From the sequence record SRR2962707_4944: a stretch of 61,351 nucleotides of DNA. One strand, 5' to 3'. Positions 1 through 61,351 of the stretch are shown here, one piece after another (positions within the stretch are counted from its first letter, which is position 1; the number at the start of each line of letters is the position of its first letter). The translations under genes and the position numbers were made by a program. The notes beneath the pieces were generated by a model. That model saw only the letters and a list, made by a program, of their open reading frames with translations, did not search any database and was not told the DNA's origin.

Positions 1-439
1 TGCCCAAGATGTGCACGTCTTTGAATTCAGAGTCTTTCATATGCTTCTCAAACATCTGCCAGTAAGCAGAGGACGCCGCGCGGGCATCGGAAACCATAAA
101 GGGCAGTTCAAACACTTCGGTCGATGGGAAACGACCAGGAGTGTAGCCAACAACCGTCCAAACGATGTCAGCAACGCCGTCGATTGCCTGATCCATCAAC
201 TGAGGAGGCACGCCGCCAAGCTGCATCGACGGGAAACGCTGAATTTCAATCCGACCGTCCGAAGCGGCTTCGACTTTGTCAGCCCAAACATCAAGAACAA
301 GCTTGGGTACGTTGGCCTGCGGTGGCAGGAACTGATGCATACGAAGCGTGACTTCCTGAGCGAAGGCAGCGCCGGTGCTCAGAACAGTTGCCAGAGCGGT
401 TGCTCCGATGAATTTTGCGAAATTACGTTTAGTGATCAT
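1..439 (-). CDS. dctP: TRAP transporter solute-binding protein (DctP family), N-terminal part; runs off the window's left edge
   Basis: Not in the ORF track. Manual translation from ATG 439 (GGGAGG RBS upstream): MITKRNFAKFIGATALATVLSTGAAFAQEVTLRMHQFLPP...FPSMQLGG...DGVADIVW...YTPGRFP..EVFELPF; signal peptide plus DctP motifs. Confidence 0.9.
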   Translation of the reverse strand, partial: MITKRNFAKFIGATALATVLSTGAAFAQEVTLRMHQFLPPQANVPKLVLDVWADKVEAASDGRIEIQRFPSMQLGGVPPQLMDQAIDGVADIVWTVVGYTPGRFPSTEVFELPFMVSDARAASSAYWQMFEKHMKDSEFKDVHILG

Positions 440-804
440 TTGTACCTCCCGATGATCATTTTCTTAGGTCTCGCCGTCGGTCGCCTTAGACTTTCAAAAG
501 ACCTTCGCCCGCAATTATCTCACGAGCAAATTCGAACTGCTTAACTCTCTATCCAAGTCACTCACACCCCACCCTGCCTTGGCGAACGTCAAAACGCCAG
601 CGTTCCGGTAAGGTGTTAAATCACTTTTTCACGGTCAGAGCCTCCTACTCCCTTTAACCGACCGCTCGGACGGATATACAATCTATAGAGCCTAAACGGT
701 CCCTGACGCAACAGCTCTTACATGAACAACCCTACAAAATGATTATACTGCATAACTGTATTAGTCTATACCCATAAGTAAATCATGTAACCTACTGTTT
801 TTAA

Positions 805-1995
805 TTATATTTGACCTTCTAATCCAGTACTTCCATACAACCACTCAACAGAATCATACCAGTCTTCGGGTGTTTTTGCGCTCATAATAGCGTTACGAAG
901 TTCAGCATGTGCGCCTTCCGGATGATAAATATGAGTACCGATTTCACGGGACTGAAGTTGAATTCTGGCGGTCCGCATTCTTCTTTTGGCTTGATAGGCT
1001 GGCAAGACTCGTTCGATGTCACCAGACAGTGCTTCCATTTCTGCAGCCAAACATACCGCATCCTCCATCGCCATACAGGCGCCTTGGGCGAAATACTGGA
1101 GCGTCGGATGCGCCGCGTCGCCCAGCAACGCAACACGTCCGTCGACCCAATTGCTGATGGGTTCGCGGTCACACAACACCCATAACTTCCAGTCCTGCCC
1201 TTTTTCGATAATCTGTTTGGCCAGAGGGTTCACATGTTCAAAACCCCGACGCACCTCGTCATGGGTCACAGGCAAACCCGCCACCGGTTTGGCCGCATGG
1301 TTGTGATATGTCACAACCAGATTGAAAACTTTCCACCCAGACAACGGGTAGTGCACGATGTGACACTTCGGTCCCGCCCACAGGGTCGCGGCATTCCATC
1401 GTAGATCTTCAGGCATGTCTTCCGTCGGAATCACGGACCGATAAGTTGTATGCCCCGAGACTCGCGGCATGCCATCATTTGCCAATCTTTTGCGAATATT
1501 TGACCACAGCCCGTCTGCACCGATAACCGCTTTCCCAGTTACACGTTCGCCATCTTCGAGAATGGCGCTGGCTGTTGTGGCATCCTGATCATAGTCAAGA
1601 ACCGCAGCGCTTGTGCGCAATTCAACCAAGTCATGTTCAATACAAGCCTTGAGAAACACACCGTGCAGATCGCCACGGTGCACAACGGCATAGGGGTTCT
1701 TAAACCGTTTGCGAAAGGCCTCGTCCAATGGAATGCGGGTAATTTCCTCACCCGACATAGCATCCATCAGGCGCAGGTTGTCGATGTAGACCGCCATTTC
1801 CCGGGCTTTATCCCCAACCCCCAAAAAGTCGAACGCGTGAAATGCGTTGGGGCCAAGCTGAATGCCCGCGCCGATCTCTCCTAGCTGAGACGCCTTTTCC
1901 AACACGATGGAGCGTACGCCTTTTTGCGCCAGTCCGATGGCCAAAGACAGGCCTCCGATTCCGCCGCCAGCGATGACGATGCGATCTGTGGTCAT
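805..1995 (-). CDS. 3-hydroxybenzoate 6-monooxygenase (FAD-dependent aromatic hydroxylase)
   Basis: GGGIGG FAD motif, EIGAGIQLGPN, IGADG, LLGDAAHPTLQYFAQGACMAMED; last gene of the gentisate operon. Confidence 0.85.
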   Translation of the reverse strand: MTTDRIVIAGGGIGGLSLAIGLAQKGVRSIVLEKASQLGEIGAGIQLGPNAFHAFDFLGVGDKAREMAVYIDNLRLMDAMSGEEITRIPLDEAFRKRFKNPYAVVHRGDLHGVFLKACIEHDLVELRTSAAVLDYDQDATTASAILEDGERVTGKAVIGADGLWSNIRKRLANDGMPRVSGHTTYRSVIPTEDMPEDLRWNAATLWAGPKCHIVHYPLSGWKVFNLVVTYHNHAAKPVAGLPVTHDEVRRGFEHVNPLAKQIIEKGQDWKLWVLCDREPISNWVDGRVALLGDAAHPTLQYFAQGACMAMEDAVCLAAEMEALSGDIERVLPAYQAKRRMRTARIQLQSREIGTHIYHPEGAHAELRNAIMSAKTPEDWYDSVEWLYGSTGLEGQI

Positions 1996-2019
1996 GAGAT
2001 GTCCTTTCAGGATCGTAAG

Positions 2020-2667
2020 TTAGGCTTCGGCATCCGGCTGAAGCCCGGGTGCGGCAGAGGCAAACTCAGGCAAAGCCTGCGCCGCGTCGTAAGCCGATTT
2101 CACCCTTGGGAATTGTGTTAACGCCACGCCGAAACGCGAAGCCGAAAACACCTGTGGGACAAGGCAGATATCTGCAAGGCCGGGCGTGTCCCCAAAGCAG
2201 AATGCCCCGCCGTGATCTTGTTTTGTCAAAAGCGCCTCGCAGGCGCTCAGCCCGTCACCAATCCATCGTTGGCACCAGGCATCCTTTGCCGCCTGATCGG
2301 CCCCGAACTCATCGCCCAAGTACTGCAAAACCCGAAGGTTTTGCAGAGGATGAACGTCGCAAGCAATCACGTTAGCAAAAGCACGAACCTGTGCGCGCAT
2401 ACCTGGATCCGCAGGCAACAAGGGCGGCGTCGGATGTGTTTCGTCCAACCATTCAATGATGGCCATGGACTGTGTCAACACGAGGTCCCCGTCTACCACC
2501 GTCGGAACCAAGGCCTGCGGGTTCATTGAGGTGTATTCCGGCAATTTCTGCTGCCCGCCGCCCCGGCGCAGATGCACTGAGGTGAAATCAGGTGCCAATC
2601 CTTTAAGATTGAAAGCAATCCGGCAACGATAAGCCGACGAGCTGCGGAAATAGCCAAAATGTTTCAT
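2020..2667 (-). CDS. maiA: maleylpyruvate/maleylacetoacetate isomerase (GST zeta class)
   Basis: YFRSSSAYRCRIA, NPQALVP, IACDVHPLQNLRVL, PGLADICLVPQ zeta-GST motifs. Confidence 0.9.
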   Translation of the reverse strand: MKHFGYFRSSSAYRCRIAFNLKGLAPDFTSVHLRRGGGQQKLPEYTSMNPQALVPTVVDGDLVLTQSMAIIEWLDETHPTPPLLPADPGMRAQVRAFANVIACDVHPLQNLRVLQYLGDEFGADQAAKDAWCQRWIGDGLSACEALLTKQDHGGAFCFGDTPGLADICLVPQVFSASRFGVALTQFPRVKSAYDAAQALPEFASAAPGLQPDAEA

Positions 2668-3365
2668 TACTCAGGCACGCCGATCGTAAGGTCGATGGCA
2701 TCCAACCCGTCAATGCCTCCGTGGATCACATCGCCGGGGACGACAGCCCCAACACCTGCGGGTGTGCCCGTCATAATCACGTCGCCCGGTGTCAAATGGT
2801 AGAATTTCGACAGATCCGCCACGACTTCGGCGACACCATGAATCAGATCGCTCAGAAGCGCGTCTTGTTTCACTTGACCGTTTATTTCAATGAAAATGCG
2901 CTGAGGCCCAATGTCGCCCATGTCAGCGGCTTTCGTCAAAGGCGAAAACACGGCCGATCCTTCGACATCTTTGCCTAAATCCCAAGGACGTTGCTTGGAG
3001 CGTGCCACTAACTGCAAATCGCGACGCGTCATGTCCAGCGAACATCCGTAAGCGTAGATCGCGTCAGCGGCATCCTCGACAGAACAGCGGAATACCGGCT
3101 TGCCGATTACAAGCGTCAATTCCATCTCGTAATGGAAGTTTTCAGTGCCCGGAGGGTATGGCAACGTGGAGCCTGTCGACAGATAGGCCTGTGGTGACTT
3201 TGTAAAGTAGAATGGCGCTTCGCGGTCAACTTCGACTCCCATTTCGGCAGCATGTGCCGCGTAGTTACGACCCACGCAGAAAATCCGATGAATTGGGTAT
3301 TCCGCAGCTTCACCATTGACCGGAATAGATTGGGTCTTTGGTTCATCAAACAAATAAGTGGTCAT
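2667..3365 (-). CDS. nagK: fumarylpyruvate hydrolase (FAH family)
   Basis: IFCVGRNYAAHAAEMG, HYEMEL, LDMTRRDLQ, PGDVIMTGTPAGVG; gentisate context. Confidence 0.85.
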   Translation of the reverse strand: MTTYLFDEPKTQSIPVNGEAAEYPIHRIFCVGRNYAAHAAEMGVEVDREAPFYFTKSPQAYLSTGSTLPYPPGTENFHYEMELTLVIGKPVFRCSVEDAADAIYAYGCSLDMTRRDLQLVARSKQRPWDLGKDVEGSAVFSPLTKAADMGDIGPQRIFIEINGQVKQDALLSDLIHGVAEVVADLSKFYHLTPGDVIMTGTPAGVGAVVPGDVIHGGIDGLDAIDLTIGVPE

Positions 3366-4399
3366 CGTGCTCGTTCCTCATAATATCCGAGTTTGTCCTG
3401 TAGCGGGCGATCATGGACGCGCACTAGAAAGGCGTCATCGCTGGCTGTGTGAGTGATCTCAGCAAAGACCGGGACAGTAAAAGTATCTTTTGGCCCCCAG
3501 GACACGGTTTTTCCATTTATCACCGATGTGCCGCTGCCTTTGACCACGTGGAACGCAGAAGAGGCAGAACGCAAAGGCGGAGCATCTTTTTGACCAGCGG
3601 GCAAATACATTGCCGTGAAGCCCATAGTTGGCAAAACATCGGCCCCGGTTTCAGGGTTGATGTAATCCAGCTCGGCAATCTCACTGTCCGAATACGCCGC
3701 CATTTCGCGTAGCGCCGCTTCGGTACGCGCCCAAGGATAGCGCATCATCGGATAGCGGCGTGTCCCTGCCCCCAAACGGCGCGACGGGGCAAGCCCAGAC
3801 GAGAGGTATTCAACTTGGCTGGCGTCCGGGCGGTTGCGTTGCGCCTGAAGCGGGCCTTCTTTGGCATAGGAGCCTTCGAGGTAAACGAAGAGCGGCAGAT
3901 CCAACGCGTCAAGCCAGACAACGGGAGCATCGCCTTCATGACCGTGATCATGCCACTCTCCACCAGGTGTCAGGACAAGATCCCCCTCCTCCATAGGAAG
4001 CTTCTCGCCATCCACCACAGTATAGCCGCCCGTTCCTTCGACAATGATACGCACCGCAGAAGGGGTATGGACATGGGCTGGTGCGGTTTCGCCGGGCAAC
4101 AACAGCTGCATGCCCAGATAGATCGACGCCGTCGCCTGCATCGCCCCGGCACCGCGCCCCGGATCGGAAAGCACCAGAACACGACGTTCGGCTTTTTCAA
4201 CCGGAGTCAGCTCACCAGCACGGATCAACAAAGGGCGGATTGCGTCATAAGCCCAATGTCCCGGCAGCGTCACTGGATTGGGCGCGCCATGTGGCAACAC
4301 ATTGCGCATCATGGGCCACAAAGGTGCAACACCTGCGGCTGTCATGTCAGCTCTGTAGTCTTCTGGCAGTTCTTCTAACGTGCCGAGTTGTTCAGACAT
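3362..4399 (-). CDS. gtdA: gentisate 1,2-dioxygenase (bicupin)
   Basis: AERRVLVL, QLLLPGETAPAHVHT, GDLVLTPGGEWHDHG, WLDALDLP, YINPETG. Confidence 0.88.
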   Translation of the reverse strand: MSEQLGTLEELPEDYRADMTAAGVAPLWPMMRNVLPHGAPNPVTLPGHWAYDAIRPLLIRAGELTPVEKAERRVLVLSDPGRGAGAMQATASIYLGMQLLLPGETAPAHVHTPSAVRIIVEGTGGYTVVDGEKLPMEEGDLVLTPGGEWHDHGHEGDAPVVWLDALDLPLFVYLEGSYAKEGPLQAQRNRPDASQVEYLSSGLAPSRRLGAGTRRYPMMRYPWARTEAALREMAAYSDSEIAELDYINPETGADVLPTMGFTAMYLPAGQKDAPPLRSASSAFHVVKGSGTSVINGKTVSWGPKDTFTVPVFAEITHTASDDAFLVRVHDRPLQDKLGYYEERAR

Positions 4400-4431
4400 G
4401 TTGCCCTCCGATTCCCTATTTCATATAGGTT

Positions 4432-4460
4432 AGTATGCTTATAGTAAGTATACTGTCAAT
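4432..4460. promoter_or_regulatory. putative MarR operator(s) between gtdA and marR
   Basis: Imperfect palindrome ATAGTAAGTATACTGTCAAT (4441-4460; perfect core AGTATACT) with an adjacent AGTATGCT (4432-4439), in the AT-rich divergent promoter. Confidence 0.55.
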
Positions 4461-4521
4461 AATTCTTTTGAAGCTTTCCGTCCCCTCCCCTATGACACTG
4501 TTCGAGCCGGAGGCCGATAGA

Positions 4522-4995
4522 ATGGAAATATACAACATGGCCGGACACTTGGTCCGGCGGATGCATCAGATTTCGGTGGCTGTCTTCGCAGACCGCATGG
4601 CGGCGCTTGGGATCGAACTGACCCCAGTCCAGTTTGCGACCTTGCATGTGGCGCTGTCCCATCCGGGAATCGATCAAGCCTCGCTGGCCGGAATGATCGC
4701 CTATGATAAGGCGACATTGGGCGGGGTCGTCGATCGGCTAGAGGCGAAGGGACTGATCGACCGCAAAGTCAGCCCTAAAGACAGACGCGCCCGTGTGTTG
4801 CACATCACCGATAAAGGCCGCACCCTGTTTGACCGGGTTGTGCCCGAAGTCCAGGATTTGCAAAGCGATATCCTTACCGGTCTCGATAAGGAAGAATCGA
4901 GCCAACTGTTGGCATTGCTGAAAAAGACGACGGACGCAGGAAACAGCCTAAGTCGCGCACCGCTCAAACCCCTGACTTCACGCGGGAAACCTTAG
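4522..4995 (+). CDS. MarR family transcriptional regulator
   Basis: GHLVRRMHQ...LTPVQF...DQASLA...DKATLGGVVDRLEAKGLI.R....DRR; GGAGG RBS before ATG 4522. Confidence 0.9.
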   Translation: MEIYNMAGHLVRRMHQISVAVFADRMAALGIELTPVQFATLHVALSHPGIDQASLAGMIAYDKATLGGVVDRLEAKGLIDRKVSPKDRRARVLHITDKGRTLFDRVVPEVQDLQSDILTGLDKEESSQLLALLKKTTDAGNSLSRAPLKPLTSRGKP

Positions 4996-5095
4996 AGACA
5001 TTCCATAAGGTGCGAGTATCGGACAACAAAAACGGCACAAATGGTGAGCCCACCCTGAGAGAGCCTCACGGACTGACCGAGCCTCTCCGGCGACG

Positions 5096-6004
5096 TTACT
5101 GACGACGCAAACGGCCTTGCGCCACAAAGCGATCCAAGAAAAATTCAGCAAACCTTTTTGTCGCTTCAGATCTGTAAGGGCTAGGCGGAAAGAGGGCATA
5201 TATCCCCCCTTCGCGCAGCGAGTAGGAGGGGAGCAACCGCATTAATCGGCCATGGCGAATGTCATCCTGGACGACAAAATCCGGCAAAATCCCAATCCCT
5301 GCCCCTGCGCAAACCGCCGCTTTTACACCGGGCGACGTATCGACACTAAAGCTCGGAGAAAGGTCTATCTCGAAAGGCACGTTCTGATCGCCGTGGAACA
5401 TCCATCGTGCGGGCGTGTTTAAGGCCCGGTTTTCGACAAATGGCAACGACACCAGATCCGACGGGGTCATGGGTTGTTCCGTCTTGTCAAAAAGACCCGG
5501 CGCCGCAACAACATATTGATCGAAGACGCCGAGTTTCCGGGCTTTGTTCGCCGAATCTCTGGGCCAGCCCACGCGAAAAGCTATGTCGAACTTGGCGGCA
5601 ACCGGATCAAACTTCGTATCACTCAAATTCAGATCGACATGCACAGCAGGGAATTGTTGCTGAAACTCTGCGGCGGCGGGGGTGACATGCGTGGTACCAA
5701 AATCCATGGGCGCAGCAATGCGCAGTCGGCCACTGGGCACTTTACGGCCCTGATTGACGATCTCGAACGCTTCGCGCGCCTGAGCGACAGAAGCCCGAGC
5801 CGCAACAAAAAACCGTTCTCCGGTTTCGGTCAAACTCATGTGGCGCGAATTCCGGATAATTAAGGTGGCCCCAAGCTCGTCTTCCAGCTGTTGAAGTTGT
5901 TTGCTGACCACCGCCTTGCTGATCCGCAAGTGATTGGCGGCTGCGGTAATAGAGCCCTCCTCAACAATCGCCACGAAATAGCTTAGCCGGTTCAGGTTCT
6001 CCAT
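5096..6004 (-). CDS. LysR family regulator (CrgA-like)
   Basis: GSITAAANHLRISKAVVSKQLQQLE..LG..L..R.SR...LTE.G HTH; PSGRLRIAAP. Confidence 0.9.
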   Translation of the reverse strand: MENLNRLSYFVAIVEEGSITAAANHLRISKAVVSKQLQQLEDELGATLIIRNSRHMSLTETGERFFVAARASVAQAREAFEIVNQGRKVPSGRLRIAAPMDFGTTHVTPAAAEFQQQFPAVHVDLNLSDTKFDPVAAKFDIAFRVGWPRDSANKARKLGVFDQYVVAAPGLFDKTEQPMTPSDLVSLPFVENRALNTPARWMFHGDQNVPFEIDLSPSFSVDTSPGVKAAVCAGAGIGILPDFVVQDDIRHGRLMRLLPSYSLREGGIYALFPPSPYRSEATKRFAEFFLDRFVAQGRLRRQ

Positions 6005-6128
6005 TCATCGTTTCCTTTTGACTGACCTTGCATCCCAAAGGTTGCTGTTTTTGTGACGTCAATCAAGCGGTATAACGCCATCAACACGATACTTTCCCAC
6101 CGTGTCGACCGTTTCGAAGGAGCATAAA

Positions 6129-6734
6129 ATGGCTAAGTTTACTTACATCTATGATACTTATTGTGGCTGGTGTTATGGCGCCTCACCCGTCGTGCACGCC
6201 CTAATCGACAGCGGCGCGGACATTACCGTCATGCACAGACATCTGTTCCAAGGGGCACATGCCGCGCGTATGGCGGATGGTTTTGGCAAAATGGCCGAAC
6301 AATATGACCGTCGGATCGCCTCGCTAACCGGGCAAGAGTTTTCGCAAGCTTATGTGAATAACATTCTCCGTTCACCGACCGAAGTTCTGGACTCTGGTCT
6401 TACCGCATTGGCAGCTGCTTTGATCCATGACCAAGGCGCAAAAGCCGAGATCGGATTGGCCGCACAGCTGCAAAAGGCACGTTATGTCGACGGCCAAAGC
6501 GCCGCAGACCGCGACATCATTACAAACGCTCTGGCCTTGGCCGGGATCACTGCCCCGCTCGAAAGCGCCAAAGCCCGCGCCGATCAAATGCAAGTCCAAG
6601 CCGAGGCATTGCAGGCGCAATTCGGGATTTCTGGTGTTCCGGGGTTATTGCGACATGACAAGGACGGCACGTCCCAGATCAACATTTCCGAATTCTATAA
6701 GACCCCGGAGCGGGTTGTTTCATTGGCAGCCTGA
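6129..6734 (+). CDS. DsbA-family thioredoxin-fold protein
   Basis: YIYDTYCGWCYG CxxC motif, GISGVP cis-Pro motif; AAGGAG RBS; divergent from the LysR gene. Confidence 0.8.
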   Translation: MAKFTYIYDTYCGWCYGASPVVHALIDSGADITVMHRHLFQGAHAARMADGFGKMAEQYDRRIASLTGQEFSQAYVNNILRSPTEVLDSGLTALAAALIHDQGAKAEIGLAAQLQKARYVDGQSAADRDIITNALALAGITAPLESAKARADQMQVQAEALQAQFGISGVPGLLRHDKDGTSQINISEFYKTPERVVSLAA

Positions 6735-6938
6735 CCTTTGAAGACTCTCAAATGAGCCAATTTATCTATAATTGGGGGTCGCAGTAACCATCTTCCTTGT
6801 TCTTGGCTTGTCGCCAAGGGCAAGGCAGTCATCGAGAAACCTTTTCGCGCGAAAGACAAAGCCAGCAACGAAGCCGAATGCGCAGTCAGCCGGTATTTTC
6901 CGCAAAATCCCAATCAGATTACGGGCCGCGCGACACCG

Positions 6939-7478
6939 TTACCAAAATGCAGGATCGTTCAGAGCTGCGACACAATGAGATGGCCCGCCAAAGACATCAA
7001 AGTCTTGACCGGTCAAGGATTGCCCAAGCCAGCCATGCGGGTATGACAATTTATGCGGCGCCTGAGCAAAATCGTTGCCCATCACGGCAAATCCGACTTT
7101 TCCATAGTACTTTGGATCACCGTAGGTCATTGCGGCATGCACGCCGCAGCTACGCAGCTGATCGAGCCCGAACCGCAGCAATCTTTGCCCAATGCCCTGA
7201 CCTTGATGGTCTGGATGAACGGCCACCGGGGACAAGAGATACACACAACGATCGTCTTGTTCGAAAACAAGTCGTGTGAAGACAATACAGCCGACAAGAG
7301 TTTCTCCCTCCAACACGATACAGACGACTATGTCATTGCTTGGCGTTGTCTCGATCAAGGATTTCGCAAGATCTCCAATGATCTCGCCCTCTTCTGCCCC
7401 CTCCGACGCCGTAAACGTCTGCCGAAACAGGTCGGCAATGTCTTGTTCGAGCCCGGTGTGTTCTGAAGAAAAAATCAT
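6939..7478 (-). CDS. GNAT N-acetyltransferase (YhbS-like)
   Basis: LLSPVAVHPDHQGQGIGQRL, TYGDPKYYGKVGF. Confidence 0.85.
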   Translation of the reverse strand: MIFSSEHTGLEQDIADLFRQTFTASEGAEEGEIIGDLAKSLIETTPSNDIVVCIVLEGETLVGCIVFTRLVFEQDDRCVYLLSPVAVHPDHQGQGIGQRLLRFGLDQLRSCGVHAAMTYGDPKYYGKVGFAVMGNDFAQAPHKLSYPHGWLGQSLTGQDFDVFGGPSHCVAALNDPAFW

Positions 7479-7711
7479 CGCGTCGTCTTTCTGTTCCTAC
7501 CAACAGGGATACCCGCCTGGGACGGCGACGAGAACCCTGTTTGACAAATGCTCAATGTAACGCCAGTGAATTCCAATTGTTGGGTGGGTCTGTATTCTCC
7601 CTCCCCCTTGTCGGTCCTTGCAAGCAAGCAAGCGCAAATCCCTCTGGCCTGCCCCGCAAATTCACGGCACAACATAGCGCAAAGCGTCACTAGATTTACG
7701 GGAGACTCGTC

Positions 7712-8707
7712 ATGCAGCAGAGAAAAATGGGAAAGTCAGGGCCGGACGTATCGGCTTTGGGTCTGGGAGCGATGAGCTTTGCTGGCTTTTATGGCAAAAC
7801 AACGGAGGCTGAAGCCCACGCCCTGCTGGATGCTGCCTTGGACATGGGTGTCACCCAGCTAGATACATCCAATATCTACGGCATGGGTGTGTCAGAAACG
7901 ATCATCGGCAACTACCTCAAGGCGCGCGGCACTCCGGATGCATTCTACATCGCGACCAAAGCAGGTATTACCCAAAACGCCGAAGGTCAGCGCTGTTTCA
8001 ACAATTCCGCAGAACACCTAGAAGCAGAATTGGACAAATCGCTAAAACGTTTAAACCGTGATCATGTTGAGCTGTTCTATGTGCACCGCCGCGAAGAAAA
8101 CCGTCCGATCGAAGAGGTGACAGAGTCACTGCAATCCCTAGTCGCCAAAGGAAAGATTGGCGCGTTTGGATTTTCAGAAATTGCCCCGGCTTCGTTACGG
8201 CGCGCCAACGCAGTTCACCATGTTGCGGCGGTCCAATCTGAATACTCTTTGTCGACTCGAGCCCCGGAATTGGGCTTGGTGCAAGCCTGCGAAGAATTTG
8301 GCACAGCGCTTGTCGCATTCTCCCCCGTCGGTCGCGGTTACCTGTCAGATACTCCTCCAGATGCAGCAAAAGTTGAGGCAATTTCATTTATGAAAGCGAA
8401 CCCTCGGTTCGTTGATGGCAATCTTGAGCGCAACCTTGAAGTCACGGACAAATTCCGCGCTTTGGCCGCTGACATGGGATGTCCAACGGCGAGCTTGGCC
8501 ATTGGTTGGCTGCTGGCAAAGGGCGAACATATTTTGCCAATCCCCGGAACACGCAGCATCGATCACCTGCGTGAACTTGTAGCCGGATGCGACCTGAATT
8601 TGACCGAGGAGGACGTTCGCCGAATTGAAGAGGTGCTTCCATTGGGATGGGCCCACGGCGACCGCTATTCGGCTTCTCAGTGGGTTGGTCCGGAAATCTT
8701 TTCTTAA
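7712..8707 (+). CDS. aldo/keto reductase
   Basis: LGLGAM, LDTSNIYG, IATK, SLKRL, QSEYSL, PIPGT. Confidence 0.9.
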   Translation: MQQRKMGKSGPDVSALGLGAMSFAGFYGKTTEAEAHALLDAALDMGVTQLDTSNIYGMGVSETIIGNYLKARGTPDAFYIATKAGITQNAEGQRCFNNSAEHLEAELDKSLKRLNRDHVELFYVHRREENRPIEEVTESLQSLVAKGKIGAFGFSEIAPASLRRANAVHHVAAVQSEYSLSTRAPELGLVQACEEFGTALVAFSPVGRGYLSDTPPDAAKVEAISFMKANPRFVDGNLERNLEVTDKFRALAADMGCPTASLAIGWLLAKGEHILPIPGTRSIDHLRELVAGCDLNLTEEDVRRIEEVLPLGWAHGDRYSASQWVGPEIFS

Positions 8708-8727
8708 GACCGGCCCTTCGACGACAA

Positions 8728-8757
8728 TTTCTGCGGCGTCGCTTAACGCCGCAGAAA
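8728..8757. terminator. hairpin, probable bidirectional terminator between the AKR gene and phaG
   Basis: TTTCTGCGGCGT-cgctta-ACGCCGCAGAAA. Confidence 0.65.
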
Positions 8758-8851
8758 ACGGTCTGGGAAATCCAATCGCATTCGAGACCTAAGAGGATGC
8801 CCTGACGAAAGAGCCGCTCTGCGTTGCGAACACGTCAGACCAACAAAAGGC

Positions 8852-9238
8852 TTACTGTGCCGCCTCTTCCGCCTCTTTGTCCGTGTCCGGTGTCATGAAG
8901 GTTGACCATGTGTCATCCTGAGGCGGCGGTGGCGGGTTTGTGCAGGCTTTGCTGTGCATGTTCGCCTTGGCGATAAAGTTAGCCGAGACTGGCGCGGTTA
9001 CAAACAGGAATGCCAGGATCAGCAACTCATGCAAAGACCCTTCACCAAAGGTGTAAGAGTGGATCATCGACGCCACAAGAAAGGCCCCAATTCCCAAGGT
9101 TCCTGCCTTGGTTGGCGCATGCAGACGGGACATCGAGTCGTTCAGCTTTAGCAAGCCTATCGCCGCGACGATTGTGAAAATGGACCCAACCACCAAAGTA
9201 AGCGCAATGGCAATGATCGCAACGATTTCCAAAGTCAT
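8852..9238 (-). CDS. phaG: Mrp/Pha cation:H+ antiporter subunit G
   Basis: RLHAPTKAGTLG, FLFVTAPVSA. Confidence 0.9.
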   Translation of the reverse strand: MTLEIVAIIAIALTLVVGSIFTIVAAIGLLKLNDSMSRLHAPTKAGTLGIGAFLVASMIHSYTFGEGSLHELLILAFLFVTAPVSANFIAKANMHSKACTNPPPPPQDDTWSTFMTPDTDKEAEEAAQ

Positions 9239-9522
9239 TCGATAATATCTCCGCGCAGAATAAAGCGGGCGTAAGCGACAGTGGACAAAAAGCCGAGCAT
9301 CGCAATCATAAGGGCCGCTTCAAAATAGATCTGTGTGCCTTGCTTAATACCCAGCAAGACGATCAGACCAATCCCGTTTACAAACATCGTGTCCAAAGCC
9401 AGGATACGGTCTCCGGTTCCTGGACCGACCCAAAGCCGAACCATCGTCATGATTTGCGCCAAAGCCACAATCACGAAAGCCCCGTTTAAGGCCCAATTCA
9501 TCATGTCAGTCGCAAAGGTCAT
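9235..9522 (-). CDS. phaF: Mrp/Pha antiporter subunit F
   Basis: GPGTGDRILALDT, LGFLSTVAYARFILRGDIIE. Confidence 0.9.
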   Translation of the reverse strand: MTFATDMMNWALNGAFVIVALAQIMTMVRLWVGPGTGDRILALDTMFVNGIGLIVLLGIKQGTQIYFEAALMIAMLGFLSTVAYARFILRGDIIE

Positions 9523-10019
9523 TGGAAAATCTCCATGAGACGGCGTTCGTAGCGGTTTTTGATGTCATCACAAACGGCTTGGGGATCATCTGCATCAAGC
9601 GCATGAACCAACAGGCTGTGCCCTTCATCAGACAGATCTGCGGTCACGGTGCCGGGCGTCAAAGTGATCGTTCCGGCCAGAACAGTAATGGCCTCGGGCG
9701 ATTTCAGTTCCAACGGAACCACAACCCATGCCGCGTTCATCTTGCTGTTGGACTTGGTCAAAACAATCCAGGCAACCTGCACATTGGCCACGATGATATC
9801 CCAGATCACCAACAGGCAATACGTGAACATACGCCCGACGTGAAAGCTCTTGGGGCGATCAGGCCACCAACGGGCCGTGGCAATGGGAATGATAATGCCA
9901 AGGATCAGACCAAAGACAAACATGCCTGCGGACCACGTGTTCTGAAGAAGCATCCAAACAATTGCCAGAAGGATGGTCAGGGCAGGATGGGGCAATAGCC
10001 AACGGATGAGTTTCATCAT
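9519..10019 (-). CDS. phaE: Mrp/Pha antiporter subunit E
   Basis: DIIVANVQVA, ITLTPGT, LLVHALD, IKNRYERRLMEIF. Confidence 0.9.
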   Translation of the reverse strand: MMKLIRWLLPHPALTILLAIVWMLLQNTWSAGMFVFGLILGIIIPIATARWWPDRPKSFHVGRMFTYCLLVIWDIIVANVQVAWIVLTKSNSKMNAAWVVVPLELKSPEAITVLAGTITLTPGTVTADLSDEGHSLLVHALDADDPQAVCDDIKNRYERRLMEIFQ

Positions 10020-10020
10020 A

Positions 10021-11577
10021 TCAATGCGCCTCGTCTTTGCTATCTGATTTGTAGTCCGACATTTTGCCCGGCGTCTCTAGCACGGTGGCAACATAGGCCT
10101 GCGCGCCGAACAACTGTTCCGCAATCGCTGTTGTGTACCGGGTCGTTGGTCCGGCAAAGACTGTGTGGGCCACCAGCAAAGCCAATAGACCACCAGCCGC
10201 GACGTAAGACAAAGCAGCAGGGGGCGGCGCGTCGGGCGTCTCTTCATCCCGTTCCACGCTTTTGGCTTTCCAGAACAGGATGCTGCCTGCCCGACCAAAC
10301 CCAACCACGCTGATCAAGCTAGAGCCAAGGACAACGGCCCAGATCCAGACCACATACGGTCCGTCAAAAGCGGCGTCCATCACCATCAGCTTACCGACAA
10401 AGCCGGACAAGGGCGGCAAACCGGCCATAGCAATCGCGGCGAGAAAGAACATTGCCGAGGTCAACGCCGCGCCGGAAATCATGGGTTGAGCCGTCAGAGT
10501 TAGATTGGCGCGTCCGGACCGCACAAGATCGGCGATCAGGAACAGGACACCGGCAGCCAAAGTCGAGTGCACGATATAATAAAGCGCAGCCGCCATGCCT
10601 TCGGGGGTGAACAAGGAAATCGCCACCATCACCATTCCCATAGAGCCAATAACCGCGAAAGCCACCAAACGATCCAGGTTTTTGGCCGCCAGCACGCCAA
10701 TCATCCCAATGGCAAGCGAGACAAGCGCTGCCGGAAGAAGCCACCAGCCATGTAGTCCGGCTGTGGCTTCAAGGTCGGGCGGGAATATCAGAGTGTAAAC
10801 CCGGATGATCGCATAGGCGCCGACCTTGGTCATAATCGCGAAAAGGGCCGCGACGGGCGCAGGGGCTTCGGCATAGCTGGATGGTAACCAGAAATGCAAC
10901 GGGACAACCGCCGCCTTAACCGCAAAGACCAACAGCAAAAGCACGGCAGCGACCCGGATGCCAACTGTGGCCGAAGGGTCAATCAGTTCCACCCGCTGGG
11001 ACAGATCCGCCATGTTCAAGGTGCCGGTCTCCGCATAGATCGCCCCAAGCGCGAATAGAAACAGGGTCGAACCGAGCAGGTTGTAAAGCACATATTGCAC
11101 GCCCGCCCGAAGCCTGACTGTCCCCCCGGCATGAATCATCAAGCCGTAGGACGCGATAAGAAGCACTTCGAAAAACACAAATAGGTTGAACAAGTCGCCT
11201 GTCAGAAACGCGCCCATAATCCCCATCAATTGGAATTGGAACAGCGCATGGAAATGTTTGCCGCGGTCATCCCATTCGGACCCGATGGAGTAAAGCAGGA
11301 CAAAGAACGCCAGCACTGCCGTAAGCAGAACCATCAGCGTGGAAAGCCGGTCACCGACCAGTACAATGCCGAAAGGCGCAGCCCAATCGCTAAGCTGGTA
11401 CAGGACAACGGTACCGTCCGACGTTTGCCAAGCCAATCCCGCAGCAATCGCCATGAGCGCAATGACCCCAACAAGGGAAATAACGCGCTGAATGCCGATA
11501 TGGTGGCGGGCCGTCAGTACAATGAAAGGTGCTAAAAAAGCGGGCAGCACAATCGGTAGAATGATCCAGTGGCTCAT
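10021..11577 (-). CDS. phaD: Mrp/Pha antiporter subunit D
   Basis: WAAPFGIVLVGDRLS, TGDLFNLFVFFEVLL, PLHFWLP, GLPPLSGFVGK. Confidence 0.92.
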   Translation of the reverse strand: MSHWIILPIVLPAFLAPFIVLTARHHIGIQRVISLVGVIALMAIAAGLAWQTSDGTVVLYQLSDWAAPFGIVLVGDRLSTLMVLLTAVLAFFVLLYSIGSEWDDRGKHFHALFQFQLMGIMGAFLTGDLFNLFVFFEVLLIASYGLMIHAGGTVRLRAGVQYVLYNLLGSTLFLFALGAIYAETGTLNMADLSQRVELIDPSATVGIRVAAVLLLLVFAVKAAVVPLHFWLPSSYAEAPAPVAALFAIMTKVGAYAIIRVYTLIFPPDLEATAGLHGWWLLPAALVSLAIGMIGVLAAKNLDRLVAFAVIGSMGMVMVAISLFTPEGMAAALYYIVHSTLAAGVLFLIADLVRSGRANLTLTAQPMISGAALTSAMFFLAAIAMAGLPPLSGFVGKLMVMDAAFDGPYVVWIWAVVLGSSLISVVGFGRAGSILFWKAKSVERDEETPDAPPPAALSYVAAGGLLALLVAHTVFAGPTTRYTTAIAEQLFGAQAYVATVLETPGKMSDYKSDSKDEAH

Positions 11578-11909
11578 TGGGCATCCTCGGTCTTAGGGTC
11601 TTCGACTTGGTCGTCATCGGCACCGAGATAAGCGCCTAAGGCGATCATCACGACGACAGCCGTCATGCCAAACGAAATCACAATAGCGGTCAGAACCAAT
11701 GCCTGCGGCAATGGATCTGTATAATTTGTGGCATCCGACAGGATCGGAGGCGCGCCAACGGTCAAACGGCCAGAGGCGAACAAAAACACGTTAACCGCGT
11801 AGGTCAGCAGCGAAACGCCCATAATTACAGGAAACGTCCGCAAGCGAAGTACAAGGTAAATACCTGCTGCGGTCAGAATGCCGACACCGGAAGCGACGAG
11901 AATTTCCAT
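11574..11909 (-). CDS. phaC: Mrp/Pha antiporter subunit C
   Basis: DPLPQALVLTAIVISF. Confidence 0.92.
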   Translation of the reverse strand: MEILVASGVGILTAAGIYLVLRLRTFPVIMGVSLLTYAVNVFLFASGRLTVGAPPILSDATNYTDPLPQALVLTAIVISFGMTAVVVMIALGAYLGADDDQVEDPKTEDAQ

Positions 11910-11911
11910 TG

Positions 11912-14773
11912 TTATGCCTCCACTTCTGATTTGGGATCATCACGTGAAGGATCAATATCCATAGGATGCTCCACATCAGGGACATGCGCTCTGCGAGCCA
12001 GCCGCGAGAAACTCTCCAAACTCAGCATCACTGCCCCGACAACCGCCAGGAAGACACCGAGATCGAACAGCGCCGCTGTTGCCAGCTCAAATTTTTCGAA
12101 CGGCGGGATACGCACATAGGTAAAGTCTGACGTCAGGAATGGTTTGCCGAAAAACCAAGATCCAATTCCGGTGAGACCAGCAATCAGCACCCCTGCCCCG
12201 ATCACCCCGTGATACGGGTACCGCAGACGCGCCGAGGCCCACGAGAAACCGCTCGCCATATATTGCATAACCATCGCGATCGAAACGATCAAACCCGCGA
12301 TAAATCCACCGCCCGGCTCATTATGGCCCCGTAGGAAGATGTAGAAGCCCACCATCAAGACCAAGGGCATGATGACACGTGTCATTACAACCATCATCAT
12401 CGGATGCATATTTCCGGCGATGGGTTGATCAGGCTTGCGGTTCAACAGACGCGCGCGCACCGGACCAGACAAAAGCGTTTCAGTCAGCGCGTAGATCAAT
12501 AGCGCAGCAATGCCGAGAACGATAATTTCGCCAAAGGTGTCAAAGCCCCGGAAATCCACGAGGATGACGTTCACAACATTGGTGCCCCCGCCACCTTTGT
12601 AGGAATTCGCCAGATGGAAATCCGAAATGCTGGGCGCGACGGTTTCTCGAAGCAACAGGTGATAAGACCAGGCCATCACGGCGACACCCGCCACAACGGC
12701 AATCGCCCCATCCCGTGTACGGCGCAAAACGCTGCTTTCGATGGGCGTTCGGTTTGGCAGAAAGTTCAAGGCCAACAACAACAAGACGATCGTGACCACT
12801 TCGACAGTGATCTGTGTCATTGCAAGGTCAGGTGCACTGAAGAACACAAAACCAACAGAGACCACCAAGCCGACGATCCCGATTAAAATCAGCGAAAGCA
12901 GGCGGTTGCGATGCAGGAAGACAAGACCCAAGGTCGCCCCAACCAGCATCACCCAGCCAATCACCTGAACAACGCTTGTCGACTGGAGCGCCCTCGTCGC
13001 GGGCCCAACCATGCCTGTCGCCCAAGCGTGGTACCCAACCGCGACAATTGTCACAATCAGCGTGGCGGCATAACGAGAAAAGGCACCGTCGTGCAGCGGA
13101 TGAATGATGCGATGAGACAATGAGACAAATGCCGAAATGATCGCATCGAAAATTTGCTTTGCCTCGGGGCGCGGCGCGGCATCCCAAACCCGTAGTGCTG
13201 GCTTGAAGATGATCAGCATCAAGAGACCGCCGCCTACGGCAATTATGGACATGTAAAGTGCGGGTGTCAGGCCGTGCCAAATCTTGAAATAGGCCTTAGG
13301 AACTTCAAGCACGCCGCCCAGAACTGAATGCGTAACCAATTTGACAAAAGGTTCCGCGACAAACGGGGCCACACCGATAACCACGACCAGAACAACCAAA
13401 AGCGCCGGCGGCAGCCAAAGGCCCGCACCCGGATCATGCGGTTTAGCCGGATAGTCGTCGCGCACAGGGCCAAGGAACACATGGCCGATCAGGCGAAAGC
13501 AATACGCCGCCGAGAACAGGGACCCAATGGTTGCAAGCACCGGGACCAAGTAATGAGAATCAAATAGGATCGTGTGATGGGCCTCTTCCAGCATCATTTC
13601 TTTTGACAGGAAACCATTCAACAAAGGAATCCCTGCCATGGAAAGCGCCGCGAGTGTCGCAATTCCGAACGTGACCGGCATCAGATGACGCAGCCCGCCT
13701 AAACGCCGGATATCGCGGGTGTGGGTTTCGTGGTCGATGATCCCCGCGGACATGAACAACGCGGCTTTGAATGTTGCGTGGTTCAAAATGTGGAACACGG
13801 CCGCCATTGCGCCAAAGGCCGTCCCCGTGCCCAAAAGCATCGTGATCAGGCCAAGGTGGCTAACGGTTGAAAATGCCAGCAGCGCTTTAAGGTCATGTTT
13901 AAAGAGGGCAATCACCGCGCCCAGAACCATTGTGATCAAGCCCGCAGACGTCACAATATAGAACCATTCAGGCGTACCAGACAGCACAGGCCACATGCGC
14001 GCCATCAGGAAAATACCCGCTTTAACCATGGTGGCAGAGTGCAGGTAGGCTGAAACCGGCGTTGGGGCTGCCATGGCATGCGGCAACCAAAAGTGGAACG
14101 GGAATTGCGCGGACTTTGTGAAACAACCCAGCAAGATCAGGATGAGTGCGGGAACATAAAGCGGCGAGTCTTGGATCAGATCCCGGTTCTGCAAAATGAC
14201 ACTTAGATCATAGCTTCCGACAATCTGCCCCAGAATGATCATGCCACCGATCATCGCCAGACCGCCCATGCCTGTGACGGTCAGCGCCATTCTGGCCCCC
14301 TGGCGTCCTTCGGGAAGATGCTTCCAATAGCCGATCAACAGGAAGGACGAAAGCGAAGTCAACTCCCAGAAAATAAGCAAAAGCAATATGTTGTCGCTCA
14401 GAACAATCCCGACCATCGCGCCTTGAAACAGCAACAGATAGGTAAAAAATTCGCCCATATTGTCTTCGCGCGCCAAATAGAACCGGGCGTATGTGATGAT
14501 CAGCAAACCAATGCCAAGGATCAAACAGGCAAAGAAGAAGCCCAGTCCATCAAGCATCAGCGTGACGTTCAACCCAAGTATAGGAATCCAATCTAACTGG
14601 GCCGTGACAAGTTCCCCATTCAATACAGCAGGAAGATTTGTCAGAAGACCGACGAGCGCCGCCAGGCTAACGGTGAATGTGACTCCGGCGCAGGCTTGGC
14701 GCCCTGCGGAATTCATCAGGCCGGGCAGCAGCGCCCCAAGAAAGGGCAAAGCAACGATAAGGAAGAGGGACAC
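11912..14773 (-). CDS. phaA: Mrp/Pha antiporter fused subunit A/B
   Basis: KSAQFPFHFWLPHAMAAPTPVSAYLHSATMVKAG, VNVILVDFRGFDTFGE, GHNEPGGGF; GTG start with AGGAG RBS. Confidence 0.93.
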   Translation of the reverse strand: MSLFLIVALPFLGALLPGLMNSAGRQACAGVTFTVSLAALVGLLTNLPAVLNGELVTAQLDWIPILGLNVTLMLDGLGFFFACLILGIGLLIITYARFYLAREDNMGEFFTYLLLFQGAMVGIVLSDNILLLLIFWELTSLSSFLLIGYWKHLPEGRQGARMALTVTGMGGLAMIGGMIILGQIVGSYDLSVILQNRDLIQDSPLYVPALILILLGCFTKSAQFPFHFWLPHAMAAPTPVSAYLHSATMVKAGIFLMARMWPVLSGTPEWFYIVTSAGLITMVLGAVIALFKHDLKALLAFSTVSHLGLITMLLGTGTAFGAMAAVFHILNHATFKAALFMSAGIIDHETHTRDIRRLGGLRHLMPVTFGIATLAALSMAGIPLLNGFLSKEMMLEEAHHTILFDSHYLVPVLATIGSLFSAAYCFRLIGHVFLGPVRDDYPAKPHDPGAGLWLPPALLVVLVVVIGVAPFVAEPFVKLVTHSVLGGVLEVPKAYFKIWHGLTPALYMSIIAVGGGLLMLIIFKPALRVWDAAPRPEAKQIFDAIISAFVSLSHRIIHPLHDGAFSRYAATLIVTIVAVGYHAWATGMVGPATRALQSTSVVQVIGWVMLVGATLGLVFLHRNRLLSLILIGIVGLVVSVGFVFFSAPDLAMTQITVEVVTIVLLLLALNFLPNRTPIESSVLRRTRDGAIAVVAGVAVMAWSYHLLLRETVAPSISDFHLANSYKGGGGTNVVNVILVDFRGFDTFGEIIVLGIAALLIYALTETLLSGPVRARLLNRKPDQPIAGNMHPMMMVVMTRVIMPLVLMVGFYIFLRGHNEPGGGFIAGLIVSIAMVMQYMASGFSWASARLRYPYHGVIGAGVLIAGLTGIGSWFFGKPFLTSDFTYVRIPPFEKFELATAALFDLGVFLAVVGAVMLSLESFSRLARRAHVPDVEHPMDIDPSRDDPKSEVEA

Positions 14774-15301
14774 GCGAACTCCTGATCTATGGGTCTGAAA
14801 GTTTTAACGCTTTTCTGACAAATTGGACGGTACCTCAAGGGAAACCGGAAGCATGGGACGAAAATCTTGTAGTTTTTGTCAGAAGGCACGCTTGCCGGAC
14901 TAAAGACCGAGCCCTGACAACGGTCATTTAATGAGGATTGGGATCACAACCAGTGTCAACAGCTGCGACCTATTGGCCATCGCCAGGTTTTTCGGAACGT
15001 TCAAGCTGTCAATGGGTCGCGAATATCAGCACATGTTGCCCAGCTAGAGCTTCGCTGAAAAATTGAACTGTATCTGGTGAGCCTGAAAACACTATGCAGG
15101 CTTCGCCAAATTTCCATCAACAGTGATTCTGTGTGTGACTTAAATCAGCAGCATCCGGCGCATGATATCCGAAAGAGCGGCATGATCGCTCCAAACTGTT
15201 TTGCAGGGCGTCCATGCGTTCAGAATCCGGTCACAAATGATGATTTGGCACCCTACAGGATAATTCCGAGACCTTGCTTAGTTCGAACCTTGTTCAATGA
15301 A

Positions 15302-15326
15302 AAAGGGCAGCCCAAGGCTGCCCTTT
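15302..15326 (-). terminator. intrinsic terminator after the FAH-family gene
   Basis: AAAGGGCAGCC-caa-GGCTGCCCTTT. Confidence 0.7.
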
Positions 15327-15348
15327 AATAGCCAGAAGCAAACTCTGT

Positions 15349-16194
15349 TTATTCTGCCGCAACGGTGACTTGACGTTGACGGCCCAAACCTTCGACTTCG
15401 ATCTCCATCTCGTCGCCAGGCTTTAAAAAGCGCGGCGGCTTCATGCCCATGCCAACACCAGACGGCGTACCGGTGGAAATGATGTCGCCAGGCACCAGTT
15501 TCATGAATTGGGACATGTGGCTTACGATCTGCGCAACCGTAAAGATCATGTCAGATGTATTGCTGTCCTGAACGGTTTCACCATTCAAATCGAGCGTCAC
15601 TCGAAGCGCCTGAGGATCTGGAACCTCATCTGCGGTTACAAGGTACGGCCCAATTGGCGCAAATGTTGGGGCTGACTTGCCTTTGAGCCATTGACCACTG
15701 CGTTCCAGCTGAAATTCGCGCTCAGACATATCGTTGACCGTGCAATACCCCGCGACATAATCGAGCGCGTCTTCTTCGGAGACATAAAGCGTGTCACGAC
15801 CAATCACGACGCCCAGCTCAACTTCCCAATCAGCCTTGGTTGATTTGCGGGGAATGATGACGGGGTCGAACGGACCAGACAGCGACGACGTCGCCTTGTT
15901 GAAAAGAACCGGCTCTTTTGGTGGCTCCATGCCACTTTCCTTGGCGTGCAACATATAGTTGAGGCCAACGCAGTAGAAATTCGGCACGCTGCTTAGACAA
16001 GCGCCAATTCGGCCAGGCTCTTCAACAACCGGCAGTGCATCAATATCTACATCCGCCAGTTTCGCCAACGCCTCAACAGAGACCGCTTCACCTGAAAGAT
16101 TCGGGACGTGCGCCGAGATATCCCGGACCTTGCCATCACTGCCAAGCACGCCAGTTTTTTCGCTTCCGGCCACGCCGTATCGCAACAATTTCAT
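15349..16194 (-). CDS. FAH-family hydrolase (2,4-diketo-3-deoxy-aldonate hydrolase-like)
   Basis: CVGLNY..HAKESG, DWEVELGVVIG, NDMSEREFQ, KGKS, PGDIISTGTPSGVG. Confidence 0.8.
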   Translation of the reverse strand: MKLLRYGVAGSEKTGVLGSDGKVRDISAHVPNLSGEAVSVEALAKLADVDIDALPVVEEPGRIGACLSSVPNFYCVGLNYMLHAKESGMEPPKEPVLFNKATSSLSGPFDPVIIPRKSTKADWEVELGVVIGRDTLYVSEEDALDYVAGYCTVNDMSEREFQLERSGQWLKGKSAPTFAPIGPYLVTADEVPDPQALRVTLDLNGETVQDSNTSDMIFTVAQIVSHMSQFMKLVPGDIISTGTPSGVGMGMKPPRFLKPGDEMEIEVEGLGRQRQVTVAAE

Positions 16195-16236
16195 GTCGTT
16201 TTCCTTACACTTAATGAATAACTGATTGTGAGTAGA

Positions 16237-16911
16237 TTACGCTGTGTCGGCAGCGATCTCCTCTGCTTCGTCATGCTCAAACCGATGGCGAATATTGATC
16301 AACAAATGCTCTAGGTGCGCATGGATTTGGCCCTTGGCCTGATCTGCGTCGCGGTTCATCAATCCCTGAACGATCCCCGTATGCTGACGAAGAACCCGAT
16401 CCCGCGACCTTCGTCGAATCGCCGATAAGTAGCGTGCGCGCCACAGCCGAGATAGATAGGCGGCGTGAGTTTCGGCTAATGATGGATTATGAGACGCCTC
16501 TGCAATCGCGATATGGAAACTCATGTCAATTTCGAACACGTCTATCGAATCCATCGAATCGTAGTTTTCTTCCATATAGATCTGAAGCGACGCGATGTTC
16601 TCAATTTCCGCCTGAGACGCCCGCTGGCAGGCAAGCTCACCCGACAAAATCTCCAAGGCGCACAGGACTTCGATCCAATCTGTCACTTCCTTCAGGGTAG
16701 GCTTTGCGACAATCGGACTGCGAGATGGACGCAAAATAACAAGGCCCTCTTTGGACAATATGCGAATCGCTTCGCGCATTGGAGTCCGGCTTACTCCCAT
16801 CTCTGCGGCATTATCGCGCTCTTTAATTGAATCTCCCGGTGCTAACGTCCCTCGCAGAATATCACGTCGCAATTGTTGCGCAATCTGCTCTGGCAGCGTT
16901 CTGTCGCCCAT
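16237..16911 (-). CDS. GntR (FadR/FCD) family regulator
   Basis: LAPGDSIKE...GVSRTPMREAIRILSKEGLV HTH; FHIAIAEASHN FCD motif. Confidence 0.9.
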   Translation of the reverse strand: MGDRTLPEQIAQQLRRDILRGTLAPGDSIKERDNAAEMGVSRTPMREAIRILSKEGLVILRPSRSPIVAKPTLKEVTDWIEVLCALEILSGELACQRASQAEIENIASLQIYMEENYDSMDSIDVFEIDMSFHIAIAEASHNPSLAETHAAYLSRLWRARYLSAIRRRSRDRVLRQHTGIVQGLMNRDADQAKGQIHAHLEHLLINIRHRFEHDEAEEIAADTA

Positions 16912-16991
16912 CAGGTAGTCCTTTATTCGTCTGACACGTGAGAATTCAGCGTAAATGATCTAAATTCACTTGCCCAACACAACTTTCGGTA

Positions 16992-17005
16992 TTTGGTATA
17001 CCAAA
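16992..17005. promoter_or_regulatory. GntR/FadR-type operator, site 1
   Basis: Perfect palindrome TTTGGTATACCAAA in the gntR/dctP divergent region. Confidence 0.75.
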
Positions 17006-17048
17006 ACCTGTTGATTGTCGAGCGCGCTTTCGTTAGCGTCTTGTCAGG

Positions 17049-17060
17049 ATGGTATACCAT
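17049..17060. promoter_or_regulatory. GntR/FadR-type operator, site 2
   Basis: Perfect palindrome ATGGTATACCAT. Confidence 0.7.
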
Positions 17061-17128
17061 TCCGGGGTGATCTTCAAAAATCATCCTGCTTAGGAGACTG
17101 CGGTTTCGGCCGCTTGGGAGGAATTAGA

Positions 17129-18142
17129 ATGAAAATTAGCACACTACTTAAGTCGACAGCGATGCTTGCTATGATCGCCGGCGCTGCGCAGGCGGAAACG
17201 ACACTGCGCATCCAGACACACTATGCGACAGAACATCCAACCGGTAAAATGCTTGCCACATGGATTGATGACGTTCAGACGATGTCTGGCGGCGAAATCT
17301 CGATCGAGATGTTCTACTCGTCTTCGGTTGTTGCGACGGTTGAAACATTTGACGCCGCGATCAACGGCATCGTGGATTGTGACGCAACAGGCGGCGCTTA
17401 TCAGACAGGTAAGAACCCTGCGTTCCAGTTTGTTGGCGACATCATGGGTGGTTACGACACACCTTGGCAGCAGTACAGCTGGCTTTATTACGGTGGCGGC
17501 TACGAAGCAGCTCAAGAACTGTATAACGCACAGGGCATGCAGCTGATTGGTTGGGCCGTTTATGGTCAGGAATCATTTGCCTCGTCCAAGCCGATTGCTG
17601 GACCAGCAGATCTGGTTGGCTGGAAGTTCCGTTCACCTCCCGGAATGGAAACCGAAATCTTCGAAAAAATGGGCGCCTCGCCGATCGTAATGGATTTCAC
17701 AGAAATCTTTACCGCATTGGAAACAGGCATCATCGACGGCGCGGATGCGTCTGGTTTGGCCAACAACGTTGGTCTGGGTCTTTATGACATCGTTAAGCAC
17801 GCCAACTACCCTGGCTTCCACTCGATGCCATCTGACCACCTGGCATGTAACCAGTCTGTCTGGGAAGGCCTGACCGAACAAGAGCGTCGGATCATCGAAA
17901 CAGCTTGGCAGAAACTTTCCTTCCAAATCGCCATGCTGAACGAAAAAGCCAATACCGAAGCTGCAGCAATGCTGCAGGAACAAGGTGTGACACTTTACGC
18001 TTGGTCGATGGAAGATCGCATTGAGTTCCGTAAGGCGGCTCAGGCGGCATGGGACGATTGGGCCACACGTAGCCCAGAAGCCGCTGCCCTTGTGGACAGC
18101 CACAAAGCCTACCTGAAACAGCTGGGCCTGATCGGCGGATAA
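17129..18142 (+). CDS. dctP: TRAP solute-binding protein
   Basis: Signal peptide (AAQA-E), DLVGWKFRSPP, EIFTALETGIIDGAD; GGGAGG RBS. Confidence 0.9.
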   Translation: MKISTLLKSTAMLAMIAGAAQAETTLRIQTHYATEHPTGKMLATWIDDVQTMSGGEISIEMFYSSSVVATVETFDAAINGIVDCDATGGAYQTGKNPAFQFVGDIMGGYDTPWQQYSWLYYGGGYEAAQELYNAQGMQLIGWAVYGQESFASSKPIAGPADLVGWKFRSPPGMETEIFEKMGASPIVMDFTEIFTALETGIIDGADASGLANNVGLGLYDIVKHANYPGFHSMPSDHLACNQSVWEGLTEQERRIIETAWQKLSFQIAMLNEKANTEAAAMLQEQGVTLYAWSMEDRIEFRKAAQAAWDDWATRSPEAAALVDSHKAYLKQLGLIGG

Positions 18143-18173
18143 TCAGGTTGCGTCTTTAGGACAATCACCAATT

Positions 18174-18203
18174 AGGCGGGTCCAGATTGGACCCGCCTTT
18201 TTC
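18174..18203 (+). terminator. hairpin after dctP (terminator or mRNA stabiliser)
   Basis: AGGCGGGTCCA-gat-TGGACCCGCCT followed by a T run. Confidence 0.65.
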
Positions 18204-18249
18204 AACCGAATAAAATATTCGGATATGAGACCATGTGTGGAGGCATGTA

Positions 18250-19062
18250 ATGCAAGAGAATTCGCTTTTTCTTGGGCGATTTCGGGGACAGGTCAAGTTA
18301 GGAATGATCGTATTTAGCGCGATCACAGTGGCGCTATATATCATCTTAGTTGCACTTAGGATTTTCACAGAAGACTCCTATGGCATGTTCGAAATGATCC
18401 GACCCGCAGGACGTCCGATGGTTCAGCTGACGCTCGGGTGTTTTTCGATCGCCCTGATTTTAGCTTCGCTGTTTTTGTCAGACAAAAAAGGTGCGATTGA
18501 AACGGATCCTGACGGGTTCTTCGACCTCGTATCTGTTGTGCTCGGACGTCTAGCCATGATTATGACCACCTTCGTCGTGTTGGTCATGTTTTATGAAGTA
18601 GTTTCGCGCTACGTCTTTTTGAGACCAACGCTGTGGGCCAATGAGCTTTCTTTATGGATTGCGTGTTTTGTGTTCTTGCTGGCAGGGCTTTACGCCATGC
18701 AACAGCGCAGTCACATCCGCATCTATATCATCTACGATATGATGCCTCGCTGGGCGAAAAAGACCTCTGATGTTGTGTCGGTTCTGCTGATCGTCGGCTT
18801 TACCTTTGCGCTTGTTTGGGGCGGGTATACGGACGCGGAAAACCGGTTCCTTCGTATGGAGACCTTTGGTACCGCGTGGGATCCACCCATTCCAGGCATC
18901 GTAAAACCAGCCCTTCTGATCATCATTGTCTTGGTCTGTGTTCAGGCTGTTTCCAACCTCATTGCAGATTGGAACAAAGAGCCAGAATCGCACTCTCCGG
19001 CTGATGAGATTGACGAGACCGAAATCGAGAACATTCGTCGCACACTTGAGGAAAAGAACTAA
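18250..19062 (+). CDS. dctQ: TRAP small permease with an N-terminal extension
   Basis: YEVVSRYVF..PTLWANELS, SHIRIYIIYD; two extra N-terminal hydrophobic segments. Confidence 0.85.
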   Translation: MQENSLFLGRFRGQVKLGMIVFSAITVALYIILVALRIFTEDSYGMFEMIRPAGRPMVQLTLGCFSIALILASLFLSDKKGAIETDPDGFFDLVSVVLGRLAMIMTTFVVLVMFYEVVSRYVFLRPTLWANELSLWIACFVFLLAGLYAMQQRSHIRIYIIYDMMPRWAKKTSDVVSVLLIVGFTFALVWGGYTDAENRFLRMETFGTAWDPPIPGIVKPALLIIIVLVCVQAVSNLIADWNKEPESHSPADEIDETEIENIRRTLEEKN

Positions 19063-20657
19063 TGGTCGATATTGGTACACTCTCTCTTATCGTTTTGCTG
19101 GGCATGTTTGCCCTGCTGGCGATTGGCATGCCACTCGGCTTTGCCTCGGCGTTTTTGGCGGTGGTAACCCTGTCGCTCAAGTTCCCACCCGACCTGCTTT
19201 GGGGCGACTTTGGCCGTGGTCCTTTGTCCGTTTTGGCGCAGGCCGTATATCGACAGATGACCAACTACGTACTGATATCGGTGCCGCTCTTCATATTCAT
19301 GGCCGCGCTTCTAGAAAGATCTGGAATTGCGCGGGATATGTATTCCTCACTGAACGTGTGGATGAGCCGGACCCGAGGTGGTATCGCGATTGTGACCTCG
19401 ATCATGGCCGTTATCATGGCTGCCATGTCAGGTATCATCGGCGGCGAAGTGGTACTGTTGGGCCTAATCGCTCTGCCTCAGATGCTTAGGTTGGGCTACG
19501 ACCGCAACCTTGCGATCGGAACAATCTGTGCGTCCGGATCTTTGGGAACAATGATTCCGCCGTCCATCGTTCTGATCTTCTATGGTCTGGTAACTGAAAC
19601 CTCGATCAAAGCCTTGTTCACGGCATCCTTCTTGCCTGGCTTTATGCTGGCCTCCTTCTTTATCCTCTACATTGTCATTCGGACACGGATGAACACCTCT
19701 TTGGCCCCTTTGCCAGAGCCAGTCCCAGGAGAGCCTGAAGGCAGCGAAAAAGGCCTTATGTTCCTGGGCTTCCTGTCACGGTTTGCCATGTGGGTCACAG
19801 GTGTTTTGTTCCTCCGCGCGATGTTCTTTACCGTTATCGGTGAAAACGCAGTACGGGAAAACGAAGACCCGATCCCGCTTGGAATGGTGTCGGATATTCC
19901 TTGGATCGTCGGGGCGTTTGCCATCTTTACGATCATTGTCTTTGTGGTTGTGGGCCGTGAGCGCACAGCAAAAGGCTGGGAAATGGGCAAAGGTTTGATC
20001 GCACCGATCGTCGTGATTGGCGTTGTTCTTGGCTCTATCTACGGTGGGATCACTGGCATTACTGAAGCGGCCGGCATGGGCGCAATCGCCGTGTTTGTCA
20101 TCGGTATGGTGCGTCGGGAAATGACCTTTGAAATCGTTTGGGACAGCTTGATCCGAACGCTCAAATCAACCGGGACTATTATCTGGGTAACCATCGGCGC
20201 AGCTGCACTTGCCGCGGCTTATACTCTGGTGGGCGGCCCAACCTATGTGGCCAACATGATCGTTGGGGCAGACATGCCCACGATGGGAATCATTCTGGTA
20301 ATGATGTTCGTCTTCCTGATCATGGGGATGTTCATGGACTGGGTCGGTATTGTTCTGTTGATCATGCCTGTGTTCCTGCCGATCGTTCTGCGTCTTCCTG
20401 CAGAAGAAATCGGGTTCTTGGGACATGTCGAACCTCGCTATGTCGCAGTTTGGTTTGGTGTGGTGTTCTGTATGAACATGCAGGTCAGCTTCCTGTCACC
20501 ACCCTTTGGTCCAGCGGCCTTCTATCTGAAGTCCGTGGCGCCACCGGAGATCTCACTGACAGATATCTTCCGGGGTTTCCTGCCGTTCATCGCACTCCAG
20601 CTGCTGGCCTTGTCGGTCCTGCTGATCTGGCCACCGATTATTACGATCTTCTTGTAA
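19062..20657 (+). CDS. dctM: TRAP large permease
   Basis: SVPLFIFMA, SGSLGTMIPPSIVLI, SFLSPPFG. Confidence 0.92.
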   Translation: MVDIGTLSLIVLLGMFALLAIGMPLGFASAFLAVVTLSLKFPPDLLWGDFGRGPLSVLAQAVYRQMTNYVLISVPLFIFMAALLERSGIARDMYSSLNVWMSRTRGGIAIVTSIMAVIMAAMSGIIGGEVVLLGLIALPQMLRLGYDRNLAIGTICASGSLGTMIPPSIVLIFYGLVTETSIKALFTASFLPGFMLASFFILYIVIRTRMNTSLAPLPEPVPGEPEGSEKGLMFLGFLSRFAMWVTGVLFLRAMFFTVIGENAVRENEDPIPLGMVSDIPWIVGAFAIFTIIVFVVVGRERTAKGWEMGKGLIAPIVVIGVVLGSIYGGITGITEAAGMGAIAVFVIGMVRREMTFEIVWDSLIRTLKSTGTIIWVTIGAAALAAAYTLVGGPTYVANMIVGADMPTMGIILVMMFVFLIMGMFMDWVGIVLLIMPVFLPIVLRLPAEEIGFLGHVEPRYVAVWFGVVFCMNMQVSFLSPPFGPAAFYLKSVAPPEISLTDIFRGFLPFIALQLLALSVLLIWPPIITIFL

Positions 20658-20675
20658 GATCTAAATCCTAACAAT

Positions 20676-20703
20676 GACCGGGGCGGGTACGCCTGCCCCG
20701 GTC
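20676..20703. other. GC-rich intergenic hairpin
   Basis: GACCGGGGCGGG-tacg-CCTGCCCCGGTC; no U-tract. Confidence 0.5.
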
Positions 20704-20733
20704 CTCTTCAACACCGAATTCACAGGTGCCCTC

Positions 20734-21831
20734 ATGAATAATGTGTCAAAGATCGAGCGCGTTCAGACGGACCACTACCTTGTCCCCCTGCCCCGTGTTC
20801 TCGTTGATTCAATGCACGGCCAAATGGCCGGGTTCGAGGTTGTCACCACCCGCATCACAGACAGCGATGGCGCCGAAGGCGTCGGATACACCTTTACCTG
20901 CGGCGTCAATGGCGGGGCCATTGCAGATATTCTAAGCCGTGAAATGACACCCATTGTCTTAGGGCGCGATGCCAGCCTGATCGAAGCCATCTGGAAAGAC
21001 ATCTGGTGGACCTTCCACTATGGCGGCCGTGGTGGACCTACCGTTCTGGCCCTATCCGCCTTGGACATGGCGCTTTGGGATCTAAAAGCAAAACGCGCAC
21101 ACCAGCCGCTTTGGCGTCTCTTAGGCGGGTTTGATCCAAATGTGCCTTGCTATGCGGGTGGGATCGATATCGACCTTACAGCCGAGGAACTGGTCGACCA
21201 GACCCATGACAATATTGCCAAAGGGCATCGCGCTATAAAAATGAAAGTTGGACGCAACCGGTTAAGCGAGGACGTCGCAAAGATGGCCGCCATGCGCGAT
21301 ACCTTTGGTCCGGATATGGTGCTGATGGCCGATGCCAATATGAAATACTCAGTCGCAGAGGCCATTCGGGCCGCACGCGCCTTTCGGGAATATGATTTGA
21401 CATGGTTCGAGGAACCGATCCCCCCGGATGACCCGGCCGGCCATGCGCGCGTGCAAACAGAAGGCGGTATCCCAATCGCCACCGGAGAGAACCTTCGGTC
21501 TCTTTGGGATTTTAAGACTGTGATTGAAACCGGGGGCGTTAGTTATCCAGAGCCGGATGTCACCAATTGCGGCGGTATTACACCGTTTATGAAAATTGCC
21601 CGGCTCGCCGAAGCCCATCATTTGCCCGTCACCAGCCACGGCGCCCATGACATAACGGTACAGCTTTTGGCGGCTTGCCCAAACAGAAGCTATCTTGAAG
21701 CCCACGGGTTTGGGTTGGACGCCTATGTCAAAGACCCACTGAAGATCAAGGACGGCCATGCTATCGCACCAGAAAGCCCAGGACATGGGGTCGATTTTGA
21801 TTGGGATCGGTTAGAGCGCCTGCGCGCCTAA
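20734..21831 (+). CDS. mandelate racemase/enolase-superfamily acid-sugar dehydratase or cycloisomerase
   Basis: SALDMALWDL, KMKVG (KxK), DAN, WFEEP, GEN, EPD, SHG. Confidence 0.85.
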   Translation: MNNVSKIERVQTDHYLVPLPRVLVDSMHGQMAGFEVVTTRITDSDGAEGVGYTFTCGVNGGAIADILSREMTPIVLGRDASLIEAIWKDIWWTFHYGGRGGPTVLALSALDMALWDLKAKRAHQPLWRLLGGFDPNVPCYAGGIDIDLTAEELVDQTHDNIAKGHRAIKMKVGRNRLSEDVAKMAAMRDTFGPDMVLMADANMKYSVAEAIRAARAFREYDLTWFEEPIPPDDPAGHARVQTEGGIPIATGENLRSLWDFKTVIETGGVSYPEPDVTNCGGITPFMKIARLAEAHHLPVTSHGAHDITVQLLAACPNRSYLEAHGFGLDAYVKDPLKIKDGHAIAPESPGHGVDFDWDRLERLRA

Positions 21832-21846
21832 GATTGGAAAACAAGG

Positions 21847-22788
21847 ATGCTGACGCAAACCCAGATCGACCAGTTCAATACACAAGGGTATCTTGTTGTT
21901 GACAATGTCCTACCGCGCGACGTGCTGGACAATGTCCGCGCTGAGTATTCGGGTTTGATGGATCGCCTTTATACCGACTGGCAGGCTCAGGGTATTGTCC
22001 CCAAAGGCTCAGACCTGGATTTCTACGAAAAACTATTGGTCAGCTACAAGGCCGGTTGCGATTGGTTTCAACCCATGGACATTTCATTGCCCGGTGGTGA
22101 GATCGACGCAGATACGCCATTCCATTTCGGCCCAGCCGTCTTCGATATGCTGAAATGTCCACGGTTGCTTGATATGGTCGAATGTCTGATCGGACCGGAA
22201 CTGACGTCGAACCCCATTCAGCATGTGCGTCTTAAACCGCCCGCGGTAACTCTGGACGGCGATGAAACGCGCGCCCATATTATGGCGACAGATTGGCACC
22301 AGGACCGCGCAGTTGCGCATGAGGTCGGCGATCAAACGCAAATGGTCACCGTCTGGTTGGCCGTAGAAGACGCCACAGTGCAAAACGGTTGTTTGCAGGT
22401 CGTCCCCGGAAAACCAAAGATGTATCCGCATTGCCCTAAAAAGCAGACGGCTATCGCAGACGGGTTCCTTGATATTTCCAAGGCAAAACCTTTGCCGGTC
22501 AAAGCTGGCGGTGCCGTGTTGTTTCATCCGCTGACGCCTCATGCCTCGCTGAACAACACCTCTGAACGGTTTCGCTGGTCCTTTGATGTCCGCTACAACG
22601 TCACTGGCCAACCTACCGGGCGCAGCCATTTCCCGGAATTCGTCGCCCGCTCTGTAAGCCAACCAGACAGCGTGCTAAACGATTGGCAGATCTGGCGCGA
22701 CAGTTGGCTTGCAGCCCGCGCTCGTCTGTCTAAACAAGAACATATACCTATCCACCGCTGGGAGTCAGACGCCCCAGTCTGTGCCTAA
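21847..22788 (+). CDS. PhyH-family Fe(II)/2-oxoglutarate dioxygenase
   Basis: QFNTQGYLVV, WHQD (HxD), NGCLQVVPG, TPHAS, RWSFDVRY. Confidence 0.85.
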   Translation: MLTQTQIDQFNTQGYLVVDNVLPRDVLDNVRAEYSGLMDRLYTDWQAQGIVPKGSDLDFYEKLLVSYKAGCDWFQPMDISLPGGEIDADTPFHFGPAVFDMLKCPRLLDMVECLIGPELTSNPIQHVRLKPPAVTLDGDETRAHIMATDWHQDRAVAHEVGDQTQMVTVWLAVEDATVQNGCLQVVPGKPKMYPHCPKKQTAIADGFLDISKAKPLPVKAGGAVLFHPLTPHASLNNTSERFRWSFDVRYNVTGQPTGRSHFPEFVARSVSQPDSVLNDWQIWRDSWLAARARLSKQEHIPIHRWESDAPVCA

Positions 22789-22822
22789 TTCCTAAACTCA
22801 GCGATCTAAGGACCTATACTCT

Positions 22823-24313
22823 ATGAATACTGTCAGGCTGTCCGAAGCAGACAATGTCGTGACTGCATCCGCCCCACTCCAAATCGGAGATGCCGGTGCA
22901 ATTCAGTTGATCCCTCGCGGACATAAGATTGCGACCCAGGATATTCCCAAAGGGGCACCCGTGCTGAAATACGCGCAGGTCATTGGCTATGCCTCTGAAG
23001 ACATCGCAAAGGGGGCTCACGTCCACACCCATAATCTTGAGTTCCGCAATGTGGACATGGAATATGAGTTTTCGACCAACTTGCGCCCTGTCGCTCCCGC
23101 AACCCAACAAGACAGTTTCATGGGATATCGGCGCTCCACTGGCCGGGTGGGCACACGCAACTACATCGCTATTTTGACGTCGGTTAACTGCTCTGCCACA
23201 GCCGCTCGGAAAATTGCTGAGTATTTCACCGAGGAACGGTTGGCTGCTTATCCGAATGTTGATGGGGTGACCGCCTTTGTTCATGGGACAGGCTGCGCCA
23301 TGGGTGGGGATGGGACCGGTTTCGAACTGCTGCAACGCACCCTTTGGGGCTATGCCAAGAACCCGAATGTCGGCGGCGTCCTGATGGCAGGTTTGGGCTG
23401 TGAAACGATGCAGATCGACTGGCTCATCGAAGCCTACGGTCTGACCCCCGGCCCCCTGTTTCAAACGATGAATATTCAGGATGTCGGTGGGCTGCGCAGA
23501 ACTGTTGAGCTCGGCATCGAACAAATCAACGCCATGCTTCCCCTCGTCAACGAGGCGAAGCGCGAACCCTGCCCGGCCTCAGAGTTGATGGTCGCGCTGC
23601 AATGTGGCGGGTCGGACGCTTGGTCTGGCATCACGGCCAATCCCGCTTTGGGCTATGCGTGTGATTTGCTCGTCGCTCAGGGCGCCACCGGAGTTCTGGC
23701 GGAAACCCCTGAGATATACGGCGCAGAACATCTTTTGACAGCTCGCGCAGAAACGCCTGAGATTGGCGCAAAGCTGATCGAACTTATTAAGTGGTGGGAA
23801 ATCTATACAGAGCGCAACGGCGGCTCGCTGGATAACAACCCCTCTCCTGGCAATAAAAAGGGTGGATTGACGACAATCCTTGAAAAGTCATTGGGTGCCG
23901 CCGCAAAAGGCGGAACAAGCCCATTGACCGGTGTCTACAAATACGCCGAAGCCGTCACCAAGCCCGGTTTCGCCTTTATGGACAGCCCCGGATATGACCC
24001 TGCTTCCGTGACAGGGCAGATTGCCAGCGGGTGCAATTTGGTCTGCTTCACCACAGGGCGCGGCTCTGCCTTTGGGGCAAAACCGTCTCCTTCGATCAAA
24101 TTGGCGACCAATACAGAGATGTACAACCGTCTTCACGAGGACATGGATATCAACACAGGTACCATCCTGTCGGAAAGTCGGACTGTCGAAGAAGTCGGTC
24201 GGGAAATTTACGAAATGTTCCTGCGTGTCGCCAGCGGTGAAAAGACAAAGTCCGAGGCGCTGGGTCTTGGAGATTATGAATTTGTGCCCTGGCAGGTTGG
24301 CGCAGTGATGTGA
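22823..24313 (+). CDS. uxaA: UxaA/GarD-family aldonate dehydratase (altronate dehydratase-like)
   Basis: SAF domain IPRGHKIA..HVHTHN; GTRNYI, SVNCS, LQCGGSD, NPSPGNKKGGLTTILEKSLG, FTTGRG. Confidence 0.85.
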   Translation: MNTVRLSEADNVVTASAPLQIGDAGAIQLIPRGHKIATQDIPKGAPVLKYAQVIGYASEDIAKGAHVHTHNLEFRNVDMEYEFSTNLRPVAPATQQDSFMGYRRSTGRVGTRNYIAILTSVNCSATAARKIAEYFTEERLAAYPNVDGVTAFVHGTGCAMGGDGTGFELLQRTLWGYAKNPNVGGVLMAGLGCETMQIDWLIEAYGLTPGPLFQTMNIQDVGGLRRTVELGIEQINAMLPLVNEAKREPCPASELMVALQCGGSDAWSGITANPALGYACDLLVAQGATGVLAETPEIYGAEHLLTARAETPEIGAKLIELIKWWEIYTERNGGSLDNNPSPGNKKGGLTTILEKSLGAAAKGGTSPLTGVYKYAEAVTKPGFAFMDSPGYDPASVTGQIASGCNLVCFTTGRGSAFGAKPSPSIKLATNTEMYNRLHEDMDINTGTILSESRTVEEVGREIYEMFLRVASGEKTKSEALGLGDYEFVPWQVGAVM

Positions 24314-24344
24314 GCCCGCAGGGTTACAAGAGGGAGGATTTGAT

Positions 24345-25229
24345 ATGACAAAACCAACAATCGGTTTCATAGGGTTGGGCCTGATGGGCAGTGCCATGGT
24401 CGGACGCTTGCAGGACAAAGGTTACGACCTTGTTGTGCTTGGCAATCGTGATCGTACAGGTGTCGAGGCCGCTATCGCGCGCGGTGCGCGTGAAGCAGCC
24501 AACGCCAAAGACGCTGCCGAAAGCAGCGACATCGTTATGCTATGTGTCGGCACCTCGGATCAGGTTGAAAGCCGGATTTACGGGGGCGACGGTGTATTGG
24601 CAGGCGCAAAGTCCGGGCAAATTGTCATCGACTTTGGCACGTCGCTGCCCGCTTCAACAAAAAAGATCGGCGCAGATTTGGCGGAAAAGGGCGCGACCTA
24701 TCTGGACGCTCCATTGGGCCGCACCCCAGCACATGCAAAAGATGGTCTGCTGAACATCATGTGTTCCGGAGATGCTGCGACCTATGAAAAGGCTTCGCCG
24801 GTCCTCGCGGATCTGGGCGAAAACGTTTTTCATCTCGGCGCCTTAGGCTCCGGCCATACGATCAAACTGATCAACAACTTCTTTGCGATGACCACCGCCT
24901 GCGCGATGTCCGAAGCCTTTGCAATGGCAGACGCGGCAGGAATTGAACGTCAGGCTTTGTACGATGTCATTGCCGCGGGCCCCAATCGGTCTGGCATGAT
25001 GGATTTCATCAAGTCTTATGCCACAGATGGTAAGATCGACCTCGCCTTCTCTGTTGCCAATGGCCGCAAAGACGTTGGCTATTATCGCCAAATGGTCAGC
25101 GACGTCGGAGGCACATCGCGCATGTCGGGCGCGGCTTTCGACACTTTGTCAGAAGCCAATGACAAGGGTTTCGGGGACATCATGGTGCCGGAAATGGTCG
25201 ATTTTATTTCCAAGAATCTGAAGGATTAA
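24345..25229 (+). CDS. NAD(P)-dependent beta-hydroxyacid dehydrogenase (tartronate-semialdehyde reductase-like)
   Basis: GFIGLGLMG, LDAPLGR, KLINN. Confidence 0.85.
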   Translation: MTKPTIGFIGLGLMGSAMVGRLQDKGYDLVVLGNRDRTGVEAAIARGAREAANAKDAAESSDIVMLCVGTSDQVESRIYGGDGVLAGAKSGQIVIDFGTSLPASTKKIGADLAEKGATYLDAPLGRTPAHAKDGLLNIMCSGDAATYEKASPVLADLGENVFHLGALGSGHTIKLINNFFAMTTACAMSEAFAMADAAGIERQALYDVIAAGPNRSGMMDFIKSYATDGKIDLAFSVANGRKDVGYYRQMVSDVGGTSRMSGAAFDTLSEANDKGFGDIMVPEMVDFISKNLKD

Positions 25230-25232
25230 CCA

Positions 25233-25958
25233 ATGAGACTTCAAGGCAAACGCGCCTTTATCACAGCTGCGGGCCAGGGGATTGGCCGGGCCATCGCCGA
25301 AGCATATTTGCGCGAAGGCGCTGAAGTCACCGCAACCGATTTGAACGGAGACCTTTTGGGTGGCTTGGACGGCGCAACGACATTTGCACTGGATGCCACA
25401 GACAAAGAAGCGCTGCAGAAGGCCGTCAGCGATGCCTCCCCTGACATCCTGAACAATTGTGCGGGGTTTGTGCATGCAGGCGCAATCCTCGATGCGTCAG
25501 ATGCAGATTTTGATTTTGCTTTCCGACTGAACGTGCAGGCGCAATTCCATTCAATGCAGGCCGCCCTACCAGGTATGGTTGAACGCGGTGGCGGTTCCAT
25601 TGTGAACATCGCCTCTGTGGCGGGATCCATCATCGCGGCGCCCGGTCGCTTTATCTATGGGGCCTCAAAGGCAGCCGTGATTGGCATGACCAAATCCGTG
25701 GCACTGGACTACGTCACGCAGGGTGTCCGCTGTAACTGCATCTGCCCCGGCACCGTCGACAGCCCATCCCTGCATGACCGCCTGCGCGCAACCGGTGACT
25801 ACGGCGCCGCCCACGCCGCCTTTATCGCCCGCCAACCCATGGGACGTATTGGTACGGCTGAGGAAATCGCTCATTTGGCGGTGTATCTCGGCTCGGATGA
25901 AAGCGGCTTCACCACGGGGCAGGCCCATGTCATCGACGGTGGTTGGGCCACAGGTTAA
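25233..25958 (+). CDS. SDR oxidoreductase (BDH2 / 2-keto-3-deoxy-L-fuconate dehydrogenase-like)
   Basis: TAAGQGIG, YGASKAAVIG, CICPGTVDSPSL, ARQPMGR. Confidence 0.8.
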   Translation: MRLQGKRAFITAAGQGIGRAIAEAYLREGAEVTATDLNGDLLGGLDGATTFALDATDKEALQKAVSDASPDILNNCAGFVHAGAILDASDADFDFAFRLNVQAQFHSMQAALPGMVERGGGSIVNIASVAGSIIAAPGRFIYGASKAAVIGMTKSVALDYVTQGVRCNCICPGTVDSPSLHDRLRATGDYGAAHAAFIARQPMGRIGTAEEIAHLAVYLGSDESGFTTGQAHVIDGGWATG

Positions 25959-25964
25959 TCCAAA

Positions 25965-26882
25965 ATGGTTGTCGCGCCACGGGAGGACAAAACGACCTTG
26001 GGGATCGTTGCCATGGCGTTGGCCGTGGGCTTTTTCACGCTGATTGATACCTCAGGTAAGTGGCTTATGCTTGCAGGGTTGCCTGCCCTGCAAGTCGTGT
26101 TCTGCCGGTATGCAGGACATTTCCTTGTCGCCCTGCTGGCCTATGTACCCAAAGAAGGTATGGGAGTGATGCGCTCCAACAGCCCAGGTAAGCAGTTCTT
26201 GCGGTCTGGGTTTCTTTTGGGCAGCACGATTTTCAACTTTTCGGCCCTTCAGTATTTGCCGATCACCGTGACAACGACGATCATGTTTGCAGGGCCGGTC
26301 TTTGTGACCTTGCTGTCGATCCCGTTGTTGGGGGAAAAAGTTGGAATATACCGTCTTTTGGCGGTCTTTGTGGGCTTTCTTGGCGTGATTGTCGTGATGC
26401 AGCCTTGGGGGACGTCCTTTCATCCGGCAATGTTCCTGTCGATTGGCGCCTTGTGCTCTGCCTCGCTGTATTTTGTCATGACACGCATGTTGGCAGGTGT
26501 GGAAAGCAATGCGACGTCTCAGCTTTGGTCTTCTGGCTTGGCTTCAGTGGTCCTCGTGCCCTTTGCCTTCACGACATGGCAATGGCCCGAGACCCTGACC
26601 GGATATGTCGTGTTGGTTCTGATTGGCATATTTGGCGCGGCGGGTCATATTCTTGCGACCTCTGCACACCGGCTTGCCGAAGCCTCAATCTTGGCCCCTG
26701 TGATCTATATCCAACTCGGATTAGCCGCTATGGCCGGGGTCTTGGTGTTTCACACATGGCCAACACCATGGACCTTTGTCGGCGGTCTGATCATTATCGC
26801 CTCTGGTTTGTTTATCTGGCAACGTGAGCGCACCAAAGGGCGGGAACTGACCTCCCCTGATCCGCGACGAGCGCCTCGCTGA
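25965..26882 (+). CDS. DMT/EamA family transporter
   Basis: About 10 TM segments, PLLGEKV, EASILAP. Confidence 0.85.
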   Translation: MVVAPREDKTTLGIVAMALAVGFFTLIDTSGKWLMLAGLPALQVVFCRYAGHFLVALLAYVPKEGMGVMRSNSPGKQFLRSGFLLGSTIFNFSALQYLPITVTTTIMFAGPVFVTLLSIPLLGEKVGIYRLLAVFVGFLGVIVVMQPWGTSFHPAMFLSIGALCSASLYFVMTRMLAGVESNATSQLWSSGLASVVLVPFAFTTWQWPETLTGYVVLVLIGIFGAAGHILATSAHRLAEASILAPVIYIQLGLAAMAGVLVFHTWPTPWTFVGGLIIIASGLFIWQRERTKGRELTSPDPRRAPR

Positions 26883-26888
26883 ACAATG

Positions 26889-26917
26889 AAAAAGGCCGCC
26901 CAGATAGGCGGCCTTTT
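26889..26917. terminator. bidirectional terminator between convergent operons
   Basis: AAAAAGGCCGCC-cagata-GGCGGCCTTTT. Confidence 0.75.
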
Positions 26918-26955
26918 CTGTGTCCAAGACGCAAAGACAAGCTTTGCGACCTCGG

Positions 26956-27699
26956 TTATCCCCGTCCGATAAACGGCATTGCAGGCGCCATGACCGTCAT
27001 GAACTGAACATTGGCGTCTAGCGGCAAAGAGGCCATATGCAGAACCGAGCTTGCGACATGGGCCACGTCCATAACCGGTTCGATCGAAATCTCGCCAGTC
27101 GCCTGAGGCACGCCCTTTGTCATCTTCGCGGCCATTTCGGTCAGCGCATTGCCAATGTCGATCTGACCACAGGCAATGTTGAAAGCACGCCCATCCAGCG
27201 AGATCGTCCGCGTTAACCCGGTGATCGCATGTTTGGACGCTGTATAGGGCGCAGAGCCCCAGCGCGGCACATAGGCCGACACTGATCCGTTATTGATGAT
27301 GCGGCCACCCTGTGGGTCCTGTTTGCGCATCTGGCCAAATGCCGCGCGGGCACAAATAAAGGATCCGGTCACATTGATGTCCATCAGGTTGCGCCACGCG
27401 TCCACAGACAGTTCATCAATAGGCGCGCCAGCCATGGACACACCCGCGTTGTTAAACAACGTATCGATGCGCCCCCAGGTATCAGCGGCTTTTGAAAAGG
27501 CCGCGTCGACCTCGTCTTCCTTTGTGACGTCACACGCCAGAACCAAGGCATTTGGATTGTCCCCGGCGGTTTCTTCCAATGCTGAGGCACGACGCCCTAC
27601 AAGACCAACTTTCCAACCAGCCTCAAGGAAATGAAGCGCACAAGAGCGACCTACGCCGCTGCCCGCACCGGTGATGATGATGTTCTTTTGTTCTGTCAT
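26956..27699 (-). CDS. SDR oxidoreductase
   Basis: TGAGSGVG, FNNAG, YTASKH, CGQIDIGNA. Confidence 0.85.
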   Translation of the reverse strand: MTEQKNIIITGAGSGVGRSCALHFLEAGWKVGLVGRRASALEETAGDNPNALVLACDVTKEDEVDAAFSKAADTWGRIDTLFNNAGVSMAGAPIDELSVDAWRNLMDINVTGSFICARAAFGQMRKQDPQGGRIINNGSVSAYVPRWGSAPYTASKHAITGLTRTISLDGRAFNIACGQIDIGNALTEMAAKMTKGVPQATGEISIEPVMDVAHVASSVLHMASLPLDANVQFMTVMAPAMPFIGRG

Positions 27700-27711
27700 A
27701 GCAGTTTCCCG

Positions 27712-29493
27712 TCAATGATTGTCGCGTGGCAGATCTTTTGCAACACGCTGGTAAGCCGTCGCCAATTCCAGGCACCCGCCATCCGACAATTGTCCGACAT
27801 GCTTGCGATAGATTTCCTGCCAAGGCGTTTGGCTGATGATTTCAGGAGCGTCCCAAGCGGCGATCCGAGCCTGCCACTCATCGGGCTCAACCACGGCGTT
27901 CATGGAGCTTGTGTTAAGGTCAAGGCGCACCATATCACCGGTCTTCAAGTAGGCGAGGCCGCCGCCGATAATCGCTTCGGGCGAGGCATTCAGGATGGAT
28001 GGACTTTCTGATGTGCCGGACTGCCGACCATCTCCGACGGTAGGCAAGTGATTGATACCCTGACGGATCAACGCATCCGGTGGCTGCATATTCACAACCT
28101 CGGCAGACCCGGGATATCCGACACATCCAACATTGCGGATGAACAGAATGCAGGTCTCGTCAATCTCTAGGGCTGGGTCATTGATGCGGTCGTGGTAATC
28201 TTCTGGCCCTTCAAAGACGATGGCCCGCGCTTCGTAGATGCCTTCTTTTCCGGGTTGCGACAGAAAACGCTCTTGGAAGTCTGGTGAAATCACCGAGGTT
28301 TTCATCAATGCGCTGTCAAACAAGTTGCCAGACAAGACCTTAAAGCCGGCGTTTTCCCGCATTGGGTTGGCATAAGTCTTGATCACATCAAGATCCTGGC
28401 TTTCCCAGGTTTTGAGGTTATCCCCCATCGTCTTACCCGTGGCAGTCATGGCGTCGTTGTGTATCCGATCGGCCTTGCGCAGCTCACCCATGACCGCAGG
28501 CACGCCACCTGCGCGGAAAAAGCTTTCACCAAGATATTCACCCGCCGGCTGCATGTTCACTAAAAGTGGCACGTCAAAACCGATGGTTTCCCAATCCTTT
28601 ACGTTTAGGTCGACCCCCGCATGGCGGGCAATCGCCTGCAAGTGAGGAGGCGCATTTGTCGAACCGCCAATCGCTCCGTTGACGACAATCGCATTTTCAA
28701 ACGCTTCCCGTGTGAGGATGTCAGAAGGCTTGAGGTCTTCATACGCCATTTCGACGATCCGCTTGCCGGTTTGGAACGCCATTTCCATACGCTCCCGGAA
28801 CGGGGCTGGAATGGCCGAGTTCCCTGTCAGCGACATGCCCAGCGCTTCGGCCATGGCATTCATCGTCGAGGCGGTGCCCATCGAATTACAATGCCCAAGA
28901 GATGGTGCAGATGAACACACGCGGCTCATGAATTCTTCGTAGTCGATTTTGCCTTCGGCCAGCAGACGGCGGCTTTCCCAGACAATCGTCCCAGAGCCGG
29001 CCCGCTTACCCTTCCACCAGCCGTCCAGCATTGGACCGCCATTCAAAGCAATCGCCGGGATATCGACCGTCGCCGCCCCCATCAACATGGCAGGCGTGGT
29101 TTTGTCACAACCGGTGGTCAACACGACAGCGTCCAAAGGGTATCCGTGCAGGACTTCAACAAGGCTGAGATAGGCCAGGTTGCGATCCAACGCAGCGGTC
29201 GGGCGCTTACCGGTTTCCTGAATCGGGTGAACCGGAAATTCCATCGGCACACCACCAGCCGTGCGAATGCCCGCTTTGATCCGGTCCATAAGAAACACGT
29301 GAATCTTGTTGCAAGGCGCTAAATCGCTACCTGTGTTGGCGATGCCAATAATTGGCTTTCCGCCCTGCAATTCTTCACGTGTGTATTCCTGGTTTTGGTA
29401 GCGTTCCACATACAAGGCGGTCATGCCCGGGTTGTTCGGATTGTCGAACCACTCTTGCGATCGGAACTGTTTGTTGGCGCGGGTATTGCTCAT
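27712..29493 (-). CDS. IlvD/Edd-family sugar-acid dehydratase (pentonate/galactonate dehydratase-like)
   Basis: SDLAPCN, GCDKTTPA, GHCNSMGTAS, GGSTNA, DGRQSGT; GGAGGAG RBS before ATG 29493. Confidence 0.88.
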   Translation of the reverse strand: MSNTRANKQFRSQEWFDNPNNPGMTALYVERYQNQEYTREELQGGKPIIGIANTGSDLAPCNKIHVFLMDRIKAGIRTAGGVPMEFPVHPIQETGKRPTAALDRNLAYLSLVEVLHGYPLDAVVLTTGCDKTTPAMLMGAATVDIPAIALNGGPMLDGWWKGKRAGSGTIVWESRRLLAEGKIDYEEFMSRVCSSAPSLGHCNSMGTASTMNAMAEALGMSLTGNSAIPAPFRERMEMAFQTGKRIVEMAYEDLKPSDILTREAFENAIVVNGAIGGSTNAPPHLQAIARHAGVDLNVKDWETIGFDVPLLVNMQPAGEYLGESFFRAGGVPAVMGELRKADRIHNDAMTATGKTMGDNLKTWESQDLDVIKTYANPMRENAGFKVLSGNLFDSALMKTSVISPDFQERFLSQPGKEGIYEARAIVFEGPEDYHDRINDPALEIDETCILFIRNVGCVGYPGSAEVVNMQPPDALIRQGINHLPTVGDGRQSGTSESPSILNASPEAIIGGGLAYLKTGDMVRLDLNTSSMNAVVEPDEWQARIAAWDAPEIISQTPWQEIYRKHVGQLSDGGCLELATAYQRVAKDLPRDNH

Positions 29494-29567
29494 GACACTC
29501 CTCCGTCCGAGCACGGACATTCAATTGCTTTTGGCTCGGAATCTGAAAACTTTTGACAAAGTCCTAT

Positions 29568-29581
29568 TTTGGTATACCAAA
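29568..29581. promoter_or_regulatory. GntR/FadR-type operator, site 3
   Basis: TTTGGTATACCAAA in the divergent promoter between the IlvD/Edd gene and the hypothetical-azlCD operon. Confidence 0.75.
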
Positions 29582-29630
29582 TGCAAGACCCAATTTTTAG
29601 CGCTATCGCGCCAGCACCATGAGGCCCTCT

Positions 29631-30101
29631 ATGAAACCAGTTCTAGGTCTTGCTCTTGTCGTTGGTCTCGCAAACCCGGTTTGGGCCGAAACGACGGTGG
29701 ATATTGATGCAACAAAGGCTTGTATTCAAAAACAAATAGACACGAATGCACCCGTCGCTGCCTGTGTTAACCAAGCCCATGAACCGTGCCTTACATTCGG
29801 GATGGAGGTGCCTGCCGCCACTGTCCTGTGTTTTTCAGACGCACAGTCAACTTGGATCAAGGCGATGCAGGCCATCATGGATGACATCAAAACAAAAACA
29901 CCTGAACGATCCTACCAGTTTACAGAGATTAATACGCGGTTCGACGTTATGCAGAATTTATTGCAATGCGACCGTATGAATGAACTCTCGCTTTTGTCAG
30001 AGAGCAATGCCGACTCGATCAACATTCAAAATGCGAGATGCCGGGCAACAGCAACAGGGTTAGCCTTCGTCAAGCTGACACTTCAAACGCGCGGGCAATA
30101 A
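29631..30101 (+). CDS. secreted six-cysteine hypothetical protein (possibly LprI/DUF1311-like)
   Basis: Signal peptide MKPVLGLALVVGLANPVWA; six Cys; stop overlaps the azlC start. Confidence 0.6.
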   Translation: MKPVLGLALVVGLANPVWAETTVDIDATKACIQKQIDTNAPVAACVNQAHEPCLTFGMEVPAATVLCFSDAQSTWIKAMQAIMDDIKTKTPERSYQFTEINTRFDVMQNLLQCDRMNELSLLSESNADSINIQNARCRATATGLAFVKLTLQTRGQ

Positions 30102-30805
30102 TGACACGCCATGCCGCGTTCTGGGCGGGCTTTTGGGCCAGCGCGCCGTTTGTTATCATCGTCATCCCTTTCTCGACCCTTTTCGGCGTGGTGGCGCGGG
30201 ATGCGGGCTTGGACGTGTTGCAAACCATGAGTATGTCGGTGGTGGTCGTAGCCGGTGCCTCGCAATTCACCGCCTTGGCCCTGTTGCAAGACCAAGCACC
30301 GGTGTTCATCGCTCTGTTCGCGGCTCTGGCCGTAAACCTACGGATGGCAATGTATTCTGCCGCCCTTGTGCCCCATGTGGGCCATGCGCCTTTGGGCGTT
30401 CGCGCGCTGATGGCCTATCTGATGGTGGACCAGGCCTTTGCCGTCGCGGTGCGCCAATATGAAGACAATCCAGAAATGACCGGCCCCGCCAAAGTGGCGT
30501 TCTATTTCGGGTGCATGGTGATGATCTGCCCATGGTGGTACGGATGCACCCTGTTGGGCGCCTTGGTCGGACAGGCCCTTCCGCCCATCCTGTCGCTCGA
30601 TTTCGCCGTTCCTGTGTGTTTCATCGCGCTGACAGCCCCGCTGCTGCGGTCAATGCCGCATCTTGTGGCGGCGCTTGCCTCGGTTATCGGAGCCGTCGTT
30701 TTCGCGTGGCTCCCGTGGAGCCTTGGGATCATCGTCGCCGCCTTGTTTGCCATGGTGGCAGGTGCTCAAGCCGAGCTGTTCCAAAGACGGCGAGCAAAGG
30801 CATGA
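30101..30805 (+). CDS. azlC: AzlC-family amino acid exporter permease
   Basis: FGVVARDAGL, AGASQF, VNLRMAMYSA, DFAVPVCFIAL. Confidence 0.85.
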   Translation: MTRHAAFWAGFWASAPFVIIVIPFSTLFGVVARDAGLDVLQTMSMSVVVVAGASQFTALALLQDQAPVFIALFAALAVNLRMAMYSAALVPHVGHAPLGVRALMAYLMVDQAFAVAVRQYEDNPEMTGPAKVAFYFGCMVMICPWWYGCTLLGALVGQALPPILSLDFAVPVCFIALTAPLLRSMPHLVAALASVIGAVVFAWLPWSLGIIVAALFAMVAGAQAELFQRRRAKA

Positions 30806-31131
30806 TCGATAGCCCGACATTTTGGTTCCTGACGGTGCTTCTTGGAATTGGCACCTTTCTGATCCGGTTTTCATTTCTGGGATTTTTTGGTGGAAAGAAT
30901 TTGCCCGATTGGGCGCTGCTACATCTGCGCTATGTTGGTGTTGCAATTTTTCCTGCCTTGTTCACGCCTCTGATCCTTTGGCCGGACGCCACAGATGGGG
31001 TGTTCGATCCGATCCGATTGGTCGCCGCGATTGCCGCTTTTGCCGCTGGCTGGAAAATCAACGTTATCGCTGCCATCTTCGCCGGGATGGGGACACTCTA
31101 TCTGTTACAATTCCTGAAAAGCCTCATCTAA
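30802..31131 (+). CDS. azlD: AzlD-family small subunit
   Basis: GTFLIRFSF, LRYVGVAIFPAL; ATGA overlap with azlC. Confidence 0.85.
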   Translation: MIDSPTFWFLTVLLGIGTFLIRFSFLGFFGGKNLPDWALLHLRYVGVAIFPALFTPLILWPDATDGVFDPIRLVAAIAAFAAGWKINVIAAIFAGMGTLYLLQFLKSLI

Positions 31132-31145
31132 GAAAGAGCCACGCC

Positions 31146-31843
31146 ATGATCGAAGAACCCCCACTGCTGCGCATTCGCAAAAGCGCCCCCCGCCCAACGG
31201 CGGCCAGATTTCCGCATTTCAGGGCGTTCCAACAAGTTTTGTCGCGGATGCCTTGGGGGGCTCGGGTGCATTGGGCGGCCAAGTTGGTCCCATTGGAGAC
31301 GGGCGTGATCTTAACTGCGTTGCCGCAGGGCCTGCTCTAACCGCCGACAATGGCCCGGCTGACCTGTTGGCCACCCTGGCAGCGATCAAATTTGTCCAGC
31401 CTGGTGATATTGTTGTCGCCGGTGTCGCTGCGCATCAAGGATGTGCTTCTGCCGGGGACCGTGTCTGCGGAATGCTCAAGAATGCGGGCGCAGCCGGGTT
31501 CGTCACTGATGGCCCGATGCGTGATTATGCCGGCATAGTCGACGTCGGCCTACCCTGTTGGTGTACGGGCCTAAATCCGAATTCACCCTTTGGAAAAGGC
31601 CCCGGCACTGTGGGTCACAGCATTCAGATTGGCGGGCAGCATGTGTCGAGTGGCGACATGATCGTGGCCGATCGGGATGGCGTTGTTGTTGTGCCCTTCG
31701 ATCAAATTGACAACATCATTGCCCTATTGGCCGAGGTCACAAAGGCCGAACTTGCCCTAGATGCAGAAGTGCGCGACGGGCTTGTCGTCCCAGCCAACAT
31801 AGAAGAGCTGCTTAACAGCGATCAGATCTCGTTCACCGACTAA
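31146..31843 (+). pseudogene. RraA/HMG-aldolase family gene with a frameshift near codon 20 (or a sequencing error)
   Basis: MIEEPPLLRIRKSAPRPTAA from ATG 31146 continues in another frame as QISAFQGVPTSFVADALGG...GPALTA...DGPMRD...GDMIVADRDGVVVVP; one base is missing at about 31201-31206. Confidence 0.75.
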
Positions 31844-31866
31844 AAAAGAAAAGCGCGTTTGATCTG

Positions 31867-32766
31867 CTAAGCCTTTTCGTCAAAGGCGCTTTTTACTCCG
31901 GCACTTTCCTGCGTTTTGAAAATGCTGCTGGTATCCGGTGCGGGCGGCAAAGGAAGGATCACTGGCACGTCGGCAAGTTTAGGTGTCGTACACCGGTCAC
32001 CCGTGGCCATGCGCCCTTCTAGATCGTCCCACAGATCCTGCTGGTTCAAAGAATGGAAGTATGAGTTCGACCCAACCAGCGGCCAAGCATGCGCTGCGGC
32101 CATTTCATAAAACAGGATCAACCTGTTGCGGTCGCTCAGATTTGGGGCAGAGCCATGTAGAGTCCGCACATGGTGCACCGTCATGCTCCCTGCCTTTCCG
32201 GTCAGCGTGACGATCTTGTCTTTCTCAAAAAGCGGATCTTCGGGATCAATGGCGCCTGCAAAAACCCCGTTTTTGTGATGGCTTAAAATTGGCCCCTTGT
32301 GCGTCCCTGGAACCACCAAAAGTGGTCCGTTGTCTTCGGTCACGTCTTCAAGCATCAACCCAAAGGCCAACAATGAGTCATTGGTGTGGGGGTAAAACGC
32401 CCAGTCCTGATGCCACTCTACCGCGCGCCCGCCGCCCGGTGCCTTGGTGTTGAGTTTTGAGGTCAGGATTGTTGTATCCGGCCCCAAAAGATCGTTCAGG
32501 ACTTTGGTAACGCCGGAATTCGTTAGGATTTCCCAAAAATATGGATCTTGTTTGTGGGGGAGTTTGATCCGGGTCAGGCGCGGTTCTTCCGGTCCATGGC
32601 CCTGATCCAAATCATAGATGTCATTGCTGGTACTGACGTCGCGAGACTGATCCATCAAGCGATAGGTGATGTCCTGCATCTTGGCCAACTGATCCGCGGT
32701 GACCACGTCTTCGACCATCAAGTAGCCATTTTCCTGGAAAAAGTTCTTCTGTTCGGCGGTTAACAT
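31867..32766 (-). CDS. PhyH-family Fe(II)/2-oxoglutarate dioxygenase
   Basis: FQENGYLMV, WHQDWAFY, NGPLLVVPGTH, LHGSAPN, RNR; AGAGGAG RBS. Confidence 0.85.
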   Translation of the reverse strand: MLTAEQKNFFQENGYLMVEDVVTADQLAKMQDITYRLMDQSRDVSTSNDIYDLDQGHGPEEPRLTRIKLPHKQDPYFWEILTNSGVTKVLNDLLGPDTTILTSKLNTKAPGGGRAVEWHQDWAFYPHTNDSLLAFGLMLEDVTEDNGPLLVVPGTHKGPILSHHKNGVFAGAIDPEDPLFEKDKIVTLTGKAGSMTVHHVRTLHGSAPNLSDRNRLILFYEMAAAHAWPLVGSNSYFHSLNQQDLWDDLEGRMATGDRCTTPKLADVPVILPLPPAPDTSSIFKTQESAGVKSAFDEKA

Positions 32767-32919
32767 CAAATTCTCCTCTGGCAATGGGATTAGACTGAAA
32801 GTCACGCACTTGGGCATGGCTGTCCTTGTGGGCGCATCTTTGCAGAACCGAGCAATTTCGATGGGGTTGTCAAAGCCGCAGCGCACTGACCACAAAGGCC
32901 ACGCGCTGCGGCTTACAGT

Positions 32920-33843
32920 TTAGTCTTTGTTTGCCGCGACGATGTCCGCGATATTCAAACCGTTCAGCTCTCCGATATGATCACCAAGCATGGGCACATA
33001 ATGCCCCCCCTTCCCCACAGCCTCAGCCTGGGCAAAGTAATTCCGGATTGCTGCGCCCATTGGGTTAAACACGCCGTTTGCCGTCGCCATGTTGGCCGCA
33101 TAGCGCACGTCTTTTGAGGCGTTTGCGATGGTGAACAAATGCACCTGATCATCCCGCTCACAGGTGTATTTCATGAACGTCTCAAAGAACCCGTTGTTTA
33201 AACGACTGGATCCAATCACATCATTGATCGATTGCGGTGACAATCCAACCTTTGCCCCAAGAGAGATTGCTTCGCCGTACAAGGCTGCATAGCCCATACT
33301 GATGAAATTCATGATCAATTTCATTTTATGCGCAGCGCCAACAGGACCAACATGGTTGATGTTTCCGGCCCAACACTCAATTAACGGCATGACCTTGGCA
33401 AGGGTCTCGGCATCGCCGCCAACCATCGCGTCCAATGTACCGGCTTCCGCCTCTTTTGGGGTGCGGCCCAACGGGGCATCGACCATCCCCATACCAGCGG
33501 CCGCCAGTTCTGCGGCCAAAGCTTCGGTAGAATTGGGATCCGCTGTGGTCGCATCCACCACAATAAGCCCGGGCTTCCCGCCCGCCAAAATACCATCAGC
33601 ACCGCGAATGATCTCTTCGACCTGAGGGGAATTTGACAGACAAATGTGAATGATATCACAGGCTTCGGCCATTTCTTTTGGGCTTGCGGCTTCTGTTGCA
33701 CCCATAGACACCAAATTGTCGATCGGCACCCGATTACGATTGCCTTTCACATAGAGCCTATAGCCATTCTGCAAAATATTCTTGGCCATGCCATGGCCCA
33801 TGTAGCCGACACCAATAAAGCCAATCACTGGTTTGTCTGTCAT
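32920..33843 (-). CDS. NAD(P)-dependent beta-hydroxyacid dehydrogenase
   Basis: GFIGVGYMG, VDAPLGRTP, KLIMN. Confidence 0.85.
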   Translation of the reverse strand: MTDKPVIGFIGVGYMGHGMAKNILQNGYRLYVKGNRNRVPIDNLVSMGATEAASPKEMAEACDIIHICLSNSPQVEEIIRGADGILAGGKPGLIVVDATTADPNSTEALAAELAAAGMGMVDAPLGRTPKEAEAGTLDAMVGGDAETLAKVMPLIECWAGNINHVGPVGAAHKMKLIMNFISMGYAALYGEAISLGAKVGLSPQSINDVIGSSRLNNGFFETFMKYTCERDDQVHLFTIANASKDVRYAANMATANGVFNPMGAAIRNYFAQAEAVGKGGHYVPMLGDHIGELNGLNIADIVAANKD

Positions 33844-33867
33844 ATTCGGTCCTCCCAAACCAAAGAT

Positions 33868-34629
33868 TTACAAGCAGGCGGTGATCCCACCGTCTACAAA
33901 GAGCGTGTGCCCGTTCACAAAGCTGGACGCCGGTGCAGACAGGAATATGCAAGCGCCAACCAATTCGTCGATATTGCCCCAACGGCCCGCTGGTGTCCGG
34001 TTTTCCAACCAAGCGCTGAATTCCGGATTAGCCACAAGCGCTGCGTTCAGCGGCGTGTCAAAATAGCCGGGCGCAATCGCGTTGCAGTTCAACCCCAAAG
34101 GCGCCCAATCGGTGGCCATACCTTTGGTGAGGTTGGCAACAGCCCCTTTGGTCGCCGTGTAAGGCGCAATACCCGGACGGGCCATAGAGGTCTGAACGCT
34201 GGCAATGTTAATGATACGGCCTTGTCCCCGCTCGATCATGTGCCGAGCGACCGCCTGTCCAACATTGAAAACAGAGGTGACGTTGGTCGCCATCAGCTTT
34301 TCAAACATCTCATGCGGAAAATCATGCAATACCGTACGGTGCTGCATGCCCGCGTTATTCACAAGAATGTCGATCGCTCCGTTCTCGGCTTCGAACCCGT
34401 CAATCGCGGCCCGCACGCCGGCGTGATCTGTCACGTCAAATGACAGCTCGTGCACTGTGTGCCCGGCATCGCGCAACGTCGCGGCGGCCTCAGCCAACCG
34501 TTCCTGATTGCGGGCGTTCATCACGATTGCGGCTCCGGCTTCCGCCAGACCTTTGGCCAAAGCATAGCCAATCCCCATCGACGACCCAGTTACCAAGGCC
34601 GTACGACCGGTTAAATCAAAGAGCTTCAT
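33868..34629 (-). CDS. idnO: gluconate 5-dehydrogenase (SDR)
   Basis: FDLTGRTALVTGSSMGIG, NNAGMQHR, SVQT.MARPGIAPYTATKG, IAPGYF, RTPAGRWG. Confidence 0.85.
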   Translation of the reverse strand: MKLFDLTGRTALVTGSSMGIGYALAKGLAEAGAAIVMNARNQERLAEAAATLRDAGHTVHELSFDVTDHAGVRAAIDGFEAENGAIDILVNNAGMQHRTVLHDFPHEMFEKLMATNVTSVFNVGQAVARHMIERGQGRIINIASVQTSMARPGIAPYTATKGAVANLTKGMATDWAPLGLNCNAIAPGYFDTPLNAALVANPEFSAWLENRTPAGRWGNIDELVGACIFLSAPASSFVNGHTLFVDGGITACL

Positions 34630-34661
34630 TCTTCCTCCAATAGGGCAATTTCACTGCTTGC

Positions 34662-34681
34662 AAAAATGGTATACCATTTTT
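34662..34681. promoter_or_regulatory. GntR/FadR-type operator, site 4
   Basis: Perfect 20-bp palindrome AAAAATGGTATACCATTTTT between divergent idnO and idnD. Confidence 0.8.
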
Positions 34682-34728
34682 ACTGTGTTGCAAACCGAGT
34701 CCTTTGGACCGGCAAGGAGGATCACGAC

Positions 34729-35763
34729 ATGCAAGCCCTATTCGCCTATGGCCCCCGCGACTTGCGGCTGGAAGACGCTGCGCCCCAGCCATTGGGCGCG
34801 GGACAAGTTGGCATCGCCGTCGCGCGAGGCGGCATCTGCGGATCGGATTTGCACTACTTCAATCACGGTGGATTTGGTGACGTCCGGCTGAAAGAACCGA
34901 TGGTTCTGGGACATGAGGTCTCGGGCATTGTGACAAACGTAGGAGACGAGGTCAGCGATCTGTCCGAAGGCGATTTGGTGGCCGTTTCGCCATCACGTCC
35001 CTGTGGAACCTGTGACTATTGCCAGCGGGGTCTGGCTAATCACTGCCTCAACATGCGGTTTTATGGATCGGCGATGCCCTTCCCTCACATTCAGGGCGCC
35101 TTTCGTCAAAACCTTGTGGCGAATGCCTCTCAATGTGTGAAAGCAAACGGCCTCACACCGGGACAGGCGGCAATGGCAGAACCCTTGTCAGTTTGCTTGC
35201 ATGCCATACGCCGCGCAGGCTCTTTGCTCGGCAAGCGCGTGCTGGTCACGGGATGCGGACCGATTGGGGTTCTTGCGATTTTATCGGCCCGGCGCGCCGG
35301 TGCCTCGGAAATCATCGCAACCGACATCACCGACCGCGCTTTGGGATATGCCAAGACCGCCGGTGCGGATGTCACGTTAAACACCTTGACCGAGGGGGAT
35401 GCTTTGTCGACCTACGCCGCCGGAAAGGGACAGGTTGACGTCTTGCTCGAATGCTCCGGTGCGCAGCCTGCCTTGGTTGCCGCGATTGACACGATCCGAC
35501 CGCAGGGTGTGATTGTCCAACTTGGGATGAGTGGAGACATGTCCCTGCCCATGATGAAAATTACAGCTAAGGAACTGGAACTGCGAGGCTCTTTCCGTTT
35601 CCATGAAGAGTTCGCAACCGCCGTGAAATACATGCAAAAGGGTTTGATCGACGTCACCCCTTTGATCACGCATGAATTCAATATCAGAGACTTTCAAGAA
35701 GCTTTTGAGACAGCAAGCGACAAATCCAAGTCGATGAAAGTCCATTTGGAGTTTTCGGCGTGA
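34729..35763 (+). CDS. idnD: L-idonate 5-dehydrogenase (Zn-dependent MDR)
   Basis: GGICGSDLHYFNHGG, LGHE, PCGTCDYC..G..NHC, FYGSAMPFPHIQG, GSFRFHEEF. Confidence 0.88.
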   Translation: MQALFAYGPRDLRLEDAAPQPLGAGQVGIAVARGGICGSDLHYFNHGGFGDVRLKEPMVLGHEVSGIVTNVGDEVSDLSEGDLVAVSPSRPCGTCDYCQRGLANHCLNMRFYGSAMPFPHIQGAFRQNLVANASQCVKANGLTPGQAAMAEPLSVCLHAIRRAGSLLGKRVLVTGCGPIGVLAILSARRAGASEIIATDITDRALGYAKTAGADVTLNTLTEGDALSTYAAGKGQVDVLLECSGAQPALVAAIDTIRPQGVIVQLGMSGDMSLPMMKITAKELELRGSFRFHEEFATAVKYMQKGLIDVTPLITHEFNIRDFQEAFETASDKSKSMKVHLEFSA

Positions 35764-36362
35764 TCACTTTCGCTCTTGCGGTCGTCTTTCTGATCATCAC
35801 CCCCGGACCGGGAGTTTTGTCGACGGCGGGCGTTGGCTCTGGCTATGGGTTTCAAGCTGGATTGCGGTATGTCGCCGGGCTTTTCATTGGCACCAATCTG
35901 GTCGCCTTAGCAGTTATCACAGGCTTGGCCGCCATCGTTCTGAGCACCCCTTTGGTACGGGATGTCTTGATGGTGCTGTCAGTGCTCTATCTGCTGTATC
36001 TCGCCGGAAAGATTGCCTTCGCCGGATCAAAGATCGGCTTTATCGCTGCGAAATCTGCTCCGGGCATTCTGAACGGGATTACCCTGCAAGCGATCAATCC
36101 CAAAGCCTATGCGGTGAACACAGCCCTGATTACCGGGTTTGCCTTTGCCCCTGGCAATCTTGTCCTTGAGACAATCACAAAACTGACCATCATGAATTGC
36201 ATCTGGATTCCGATCCACTTGGCCTGGCTTTGGGCCGGTGTTGCACTTCATCGCCTGGATTTACCCCCCTCCACTCAACGACTGATAAACTTTGGCATGG
36301 CATTCTCGATGTTATGCGTGGTCGCCTTGGCCGTTTTCTCTGCAACCAAACCCTCTGGATGA
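35760..36362 (+). CDS. LysE-family translocator
   Basis: ITPGPG, LQAINPKAY. Confidence 0.85.
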   Translation: MITFALAVVFLIITPGPGVLSTAGVGSGYGFQAGLRYVAGLFIGTNLVALAVITGLAAIVLSTPLVRDVLMVLSVLYLLYLAGKIAFAGSKIGFIAAKSAPGILNGITLQAINPKAYAVNTALITGFAFAPGNLVLETITKLTIMNCIWIPIHLAWLWAGVALHRLDLPPSTQRLINFGMAFSMLCVVALAVFSATKPSG

Positions 36363-36370
36363 ACAAACTT

Positions 36371-37291
36371 ATGACCCTATCTACCCCCTACACCGGAATA
36401 TGGCCCGTCGCCCCGACCCCTTTCCATGCGAACGGCGCAATTGATGTCGATGGCATGAAGCGTGTACTGGACTGCATGATCGATCAGGGCGTCGACGGCA
36501 TTTGCCTGCTTGCGAACTTTTCCGAACAATTTCTGATCTCGGATGAAGAACGTGCGACACTGACTCGTGTGTCGCTTGAGCATGTCGCCGGCCGGGTGCC
36601 CGTGATCGTGACAATCAGCCATTATGCCACGCCTATTGTTGTTGAGAGAGCGCAATTCGCCAAGGATCTGGGCGCCGCGATCGTAATGATGATGCCCCCC
36701 TACCATGGTGCATTGATGAAGGGCACAGCGGAACAGACCTTTGAACAATTCGCCGCTGTTGGCGAAGTGGGCATTCCGATCATGCTGCAAGATGCGCCGC
36801 TGTCCGGTGTCGATCTGCCGGTCCCTTTGTTGGTCAAGATGGCGCAAGAGATCGAGATGCTGAAGCTGTTCAAGATTGAATGCCCCATGGCCGCCAACAA
36901 GTTGCGCACGTTGATCGCAACCGGCGGTGATGCGATCGAGGGCCCTTTCGATGGCGAAGAGGCCATCACTCTCTTGGCTGATCTGGATGCCGGATGCACG
37001 GGCACCATGACCAGCGCGATGATCCCGGATCTGATCGGCCCGATTGTGCGCGATTTCCTGGCTGGCAACCGTCAGGCGGCTGTCGACGGCTACGCGCGCG
37101 TGCTGCCAGTGGTGAACCACGAGAACCGTCAATGCGGTTTCCGTTCTGCGAAAGCCGCAATGATGGAAGGCGGCGTGATCGAGTCCGACTTCTGCCGTCA
37201 TCCAATCCCGCCCTTGCACCCCGACACCAAGGCGTTGTTGCTTGAGCTGTTGCGCCCTCTTGATCCGCTCGTACTGCGGTGGGGGAAATGA
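36371..37291 (+). CDS. DHDPS/NAL-family enzyme (L-2-keto-3-deoxyarabonate dehydratase-like)
   Basis: GIWPVAPTPF, LANFSEQF, MPPYHGA, QDAP, FKIE, DGEEAITL. Confidence 0.8.
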   Translation: MTLSTPYTGIWPVAPTPFHANGAIDVDGMKRVLDCMIDQGVDGICLLANFSEQFLISDEERATLTRVSLEHVAGRVPVIVTISHYATPIVVERAQFAKDLGAAIVMMMPPYHGALMKGTAEQTFEQFAAVGEVGIPIMLQDAPLSGVDLPVPLLVKMAQEIEMLKLFKIECPMAANKLRTLIATGGDAIEGPFDGEEAITLLADLDAGCTGTMTSAMIPDLIGPIVRDFLAGNRQAAVDGYARVLPVVNHENRQCGFRSAKAAMMEGGVIESDFCRHPIPPLHPDTKALLLELLRPLDPLVLRWGK

Positions 37292-38433
37292 TCCTGGCAA
37301 CAACGGATGCAAATGCGACCCTCGTTGGCCGTGTTTGGCAACCCGACGTTGGCCCCTGCTTGGTAGCCCTGCGGGCTGGTGATGTCTTTGACATCACCAG
37401 TGCCGAGGTGCCGACCATGCACGACCTTCTCGAACTGACGGAGCCTGTGAGTTATGTGCGCGAAACACCGGGCACCAAGCTTTGCGCCCTGTCAGATTTA
37501 GAAGACACCCTTGCCGGACAGAGCAATGATCTGCGCTTTTTACCCCCCGCAGATTTTCAGGCGATCAAGGCCAGCGGGGTGACTTTCGCAGAGTCGATGG
37601 TCGAACGGGTCATCGAGGAACAAGCTGCAGGTGACGCCGACATGGCCCAGCACATTCGCGCCAAGGTTCAGTCCATCATCGGTGACAGCTTGTCCGGGAT
37701 CGAGCCTGGCTCTGCCAAGGCGATGGACGTCAAAGCCGTGTTGCAAGCCGAAGGCATGTGGTCACAATATCTAGAAGTTGGCATCGGCCCGGACGCCGAA
37801 GTTTTTACCAAGTGTCAGCCCATGGCTGCCGTCGGTTGGGGTGCGGATGTTGGGTTGCACCCGATCTCCAACTGGAACAATCCGGAACCCGAAATCGTTC
37901 TCGCCATCAACAGCCGTGGCGAAATCTTGGGCGCGACCCTTGGTAATGATGTCAATCTGCGCGACATCGAAGGACGGTCAGCCCTCTTATTGGGGAAGGC
38001 AAAAGACAACAACGCGTCTTGTTCCATTGGCCCTTTCTTGCGGCTTTTTGACGATCACTACAGCATGTCAGACGTCGAATGTGCCGAACTGACATTGGAT
38101 GTACAAGGCGAAGATGGCTTTGTAATGGAAGGTCATTCCTCGATGTCCAAGATCAGCCGACGTCCAGCCGACCTTGTTGCGCAAACCATTGGGCGCCACC
38201 ATCAGTACCCAGACGGTTTCTTTTTGTTCCTCGGAACCTTGTTCGCACCAATCAAAGACCGGGACACCCCAGGTCAAGGCTTTACGCATAAGATCGGTGA
38301 CGTTGTCACAATCTCTGAGCCGAAACTGGGCAGTTTGCGCAATTCAGTCCGGCTTTCGACGCAATGCCCCGAATGGACATTTGGAACGACAGCTTTGATG
38401 CGAAATCTCGCAGGTCGGGGGTTGCTTAAGTGA
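37288..38433 (+). CDS. FAH-family 2-keto-3-deoxy-pentonate dehydratase (XylX-like)
   Basis: IKASGVTF..SMVERVIEE, WSQYLEVGIGPDAEVFTK, WNNPEPE, GNDVNLRDIEGRSALLLGKAKDN. Confidence 0.8.
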   Translation: MILATTDANATLVGRVWQPDVGPCLVALRAGDVFDITSAEVPTMHDLLELTEPVSYVRETPGTKLCALSDLEDTLAGQSNDLRFLPPADFQAIKASGVTFAESMVERVIEEQAAGDADMAQHIRAKVQSIIGDSLSGIEPGSAKAMDVKAVLQAEGMWSQYLEVGIGPDAEVFTKCQPMAAVGWGADVGLHPISNWNNPEPEIVLAINSRGEILGATLGNDVNLRDIEGRSALLLGKAKDNNASCSIGPFLRLFDDHYSMSDVECAELTLDVQGEDGFVMEGHSSMSKISRRPADLVAQTIGRHHQYPDGFFLFLGTLFAPIKDRDTPGQGFTHKIGDVVTISEPKLGSLRNSVRLSTQCPEWTFGTTALMRNLAGRGLLK

Positions 38434-39275
38434 AACCTTTTGATCAGACATCTTGTGAATTGGGCGAAGGACCGCTGTGGCATCCGGGTCGACAAAGCCT
38501 GATTTGGTTCGACATCAATGGCTGCAAGATGTTTGAAAAAGGTCAGGCGGGGCGGCAGGAATGGGCGTTTGAACGCCATGTCACTGCGGCGGGTTGGGTC
38601 GATGACATGACTCTTGTTGTTGCCGAAGAACAGGCGCTCCTGCGCTTTGATCTGAGCACCGGCTCCTTTGAAACGATATGCCCAATAGAAGCCGACAACC
38701 CCGTGACGCGATCCAACGATGGCCGGGCGGACCCATGGGGTGGGTTTTGGATCGGCACCATGGGCAAAAACATGGAAGCTCAGGCTGGCGCCATCTACCG
38801 CTATTACCGTGGAGAATTGCGCACGCTTTACCCCAATTGGACCATTCCAAACGCGACGTGCTTTAGTCCCGATCGACGATTTGCCTATTTCACGGACACC
38901 CCTGTTGGGATTATTTGGCGGGTGGCACTGGACAGCAAAGATGGCTGGCCAAAGGACACGCCCGAAGCATTTATCACCTTTCCAGCAAACAACTATCGGC
39001 CTGATGGCGCCATTATTGATGCGGAGGGGCATATGTGGTGCGCACATTTTGGCCATAGTAAGATCACGCGACATACCCCGGATGGCCGCGAAGTGGAGAG
39101 CATCCCTGTTCCGGCAACACAAGTTACCTGCCCTGCTTTTGGCGGACCTAATCTTGATCAGTTGTTCGTCACAACAGCGTCCAAAACCCTTAATGGCCCG
39201 TTAGGGCTAGCAGGCCAGACATTTGTCAGTCAAAAGTCTGTTAAAGGGCAATCGGAACAAAGAGTACTTCTATGA
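38430..39275 (+). CDS. SMP-30/gluconolactonase family sugar lactonase
   Basis: LGEGPLW, RSNDGRAD..GGFWIGTM, PDG, TCPAFGG. Confidence 0.88.
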   Translation: MKPFDQTSCELGEGPLWHPGRQSLIWFDINGCKMFEKGQAGRQEWAFERHVTAAGWVDDMTLVVAEEQALLRFDLSTGSFETICPIEADNPVTRSNDGRADPWGGFWIGTMGKNMEAQAGAIYRYYRGELRTLYPNWTIPNATCFSPDRRFAYFTDTPVGIIWRVALDSKDGWPKDTPEAFITFPANNYRPDGAIIDAEGHMWCAHFGHSKITRHTPDGREVESIPVPATQVTCPAFGGPNLDQLFVTTASKTLNGPLGLAGQTFVSQKSVKGQSEQRVLL

Positions 39276-40177
39276 CAAAAAAACAGTTTTTAGCACTTGG
39301 CGAATGCATGGTCGAATTGGCTCCCGTTGAAGGTGATCTTTTCCGAATGGGCTATGCCGGCGACACGTTCAATACAGCGTGGTACGCGCGCCAACTTCTG
39401 GGCTCTGACTGGACTGTGAGTTACGGGACCTGCGTCGGACAAGACGCCGCGTCCCAAGGCATGATGGATTTCATGTCATCTGAAGACATCGATGTTTCCA
39501 CAATTCGTCAGGTGCCAGACCGCACCGTTGGTTTGTATTCCATTCAGCTAGAGGACGGAGAGCGCAGCTTTTCCTATTGGCGCGGACAGTCCGCGGCTAA
39601 ATTATTGGCGGATGATACTGCTTGGTTAGATGGCATATTGTCAGACGCGGACGTCATTCATTTTTCGGGCATCACACTCGCCATCTTGTCACCAGAAGCG
39701 CGCCTTGCCTTTTGCGCAGCAGTCGCCAAGGCACGAGCCGCAGGCAGCTATGTGGCGTTTGATACCAACCTACGCCCAAAACTTTGGGAAGACAAAGCCA
39801 CGATGAAAGCAGGCTTGGAAATGGGCGCCAGCGTCGCAGATTGCGTATTGCCCTCTTTTGACGAAGAGGAAGAATTGTTTGGCGACGCGTCCCCGGAAGA
39901 GACAATCACGCGATACCGTGCGACGGGTGCCAAAGTTATTGCCGTCAAAAATGGCGGCGATGCGCTGACCGTTTGGACCGAAGTATCTGGAATTCAGAGC
40001 TTCCAACCACTCAGCGTAAGCCCCGTCGACACGACCGCAGCAGGCGACAGCTTTGGCGCTGGAATGGTCTGCACCCTGTGTACAGATCAATCACCAGAGG
40101 CCGCAGCCCTGCAAGCAATGACCTTGGCCGCAAAGGTCATTCAAGCGCGTGGGGCGATTGTACGCGATATATTTTAA
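39272..40177 (+). CDS. kdgK: PfkB-family 2-keto-3-deoxygluconate kinase
   Basis: GECMVEL, AGDTFNTAWY, GERSFSYWR, DTNLRPKLW, DTTAAGDSF. Confidence 0.85.
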   Translation: MTKKQFLALGECMVELAPVEGDLFRMGYAGDTFNTAWYARQLLGSDWTVSYGTCVGQDAASQGMMDFMSSEDIDVSTIRQVPDRTVGLYSIQLEDGERSFSYWRGQSAAKLLADDTAWLDGILSDADVIHFSGITLAILSPEARLAFCAAVAKARAAGSYVAFDTNLRPKLWEDKATMKAGLEMGASVADCVLPSFDEEEELFGDASPEETITRYRATGAKVIAVKNGGDALTVWTEVSGIQSFQPLSVSPVDTTAAGDSFGAGMVCTLCTDQSPEAAALQAMTLAAKVIQARGAIVRDIF

Positions 40178-40189
40178 CGGGAGGAAACC

Positions 40190-41155
40190 ATGAAAGTTCT
40201 TATTATTGGCGGAGGGGGTCTTGTCGGCCAGAAACTTGCCAAGTCCTTGGCAGCCAGAGGGACATTGCGCGGCCAAGACATCAGCGCCTTGGTCTTGGCC
40301 GATGTTGTGGACCCCGCGCCAATCGAAGCTGGGTTTCCAGTTTCCTACACAACCTGTGACATCGCAAGCGCGGCCTCAGTTGACGCGCTGATTGATGCCG
40401 AAACCGATGTGATTTATCTGCTAGCCGCCATTGTGTCTGGCCATGCCGAAGAAGAATTCGAAGTTGGCTATCAAATCAATATGATGGGCACAATGAATGT
40501 TTTGGAACGATGCCGTAAGCTGGAATCCAAGCCGGTCGTCGTTTTCACATCATCGATTGCGGTCTTCGGCGGAGAAGTGCCAGATCCCATCTTGGACACG
40601 ACTCTCTTGAATCCTCAAACAAGCTACGGCGCTCAAAAAGCAATTGGCGAGATGCTTCTGACCGACTATTCGCGCAAAGGCTATGTGGATGGCCGTGGCT
40701 TTCGCCTTCCGACAATTTCGATCAGACCCGGCAAGCCGAACCGCGCCGCGTCAAGCTTTATGTCCTCGATTTTACGCGAACCGCTCAACGGTCAAGAAGC
40801 CGTTTGCCCGGTTGGAGCCGAGTTCCCGCATTATTATCTGAGCCCGCGTAAATGTGTCGAAAACCTGATCAAGGGTGCAGAAATCCCAGAGGCCGATTTG
40901 GGCCAGAACAGATGCATGATGATGCCCGGTAAGATGTGGACTATCGGTCAATTGATTGAGGCAATGACAACGGTCGCCGGCCCGGAACCCGCAAAACTAA
41001 TCAAATGGGAAGCACAGCCCGACATTCAGCGCATTGTCACTGGATGGCGCTTTGATCTGCGTCCAGAAAAATCATTGGCGCTTGGCCTAACCGCTGATGA
41101 CAGTTTTGAAGACAATGTGCGCTATTATATGGAAGATGATCTGGGTAAAAGCTGA
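40190..41155 (+). CDS. denD: D-erythronate dehydrogenase-like NAD-dependent epimerase/SDR
   Basis: LAAIVSG.AE, PQTSYGAQKAIGE, RPGKPNRAASSFMSSILREPL. Confidence 0.75.
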   Translation: MKVLIIGGGGLVGQKLAKSLAARGTLRGQDISALVLADVVDPAPIEAGFPVSYTTCDIASAASVDALIDAETDVIYLLAAIVSGHAEEEFEVGYQINMMGTMNVLERCRKLESKPVVVFTSSIAVFGGEVPDPILDTTLLNPQTSYGAQKAIGEMLLTDYSRKGYVDGRGFRLPTISIRPGKPNRAASSFMSSILREPLNGQEAVCPVGAEFPHYYLSPRKCVENLIKGAEIPEADLGQNRCMMMPGKMWTIGQLIEAMTTVAGPEPAKLIKWEAQPDIQRIVTGWRFDLRPEKSLALGLTADDSFEDNVRYYMEDDLGKS

Positions 41156-41188
41156 CAAGGCTTCGCCGAGCGATCTGTAAAACAACAA

Positions 41189-41211
41189 AAAGGGGGGCGT
41201 TGCCCCCCTTT
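41189..41211. terminator. bidirectional terminator
   Basis: AAAGGGGGGC-gtt-GCCCCCCTTT between convergent genes. Confidence 0.7.
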
Positions 41212-41236
41212 CCAATTTCTAACTGTCACTTAGTGA

Positions 41237-42178
41237 TTAATTGACAGGCGTCAGCAACGCGTCTCCCGCAAGAAATGCCGAGATATTATCGCGTTGCAAC
41301 TGCCCCATAGCCGCTCGGGTTTCAACCGTTCCTGACCCTTGGTGCGGCTGCAAGACCACATTGTCCAAAGCGGCAAAGCGCGGATTGATATTGGGTTCGT
41401 TCAAGAAGACATCGAGCCCTGCCCCGCCCAAAGCGCCACTTTCCAAGGCATCCAGCATGGCTTCTTCGTCAATGGTTGTGCCCCGCGAGATGTTAATCAA
41501 TACGCCATTTGGACCCAATGCTGCGATGACGTCCTTGGAAACACACTTCTCAGTCTCTGCACCCCCAACCAAAGCAACCACCAAGAAATCAACCTCTTGC
41601 GCCAAGGAGACCGGATCCGCATGGTACGTCCAACCCGGCGTGTCTTTTTCAGAACGTGAATGGTAATGAATATCCATTTTAAACCCTGCAAGACGATCCG
41701 CGATTTCTCGTCCAATACGCCCCAAACCGACGATGCCGGCTTTTGAACCGCTGGCTTTACGATTCAATGGCAGTTCCTGAGTTGCCCACTGCCCGGACCG
41801 TACCAATTGCTCACCGGCACGAAAGCAACGCGCTTGCGACAACAACATCGCGACAGCGGTATCGGCCACATCGTCGTTCAAGACATCCGGTGTATTCGTC
41901 ACCTTGATACCGCGTTCTGATGCATCGACGACATTGATCGCGTCGTATCCCACACCATAGTTGGCAATAACGCCCAGGTTGGGAAACTGGTCCATTTCCG
42001 CCCCACCAAAGGCATGATGGCCCTTGTAGGCAACAGCCTTTACAGCTTGCTTGGCTTCATCGCTCAACGAAGCCGCCTCTTCCAGATTTGCGAGAACCTG
42101 CGCCTGAAGATCGCTGGTCAATGCGGCCAAATCAGTGTCTGTATATTGGCCAAGAGCCAGAATCGTAGGGGTCGTCAT
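41237..42178 (-). CDS. D-2-hydroxyacid dehydrogenase (glyoxylate/hydroxypyruvate or 2-ketoaldonate reductase-like)
   Basis: GVGYD, TNTPDVL, GLGRIG, INISRG, LDVF.NEP, QPHQGS. Confidence 0.88.
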   Translation of the reverse strand: MTTPTILALGQYTDTDLAALTSDLQAQVLANLEEAASLSDEAKQAVKAVAYKGHHAFGGAEMDQFPNLGVIANYGVGYDAINVVDASERGIKVTNTPDVLNDDVADTAVAMLLSQARCFRAGEQLVRSGQWATQELPLNRKASGSKAGIVGLGRIGREIADRLAGFKMDIHYHSRSEKDTPGWTYHADPVSLAQEVDFLVVALVGGAETEKCVSKDVIAALGPNGVLINISRGTTIDEEAMLDALESGALGGAGLDVFLNEPNINPRFAALDNVVLQPHQGSGTVETRAAMGQLQRDNISAFLAGDALLTPVN

Positions 42179-42455
42179 GCGTGTCTCCAGTGTTTGATCG
42201 TGGCGTGCAAAGCGCCGTAAATACTCAACCGATTCGATTGGCGCAAAGCCGACTGTTTCTCGCGAAAAAATCAGCGCCGCCAAAATCGATATGGCTCTGT
42301 AATTATTAGAATAAACACGTAACTGATCCAAGATTCATCACGTGCATATTCCGGGTCCTCCACCTACATCCTGCACTAATATTCCATCGACACCAGCCCA
42401 AAATTGTATGCTCTTTATACCAGTTCCTACATGGTCATCTCGCCAGATCGCAGGC

Positions 42456-42480
42456 AAAAAAAACGCACCCATCGGGTGCG
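42456..42480 (-). terminator. intrinsic terminator of the alginate-like operon
   Basis: CGCACCC-atc-GGGTGCG preceded by A8 (U8 tract on the minus strand), 30 bp after the algL stop. Confidence 0.7.
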
Positions 42481-42509
42481 CTTTCTAAAGAAATAGTCTG
42501 CGTCGAAGC

Positions 42510-43541
42510 TTAGAAATTTGCCCACATCAAGGTCTGATTTCCACCAAGCTTTGAGTAATTCAGCGGGCGGTAGCGCTCTGCCAGCGAGATCAGTTTGGGG
42601 TCGTAGTGAATGGTCAGATACGCTTCTAACCATGCAAGGTTGAACCCTTTCAATTGATCGGTCCCGTCGAAAAAGCTCTGAGTTTTGCCAGTGATACGGG
42701 TCGAATTCCGCCCGTCATTCAGATCTTCAACTGCGAAATCCACCACCCGTTTCAAAGCGCCATTGCAACGCTCAGACAGATCGATTCCCTTGGCACTCAG
42801 CAACGCCGTCGAAACCGTTAGCGGGGCGATTGCGTGCAATTGATAATGCAGCGCATATTTTCCACGCGACATTTCTTGAGGCAAACTGCCATCCGACGAC
42901 GCAGTGCACAAAACATAGGTTGTCGACCAAGCAGACCAGCCACGTATGACCGGATCTTCCAAAATTGTGCTGGTCGCGCTACCTGCCAAGGCCGCCCAAG
43001 CCCGGAGGTTCCCCTGTTTGGCACCATCCGGTGCACTGGCTTCCCAAAACACCATTTGGCGAGTCATCAGTTCTTGCATCCAGGGACGGATCGCCGCCAA
43101 TTGCAAATCAGAACTCCGAAAAGGCATCACTTGAAGCACGACCATGCCGATGCTGGCGATACGGGAACCAATTGTCAGATTTGCCGTGCTTGACTTCAGA
43201 TCAGTCAACGCATTGGCCTGTGCCCAAACAGCGATTTGAGACAAGACGCAGTCAGCAATACCGCGTTGGTCAGCGCCCGCCTCGTGCACTGTGTCTGCTT
43301 GATCCGCAAGGCTTCGCAGGAAGTCGTCAACCGGAGCCAAAGCCTCATCTACTTCTTGGTTTGCCCCCGCATCGATCACAGCTCGGTTCGAGCTGCTTTC
43401 CGAATAGCGACTGCCGTAATCCAATGAATAGATCGGCGTTGGGGCCGCCGGGCATCCTGCTGCCATTGCTTCACTTCCAAGACCGATAGATGCGGCAACG
43501 GCCATCATCAAAGGGGCAATTCGCGTTGCCTTGAGTCTCAT
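42510..43541 (-). CDS. algL: periplasmic PL5 alginate lyase homologue
   Basis: Signal peptide; SRY, CVLSQIAVWAQANAL, DGSLPQEMSRGKYALHYQ, KLGG; GNLRAW at the NNHSYW position. Confidence 0.8.
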   Translation of the reverse strand: MRLKATRIAPLMMAVAASIGLGSEAMAAGCPAAPTPIYSLDYGSRYSESSSNRAVIDAGANQEVDEALAPVDDFLRSLADQADTVHEAGADQRGIADCVLSQIAVWAQANALTDLKSSTANLTIGSRIASIGMVVLQVMPFRSSDLQLAAIRPWMQELMTRQMVFWEASAPDGAKQGNLRAWAALAGSATSTILEDPVIRGWSAWSTTYVLCTASSDGSLPQEMSRGKYALHYQLHAIAPLTVSTALLSAKGIDLSERCNGALKRVVDFAVEDLNDGRNSTRITGKTQSFFDGTDQLKGFNLAWLEAYLTIHYDPKLISLAERYRPLNYSKLGGNQTLMWANF

Positions 43542-46276
43542 TGACCAGCTCCAAATCGAAGGAGGCTCAGAGTATTGGCCGCTTTGCTGCTTCCAGCATT
43601 GGCCGCTTGTTCGAGCCACCGGGTTGCGGATTCCAGATCTCTGGGAGTGCCAATTCCGAATGCTAACGCATAGCCAACTTCTGTCATCGCGGCCACGTGG
43701 CCGTTTTCAGCAGCGTCTTTGAGCCAGCGTGCGGAATTTGCGAGGTCCCCAGGGGACTGAGCTTGTTCACGTAATACCATGCCATACTCGTACTTTGCGT
43801 CGACACTACCAGATTCAATGGCACTTAGATACAGACCACCGATATCAAATCTTTGTTGAATAGCCGTTTGAAGGTCTTCGTCAGCTGTCCTGTAACTTGC
43901 CAAAACCCAGTTTTCGTCACCGGGCACGCCACTGCTCATCAAAGCGGACAAATGTCCGGCAGCGGCAACAGGGTCGTAGGTTTCAAGGTCAGGATTGGCC
44001 GTCAGCAAATACAAGCGACGATGTGCGTTTGCATTGCCTTCACCAACCATGCGCTGGAAGACCGCAACTTCGTTTGGTGCAGCGCCTTCATTGTACAAAG
44101 CCATTTGTGGATTGGACAATCCGAGCTTGGAAAGAGTGTGACCCCCTTCAAAATTCAAAGCGATCTGTCTCCAATGGTACGACCCTTGCGGATTGTCGCG
44201 AAGCGTATACGCGTCGCCAAGCTCATCAGAATCCTTCGTGCTGCACACCATCAAGGAAACGGCGCGGTCGACATAATCATCAACTTTGTTTTCCGGCACA
44301 AAAGGAATGGCAAACATCAGTGCTAGGAAGTCACCGCGGTCTTCGATCTGCTGGGCAAACTGTTGGTAAACGTCCTGCGCAGAGCGCTCTTTAGCTTGTA
44401 GGCGTGACATCAAACGAATGGATGCCCCCTCGCCCCGGTTACCCGACTTTGTCAGAAGCGTAATGATCTCTTCAGCAATCTCCGGTTCTCTGGAGTTGTG
44501 TTCGACCAAGGCAATGGCAAGGTCCAACGCCGTTGTGACACCGTTGTTCAGGTACACACGACGAAACAGCTCAATGGCGAGATTTCGTTCTGCCGCGTTG
44601 GTCGCAAGGCTAAAGTCCAGCTCAGCAAAGGCTTCCAAAACCTGGTCAGAGCGGTCTACCCGCTCACCCCAGAGCCGCTTTGCACTGTCGCGCGCCGTTG
44701 GATCGACTTGAAGACGCTGCGCGAAGTTCGCCACAGATTGCACACGCCCTGCCAAGGCTTGCGATTGAATCTGGGCCAAAGCTTCCGGGTTCCGATAGGG
44801 GCTCAGAACCAAAAGATCATTACCACTTACATGATAAGAGCGGTGCATCGAGGCACTATACGCCCGTGCCCAACGGTCGGCCGAGGCCAATTGCGGCGCT
44901 TCGTTGACCTGGCAGCGGTACAGTGAGTCCAACTTATCCATCGAAGACATCATACCAAACCGGCTTACCGTTTCTGTCAGCAAATCAACCACACGGCCAA
45001 CCTGCTTCGGATCATCCCGATACCGCAACAGCTTCCCGGCAAGGATCTGCATTCCGTCAGCATCTTGACGACGAACCGCTTCTTCCAGGAAAATCAAAGC
45101 CTCGGCTTCACCGGCCCAACGTCCTTTACGGATCAGAACTTCCTTGGCCAGCTCAGTGAATACCCATCCTGGCGCTTCGGTAAGACGTGAAAGCTCTTTC
45201 AGGTATTTGATATAAAGGCTTTCTTCGTCCGCATATTCGCCGTCGATATTTACGGCCAGCTCAAGAAATGGCGTCAAAGAGCCTCGGGTACGCCCATCGT
45301 CTTCGGAATAATTGTAGCCCAGAATGCGCTGCAATTCTTCTTCGTCTACGTCACCGGCCGTTTTGATCTGGGCCAACTGAGTGTCATCAACCGTAATTCC
45401 GCGCTCAACAGCCAGCTTGAGATACTTAAGCATCTCTTTGTTGTCTTTGATTGCTGCATCCGCGTTCAGGTGCAATTCGACAAGACGCCAAGCGCCTTCC
45501 GCGCCACCAAGATCGGCAGAGAATTTGTACCAGGCATAGGCCACATCATAGTTTTGCGAGACGATATCGCCGTTCAGGTATTCGCGAGCAATTCTTTCAG
45601 CCCGTCCACAAACGTTTTCGTTTAAACGGCCAAGCAGACCACCAAACGCCATTGTCACTGTCAGTTCTAACGGCGCGTCCCATCCCGCGATGGGTTTGCC
45701 CTCAAGATCAAAGCGCGCAATGCTCAGCAACGCGTTAGGGTTCCCCCCAAAAGCCGCATCCGTGATCAGCTTGCGGGCATATTCCTCGTCTACCTCGGTA
45801 CCAATGCCATTCAGGAAATATTGCGCCATAATCAAACGCTGTGCATTGGTCATTTCGACCTGACGCTGGCGCAGACGATTGACCAGACCATCGGCCATCA
45901 ATTGCTCGTTACGACCAGCGTCGATATACAACTCAACCTTGGCGACAAGCTCATCAATTCCGGCAAACTCTTCGTCAATCGACGCACGACGCGTAATAAG
46001 AGCATTGATGAAATCAAACCACTTATCGGGGTCATTGCGTTGCAAACGCCTGATATCCCGGCTCAAATATCGAATTCGGACGGGATCAGTCAGCTGGCTA
46101 TCGCCGCCTTCGATCGTCAAGTCATCTTCTTTTGGAACCCGATTTGGAGAACAGATATTCCGAACTTCAATTGAGGGTGGCATAAACGCCATGTCCAGGG
46201 TTCTGGCCGCCGTCATCTGAGGCAATGCCGAAGCAAACAAGGACGTGGCAATCAGGGAAAGAACAGTTCTTTTCAT
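43538..46276 (-). CDS. secreted 912-aa SEL1/TPR-repeat protein
   Basis: Signal peptide; SEL1 repeats, e.g. YFLNGIGTEVDEEYA, YDVAYAWYKFSADLG, AFGIGTPRDLESATRWLEQAANAG. Confidence 0.8.
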   Translation of the reverse strand: MKRTVLSLIATSLFASALPQMTAARTLDMAFMPPSIEVRNICSPNRVPKEDDLTIEGGDSQLTDPVRIRYLSRDIRRLQRNDPDKWFDFINALITRRASIDEEFAGIDELVAKVELYIDAGRNEQLMADGLVNRLRQRQVEMTNAQRLIMAQYFLNGIGTEVDEEYARKLITDAAFGGNPNALLSIARFDLEGKPIAGWDAPLELTVTMAFGGLLGRLNENVCGRAERIAREYLNGDIVSQNYDVAYAWYKFSADLGGAEGAWRLVELHLNADAAIKDNKEMLKYLKLAVERGITVDDTQLAQIKTAGDVDEEELQRILGYNYSEDDGRTRGSLTPFLELAVNIDGEYADEESLYIKYLKELSRLTEAPGWVFTELAKEVLIRKGRWAGEAEALIFLEEAVRRQDADGMQILAGKLLRYRDDPKQVGRVVDLLTETVSRFGMMSSMDKLDSLYRCQVNEAPQLASADRWARAYSASMHRSYHVSGNDLLVLSPYRNPEALAQIQSQALAGRVQSVANFAQRLQVDPTARDSAKRLWGERVDRSDQVLEAFAELDFSLATNAAERNLAIELFRRVYLNNGVTTALDLAIALVEHNSREPEIAEEIITLLTKSGNRGEGASIRLMSRLQAKERSAQDVYQQFAQQIEDRGDFLALMFAIPFVPENKVDDYVDRAVSLMVCSTKDSDELGDAYTLRDNPQGSYHWRQIALNFEGGHTLSKLGLSNPQMALYNEGAAPNEVAVFQRMVGEGNANAHRRLYLLTANPDLETYDPVAAAGHLSALMSSGVPGDENWVLASYRTADEDLQTAIQQRFDIGGLYLSAIESGSVDAKYEYGMVLREQAQSPGDLANSARWLKDAAENGHVAAMTEVGYALAFGIGTPRDLESATRWLEQAANAGSSKAANTLSLLRFGAGQ

Positions 46277-46286
46277 TTGCCGTCTC

Positions 46287-47603
46287 CTAGAAGAAACACG
46301 CGGAAATGCGTGGAGTGCTGCCAAACGGCGCATCAAGTTCAATATCGAGCGTGCGAATACCTTCGCGCCACATCCCGGACACAGGTACATAGAATTGACC
46401 TGTTTTTTGTTGATCCAAGCGACGTGACACCGTCGAGGTTCGCGTGGCCCCTGTCGGCGACGTAAATACGAACCGCGCTTGCGACGCCTCAGAACCGCCG
46501 GTTTCCAACAGTAATGTGTAATCCTGCGACGGGTTCAAAGAGCTAAGGTCCGCCTGAACCCGGTTAGCATCCAAAGACGCAAGAACAGGGATCGGCATGC
46601 GGCATGAACTGCCCGAAGCTGCGATGAGTTCGCGCATTGGCTGGTCACCGTACTGTGCAAGATTGTGATAAACCGGGTTTTCCCAGACCAAAATCGCGGG
46701 CCGCGCCTGTTTGAAAGCTTCAGACGTCAGGTAAGACGAAATCGCCCCATAAGCACCGCCATTGGGAACCGAACGCACATCAACCGCAAGGCCCGTCATT
46801 TCGGACAAAAAGCCGCCAAAGTTCAACGCTGGTTCCGACGAAAATTCAGTACCAACAACGGCAATCTGACCCGTTTGGGAAGCATTGCCGAAAATGTTTG
46901 TCCCACCTTGGGTATTGCCAACTCCGCCGCGTTGCCCTGTGACAAACACTTCGGTTTCGACCTTGGGAAGTTTGATCAGACAGTGACGCTGCAAGACGCG
47001 GCGCATGTCCGAGTCAATTTCCTGCATACCTTGAGATTGGTTTGAAAAGCCGCCCCGCGGCATGCGCATGAAGTTCGCGTTTTGCGACAACTCCTGCGCA
47101 ATGGCTTGGGCCATCAATCGCGATCCTAAGGAATTCAAACGATAATCTGTCTTGAAATATGGCAGCTCAAAACCAGACCCGCCGACCACAAAAGCCCGAC
47201 GCAGGTTTACGGTGACGACACCGGCTTTCTGCAAGCGTTCAACCATATCATCATAAAGAGACGTGGCCACGTTCGGGTCAAACCCGTAGTCATAGGCCCG
47301 CAAAGGGAGTTGCTTGGTCAACACCATGCTTTTCGGTGGCACGGGTGCATAGACCAAGGTTGTGCCTAAAGACGCCAGCGATTGCGAAAGCAACGCTACA
47401 TCTTCGACAGTTTCATCCGAAAACGGATGATGTGTGTACAGTTCCGGTTGAACCCGAAAAAAGACTCCGTCAGCGCCTTCGACACTGGGCAGGCTGTGAA
47501 ACCCGTCCAAATCTCGGCACCCGTAGGTCGACTGCGCATTGGCGGCTTGCGCCACGCCCATAGCTACGGCGGATGCCGCTAGGAACTTAACCAGTCGCTT
47601 CAT
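46287..47603 (-). CDS. algX: AlgX/AlgJ-family SGNH-like periplasmic protein with a degenerate active site
   Basis: G.DG.FFR, YFKTD, VVGTEFS, NFGGFL, YLTSEAFK..RPAILVWE; C-terminal beta-rich domain. Confidence 0.8.
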   Translation of the reverse strand: MKRLVKFLAASAVAMGVAQAANAQSTYGCRDLDGFHSLPSVEGADGVFFRVQPELYTHHPFSDETVEDVALLSQSLASLGTTLVYAPVPPKSMVLTKQLPLRAYDYGFDPNVATSLYDDMVERLQKAGVVTVNLRRAFVVGGSGFELPYFKTDYRLNSLGSRLMAQAIAQELSQNANFMRMPRGGFSNQSQGMQEIDSDMRRVLQRHCLIKLPKVETEVFVTGQRGGVGNTQGGTNIFGNASQTGQIAVVGTEFSSEPALNFGGFLSEMTGLAVDVRSVPNGGAYGAISSYLTSEAFKQARPAILVWENPVYHNLAQYGDQPMRELIAASGSSCRMPIPVLASLDANRVQADLSSLNPSQDYTLLLETGGSEASQARFVFTSPTGATRTSTVSRRLDQQKTGQFYVPVSGMWREGIRTLDIELDAPFGSTPRISACFF

Positions 47604-47619
47604 GGTGTTGCCCATATCC

Positions 47620-48405
47620 TCAATTGGTTTGGGCCGCGTCCCCGTAATGATTGGCGGCCAACTGCTCGATCAGATTTGCGGCCATCGTTGAGACCGCGAG
47701 ATGTTCCGTTTTTTGTGCACGCTCCAAGAGCGCGCGTGCCCTGCCCAGTTCATCCTGGGTCAAATCGGGCTTACGGAGTATAGAAATTGCTTGTTTGAGC
47801 TCTGTGCGCCCATCCTTGTTTGCTTCGGCTTGTGCTTCGATTTTCAAGCGCGTGGCCTCGGACAAAGCGCCAAAAAGCAGCCCTTCACCGTTAAAATCGA
47901 CAACGGCATCAAGCGCCAAGGAATTTCCCGCCCAAGCATGTGGGTATAGGACGGAAATATATTTGTTCACCCTATTCTTGGGTTCCGTTTTCGGATCCAA
48001 AAGATGCATGGCTTCGACCATCTCTGGCAAAGCCCAGACTCTGCCGCCACCGACAGCAATCGCCCCGTAATAGGCGATGTCAGACGCGTTAGCGCTCAAC
48101 CCGCGCGCCATCAGAATATCGACATATTTCAAGGATGCCAAACTGTCCCCGTAATTGGCCAGTTTGCGCAGGTTCTCATCGCTGACCAACTCTCCGGCGA
48201 ACATTGCGCGTCGTGCATTGCGCAACGCCAAAGTTGGTAAACTGCGGGTGCTTTTTAAGCCTTTATCAACAACCACGCTGATTTCGCGCGAGTCCCGATC
48301 GGTTTGTACGGGGATCGGCAAAGCGAATTCCTGTGCCGTCGCTGCACCTGCAGACATGAGCAAGGAAACTAAGCTCACTTTCCAAATTTTGTGCAACATC
48401 GACAT
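47620..48405 (-). CDS. secreted hypothetical protein within the alg operon
   Basis: Signal peptide ending AATA-Q; helical composition; 4-6 bp gaps to its neighbours. Confidence 0.7.
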   Translation of the reverse strand: MSMLHKIWKVSLVSLLMSAGAATAQEFALPIPVQTDRDSREISVVVDKGLKSTRSLPTLALRNARRAMFAGELVSDENLRKLANYGDSLASLKYVDILMARGLSANASDIAYYGAIAVGGGRVWALPEMVEAMHLLDPKTEPKNRVNKYISVLYPHAWAGNSLALDAVVDFNGEGLLFGALSEATRLKIEAQAEANKDGRTELKQAISILRKPDLTQDELGRARALLERAQKTEHLAVSTMAANLIEQLAANHYGDAAQTN

Positions 48406-48411
48406 GTCTTG

Positions 48412-49938
48412 TCAGCTCCCACATTCTACTGAGGGCACAAGCCCTTCGTACAAACCACCGGCTGTCAGAACCATAGGCGTAGAGCCGTCCAGGTTCGCAG
48501 CGATGATCCGCCCCTGCGTTGACAGGTCACCATCGACAAATCTTGGGAATTGGTTGGTAAAGTCATTACGTTCCAGGATCAGGATTTCACCATCCGCCGT
48601 TGCCAAACCGGCCCCGTTCCCCAAAAGAACATTGTCTTCCAGAACAGTCGCCACACCGCTTTTTTGATCCGAAACCCAAAGAGCCGAGCTCCTGTTCCCA
48701 AAAATCCGATTGTCTGTGACGACAACCCCATAGGCCGTCCGGACCTCGATCCCTTTTTGGCGATTGTCCATAACGAGATTATGGGTCACCTCTGCACAAT
48801 GCGATTTGGAGATCGAAATCCCGCCACCACCGCGGTGCCAGACCAAGTTATTGCGGACAATGACATTGTCACTATCGTTGCGCACCACAATCCCAGAACG
48901 ATCCCCGTCCAGCACAACATTCCCGGCAATAACGCCACGAGAAGACCCCTGAAGCAAACGAATTGCATTTGTGGGTGCGTCGCCGGAGAACAGATTACCA
49001 ACAATCCGCGTATCTACTGAGTGTGTCACAACCAAAGAAGGTCCACGCGTGTCGTGGAACCGATTGTTGCGAATGACCATACCGTCCGTCATCGTCGACG
49101 AAACCGAGACGACATTGGTAAACGAGTTGTTTTCGATCACGTTTTGATCGCGTTGGACCAACAATGGGTTGCGCACCAGTGACAAGCCACCAAATTTCGC
49201 TTCACTGCCAAATCCAAGACCATGAAAACTGGCATTGCGCACTTTGATAGACGCGCCCCCTGCGTTAACGACAAAGGGGATAAAATCGTTGTTTGTTGGG
49301 CTGGGTGGACCATCAACAGTGAACTCTGTTCCGTCGACTTCCAGGCGACCGAAGTTCGCCAAAAACGCCCCATCCGTCCGGCTCAGGATAACCTTGTCTT
49401 CCGGTCCAAGAACCAGCGACGCGTCGCTCCAGATGATGACAGGTTTGCGAATGATACCATCCTGAGATTTATCTGCAGACTGCAGCCCAAGACGATCTAG
49501 TTGTTTGAAAATATCCGTCAAAGTGACGGTGCCGGAATAGATAACCAGCGCCTGTGCCTCAGGAGATCCCTGCGCTTCGATCACATCCTGATTGTCTTTC
49601 GCACCGTAGATCTGGGCGATCAGTCCTAATGCAAAGCGCATATCATTGGCTTTTGCATCAATCATGCCCGAAGGACGCGGAGGCTGCGAACCAGTCGCAA
49701 CCGTGACGTTCAGACCATCCAAAGAAACAATGGAACCAAGTCCGGCTTCCTCGACCAGGTTGCGCGCTGAAAGATTCGCGGCAGGTTCTGAAACCATCTG
49801 CGCTGATAGATTTCGTAACTGCGTGCGCAGTTTAGACACTTCATCAACCGTGGCCGCGCTAACGGGCATGGAGGCTAGCGCCATTGCGAAGCAGGCCCCC
49901 AAGGCCTGCTTCATGCGATATGTTGTGCGATCAAGCAT
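48412..49938 (-). CDS. algG: right-handed beta-helix protein, AlgG (mannuronan C5-epimerase) homologue
   Basis: Signal peptide; GTVTLTD, LSRTDGAFLANFG, FIPFVV, F.GLGFG; PbH1 repeats (VIRNNRF, IVGNLF, VIAGNVV, NRQKGIEVR). Confidence 0.7.
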   Translation of the reverse strand: MLDRTTYRMKQALGACFAMALASMPVSAATVDEVSKLRTQLRNLSAQMVSEPAANLSARNLVEEAGLGSIVSLDGLNVTVATGSQPPRPSGMIDAKANDMRFALGLIAQIYGAKDNQDVIEAQGSPEAQALVIYSGTVTLTDIFKQLDRLGLQSADKSQDGIIRKPVIIWSDASLVLGPEDKVILSRTDGAFLANFGRLEVDGTEFTVDGPPSPTNNDFIPFVVNAGGASIKVRNASFHGLGFGSEAKFGGLSLVRNPLLVQRDQNVIENNSFTNVVSVSSTMTDGMVIRNNRFHDTRGPSLVVTHSVDTRIVGNLFSGDAPTNAIRLLQGSSRGVIAGNVVLDGDRSGIVVRNDSDNVIVRNNLVWHRGGGGISISKSHCAEVTHNLVMDNRQKGIEVRTAYGVVVTDNRIFGNRSSALWVSDQKSGVATVLEDNVLLGNGAGLATADGEILILERNDFTNQFPRFVDGDLSTQGRIIAANLDGSTPMVLTAGGLYEGLVPSVECGS

Positions 49939-51337
49939 AGTTCTTCAAGGTCAGAACTTTGTCTGCATCCGGCGCAACTGGCGCTTGGACGTTCAAGAAC
50001 AAAAGTTCTGCTGGCTTGCCCGTCTTGTTATTCAGAGTCACAGCTTCGGCTTCGTTCAAAACGAAACGTTCGCCCTGTTGGTAGGTCTGGACTTCTTCGC
50101 CTTCACCAAGTGTCACCTGCCCCCGGACGACGATTATCTCGCGGCCGTTTGCAGAAACCAGATCCAGAGATTTTCCCGGATTAATTCTGGCAGTCGACAA
50201 TTCAACATTATCGCTGGAAACCATGCGGGTCAGACCATCTTCTTGATCCTTTCCAACGTGGCGTTCCGCTTCCAGACGCTTTTCCTCTTTTAGGAAAGTC
50301 GCGACCTTCTTAACGCTTTGGCAATGACCGACCTGAGTAACCAGCAAGGCATCTGGCGTGTCGATGACGATCACGTCTTTCATGCCCACTAAGGTGACCA
50401 AACGATTGCCATCTGAACGCACCATTGAGTTCGCGGATTCCACGGCGATCACGTCACCATGCAAAACGTTCCCCTGATGGTTCACATCCGATATACCATA
50501 CATCGCGGACCAGCTGCCCACGTCGCTCCAGTCGATATCGAGCGGCGATAGAGCGATACGGTCTGTCTTTTCAAAGACAGCGCTTTCGGTCGGTTCTGAC
50601 TTCGCTTCACTGAAACGAATGGCATTCAGCATCAGACCTTCTTCACGCTCTTCTGCCAGATCGACAGATTTGCGAACAGCCGTCACAGTCTCTGGGTCGA
50701 ACTTGGAATATTCTTCCAGGATCGTAGAAGCCGAGAACATGCTGATGCCAGAAGCCCAATACGCAATGTCGCTTTCGACCAAAAGACGCGCTTTGCGGGT
50801 TGGTGGTTTCTCAACGAAACGCTCAACCGAATGCAGGCCAGGATGCGAAACAATGGGGCCGCTGTCCACAATATAGCCAAAGCCCGTTTCCGCATAGCGA
50901 GGCTTAATGCCGAACGTGATGATATATCCGTCCAAAGCGGCCTGACGCATCGCAGAGATCGTCGTGTTCATGTCCCCTTTGATGACGTGATCCGCTGGAA
51001 GGACCAGCAAAAGCGCCTCAGGGTCGGTCTCCGCCAATTTCATGGCAGCGGCCAAAACAGCAGGACCTGTGTTGCGGCCCATTGGTTCTAGGATAACCTG
51101 CGCATTGACGCCGATTTCTTCGAGTTGCTGATGGACGGTACGACGATGCCGTACCGAAGTGATGATTACTGGGTCGGCGAAATTTTCACCTACATGACGC
51201 TCCACTGTATCCTGAAAGAACGTCTTTGAGTCAGCATCGCCAACTTTTTGAAACTGCTTTGGACTTTGCGTCCGCGAAATTGGCCAAAGGCGAGTTCCGT
51301 TGCCCCCACAAATAATAAGGGGATAGATTTTGGTCAT
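49931..51337 (-). CDS. algA: mannose-1-phosphate guanylyltransferase (AlgA/ManC) with a degenerate C-terminal cupin
   Basis: GGNGTRLWPISR..PKQF, LEPMGRNTGPA, PADH, TGFGYI, FVEKP, WSDVGSW, DTPDALLV. Confidence 0.88.
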   Translation of the reverse strand: MTKIYPLIICGGNGTRLWPISRTQSPKQFQKVGDADSKTFFQDTVERHVGENFADPVIITSVRHRRTVHQQLEEIGVNAQVILEPMGRNTGPAVLAAAMKLAETDPEALLLVLPADHVIKGDMNTTISAMRQAALDGYIITFGIKPRYAETGFGYIVDSGPIVSHPGLHSVERFVEKPPTRKARLLVESDIAYWASGISMFSASTILEEYSKFDPETVTAVRKSVDLAEEREEGLMLNAIRFSEAKSEPTESAVFEKTDRIALSPLDIDWSDVGSWSAMYGISDVNHQGNVLHGDVIAVESANSMVRSDGNRLVTLVGMKDVIVIDTPDALLVTQVGHCQSVKKVATFLKEEKRLEAERHVGKDQEDGLTRMVSSDNVELSTARINPGKSLDLVSANGREIIVVRGQVTLGEGEEVQTYQQGERFVLNEAEAVTLNNKTGKPAELLFLNVQAPVAPDADKVLTLKNYA

Positions 51338-52410
51338 AGCATTTCCTTCAAATCGAGGAGCGCACCGCCTAAAATAGGTTTGGCCAACCGCAACCGCGCG
51401 GACTGTCCAATATCCTCTACACTCAAGCCGCCCTCTTCAGCTACGAGATCCACAGGTACATACAATTCTCCGCGAAGGGCTGACGCATTGGAATTCGAAT
51501 TGATAACAACGCGCACTGGGATTGAGCGACCATCCGCAACATCCAAATATACACGTTCACCATCCATTGCTTTTGCCAATCCTTCGACACTCATCTGAGT
51601 TCTCACTCTGACTCCCACACTAGAGTCGAAAAACGTCAAAATTGGGTCGATAGGAAGAACTGTTGCGCCTTCTACTACGTTATCTGTAACTGTTACTTCG
51701 CAATCACAGGGTAGTTGGAAATTGAGGACATCTCCGCTGTTTGAGTTGATGGAAAATACGACTTCGCCCTGCTTTGCAGCTGGGTTCAGGTAACTAAGTT
51801 GACCCGCCGCCGTCGCACGCATTTCTGTTCCGGCACGCTCAATAAAGACAGGGCGCGCTTCGTAACTTTGTGTGTAACGGGTCAGGATAACATTCAGAGC
51901 CAAGAGAATCAGAACAACCGATCCGACCGCGGCCGCCAGGCTTTTCAGACGACGACGCGGGTCCTCAATTGCCTTTTCTCTTGGTTTTTTGGGTTTAGTT
52001 GGGCCTGTGTAGCCCATCATCGAACCGAGCGATACGAAATCGCCGGCGATAAAACTGTTCAAAATATACCGGAGCTGCGGCAAGTGCGGCCCGGTTGGAT
52101 CAATAAACTGCAGCGCGATTTCGCCATCGTTCCGTGTACCCGCAACCATTGCTTCGGGGAACACTGCGACAGTGAAACCTTCGAAATCGAATTGAATTCG
52201 GATAACGAATTTCGATCCCATTAAGTTCGAATCAAATGCACCAGGTGCATTGATATATGCTGCGGCAACGGAAAGTCCCGTACCTTCAAACTTTTGATCA
52301 CCGATATGAACCGTAAATGGAATCGGCAATACAGGATGTTCCGTGTCGTAAACGAAATCGACGGGAACGGACTGATGGACTTCTGCTGCGATATTCGTTT
52401 GCTCGGTCAT
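51334..52410 (-). CDS. alg44: Alg44-like copolymerase (PilZ-like N-domain, TM helix, MFP-like domain)
   Basis: LRYILNSFIAGDFVSLGSM and PCDC match Alg44; directly follows alg8. Confidence 0.75.
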   Translation of the reverse strand: MTEQTNIAAEVHQSVPVDFVYDTEHPVLPIPFTVHIGDQKFEGTGLSVAAAYINAPGAFDSNLMGSKFVIRIQFDFEGFTVAVFPEAMVAGTRNDGEIALQFIDPTGPHLPQLRYILNSFIAGDFVSLGSMMGYTGPTKPKKPREKAIEDPRRRLKSLAAAVGSVVLILLALNVILTRYTQSYEARPVFIERAGTEMRATAAGQLSYLNPAAKQGEVVFSINSNSGDVLNFQLPCDCEVTVTDNVVEGATVLPIDPILTFFDSSVGVRVRTQMSVEGLAKAMDGERVYLDVADGRSIPVRVVINSNSNASALRGELYVPVDLVAEEGGLSVEDIGQSARLRLAKPILGGALLDLKEML

Positions 52411-52437
52411 GTTACTATCTCTTTTGCCTGATACTTT

Positions 52438-53922
52438 TTATATTTGGGCGAGGAATAGGACCCCAATAGTCAGCCACACAATCGCCAATACATGGTGAAT
52501 GAAGGATTCTTGTGCCTTCAACTTTTCAGACACCGGCACAGCCGCTGCCTCTGACGCGGTTTGCCGCGTCCATCTTTGTTTATTCAATCGGAACAGCACA
52601 AATGTCTTTGTAGCTGCGCCATACACCTGACCGAAGTACAGGATAAGCGGGTGGGTCACAGGGAACCATGTGCCGCGTGTGAGCGCGATGATGACACAAA
52701 AGATGTACCGTGTCGCCATCACCCACGCGATATACAGCGGGATAACAGATGCTGTATGAAGAATTGCCGCGATTGCGACAGAAATCGGTCCAACCAGGGT
52801 GGTCCATGCAGACACACGTTGGTCAAGGATTGACCACCATGTGAACGGGCTAATTCTTCTGGGGCCAAGCTTGATCGCGCGACCATTTGTTCGCATCATG
52901 TTGCCAAACCAGCGAACCATCAATGTTTGAGCACTGCCTAAAAACGTCGGCCGTGGTTGGTTTTCCACCGACCACGAGCGCACATCTGGCAGATATGCCA
53001 TTTCATAGCCGTTTCGAAGCAGCCAGAACCAAGTCGATTTGTCATCGCCTGTCAAAAAGACAACACGACCCAGACGCCAGTGGTCCAGATAATCGTGGTC
53101 AATGCCTTCAATGAATTCAGGATCAACCGCCAAATCGCCGCGGAATACAGACATCCGACCTGTAAGGGTCAACACCTGGTTAGACAATCCCATAGAGGAC
53201 ATCATCACCTGACGTTGGTTGAAACGCAAAATGAACCAATCACGATAAAGGTTCTTTTTCTCGATCAACGCGCCCTCGTCCGTCGTCAAAGCGCCGACTT
53301 TGGGGTTGGTAAAGAAAGGAGCGGACACAGCGTGGATGTCTTCAGGAACAACTGTATCGCCGTCCACGAAGACCACGATATCGCGATGTGTCGGGTTGTA
53401 ATGACGTATGATGCGCAAAGTTTGCGCAATCGCATCGCGCTTACCCTTTGATGAAATCCGGTCAATAACCAGTTCCACTGAGGACATGTCGCGTGGCATT
53501 GTTTCAAAAATCTGCCGGATCAGGCGTTCATCCGCCCCTTCAACGACAGAAGCAACGACAGTAGAGCCGTCTTCGGCATTGGCTGCCGCGTGAAACAATT
53601 TGCGATAGACCAACATGGTGGTGTCGATTTCCATCCCGTAGGTGGTCACCATGAAAAAACAGTGTGACTTGGCGCCTTCGGCCTTACGCGCATTAAATCG
53701 CTTGTGGGCCCGAGCCTTGCGCACCGGATAGACGATGCGGCGGAAGATCACCGACCTTGTAAAGTTCAGGGCTGCCCATGAATAGCGCCAAGCGCCCAGA
53801 AAGCCGAGAATGAAGATTGAGTTTTTCGCCGCATCCAATGAGCCTAGAACCCCCGCCGGAACGGAGGTTGCTAGGAGGACGATGACCGCGAAATAGGCCA
53901 TATGTGTCAATGGGAGGAGCAT
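52438..53922 (-). CDS. alg8: GT2 mannuronan synthase
   Basis: GAWRYSW, GKRDAIA, DGDT, LTTDE, LRFNQR, VLTLTGRMSVFR, HWRLG, LTGDDKSTW, LMVRWFGN. Confidence 0.9.
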   Translation of the reverse strand: MLLPLTHMAYFAVIVLLATSVPAGVLGSLDAAKNSIFILGFLGAWRYSWAALNFTRSVIFRRIVYPVRKARAHKRFNARKAEGAKSHCFFMVTTYGMEIDTTMLVYRKLFHAAANAEDGSTVVASVVEGADERLIRQIFETMPRDMSSVELVIDRISSKGKRDAIAQTLRIIRHYNPTHRDIVVFVDGDTVVPEDIHAVSAPFFTNPKVGALTTDEGALIEKKNLYRDWFILRFNQRQVMMSSMGLSNQVLTLTGRMSVFRGDLAVDPEFIEGIDHDYLDHWRLGRVVFLTGDDKSTWFWLLRNGYEMAYLPDVRSWSVENQPRPTFLGSAQTLMVRWFGNMMRTNGRAIKLGPRRISPFTWWSILDQRVSAWTTLVGPISVAIAAILHTASVIPLYIAWVMATRYIFCVIIALTRGTWFPVTHPLILYFGQVYGAATKTFVLFRLNKQRWTRQTASEAAAVPVSEKLKAQESFIHHVLAIVWLTIGVLFLAQI

Positions 53923-53933
53923 TGCGCTTCCTT

Positions 53934-55253
53934 TTACCAGCAGATGCCTTCGTAAGTGCCATCGGACGTCAGCTCTTTGTTAAGCCGTGTCAGATCCACT
54001 ACGGGACGGGTTTTCGCCGTTTCAGTCAGGCGCTCGACAGTTTCTGCGTAGAAATTACCTACAACCAGCGCCCCTGCGTCATTGATCATACCATCCAGAT
54101 CGGTGGTGATACGCTCAGGCAGGTTCGGGATCACGTCGTTGCCGCGGCCCGCGCCAGGTGTGTGCGTTGCATAAGCTTCGGCAACGTAGGGGTCATAGAT
54201 CGATACTTCGATGCCTTTTTCGATCAAGCGACCCGCCAAAGTGGCCAGTGGGCTTTCACGAAGGTCGTCCGTACCAGGTTTGAACGCGACACCGACGAAA
54301 CCAACGGATTTGGCGCCAGAACTGGTGACCATATCCTCAGCACGTTGAATTTGTGCTTCGTTTGCTTCCAAACACGCTTCCAAAAGATGCGCTTTGATAC
54401 CCTTTTCACGCGCCAAATGACGCAATGCGCGGACATCTTTAGGCAGGCAAGAGCCACCAAAGGCAAAGCCCGGACGCATAAAGTATTTGGAAACAATCGC
54501 CTTGGTATCCGACGTCAGGATCTCCATGACTTTCTGTCCGTCAAGACCGCAAGACTTTGCGATGTTGCCGATTTCGTTGGCGTAAGTCACTTTAACTGCG
54601 CGCCATGTGTTCGAGCAGTACTTGACCATTTCCGCGGTGCGCAGATCAACAACGTTGACATCGCATGGCAGGTCTTGGTTCAGCTCGGTCAGGATTTTGG
54701 CTGTACCTTCATCCATTGCACCGAAAACGATCAGGCCAGGATCATAATAATCTTCGATCGCTGTGCTTTCACGTAGGAATTCTGGGTAGTAGCCCATTCC
54801 GAAGTCGACGCCAGCTTTTTTGCCGGACTCTTCTTCCAGTGTTGGGATACAAGCTGTCTCACACGAACCAGGAACGATGGTCGAGCGGATCACAACTGAG
54901 TGGAACGCATCTTTGTTTTTCAGCGCTTTACCGATGTTTTTGCAAACATCCGTTACATAGACAAGTCCAACCGAACCGTCAGGGGCACTTGGCGTGCCAA
55001 CCGCGATGAAAGAAGCGTCTGTATTGTCGATCGCATACTGAACGTCACTTGTTGCTTCCAACAGTCCGTCAGCAACGGCTTTGGAGATCAATTCATCCAA
55101 ACCGTTTTCAACAATAGGTGTCAAACCTGCGTTGATTGCGTTAATCTTACCTGGGTCAACATCGACCGCGATTACCTGGTGACCATCACGGGCCAAGCAA
55201 GCTGCGGATACTACACCTACGTAGCCAATGCCGAAGACACTGATCTTTGCCAT
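53934..55253 (-). CDS. algD: GDP-mannose 6-dehydrogenase
   Basis: FGIGYVG, VGTPS, PEFLRESTAI.DY, AEMVKY..N.W.A.KVT.ANE, MRPGFAFGGSCLPKDVRAL, FKPGTDDLRESP, EGICW C-terminus. Confidence 0.92.
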   Translation of the reverse strand: MAKISVFGIGYVGVVSAACLARDGHQVIAVDVDPGKINAINAGLTPIVENGLDELISKAVADGLLEATSDVQYAIDNTDASFIAVGTPSAPDGSVGLVYVTDVCKNIGKALKNKDAFHSVVIRSTIVPGSCETACIPTLEEESGKKAGVDFGMGYYPEFLRESTAIEDYYDPGLIVFGAMDEGTAKILTELNQDLPCDVNVVDLRTAEMVKYCSNTWRAVKVTYANEIGNIAKSCGLDGQKVMEILTSDTKAIVSKYFMRPGFAFGGSCLPKDVRALRHLAREKGIKAHLLEACLEANEAQIQRAEDMVTSSGAKSVGFVGVAFKPGTDDLRESPLATLAGRLIEKGIEVSIYDPYVAEAYATHTPGAGRGNDVIPNLPERITTDLDGMINDAGALVVGNFYAETVERLTETAKTRPVVDLTRLNKELTSDGTYEGICW

Positions 55254-55577
55254 GTTATTCTGCCTCTCAAGCTTCACATTTCGTAAGCTCGTTATCTTTT
55301 ATTTTTGTGACTAAATTACGTTTCAATTGTTTCCAAACAAAGAAGAAATGAGGCTAATTTCCGCGATTGGTTCTCGAAGTGTCATTTCTGCATCAAGACA
55401 CTAATCATGGTAGAGACATGCGTGTTTAAACGTAATATGTAGTGACAAGGGTCAGGTTTGGCTTGACCAATTACGGCAAAAAAGCGACAAAATTAGCAAC
55501 AATCCCGACAAATTCGCCGGATCGTTTACAATCAGAACATCAATTAGCACGTTGATTCCCGCTGAAGGAGAGCAGAA

Positions 55578-56570
55578 ATGAAACCTCTGGTTGTTGCCAT
55601 TGTGGTCGTGAGCATGGTGACCGCATGCGATAGTTTACCCAAAATCTCTATTACGATGCCGCAACGCAGCGAATCCGCGGCACCAACGGTGCAAGCGTCC
55701 CCTGCCTCAGAGGTCGAAGTTGCTCAAAAACTGAGCTTCAGTGACTATGCACCAAGAGGTTACGCCCGGCTTCTGAACGAAACTCAACACGGGTTCAGGT
55801 ATTCCGTTCCAGGCGAGCCGGTAAGACGGGGCGCCGTATCGGAGCGTTACGAACTGCGCAGCGATGAATGTGCCGGAAGCGACTGCGGAAAACCTCGTTA
55901 CCGCACTGAAATTCGAGCAGAAAACGCGCGTTCTTCGATTAAGGTCAATAAGGACAACTGGGTTGGTTGGAGCTTTTATAATGCCAACATCAATTCGTCC
56001 GACAAGAATGACTCTTTGAAGACTGTCTTTGGACAATGGAAGCTAGATGGCGACATTCCATCGGCCGTCCGCATTGTTCAACTGGCGCGCGGTGAAGGTA
56101 ATTGGTCTACCTGTGACACCAACATTTGCAGCCGCAGCAATGACACCTCAAAAGACGTCGTTGTCCAGCTTGATGATATGCAACAGGCGATGGGCTGGGG
56201 TGCCGAGCAAAACAACGGATACATCTGCCAATTGTTCAGCATGCAAGAGAAGAAAGGCAAGTGGGTCGACATTGTACTGAACTCCAACTTTGCAAATGAT
56301 GAAACAGGCTACTTAAGGGTCTGGGTCGATGGCGAATTGGCATGTGCCTATAACGGTCGCGTCTCCGCAACCAGTGAAAGAAGACTGCGCCGTCAACCGA
56401 ACCACAGACGCGGTATTTTCGTGAGTTACACCAGCCGCTGGGATCAGACTCATGACGGCGCACCCAAACCCACACTGGTCGCCTATTATGATGAATTCCG
56501 AACAGGCAATAAACGCGAAGATGTGGATACGCTCCTCCTCGAGCGCAAAGCGAAACGCCCAGTCGACTGA
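55578..56570 (+). CDS. lipoprotein with a jelly-roll polysaccharide-lyase-like domain
   Basis: Lipobox VTAC(17); VRRG..SERYELR, RTEI, W.GWSFY, GKWVDIV, GYLRVWVDG, YYDEFRTG. Confidence 0.65.
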   Translation: MKPLVVAIVVVSMVTACDSLPKISITMPQRSESAAPTVQASPASEVEVAQKLSFSDYAPRGYARLLNETQHGFRYSVPGEPVRRGAVSERYELRSDECAGSDCGKPRYRTEIRAENARSSIKVNKDNWVGWSFYNANINSSDKNDSLKTVFGQWKLDGDIPSAVRIVQLARGEGNWSTCDTNICSRSNDTSKDVVVQLDDMQQAMGWGAEQNNGYICQLFSMQEKKGKWVDIVLNSNFANDETGYLRVWVDGELACAYNGRVSATSERRLRRQPNHRRGIFVSYTSRWDQTHDGAPKPTLVAYYDEFRTGNKREDVDTLLLERKAKRPVD

Positions 56571-57100
56571 AACACGGGCCGACAAGTGGCTGAAGGTTCC
56601 ACCTTTGGCCGCCCTATTCTTTACATGGGTTAAAACGCCCTTTTCACTCCATTGGCAACTAGGCGACTAAGCGTCTTTCTTGGTGTTCATGATCGGCAAC
56701 AGTGCCCAGCACAGCAGACCTCGAAGATTAGAATTGCGGCTCACTGCATGAATCTCAGGTCTGTGGAAGCTACATCGCAGTGCTCGCCCGATCCACGAAG
56801 TTCAGCAATGGGCCGATCGTGTTCATCTGTTCGGGGCAGTTTAGCGGGATTGCGTTGGTGCAGCGAACGGCCAAAACATGCCCAATGCTACTTATGCTGC
56901 GTTTTGCACTAATGACTGCTTTTCGCGGCCGGTTCAAAACGTGCAAAAAACCAAACTGAGTTTTGCAAGGGTTCGAAGTATCAGAAAATCTAACGACGAC
57001 TGCCTAAGGACTCCATTCGCCAAGAACGACCGTTTCAAGCAAAGTGTCGCTGATGCAGCAAAAATCTTGGCTGAATCATTGCCATGGATTGAACATCAAC

Positions 57101-58015
57101 TTAGGGGCCGCAATTCGGTGACGGTACTCTCGGCGGCCCAAGTCCGTCAGCCTCTTCAATGCAAACCTGACGCAGCCAGGAATTGAGGGGTGAGCGGTTG
57201 GATGCTGCGGACCAGTACATATTCATAACTATGTCCAGATCAAACGGAAACCGGGCTTTGGCAATGTTTTCTGTGAATGAGTCGGCCAACCTGCTGGGCA
57301 AACCGCTTATCAGATTTGTGCCTTGGATAAATGTGGGGATATAGGTCGCATCCGACACCACGGCGACCGTATCTATTGTAGCGCCCAGCCTTTCGGCTTC
57401 AACGGCATAGTACGGCCTCCAGCCTGGCCACATTTGGGCCTCTACATGCCTTGCCTCTGACAGATCTTTCAGCGTTAGTTGCTTGTTCATCAGCGGATTA
57501 CTTGGATCCATGACGCAAATAGGAGTATCCAATAAAATCCGTGGATGTGAATAGATTCCGTTCTCTTCTATCTTATTGAATACAAGTGCTAAATCTGACT
57601 TTCCGTCCAGCAGGAGACTCGCAACTCCGTGGAAGTGTTGTTCGATTTCCAGAACTATTCCTGGTGCTTCGGATCGAAGGCGACGAAAGATTTTTGGCAA
57701 AAGTACTTTCAGTCCTACGCTGGAGCAAATGATTTTGAAATGCGCGTTGGCTTTGGATGGGTCGAATTCTCCCGAGCTTTCCATAGTGTCCGCTTCGGCA
57801 AGGATGCGCTCGATCATGGGGATGAGGTCACGACATCGCTGGGTTGGAACGTTTTGACCACCTTGTCGCACAATCAGTGGATCATCCAATGACTTCCGCA
57901 ATCGGTCGATCGTGTAGCTTACCGTTGACTGTTTGACGCCGATTTCGTCCGCGGCGGAGGAAAAAGAGCCAAGCCGGTAAACCAGCCGCAGCGTTCGAAG
58001 GGAATTGAAATCCAA
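57101..58015 (-). CDS. LysR family regulator
   Basis: GSFSSAADEIGVKQSTVSYTIDRLR..LDDPL.VR; TTG start. Confidence 0.85.
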   Translation of the reverse strand: MDFNSLRTLRLVYRLGSFSSAADEIGVKQSTVSYTIDRLRKSLDDPLIVRQGGQNVPTQRCRDLIPMIERILAEADTMESSGEFDPSKANAHFKIICSSVGLKVLLPKIFRRLRSEAPGIVLEIEQHFHGVASLLLDGKSDLALVFNKIEENGIYSHPRILLDTPICVMDPSNPLMNKQLTLKDLSEARHVEAQMWPGWRPYYAVEAERLGATIDTVAVVSDATYIPTFIQGTNLISGLPSRLADSFTENIAKARFPFDLDIVMNMYWSAASNRSPLNSWLRQVCIEEADGLGPPRVPSPNCGP

Positions 58016-58162
58016 ATTCAGAAGTTCTTGGTGGCTGGAAATCGGCTTGCTCCCATCGAATTCTTCTATGTCTAGTATCTATATCACGGGATTGTTCGAT
58101 GCAAGCGACGGCCGCTACCTTGAGCCACAAGACGCAACGTACACTGGCTAAGGGAGAGACAG

Positions 58163-58447
58163 ATGACCATGGCAACAGCCCAAAATCCGAAACATCAACT
58201 TAAAGCGCGGTGGAGCCTATCTGTGTTTGCGGTAAGGATCCTCGGGTTCAGCTCCCCTGGAGTTCAGCGCAATGTAGAGCTTTCCCGAGAACACGCCGAT
58301 CCAGCATCGAACACTGACCACATTACAGAATTACTAGACAAGATCGATCAAGGGTATCTTGTCGAGGAAACCGGCGAACGCGCATACATACCCCGTTTCG
58401 CACGAGCATGGGTGAAGTCGTCTGTTTCTTCTGGTGGTTGGGTATAG
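58163..58447 (+). CDS. small hypothetical protein divergent from the LysR gene
   Basis: GGGAGAG RBS upstream; 94 aa; no recognised family. Confidence 0.4.
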   Translation: MTMATAQNPKHQLKARWSLSVFAVRILGFSSPGVQRNVELSREHADPASNTDHITELLDKIDQGYLVEETGERAYIPRFARAWVKSSVSSGGWV

Positions 58448-58590
58448 GACGGAACGCAAAACCGCGAATGAGTTTAGCCCATTACAAGTGAGCGCGTTAT
58501 TAGGGTTACAAACCACCGACATCCATCATTTTTGACAAAGTAAAAAAATGTGGCCTTTGGCGCATACACAGCAAACGCCCCCTTCGTCCC

Positions 58591-58620
58591 GACCTACTGA
58601 CCTACTGACCTACTGACCTA
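58591..58620. repeat. tandem 8-mer (GACCTACT)x3.75
   Basis: gacctact gacctact gacctact gaccta. Confidence 0.9.
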
Positions 58621-58773
58621 AGGCTCAATGTAAGTCCCGTCTGGGTCAGACATGCTTGACGTTTGGGCAAGTATTACAGGGAGCGGCCCATCGATGGACT
58701 TCAGAAAATCCGCCGCATCGAGTGAAACATCTCTGAACTTAGTTCTAAAAAATGGGAAAGCTGACCTTTGCGC
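58617..58773 (+). repeat. ~157-bp direct repeat, copy 1
   Basis: Manual alignment with 60438-60595 gives about 20 differences (~87% identity). Confidence 0.9.
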
Positions 58774-58839
58774 GGATCGCAGCGAAGGTCTTGAAGGAGC
58801 CCTCTTCGATACTTGAATACTCTGCTGTCATTGCGTCCT

Positions 58840-59769
58840 TCAGGTATTCAAGCCGTGCAACAGCTCTGTTATCCGGCTTCTCAGCCATAGGTGTGGTGGA
58901 CTGTCAGAAAACCGACGGTGCCAAATTAGCATCAAGCGGGCCGGATCCACGGGGATCGGAGGCTCAAACACATTGAGATTTGCTGATTTGGCAATGCTGT
59001 GCGCTAACGCTGATGGAAGCAAGGCAATGAGGTCCGAACCGGCAACGGCGCGGTATACTCCAGAGAAAAATGGCAGGGTCATTGCCACGCGACGATCACG
59101 GCCAATCCGCGCAAGGGCGTCATCCCCAAGGCCTTTGGTATTACCTTCGGTCGAAAACAGAACATGTCCCAGGTCGCAGAATAGGTCGAGAGGCATGACA
59201 TCGCCTGGTACAATCGCGTTTGTCCTTGGATGAGCCTTTCTGGCAATGACAGAGAAGGACGAGTTGAATACCGGTTGGCCTTCCGCCCAGTCGGGCAAAA
59301 GCGTTTCAGGGAGCAATGCAAAATCCACCGCGTGGCTCGCCAAGGTGCCAACACGGTCGTCTGGGACAAGGTTGACGAGGTGAACACGAACAGAAGGCGC
59401 ATGTTCTGTCAAATGCTCGGCCAATGCGGGTATGAGCATTTCAGCAAAGAAGTCGCTGCCTGAAATCCGAAAACTGTGTTCTGCGGTCGCAGGGTCGAAC
59501 ACATCTTGTGCGCGGATCAACGCTTCGACACGGCTCAAGGTGTCTTGAAGCGGTTCTTTAAGTGAAAGGGCGAACTCAGTCGCTTCGAGCTTCTGTCCGC
59601 TTCGAAAGAACAGCTCGTCGCCGAGAGATAGGCGAAGCCTTTTCAGCGCTCCGGATACCGCTGGCTGAGACAGGCCCAAACGCGCACCGGCCCTAACGGT
59701 GGAATGCTCAATCAGCAGTGCATCGAGCACACGCAGAAGGTTCAGATCGAAGCTAGATAAATTGGCCAT
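58840..59769 (-). CDS. LysR family regulator (NodD/DntR-like)
   Basis: FDLNLLRVLDALL...STVRAG.RLGLSQPAVSGALKRLR..LGDELF. Confidence 0.9.
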   Translation of the reverse strand: MANLSSFDLNLLRVLDALLIEHSTVRAGARLGLSQPAVSGALKRLRLSLGDELFFRSGQKLEATEFALSLKEPLQDTLSRVEALIRAQDVFDPATAEHSFRISGSDFFAEMLIPALAEHLTEHAPSVRVHLVNLVPDDRVGTLASHAVDFALLPETLLPDWAEGQPVFNSSFSVIARKAHPRTNAIVPGDVMPLDLFCDLGHVLFSTEGNTKGLGDDALARIGRDRRVAMTLPFFSGVYRAVAGSDLIALLPSALAHSIAKSANLNVFEPPIPVDPARLMLIWHRRFSDSPPHLWLRSRITELLHGLNT

Positions 59770-59863
59770 GCCAATTAATATCATACAATCTATCGATTTA
59801 ACAAATTAATCTCGCGTGAGTAGCCTGCGATCAGTTCCTACGATCAGCCCAAGGAGGATCAAG

Positions 59864-60331
59864 ATGCTGAATCGCCCCCGTGCTTATAACGTTCTTAACA
59901 TACTCATGAAGTTCCATGCTTTTCCGTCCGAGACGATGGATAAGTTCTGCCTTGTCGAATGCCTTGTTCCGGTTGGAGCCGGTGCGCCGCCGAACCACCA
60001 CGCAGGCGAGACGGAGGCGTTCTATGTCATCGACGGGCAGATTGGTTTCGTGGTCGATGGCAAGGAAATCCTGGCGGGTCCAGGCGATCATGTTGCAATT
60101 CCCGATGGGGCTATTCACGCGTTCCAAGCCGTCGGAGACAAGCCGGCCCGCCTCTTGATCATCAACGCGCCCGGACACATGCACGACAGGTTTTTTACCG
60201 AAATCGGACACGCGCTTCCGGAGGGCCAAACCGAATTACCGAAACCCAGTCAGCCGGATATTCCGTCAGTGCTATCCATCGCGGAGAAAGTTGGCATGAC
60301 ATTTGTGGCTCCGACCGAAGCACCTGTTTGA
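59864..60331 (+). CDS. cupin domain protein
   Basis: PPNHHAGETEAFYVIDG, GPGD.V.IP.G..HAF; AAGGAGG RBS. Confidence 0.85.
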   Translation: MLNRPRAYNVLNILMKFHAFPSETMDKFCLVECLVPVGAGAPPNHHAGETEAFYVIDGQIGFVVDGKEILAGPGDHVAIPDGAIHAFQAVGDKPARLLIINAPGHMHDRFFTEIGHALPEGQTELPKPSQPDIPSVLSIAEKVGMTFVAPTEAPV

Positions 60332-60437
60332 CGCGCGCCATAAACCGCAAGCAAGAAGGGTGCGGGAGGCAAATAACACCTGCATCTGAACCAACAAGAC
60401 ATGAGAAAGTTGGCGTCGTCTACTCTTCAGACCTTGG

Positions 60438-60595
60438 CCTAGGGCTCAATTTAAGTCCGCTCTGGGTCAGACATGCTTGACATTTGAGCCAGTATTGCAG
60501 GGCGCGGCCCACCGATAGGCTTCAGAAAATCCGCCGCATCGAGTCAAACATCTCTGACCAACGTTCTGAAAAATTTGGAAAGCTGACCTTTGCGC
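60438..60595 (+). repeat. ~158-bp direct repeat, copy 2
   Basis: cctagggctcaatttaagtccgctctgggtcagacatgcttgac...ggaaagctgacctttgcgc. Confidence 0.9.
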
Positions 60596-60628
60596 CGCGC
60601 GCGCCTAAGGGCCGGAACGAGCCCAGAC

Positions 60629-61252
60629 CTACCGACCTATGCAAGCCGAATTTTGCTCGCAGACGACATCCGGCAAGTCGAATAGTCTGTTCATTGTATG
60701 ATTTAGATTGTACGCCGATGGCTCACGCATTGAGATCACAATCGTGACCCAGTTTTCTGCCTCGTGATAGAAATTAGAGCTAGCCCATTGTGTGTCACCA
60801 AGTGCGGCATTTAGGGTTGGATCGGGGTGTTCGAAGCCTTGCTTAAGTCTCTGAACTGCGATCATAATTTCTTGCTGTGCATCGATGTCATAGGGAGCGA
60901 CATCGCTCGCGCAGTCTAGAGTAGACCTTGTTGTTTCCTCCCCAGAGATAACCACCAGCACATTGAAAGTGCTCGCTTTGACAGGGGTTTCAGGACCATC
61001 CAAAACTTCCGTTATTGCAAAGCCCTTATCCAAATTTTCAAGGAACTTCGTAACACGTGATGCGTTGATCTCTTCAAAATCGGAACACAGGACAATGCTC
61101 TCTGCTTCCAGAAATGCTGAATTACTTCGAATAGGCATCGGAATTTCTGCCAAGGCAAAACAGGGGACAAGGCCAATCCAACATGAAGTGATGAAGCGAA
61201 ATATCATGCGTATAACATCGGGCAAAGCCATCCTTGTTTCAAGGCACCCCAT
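60629..61252 (-). CDS. hypothetical protein, possibly secreted; start uncertain
   Basis: 207-aa ORF with a signal-like segment ending FALA-E; no family recognised. Confidence 0.5.
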   Translation of the reverse strand: MGCLETRMALPDVIRMIFRFITSCWIGLVPCFALAEIPMPIRSNSAFLEAESIVLCSDFEEINASRVTKFLENLDKGFAITEVLDGPETPVKASTFNVLVVISGEETTRSTLDCASDVAPYDIDAQQEIMIAVQRLKQGFEHPDPTLNAALGDTQWASSNFYHEAENWVTIVISMREPSAYNLNHTMNRLFDLPDVVCEQNSACIGR

Positions 61253-61351
61253 TCAACCGAAAAACGCTCAAAATTGAGGTTATCCAAACAGCAACTGTCA
61301 AAGATCAACGGCGGCTAAGTACCGCATAGCAGACCTCGGAACACCCAAAAT

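Follow-up and report, generated by a model that had tools for sequence, protein, structure and literature searches.

What is known of alginate synthesis comes almost entirely from Pseudomonas and Azotobacter, in which a single algD-led operon (algD-8-44-K-E-G-X-L-I-J-F-A) encodes AlgA and AlgD for the supply of GDP-mannuronate, the GT2 synthase Alg8, the PilZ-TM-MFP protein Alg44, periplasmic members of the AlgG, AlgX and AlgL families and a TPR/Sel1-type protein, AlgK. The latter, approximately 475 aa in length, is a lipoprotein of the outer membrane; it has about 10 TPR-like repeats and binds both AlgX and AlgE. For AlgG and AlgX, enzymatic and scaffold functions have previously been told apart only by means of engineered point mutants, namely in Pseudomonas aeruginosa PDO300 delta-algX delta-algG carrying algX(S269A) and algG(D324A), which retains the silent proteins in the machine and still makes a non-acetylated, non-epimerized polymannuronate, with the catalytically inactive AlgG still protecting the polymer (Moradali et al. 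2015, PMC4436075). A preliminary description of the locus analyzed here drew its background from the two model genera only; however, 'atypical' environmental alginate operons, rearranged and devoid of algKE and/or subsets of algGXLIJF, had already been catalogued (Bundalovic-Torma et al. 2020, PMC7112194), among them that of Dinoroseobacter shibae (Rhodobacterales), which combines AlgD-AlgA-Alg8 with AlgF-I-J-X, an architecture that differs from the one described below. In 12 of the 18 supplementary files of that survey, no entry was found for Phaeobacter, Roseobacter, Jannaschia, Marinovum or Ruegeria, and the portions of the paper available to us hold no motif-level analysis or pseudo-enzyme reading of such operons.

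The window, i.e., the whole stretch of 61,351 nucleotides that was analyzed (sequence record SRR2962707_4944), contains a nine-gene alginate-type operon on the minus strand (positions 42510-55253; Table 1). That nine tightly packed genes are followed by a terminator, as the preliminary description had it, was borne out by the ORFs, the starts and a 13-bp hairpin. The operon shares with the Pseudomonas and Azotobacter system its single algD-led organization, the route to GDP-mannuronate via AlgA and AlgD, the Alg8 synthase, the Alg44 architecture, the three periplasmic families and a TPR/Sel1-type protein. It differs in gene order (algD, alg8, Alg44-like, AlgA-like, AlgG-like beta-helix, 261-aa gene, AlgX-like, 912-aa Sel1/TPR or SLR protein, PL5 AlgL-like, abbreviated D-8-44-A-G-orf-X-SLR-L), in the absence of AlgE and AlgI/J/F from the operon, and in two additional components, the 261-aa protein and a divergently encoded PF14099 lipoprotein lyase. 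Neighboring genes overlap by up to 8 nt or are separated by up to 27 nt, with 4-nt overlaps (ATGA) between the algA-like and alg44-like genes and between the lyase and SLR genes; the probable starts of algD, the SLR gene and the lyase gene agree with the coordinates of the preliminary description, GAGAGG lies 9 nt upstream of the algD ATG, and the terminator directly follows the lyase stop codon (-28 kcal/mol, z -3.8 against shuffles). Signal peptides were recognized by eye in the five periplasmic products. A consensus promoter scan of the divergent intergenic region yielded nothing above the shuffled expectation. Neither the ORF list nor Pfam revealed algE, algI, algJ or algF within the operon, in agreement with the preliminary description; its further statement that algK is absent appears overstated, the 912-aa Sel1/TPR protein being a candidate counterpart.

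Table 1 Features of the alginate-type operon, its terminator and its divergent neighbor
Feature	Position	Strand	Basis or remarks
algD, GDP-mannose 6-dehydrogenase	53934..55253	-	Probable start ATG 55253; ORF opens GTG 55277
alg8, GT2 polymerase, mannuronan synthase type	52438..53922	-	Pfam, motifs, names of relatives
alg44-like co-polymerase	51334..52410	-	Fold: PilZ-like barrel, one TM helix, periplasmic membrane-fusion-protein domain
algA-like mannose-1-phosphate guanylyltransferase, vestigial C-terminal cupin (PMI) half	49931..51337	-	Pfam, TIGR01479
AlgG-like periplasmic right-handed beta-helix without DPHD epimerase motif	48412..49938	-	Pfam, NF038177, PDB
261-aa periplasmic helical protein, accessory, no known family	47620..48405	-	Profile searches negative
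AlgX-like SGNH-fold protein, catalytic His and Ser replaced	46287..47615	-	Pfam ALGX, PDB 4knc
912-aa periplasmic Sel1/TPR superhelix, candidate AlgK-like scaffold	43538..46276	-	Probable start 46276; ORF opens 46390; Pfam Sel1, AF2
PL5 AlgL-like lyase, variant active site	42510..43541	-	Probable start 43541; ORF opens 43619; PDB 4ozv/4ozw
Intrinsic terminator	42458..42486	-	13-bp hairpin and U-run
AT-rich divergent intergenic region, presumed promoters	55254..55577	.	324 nt
Divergent lipoprotein polysaccharide lyase, PF14099 jelly-roll	55578..56570	+	Pfam, lipobox

Strong homology shows that the predicted cytoplasmic steps, GDP-mannuronate supply and polymerization, are encoded in this operon. 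AlgD matches the P. aeruginosa GDP-mannose 6-dehydrogenase over its full length (PDB 1mfz, E 1e-121; TIGR03026, 381 bits), and its GGSCLPKD motif, which includes the catalytic Cys, is invariant in all 77 orthologs. Alg8 is a GT2 enzyme (Pfam Glyco_tranf_2_3, E 8e-29) in which D187-G-D189, T291-G-D-D-K295, L334, R337 and W338 (DGD, TGDDK, L..RW) are invariant in 79 of 79 sequences; its close relatives already carry the names 'mannuronan synthase' or 'glycosyltransferase Alg8' in databases. Thus, the earlier assignment of the locus to a divergent alginate-type system with an intact AlgD/Alg8 core holds. The guanylyltransferase domain of the AlgA-like protein is intact as well (Pfam NTP_transferase, E 2e-43, and ManC_GMP_beta-helix), but, unlike AlgA of Pseudomonas and Azotobacter, the protein lacks the PMI half: no PMI or cupin domain was matched in Pfam, the TIGR01479 score (353 bits) falls below the cut-off of 373, only 4 positions after residue 360 are conserved at 95 % or more, and there is no His past H360. 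The PMI metal ligands of bifunctional AlgA are presumably His residues of its C-terminal cupin domain.

The co-polymerase is recognized by its fold only: no Pfam match was obtained, and a profile search against PDB placed Alg44 PilZ domains on top with weak scores (E 0.08). The AF2 model (pLDDT 83) and Foldseek recovered the PilZ-TM-MFP architecture, with matches to the Alg44 PilZ structures 4rt0/4rt1/4xrn (TMt 0.74-0.78, rmsd 2.3-2.9 over 106-107 residues) and to the membrane fusion proteins BesA and MexA. At the ligand positions, T..EHP..V occupies the place of RxxxR (T23/V27) and G.S..A that of DxSxxG (G45/S47/A50). A single ortholog among 77 contains RxxxR, within an N-terminal extension; among 121 cluster representatives of nearly full length, the 73 with the highest scores are devoid of it, 43 more distant ones possess R..HxR together with D/E/N-x-S-x-x-G, and 5 are gapped. 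Because RxxxR has lost both of its arginines and DxSxxG its Asp and Gly, canonical c-di-GMP binding is predicted to be absent, in which case polymerization would be controlled in some other way.

The substitutions at functional motifs of accessory homologs that had been pointed out in the preliminary description proved to be family-wide: unlike in Pseudomonas and Azotobacter, RxxxR is missing from the Alg44-like protein, DPHD from the AlgG-like protein, and the catalytic His and Ser from the AlgX-like protein. The beta-helix protein matches Pfam Beta_helix and NosD and shows weak homology to AlgG (NF038177, 46 bits, where the cut-off is 700; PDB 4ozz, E 1.5e-7), with the DPHD motif, which has a role in the AlgG epimerase (PMC4436075, PMC4444821), aligned to V-THS. 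Neither DPHD nor DPH, DPND or NPHD was found in any of the 74 beta-helix orthologs, the conserved residues of which include an Asn ladder and two Cys. The AlgX-like protein matches AlgX in both searches (Pfam ALGX, E 6e-35; PDB 4knc, E 3e-23), and in the alignment TDYRL stands opposite GDHHW and GTE opposite GTS; of the catalytic residues D174, H176 and S269 of AlgX (PMC4436075), the Asp is kept (D157), and the His and Ser are replaced by R159 and E257, respectively.

The complete AlgX triad (D-x-H and GTS) is found in exactly those 9 of the 80 related loci that carry algI, algJ and algF (IJF+), the remaining 71 having none of these three genes (IJF-). Among the 63 other AlgX-like proteins, the His position is occupied by R in 60 and by K, Q or G in the remainder, and the Ser position by E (35), D (14) or else A, G, T, Q or R, with a lone Ser in locus L015. 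The Alg8 tree was rooted on one gammaproteobacterial Alg8, a lone outgroup with a long branch (1.86). In this tree, the IJF+ loci branch off as a basal grade, and the 68 other loci make up a single clade (SH-aLRT 100), so that one change suffices; because it goes back to one evolutionary event, the link between acetylation genes and triad is not statistically independent. The tree fits a single loss of acetylation, after which AlgX would have been kept as a non-enzyme. On this rooting, the ancestral Rhodobacterales operon would have possessed algI, algJ, algF and a catalytic AlgX, and the lineage of the window would have lost the three acetylation genes once and the AlgX active site afterwards, with the protein retained; the AlgG motif would have disappeared earlier than either. 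The sister operon type, found in Yoonia, Loktanella, Cypionkella and Pseudorhodobacter (L057-59, L070, L071, L073, L076, L077, L079), shares with the window the backbone and gene order, the Alg44 without RxxxR, the beta-helix without DPHD, the SLR protein and the NLRAW lyase described below. Unlike the window, it has algI and algJ following the beta-helix gene and preceding the 261-aa slot, algF after algX, an intact Asp-His-Ser triad in AlgX, and a LuxR-type regulator and an RTX protein upstream.

The operon is real and common in marine roseobacter-type bacteria and is not peculiar to the source organism. All nine genes are colinear in 54 of the 80 related loci, nearly all of them from Rhodobacterales, and no locus is rearranged; in 7 the 261-aa gene alone is missing (L018, L024, L026, L029, L055, L065 and L067, otherwise complete), and 19 are truncated at the end of the locus or contig. 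Altogether, the family has 212 species-level matches in Rhodobacterales. The dN/dS ratio is 0.02-0.39 for every operon gene (17 pairs computed), and the pair L045-L046 (dS ~0.14), for instance, gave values of 0.14 (beta-helix), 0.13 (AlgX) and 0.05 (SLR protein). Since the motif substitutions are family-wide and the genes evolve under purifying selection, they reflect repurposing rather than decay, as had been proposed. The joint loss of several catalytic or ligand motifs could otherwise be taken to mean that the operon is a relic in decay and has ceased to produce a polymer; this is contradicted by the nine intact frames here and in the 54 colinear loci, by the dN/dS values and the invariant core motifs, and by the tight gene coupling and terminator, and we regard it as scarcely credible.

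The AlgL-like protein (Pfam Alginate_lyase; PDB AlgL 4ozv/4ozw, E 1e-24; NF001469, 135 bits) presents a different case. In AlgL, the catalytic residues are Tyr256, Arg249 and His202, to which Asn201 and Trp205 are added, and the H202A mutant of P. aeruginosa is wild type-like in vivo (PMC8829089). In the window, N-L-R-A-W takes the place of N-H-S-Y-W, so that, unlike in Pseudomonas and Azotobacter, Leu-Arg stands for His-Ser. In 25 of 25 sequences, N204, L205, R206, W208, R252, Y259 and H262 are invariant, i.e., the catalytic Tyr and Arg as well as the Asn and Trp are kept, the His is replaced by Leu, and Tyr259 of AlgL by His; NLRAW also occurs in the lyases of two IJF+ operons. Because the catalytic Tyr and Arg are retained, the earlier term pseudo-enzyme is not supported for this homolog. 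The divergent gene encodes a PF14099 protein (Pfam Polysacc_lyase, E 4e-19; PDB glucuronan lyase A 2zzj, E 0.008; PF14099 atlas clusters, score 0.95) that has a signal peptide with a VTAC lipobox. It is divergent and adjoins algD upstream in 39 of the 80 loci, where no other flanking gene is conserved, and is probably a second, active lyase of the system.

The conserved replacement residues (AlgX Arg, NLRAW of the lyase, E/D-H-P of Alg44, Arg/Lys of the beta-helix) could denote new activities instead of silence. If the beta-helix, AlgX-like and PL5 proteins were neo-functionalized enzymes, the product would be a differently decorated or processed polyuronate. Conservation at the substituted positions is indeed strong (Arg in 60 of 63 AlgX-like proteins; N-L-R-A-W and H262 of the lyase in 25 of 25), nine Arg/Lys residues of the beta-helix are conserved within the IJF- clade (K248, K395 and seven Arg), and Lys/Arg catalysis is known from the beta-helix lyases of the PL6 type. 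Furthermore, the lyase retains the catalytic Tyr and Arg, with the replaced His being dispensable in vivo according to the P. aeruginosa H202A mutant (PMC8829089). However, in the 74 beta-helix proteins all acidic, His and Tyr residues stay below 95 % conservation, the nucleophile position of AlgX varies among E, D, A, G, T, Q, R and S, unlike an active site, and the acetyl-donor machinery AlgI/J/F was not found. We consider neo-functionalization unlikely and prefer to view the AlgG-like and AlgX-like proteins as silent components of the machine.

The most obvious candidate for a functional counterpart of AlgK is the 912-aa SLR protein, which is twice the size of AlgK and, unlike it, has no lipobox. 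The Pfam Sel1 matches are confined to its C-terminal part, the AF2 model (pLDDT 83) contains approximately 50 helices and no strands, hence no beta-barrel, and Foldseek retrieved generic SLR/TPR proteins without a specific match to AlgK; 79 alignment columns are invariant in 43 sequences. The 261-aa protein gave no match in Pfam, NCBIfam or PDB. An atlas lead pointed to the 'Sel1 repeat family' (score 0.91), and the comparison with the SLR protein by hhalign returned a probability of 11 %.

The new secretion partners announced in the preliminary description were an inference that did not find support, as no outer-membrane component was detected: none of the operon products contains a beta-barrel, and an AlgE-family porin (Alginate_exp, PF13372) was found neither in the operon nor in 9 of 10 carrier genomes, which belong, like all genomes searched for parts encoded elsewhere, to relatives whose Alg8 is 56-83% identical to that of the window. 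In the tenth genome, the PF13372 match lies on another contig and contains an internal stop. These results would agree with the absence of high-molecular-weight export through a dedicated porin, the polymer being periplasmic, attached to the cell surface or released as lyase-cut oligomers; the operon comes with two lyases, of which the divergently encoded one is a lipoprotein, and apart from this lyase the flanking genes are not conserved across the loci. Against this stands the 912-aa TPR/SLR protein, given that scaffolds of this kind are described as typical of systems coupled to an outer-membrane pore (PMC9734138); moreover, an unrecognized porin may be encoded elsewhere, the search having covered one porin family. 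On balance, we consider it improbable that dedicated export is lacking.

The same genomes bear on whether this might be an ordinary alginate system whose algK, algE, algI, algJ and algF, along with a gene for an active epimerase, lie elsewhere in the genome. Apart from the interrupted Alginate_exp match, which leaves AlgE at 1 of 10 related genomes, the observations in favor are RTX proteins whose N-terminal domain resembles a beta-helix, encoded on separate contigs of genomes G001 and G002; however, these lack DPHD and do not match the epimerase A-module. AlgF was found in none of 8 genomes with the IJF- operon type and in both IJF+ controls. Each of 5 genomes examined has one ALGX-family gene and hence no second copy, and no second AlgG-like gene was found in 5 genomes, 4 of which gave a match, in each case at the operon. 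Given that the AlgX and AlgG homologs of the operon lack the catalytic residues in every member of the IJF- type, an ordinary system appears very improbable.

Outside the Rhodobacterales, the atypical gammaproteobacterial operon of G089 and G019 resembles that of the window in the succession algD-alg8-alg44-algA-AlgG domain, followed by a PL5 lyase and giant Sel1 proteins, in a stretch with no AlgE and no AlgX (Alg8 44%, AlgD 45-47% identical to the window). Unlike the window, it encodes an Alg44 with a canonical PilZ domain (RQFAR, DWSVGG), an AlgG domain that keeps DPHD within a 1251-aa protein, and a 411-aa AlgA with the guanylyltransferase part and no cupin.

The reading that we favor, and consider fairly probable, is that of a synthase-dependent alginate-type operon that makes non-acetylated, non-epimerized poly-beta-1,4-D-mannuronate, with silent AlgG and AlgX kept as a conduit; judged from the genes alone, this is the most likely composition of the product. 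GDP-mannose provided by the AlgA-like enzyme would be oxidized by AlgD to GDP-mannuronate, and Alg8 with its Alg44-like PilZ-TM-MFP partner would perform polymerization and passage across the inner membrane, gated otherwise than by canonical c-di-GMP. The beta-helix, the AlgX-like protein, the 912-aa superhelix and, in most species, the 261-aa protein may form a non-catalytic periplasmic conduit that guides and protects the polyanion, the beta-helix with its conserved basic surface, and the PL5 homolog together with the divergent PF14099 lipoprotein lyase may trim or clear the polymer. In retaining apparently silent AlgX and AlgG, the operon resembles the PDO300 double mutant, the product of which is a non-acetylated, non-epimerized polymannuronate, and it appears to be the natural equivalent, known at the level of genes, of that strain (Moradali et al. 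2015, PMC4436075). Unlike the window, the PDO300 construct is laboratory-made and keeps AlgK, AlgE, AlgI/J/F and a c-di-GMP-binding Alg44, whereas the corresponding state of the roseobacters is a product of evolution that has been maintained in at least 63 species-level loci. A bolder combination, possible but on the whole doubtful, holds that all of the following apply jointly: Alg44 senses a signal other than c-di-GMP via the conserved (D/E)-(E/D)-H-P that replaces RxxxR, AlgG and AlgX are a pure pseudo-enzyme scaffold, polymannuronate is exported without an AlgE-family porin in a process organized by the giant non-lipidated Sel1 superhelix, and this system is widespread in marine roseobacters.

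Collectively, this operon family looks like a natural version of the AlgG/AlgX point-mutant experiment: the AlgG-like and AlgX-like proteins are under purifying selection in dozens of species, and a sister lineage retains a catalytic AlgX. Pairs of cultured strains (IJF- versus IJF+) allow a direct test of the scaffold hypothesis. The operon further raises the questions of how Alg8-Alg44 is gated without the c-di-GMP arginines and by which outer-membrane route a polyuronate would leave the cell if no AlgE-type porin is involved. The carriers are abundant marine bacteria associated with surfaces and algae, so that polymannuronate made by bacteria would be relevant to marine gels and biofilms and to the ecology of alginate degraders; if the bolder combination above is true, it would be a common, overlooked component of marine biofilms and particles.

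The preliminary description, drawn from the sequence alone, had placed an operon of nine minus-strand genes closed by a terminator at 42510-55253, and its coordinates and gene content proved correct because the ORFs, their likely starts and the terminator all agree with it. A consensus scan for promoters and terminators gave counts not above those in shuffled sequences and missed the real terminator. Short contigs from runs guessed to be RNA (no run is recorded as RNA) cover parts of the operon; given that the RNA nature of these runs is a guess and that contigs can show neither level nor ends, no conclusion on expression was drawn. Two of the three contig ends clustered just upstream of algD are adapter, and one DNA-run contig reads through the site; as an indication of a transcription start, this evidence is too weak to call.

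Location and properties of the operon, its signals, its surroundings and the comparison loci
Location	Strand	Feature	Details
42510-55277	minus	nine ORFs, head to tail (ORF calling)	junctions from 8-nt overlap to 27-nt gap; two are ATGA overlaps
55253	minus	algD, likely start	ATG; GAGAGG 9 nt upstream
49931-51337	minus	AlgA-like gene	residues about 360-468: poorly conserved stretch where the PMI cupin is expected
46276	minus	Sel1/TPR protein (SLR), likely start	internal Met with signal peptide; 950-aa ORF, 912-aa product
43541	minus	AlgL-like lyase (last ORF), likely start
42458-42486		terminator	13-bp hairpin and U-run directly after the last stop; -28 kcal/mol, z -3.8
55272-55291		contig ends, three runs guessed RNA	all within 20 nt, just upstream of algD start
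55578-56570		divergent lyase gene	PF14099 polysaccharide-lyase family lipoprotein; VTAC lipobox
27712-42331		sugar-acid catabolic genes downstream of operon	ILVD/EDD-type dehydratase; short-chain and Zn dehydrogenases; SMP-30 gluconolactonase; PfkB kinase; 2-hydroxyacid dehydrogenase
27712-42331		D-erythronate dehydrogenase	395 bits, over cut-off
10021-14773		large Mrp-type Na+/H+ antiporter subunit genes	Proton_antipo_M, MnhB, MbhD/E domains; ordinary
L057:5280-7352 and 7625-8428		LuxR/GerE-type response-regulator-like gene and 690-aa RTX protein gene	directly upstream of algD; also in other loci with algI, algJ and algF
G089:C1:3764000-3783900 (L088); also L087 (G019)		gammaproteobacterial AlgE-less operon	1251-aa protein ending in AlgG domain with DPHD, followed by PL5 lyase and a pair of giant Sel1/TPR proteins of 825 and 1012 aa

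The scan of species-representative genomes for Alg8 yielded 212 relatives. Of these, the 80 best loci were kept for analysis; they come nearly all from Rhodobacterales, the closest relative among them being Pseudoprimorskyibacter insulae (Alg8 83%, AlgD 91%). The full set of nine genes, with order and strand unchanged, occurs in 54 of the 80 loci, 7 lack the 261-aa gene only, 19 are ended by the contig or by the limit of the fetched stretch, and none shows a rearranged operon. The operon thus represents a conserved family rather than a local oddity. The losses of the DPHD and RxxxR motifs and, outside nine sister loci, of the AlgX His/Ser residues, detailed below, are shared across this family. 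The flanks of the loci are not conserved, except for a divergent gene upstream of algD, and the sugar-acid neighbourhood that adjoins the operon in the window is not found next to the other loci. Two full operons, L017 and L068, reside on contigs whose labels are Granulosicoccus sp. (Gammaproteobacteria) and 'uncultured Exiguobacterium sp.' (Bacillota); in the Alg8 tree both fall within clades of Rhodobacterales, suggesting that the contigs were mis-binned or that transfer was recent.

The cytoplasmic core of the system is well preserved in its synthetic part. AlgD matched the P. aeruginosa GDP-mannose 6-dehydrogenase over its whole length (E 1e-121), well ahead of UDP-glucose dehydrogenases, so that its identity is unambiguous, and the GGSCLPKD motif is invariant in 77 of 77 orthologues. 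Alg8 is a GT2 protein whose close relatives are named 'mannuronan synthase' or 'glycosyltransferase Alg8' in public sources; a sequence search against PDB returned nothing at E up to 0.01, and the DGD, TGDDK and L..RW motifs are invariant (79/79). In the AlgA-like protein, the guanylyltransferase half is intact, no PMI/cupin domain was detected, no His occurs after residue 360 and the C-terminal 100 residues are barely conserved. This C-terminal stretch is a vestigial PMI domain, whereas in the gammaproteobacterial comparator AlgA (411 aa) the domain is simply lost.

The 358-aa Alg44-like protein had no Pfam or PDB match by sequence. Its AlphaFold model (44 orthologues in the alignment, pLDDT 83) consists of an N-terminal barrel, one long transmembrane helix and a beta-rich periplasmic domain. 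In Foldseek comparisons, the barrel matched the PilZ domain of Alg44 (4rt0, 4rt1 and 4xrn; TM 0.74-0.78 on target, rmsd 2.3-2.9 Å, 106-107 residues) and the periplasmic part matched membrane-fusion proteins, and the predicted structure accordingly has the architecture of Alg44. The arginines that bind c-di-GMP are gone, the window protein reading TEHPV...GLSVAA against RQFAR...DWSVGG in a gammaproteobacterial homologue. When 1.84 billion cluster representatives were searched with a profile, 479 matched, and 121 of the best 150 analysed were near-full-length. The 73 best-scoring of these lack RxxxR, with the His kept in 67 and the Ser in 72; R..H.R is present in 43 more distant ones, all of which have the Ser and 41 the Gly of the second motif, and the other 5 are gapped. 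By this partition between the best-scoring and the distant sequences, loss of RxxxR defines a discrete Alg44 subfamily. A conserved (D/E)-(E/D)-H-P occupies the place of the lost motif. We also observed that 11 of the 13 best-scoring representatives (P0124-P0134) carry an acidic or Gly-rich low-complexity N-terminal extension of 130-240 residues before the PilZ-like domain; the window protein has no such extension, and its PilZ-like domain covers residues about 15-135.

Two periplasmic proteins have lost catalytic residues of their characterized homologs. The 508-aa AlgG-like protein is a right-handed beta-helix whose best named matches are to AlgG, albeit weak (46 bits against a cut-off of 700; PDB AlgG, E 1.5e-7). 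The DPHD motif of AlgG (residues 324-327; PMC4436075) aligns with V-THS in the window, and a DPH-type motif is found in 0 of 74 orthologues. At the 95% level, conservation is limited to the Asn ladder, Gly, Ala, Pro, Phe, Leu, Gln and two Cys; nine Arg/Lys and two Trp are conserved in the clade of the window, a pattern that would fit a polyanion-binding groove and would be compatible with catalysis as well. The 442-aa AlgX-like protein is a clear family member (Pfam E 6e-35; PDB AlgX E 3e-23), with D157, R159 and E257 at the positions of the D174, H176 and S269 triad (PMC4436075). Across 63 loci without algI, algJ and algF, the His position is occupied by Arg (60), Lys, Gln or Gly, and the Ser position by Glu (35), Asp (14), Ala (5), Gly (4), Thr (2), Gln, Arg or Ser (1, L015).

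A natural control is provided by nine sister loci, from Cypionkella, Pseudorhodobacter, Yoonia and Loktanella, in which MBOAT (AlgI) and AlgJ genes are located between the beta-helix gene and the slot of the 261-aa gene, AlgF follows algX, and the operon closes with the same SLR and lyase genes. Exactly these nine loci encode an AlgX with D-x-H-W and G-T-S. Cultured carriers of this type include Yoonia maritima and Cypionkella psychrotolerans; those of the type without algI, algJ and algF include Pseudoprimorskyibacter insulae CECT 8871, Marinovum algicola FF3 and Lentibacter algarum. AlgF was detected in 2 of 2 genomes of this group versus 0 of 8 genomes of the other; five genomes of the other type have one ALGX-family gene each and no AlgG-like gene beyond that of the operon. 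In the Alg8 tree rooted on gammaproteobacterial Alg8, the nine loci branch as a basal grade, with the remaining 68 in a single clade (SH-aLRT 100), so that one change of state suffices; because it reflects one event, the 9-versus-63 split is not independent statistical evidence, and the root lies on one long branch. That the intact AlgX site is the older state is supported independently, since the triad is common to Pseudomonas AlgX and AlgJ. Directly upstream of algD, these loci also carry a response-regulator-like gene (9 loci) and an RTX protein gene (8 loci). The RTX-repeat protein gives a weak N-terminal parallel-beta-helix signal, and this layout recalls secreted AlgE-type epimerases, but we rejected that assignment: the protein lacks DPHD, matches no epimerase, and has PDB matches in the RTX repeats only. 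Domains 39-41% identical to its N-terminal domain occur inside frames of 1267-1375 aa on other contigs of genomes G001 and G002; the window has no homolog.

The model of the SLR comprises about 50 helices and no strands (pLDDT 83), and its Foldseek matches were generic solenoids of TPR/SLR type (TM up to 0.34), AlgK not being among the 44 matches listed; the protein lacks a lipobox. In Pseudomonas, the last TPRs of AlgK are the docking site for the AlgX N-terminus (PMC9734138), and by analogy the SLR is a probable docking scaffold. A complex prediction for AlgX-like residues 25-442 and SLR residues 520-912 scored 0.00 with the alignments left unused, a value that has no bearing either way. For the 261-aa protein, a designed helical repeat (E 0.18) was the sole result of the profile search against PDB, there was no Pfam or NCBIfam match, and comparison with the SLR by hhalign gave 11% probability; the only lead is an atlas match to 'Sel1 repeat family'. 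Among the operon products with a predicted fold or a family match, none shows a beta-barrel, and 9 of 10 carrier genomes have no member of the Alginate_exp family, the one match being on another contig and containing a stop.

The AlgL-like protein is a PL5 homolog (PDB AlgL, E 1e-24) in which NNHSYW reads GNLRAW, His202 is replaced by Leu and Tyr259 by His, with Asn201, Trp205, Arg249 and the catalytic Tyr256 kept (residue roles from PMC8829089). Substituted and retained residues alike are invariant among the complete orthologues (25 of 25), and two more proteins from the sister clade agree. We do not call this putative lyase dead because the catalytic Tyr and Arg are kept and the H202A mutant of AlgL is reported to be inactive in vitro yet wild-type-like in vivo (PMC8829089). 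The divergent lyase gene, which shows a weak match to glucuronan lyase 2zzj, lies directly upstream of algD in 39 of the 80 loci; it is the only conserved flank and is counted here as part of the system.

Selection was assessed by Nei-Gojobori dN/dS in 17 locus pairs; wherever the window is one member of the pair, dS is saturated (above 1.5). In L045-L046 (dS about 0.14), the ratios were 0.14 for the beta-helix, 0.13 for the 261-aa protein, 0.13 for the AlgX-like protein and 0.05 for the SLR; in L011-L012 (dS about 0.4), they were 0.25, 0.25, 0.15 and 0.12, respectively. Evolution is faster in the accessory genes than in algD and alg8, yet they are clearly constrained. The outcome that the preliminary description itself named as refuting it, strain-specific substitutions with neutral dN/dS, is contradicted by their family-wide occurrence and by values of 0.02-0.39 for every gene in all 17 pairs.

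Synthase-dependent alginate-type systems, including 'atypical' forms, are already known: environmental bacteria have operons that are missing algKE or parts of algGXLIJF, and that of Dinoroseobacter shibae (AlgD-AlgA-Alg8 plus AlgF-I-J-X) differs from the window in architecture (PMC7112194). A search of 301 gammaproteobacterial genomes found no canonical AlgG (NF038177) above the cut-off and instead yielded another atypical operon, the AlgE-less L088/L087 type, of related order (algD-alg8-alg44-algA-AlgG domain-lyase-giant Sel1 proteins). In that operon, the PilZ domain of Alg44 is canonical, AlgA is GMP-only and DPHD is retained, whereas the window lacks the canonical PilZ motif and DPHD. The Rhodobacterales operon is undescribed in the papers searched, which included 12 of the 18 supplementary files of PMC7112194, with subscription journals outside the scope; the combination of a c-di-GMP site and two catalytic sites lost throughout the family under purifying selection, an acetylating sister clade, a giant SLR and absence of AlgE does not appear there.

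Judged from gene content and motifs, the most likely product of the operon is a non-acetylated, non-epimerised polymannuronate. In the main rival reading, new functions may be marked by the Arg conserved where AlgX has its His and by the conserved NLRAW in the lyase. The polymannuronate reading, under which the AlgG- and AlgX-like proteins would be kept for a structural role, has direct experimental precedent, as P. aeruginosa with AlgX(S269A) and AlgG(D324A) still produces non-acetylated polymannuronate and inactive AlgG stays protective (PMC4436075).
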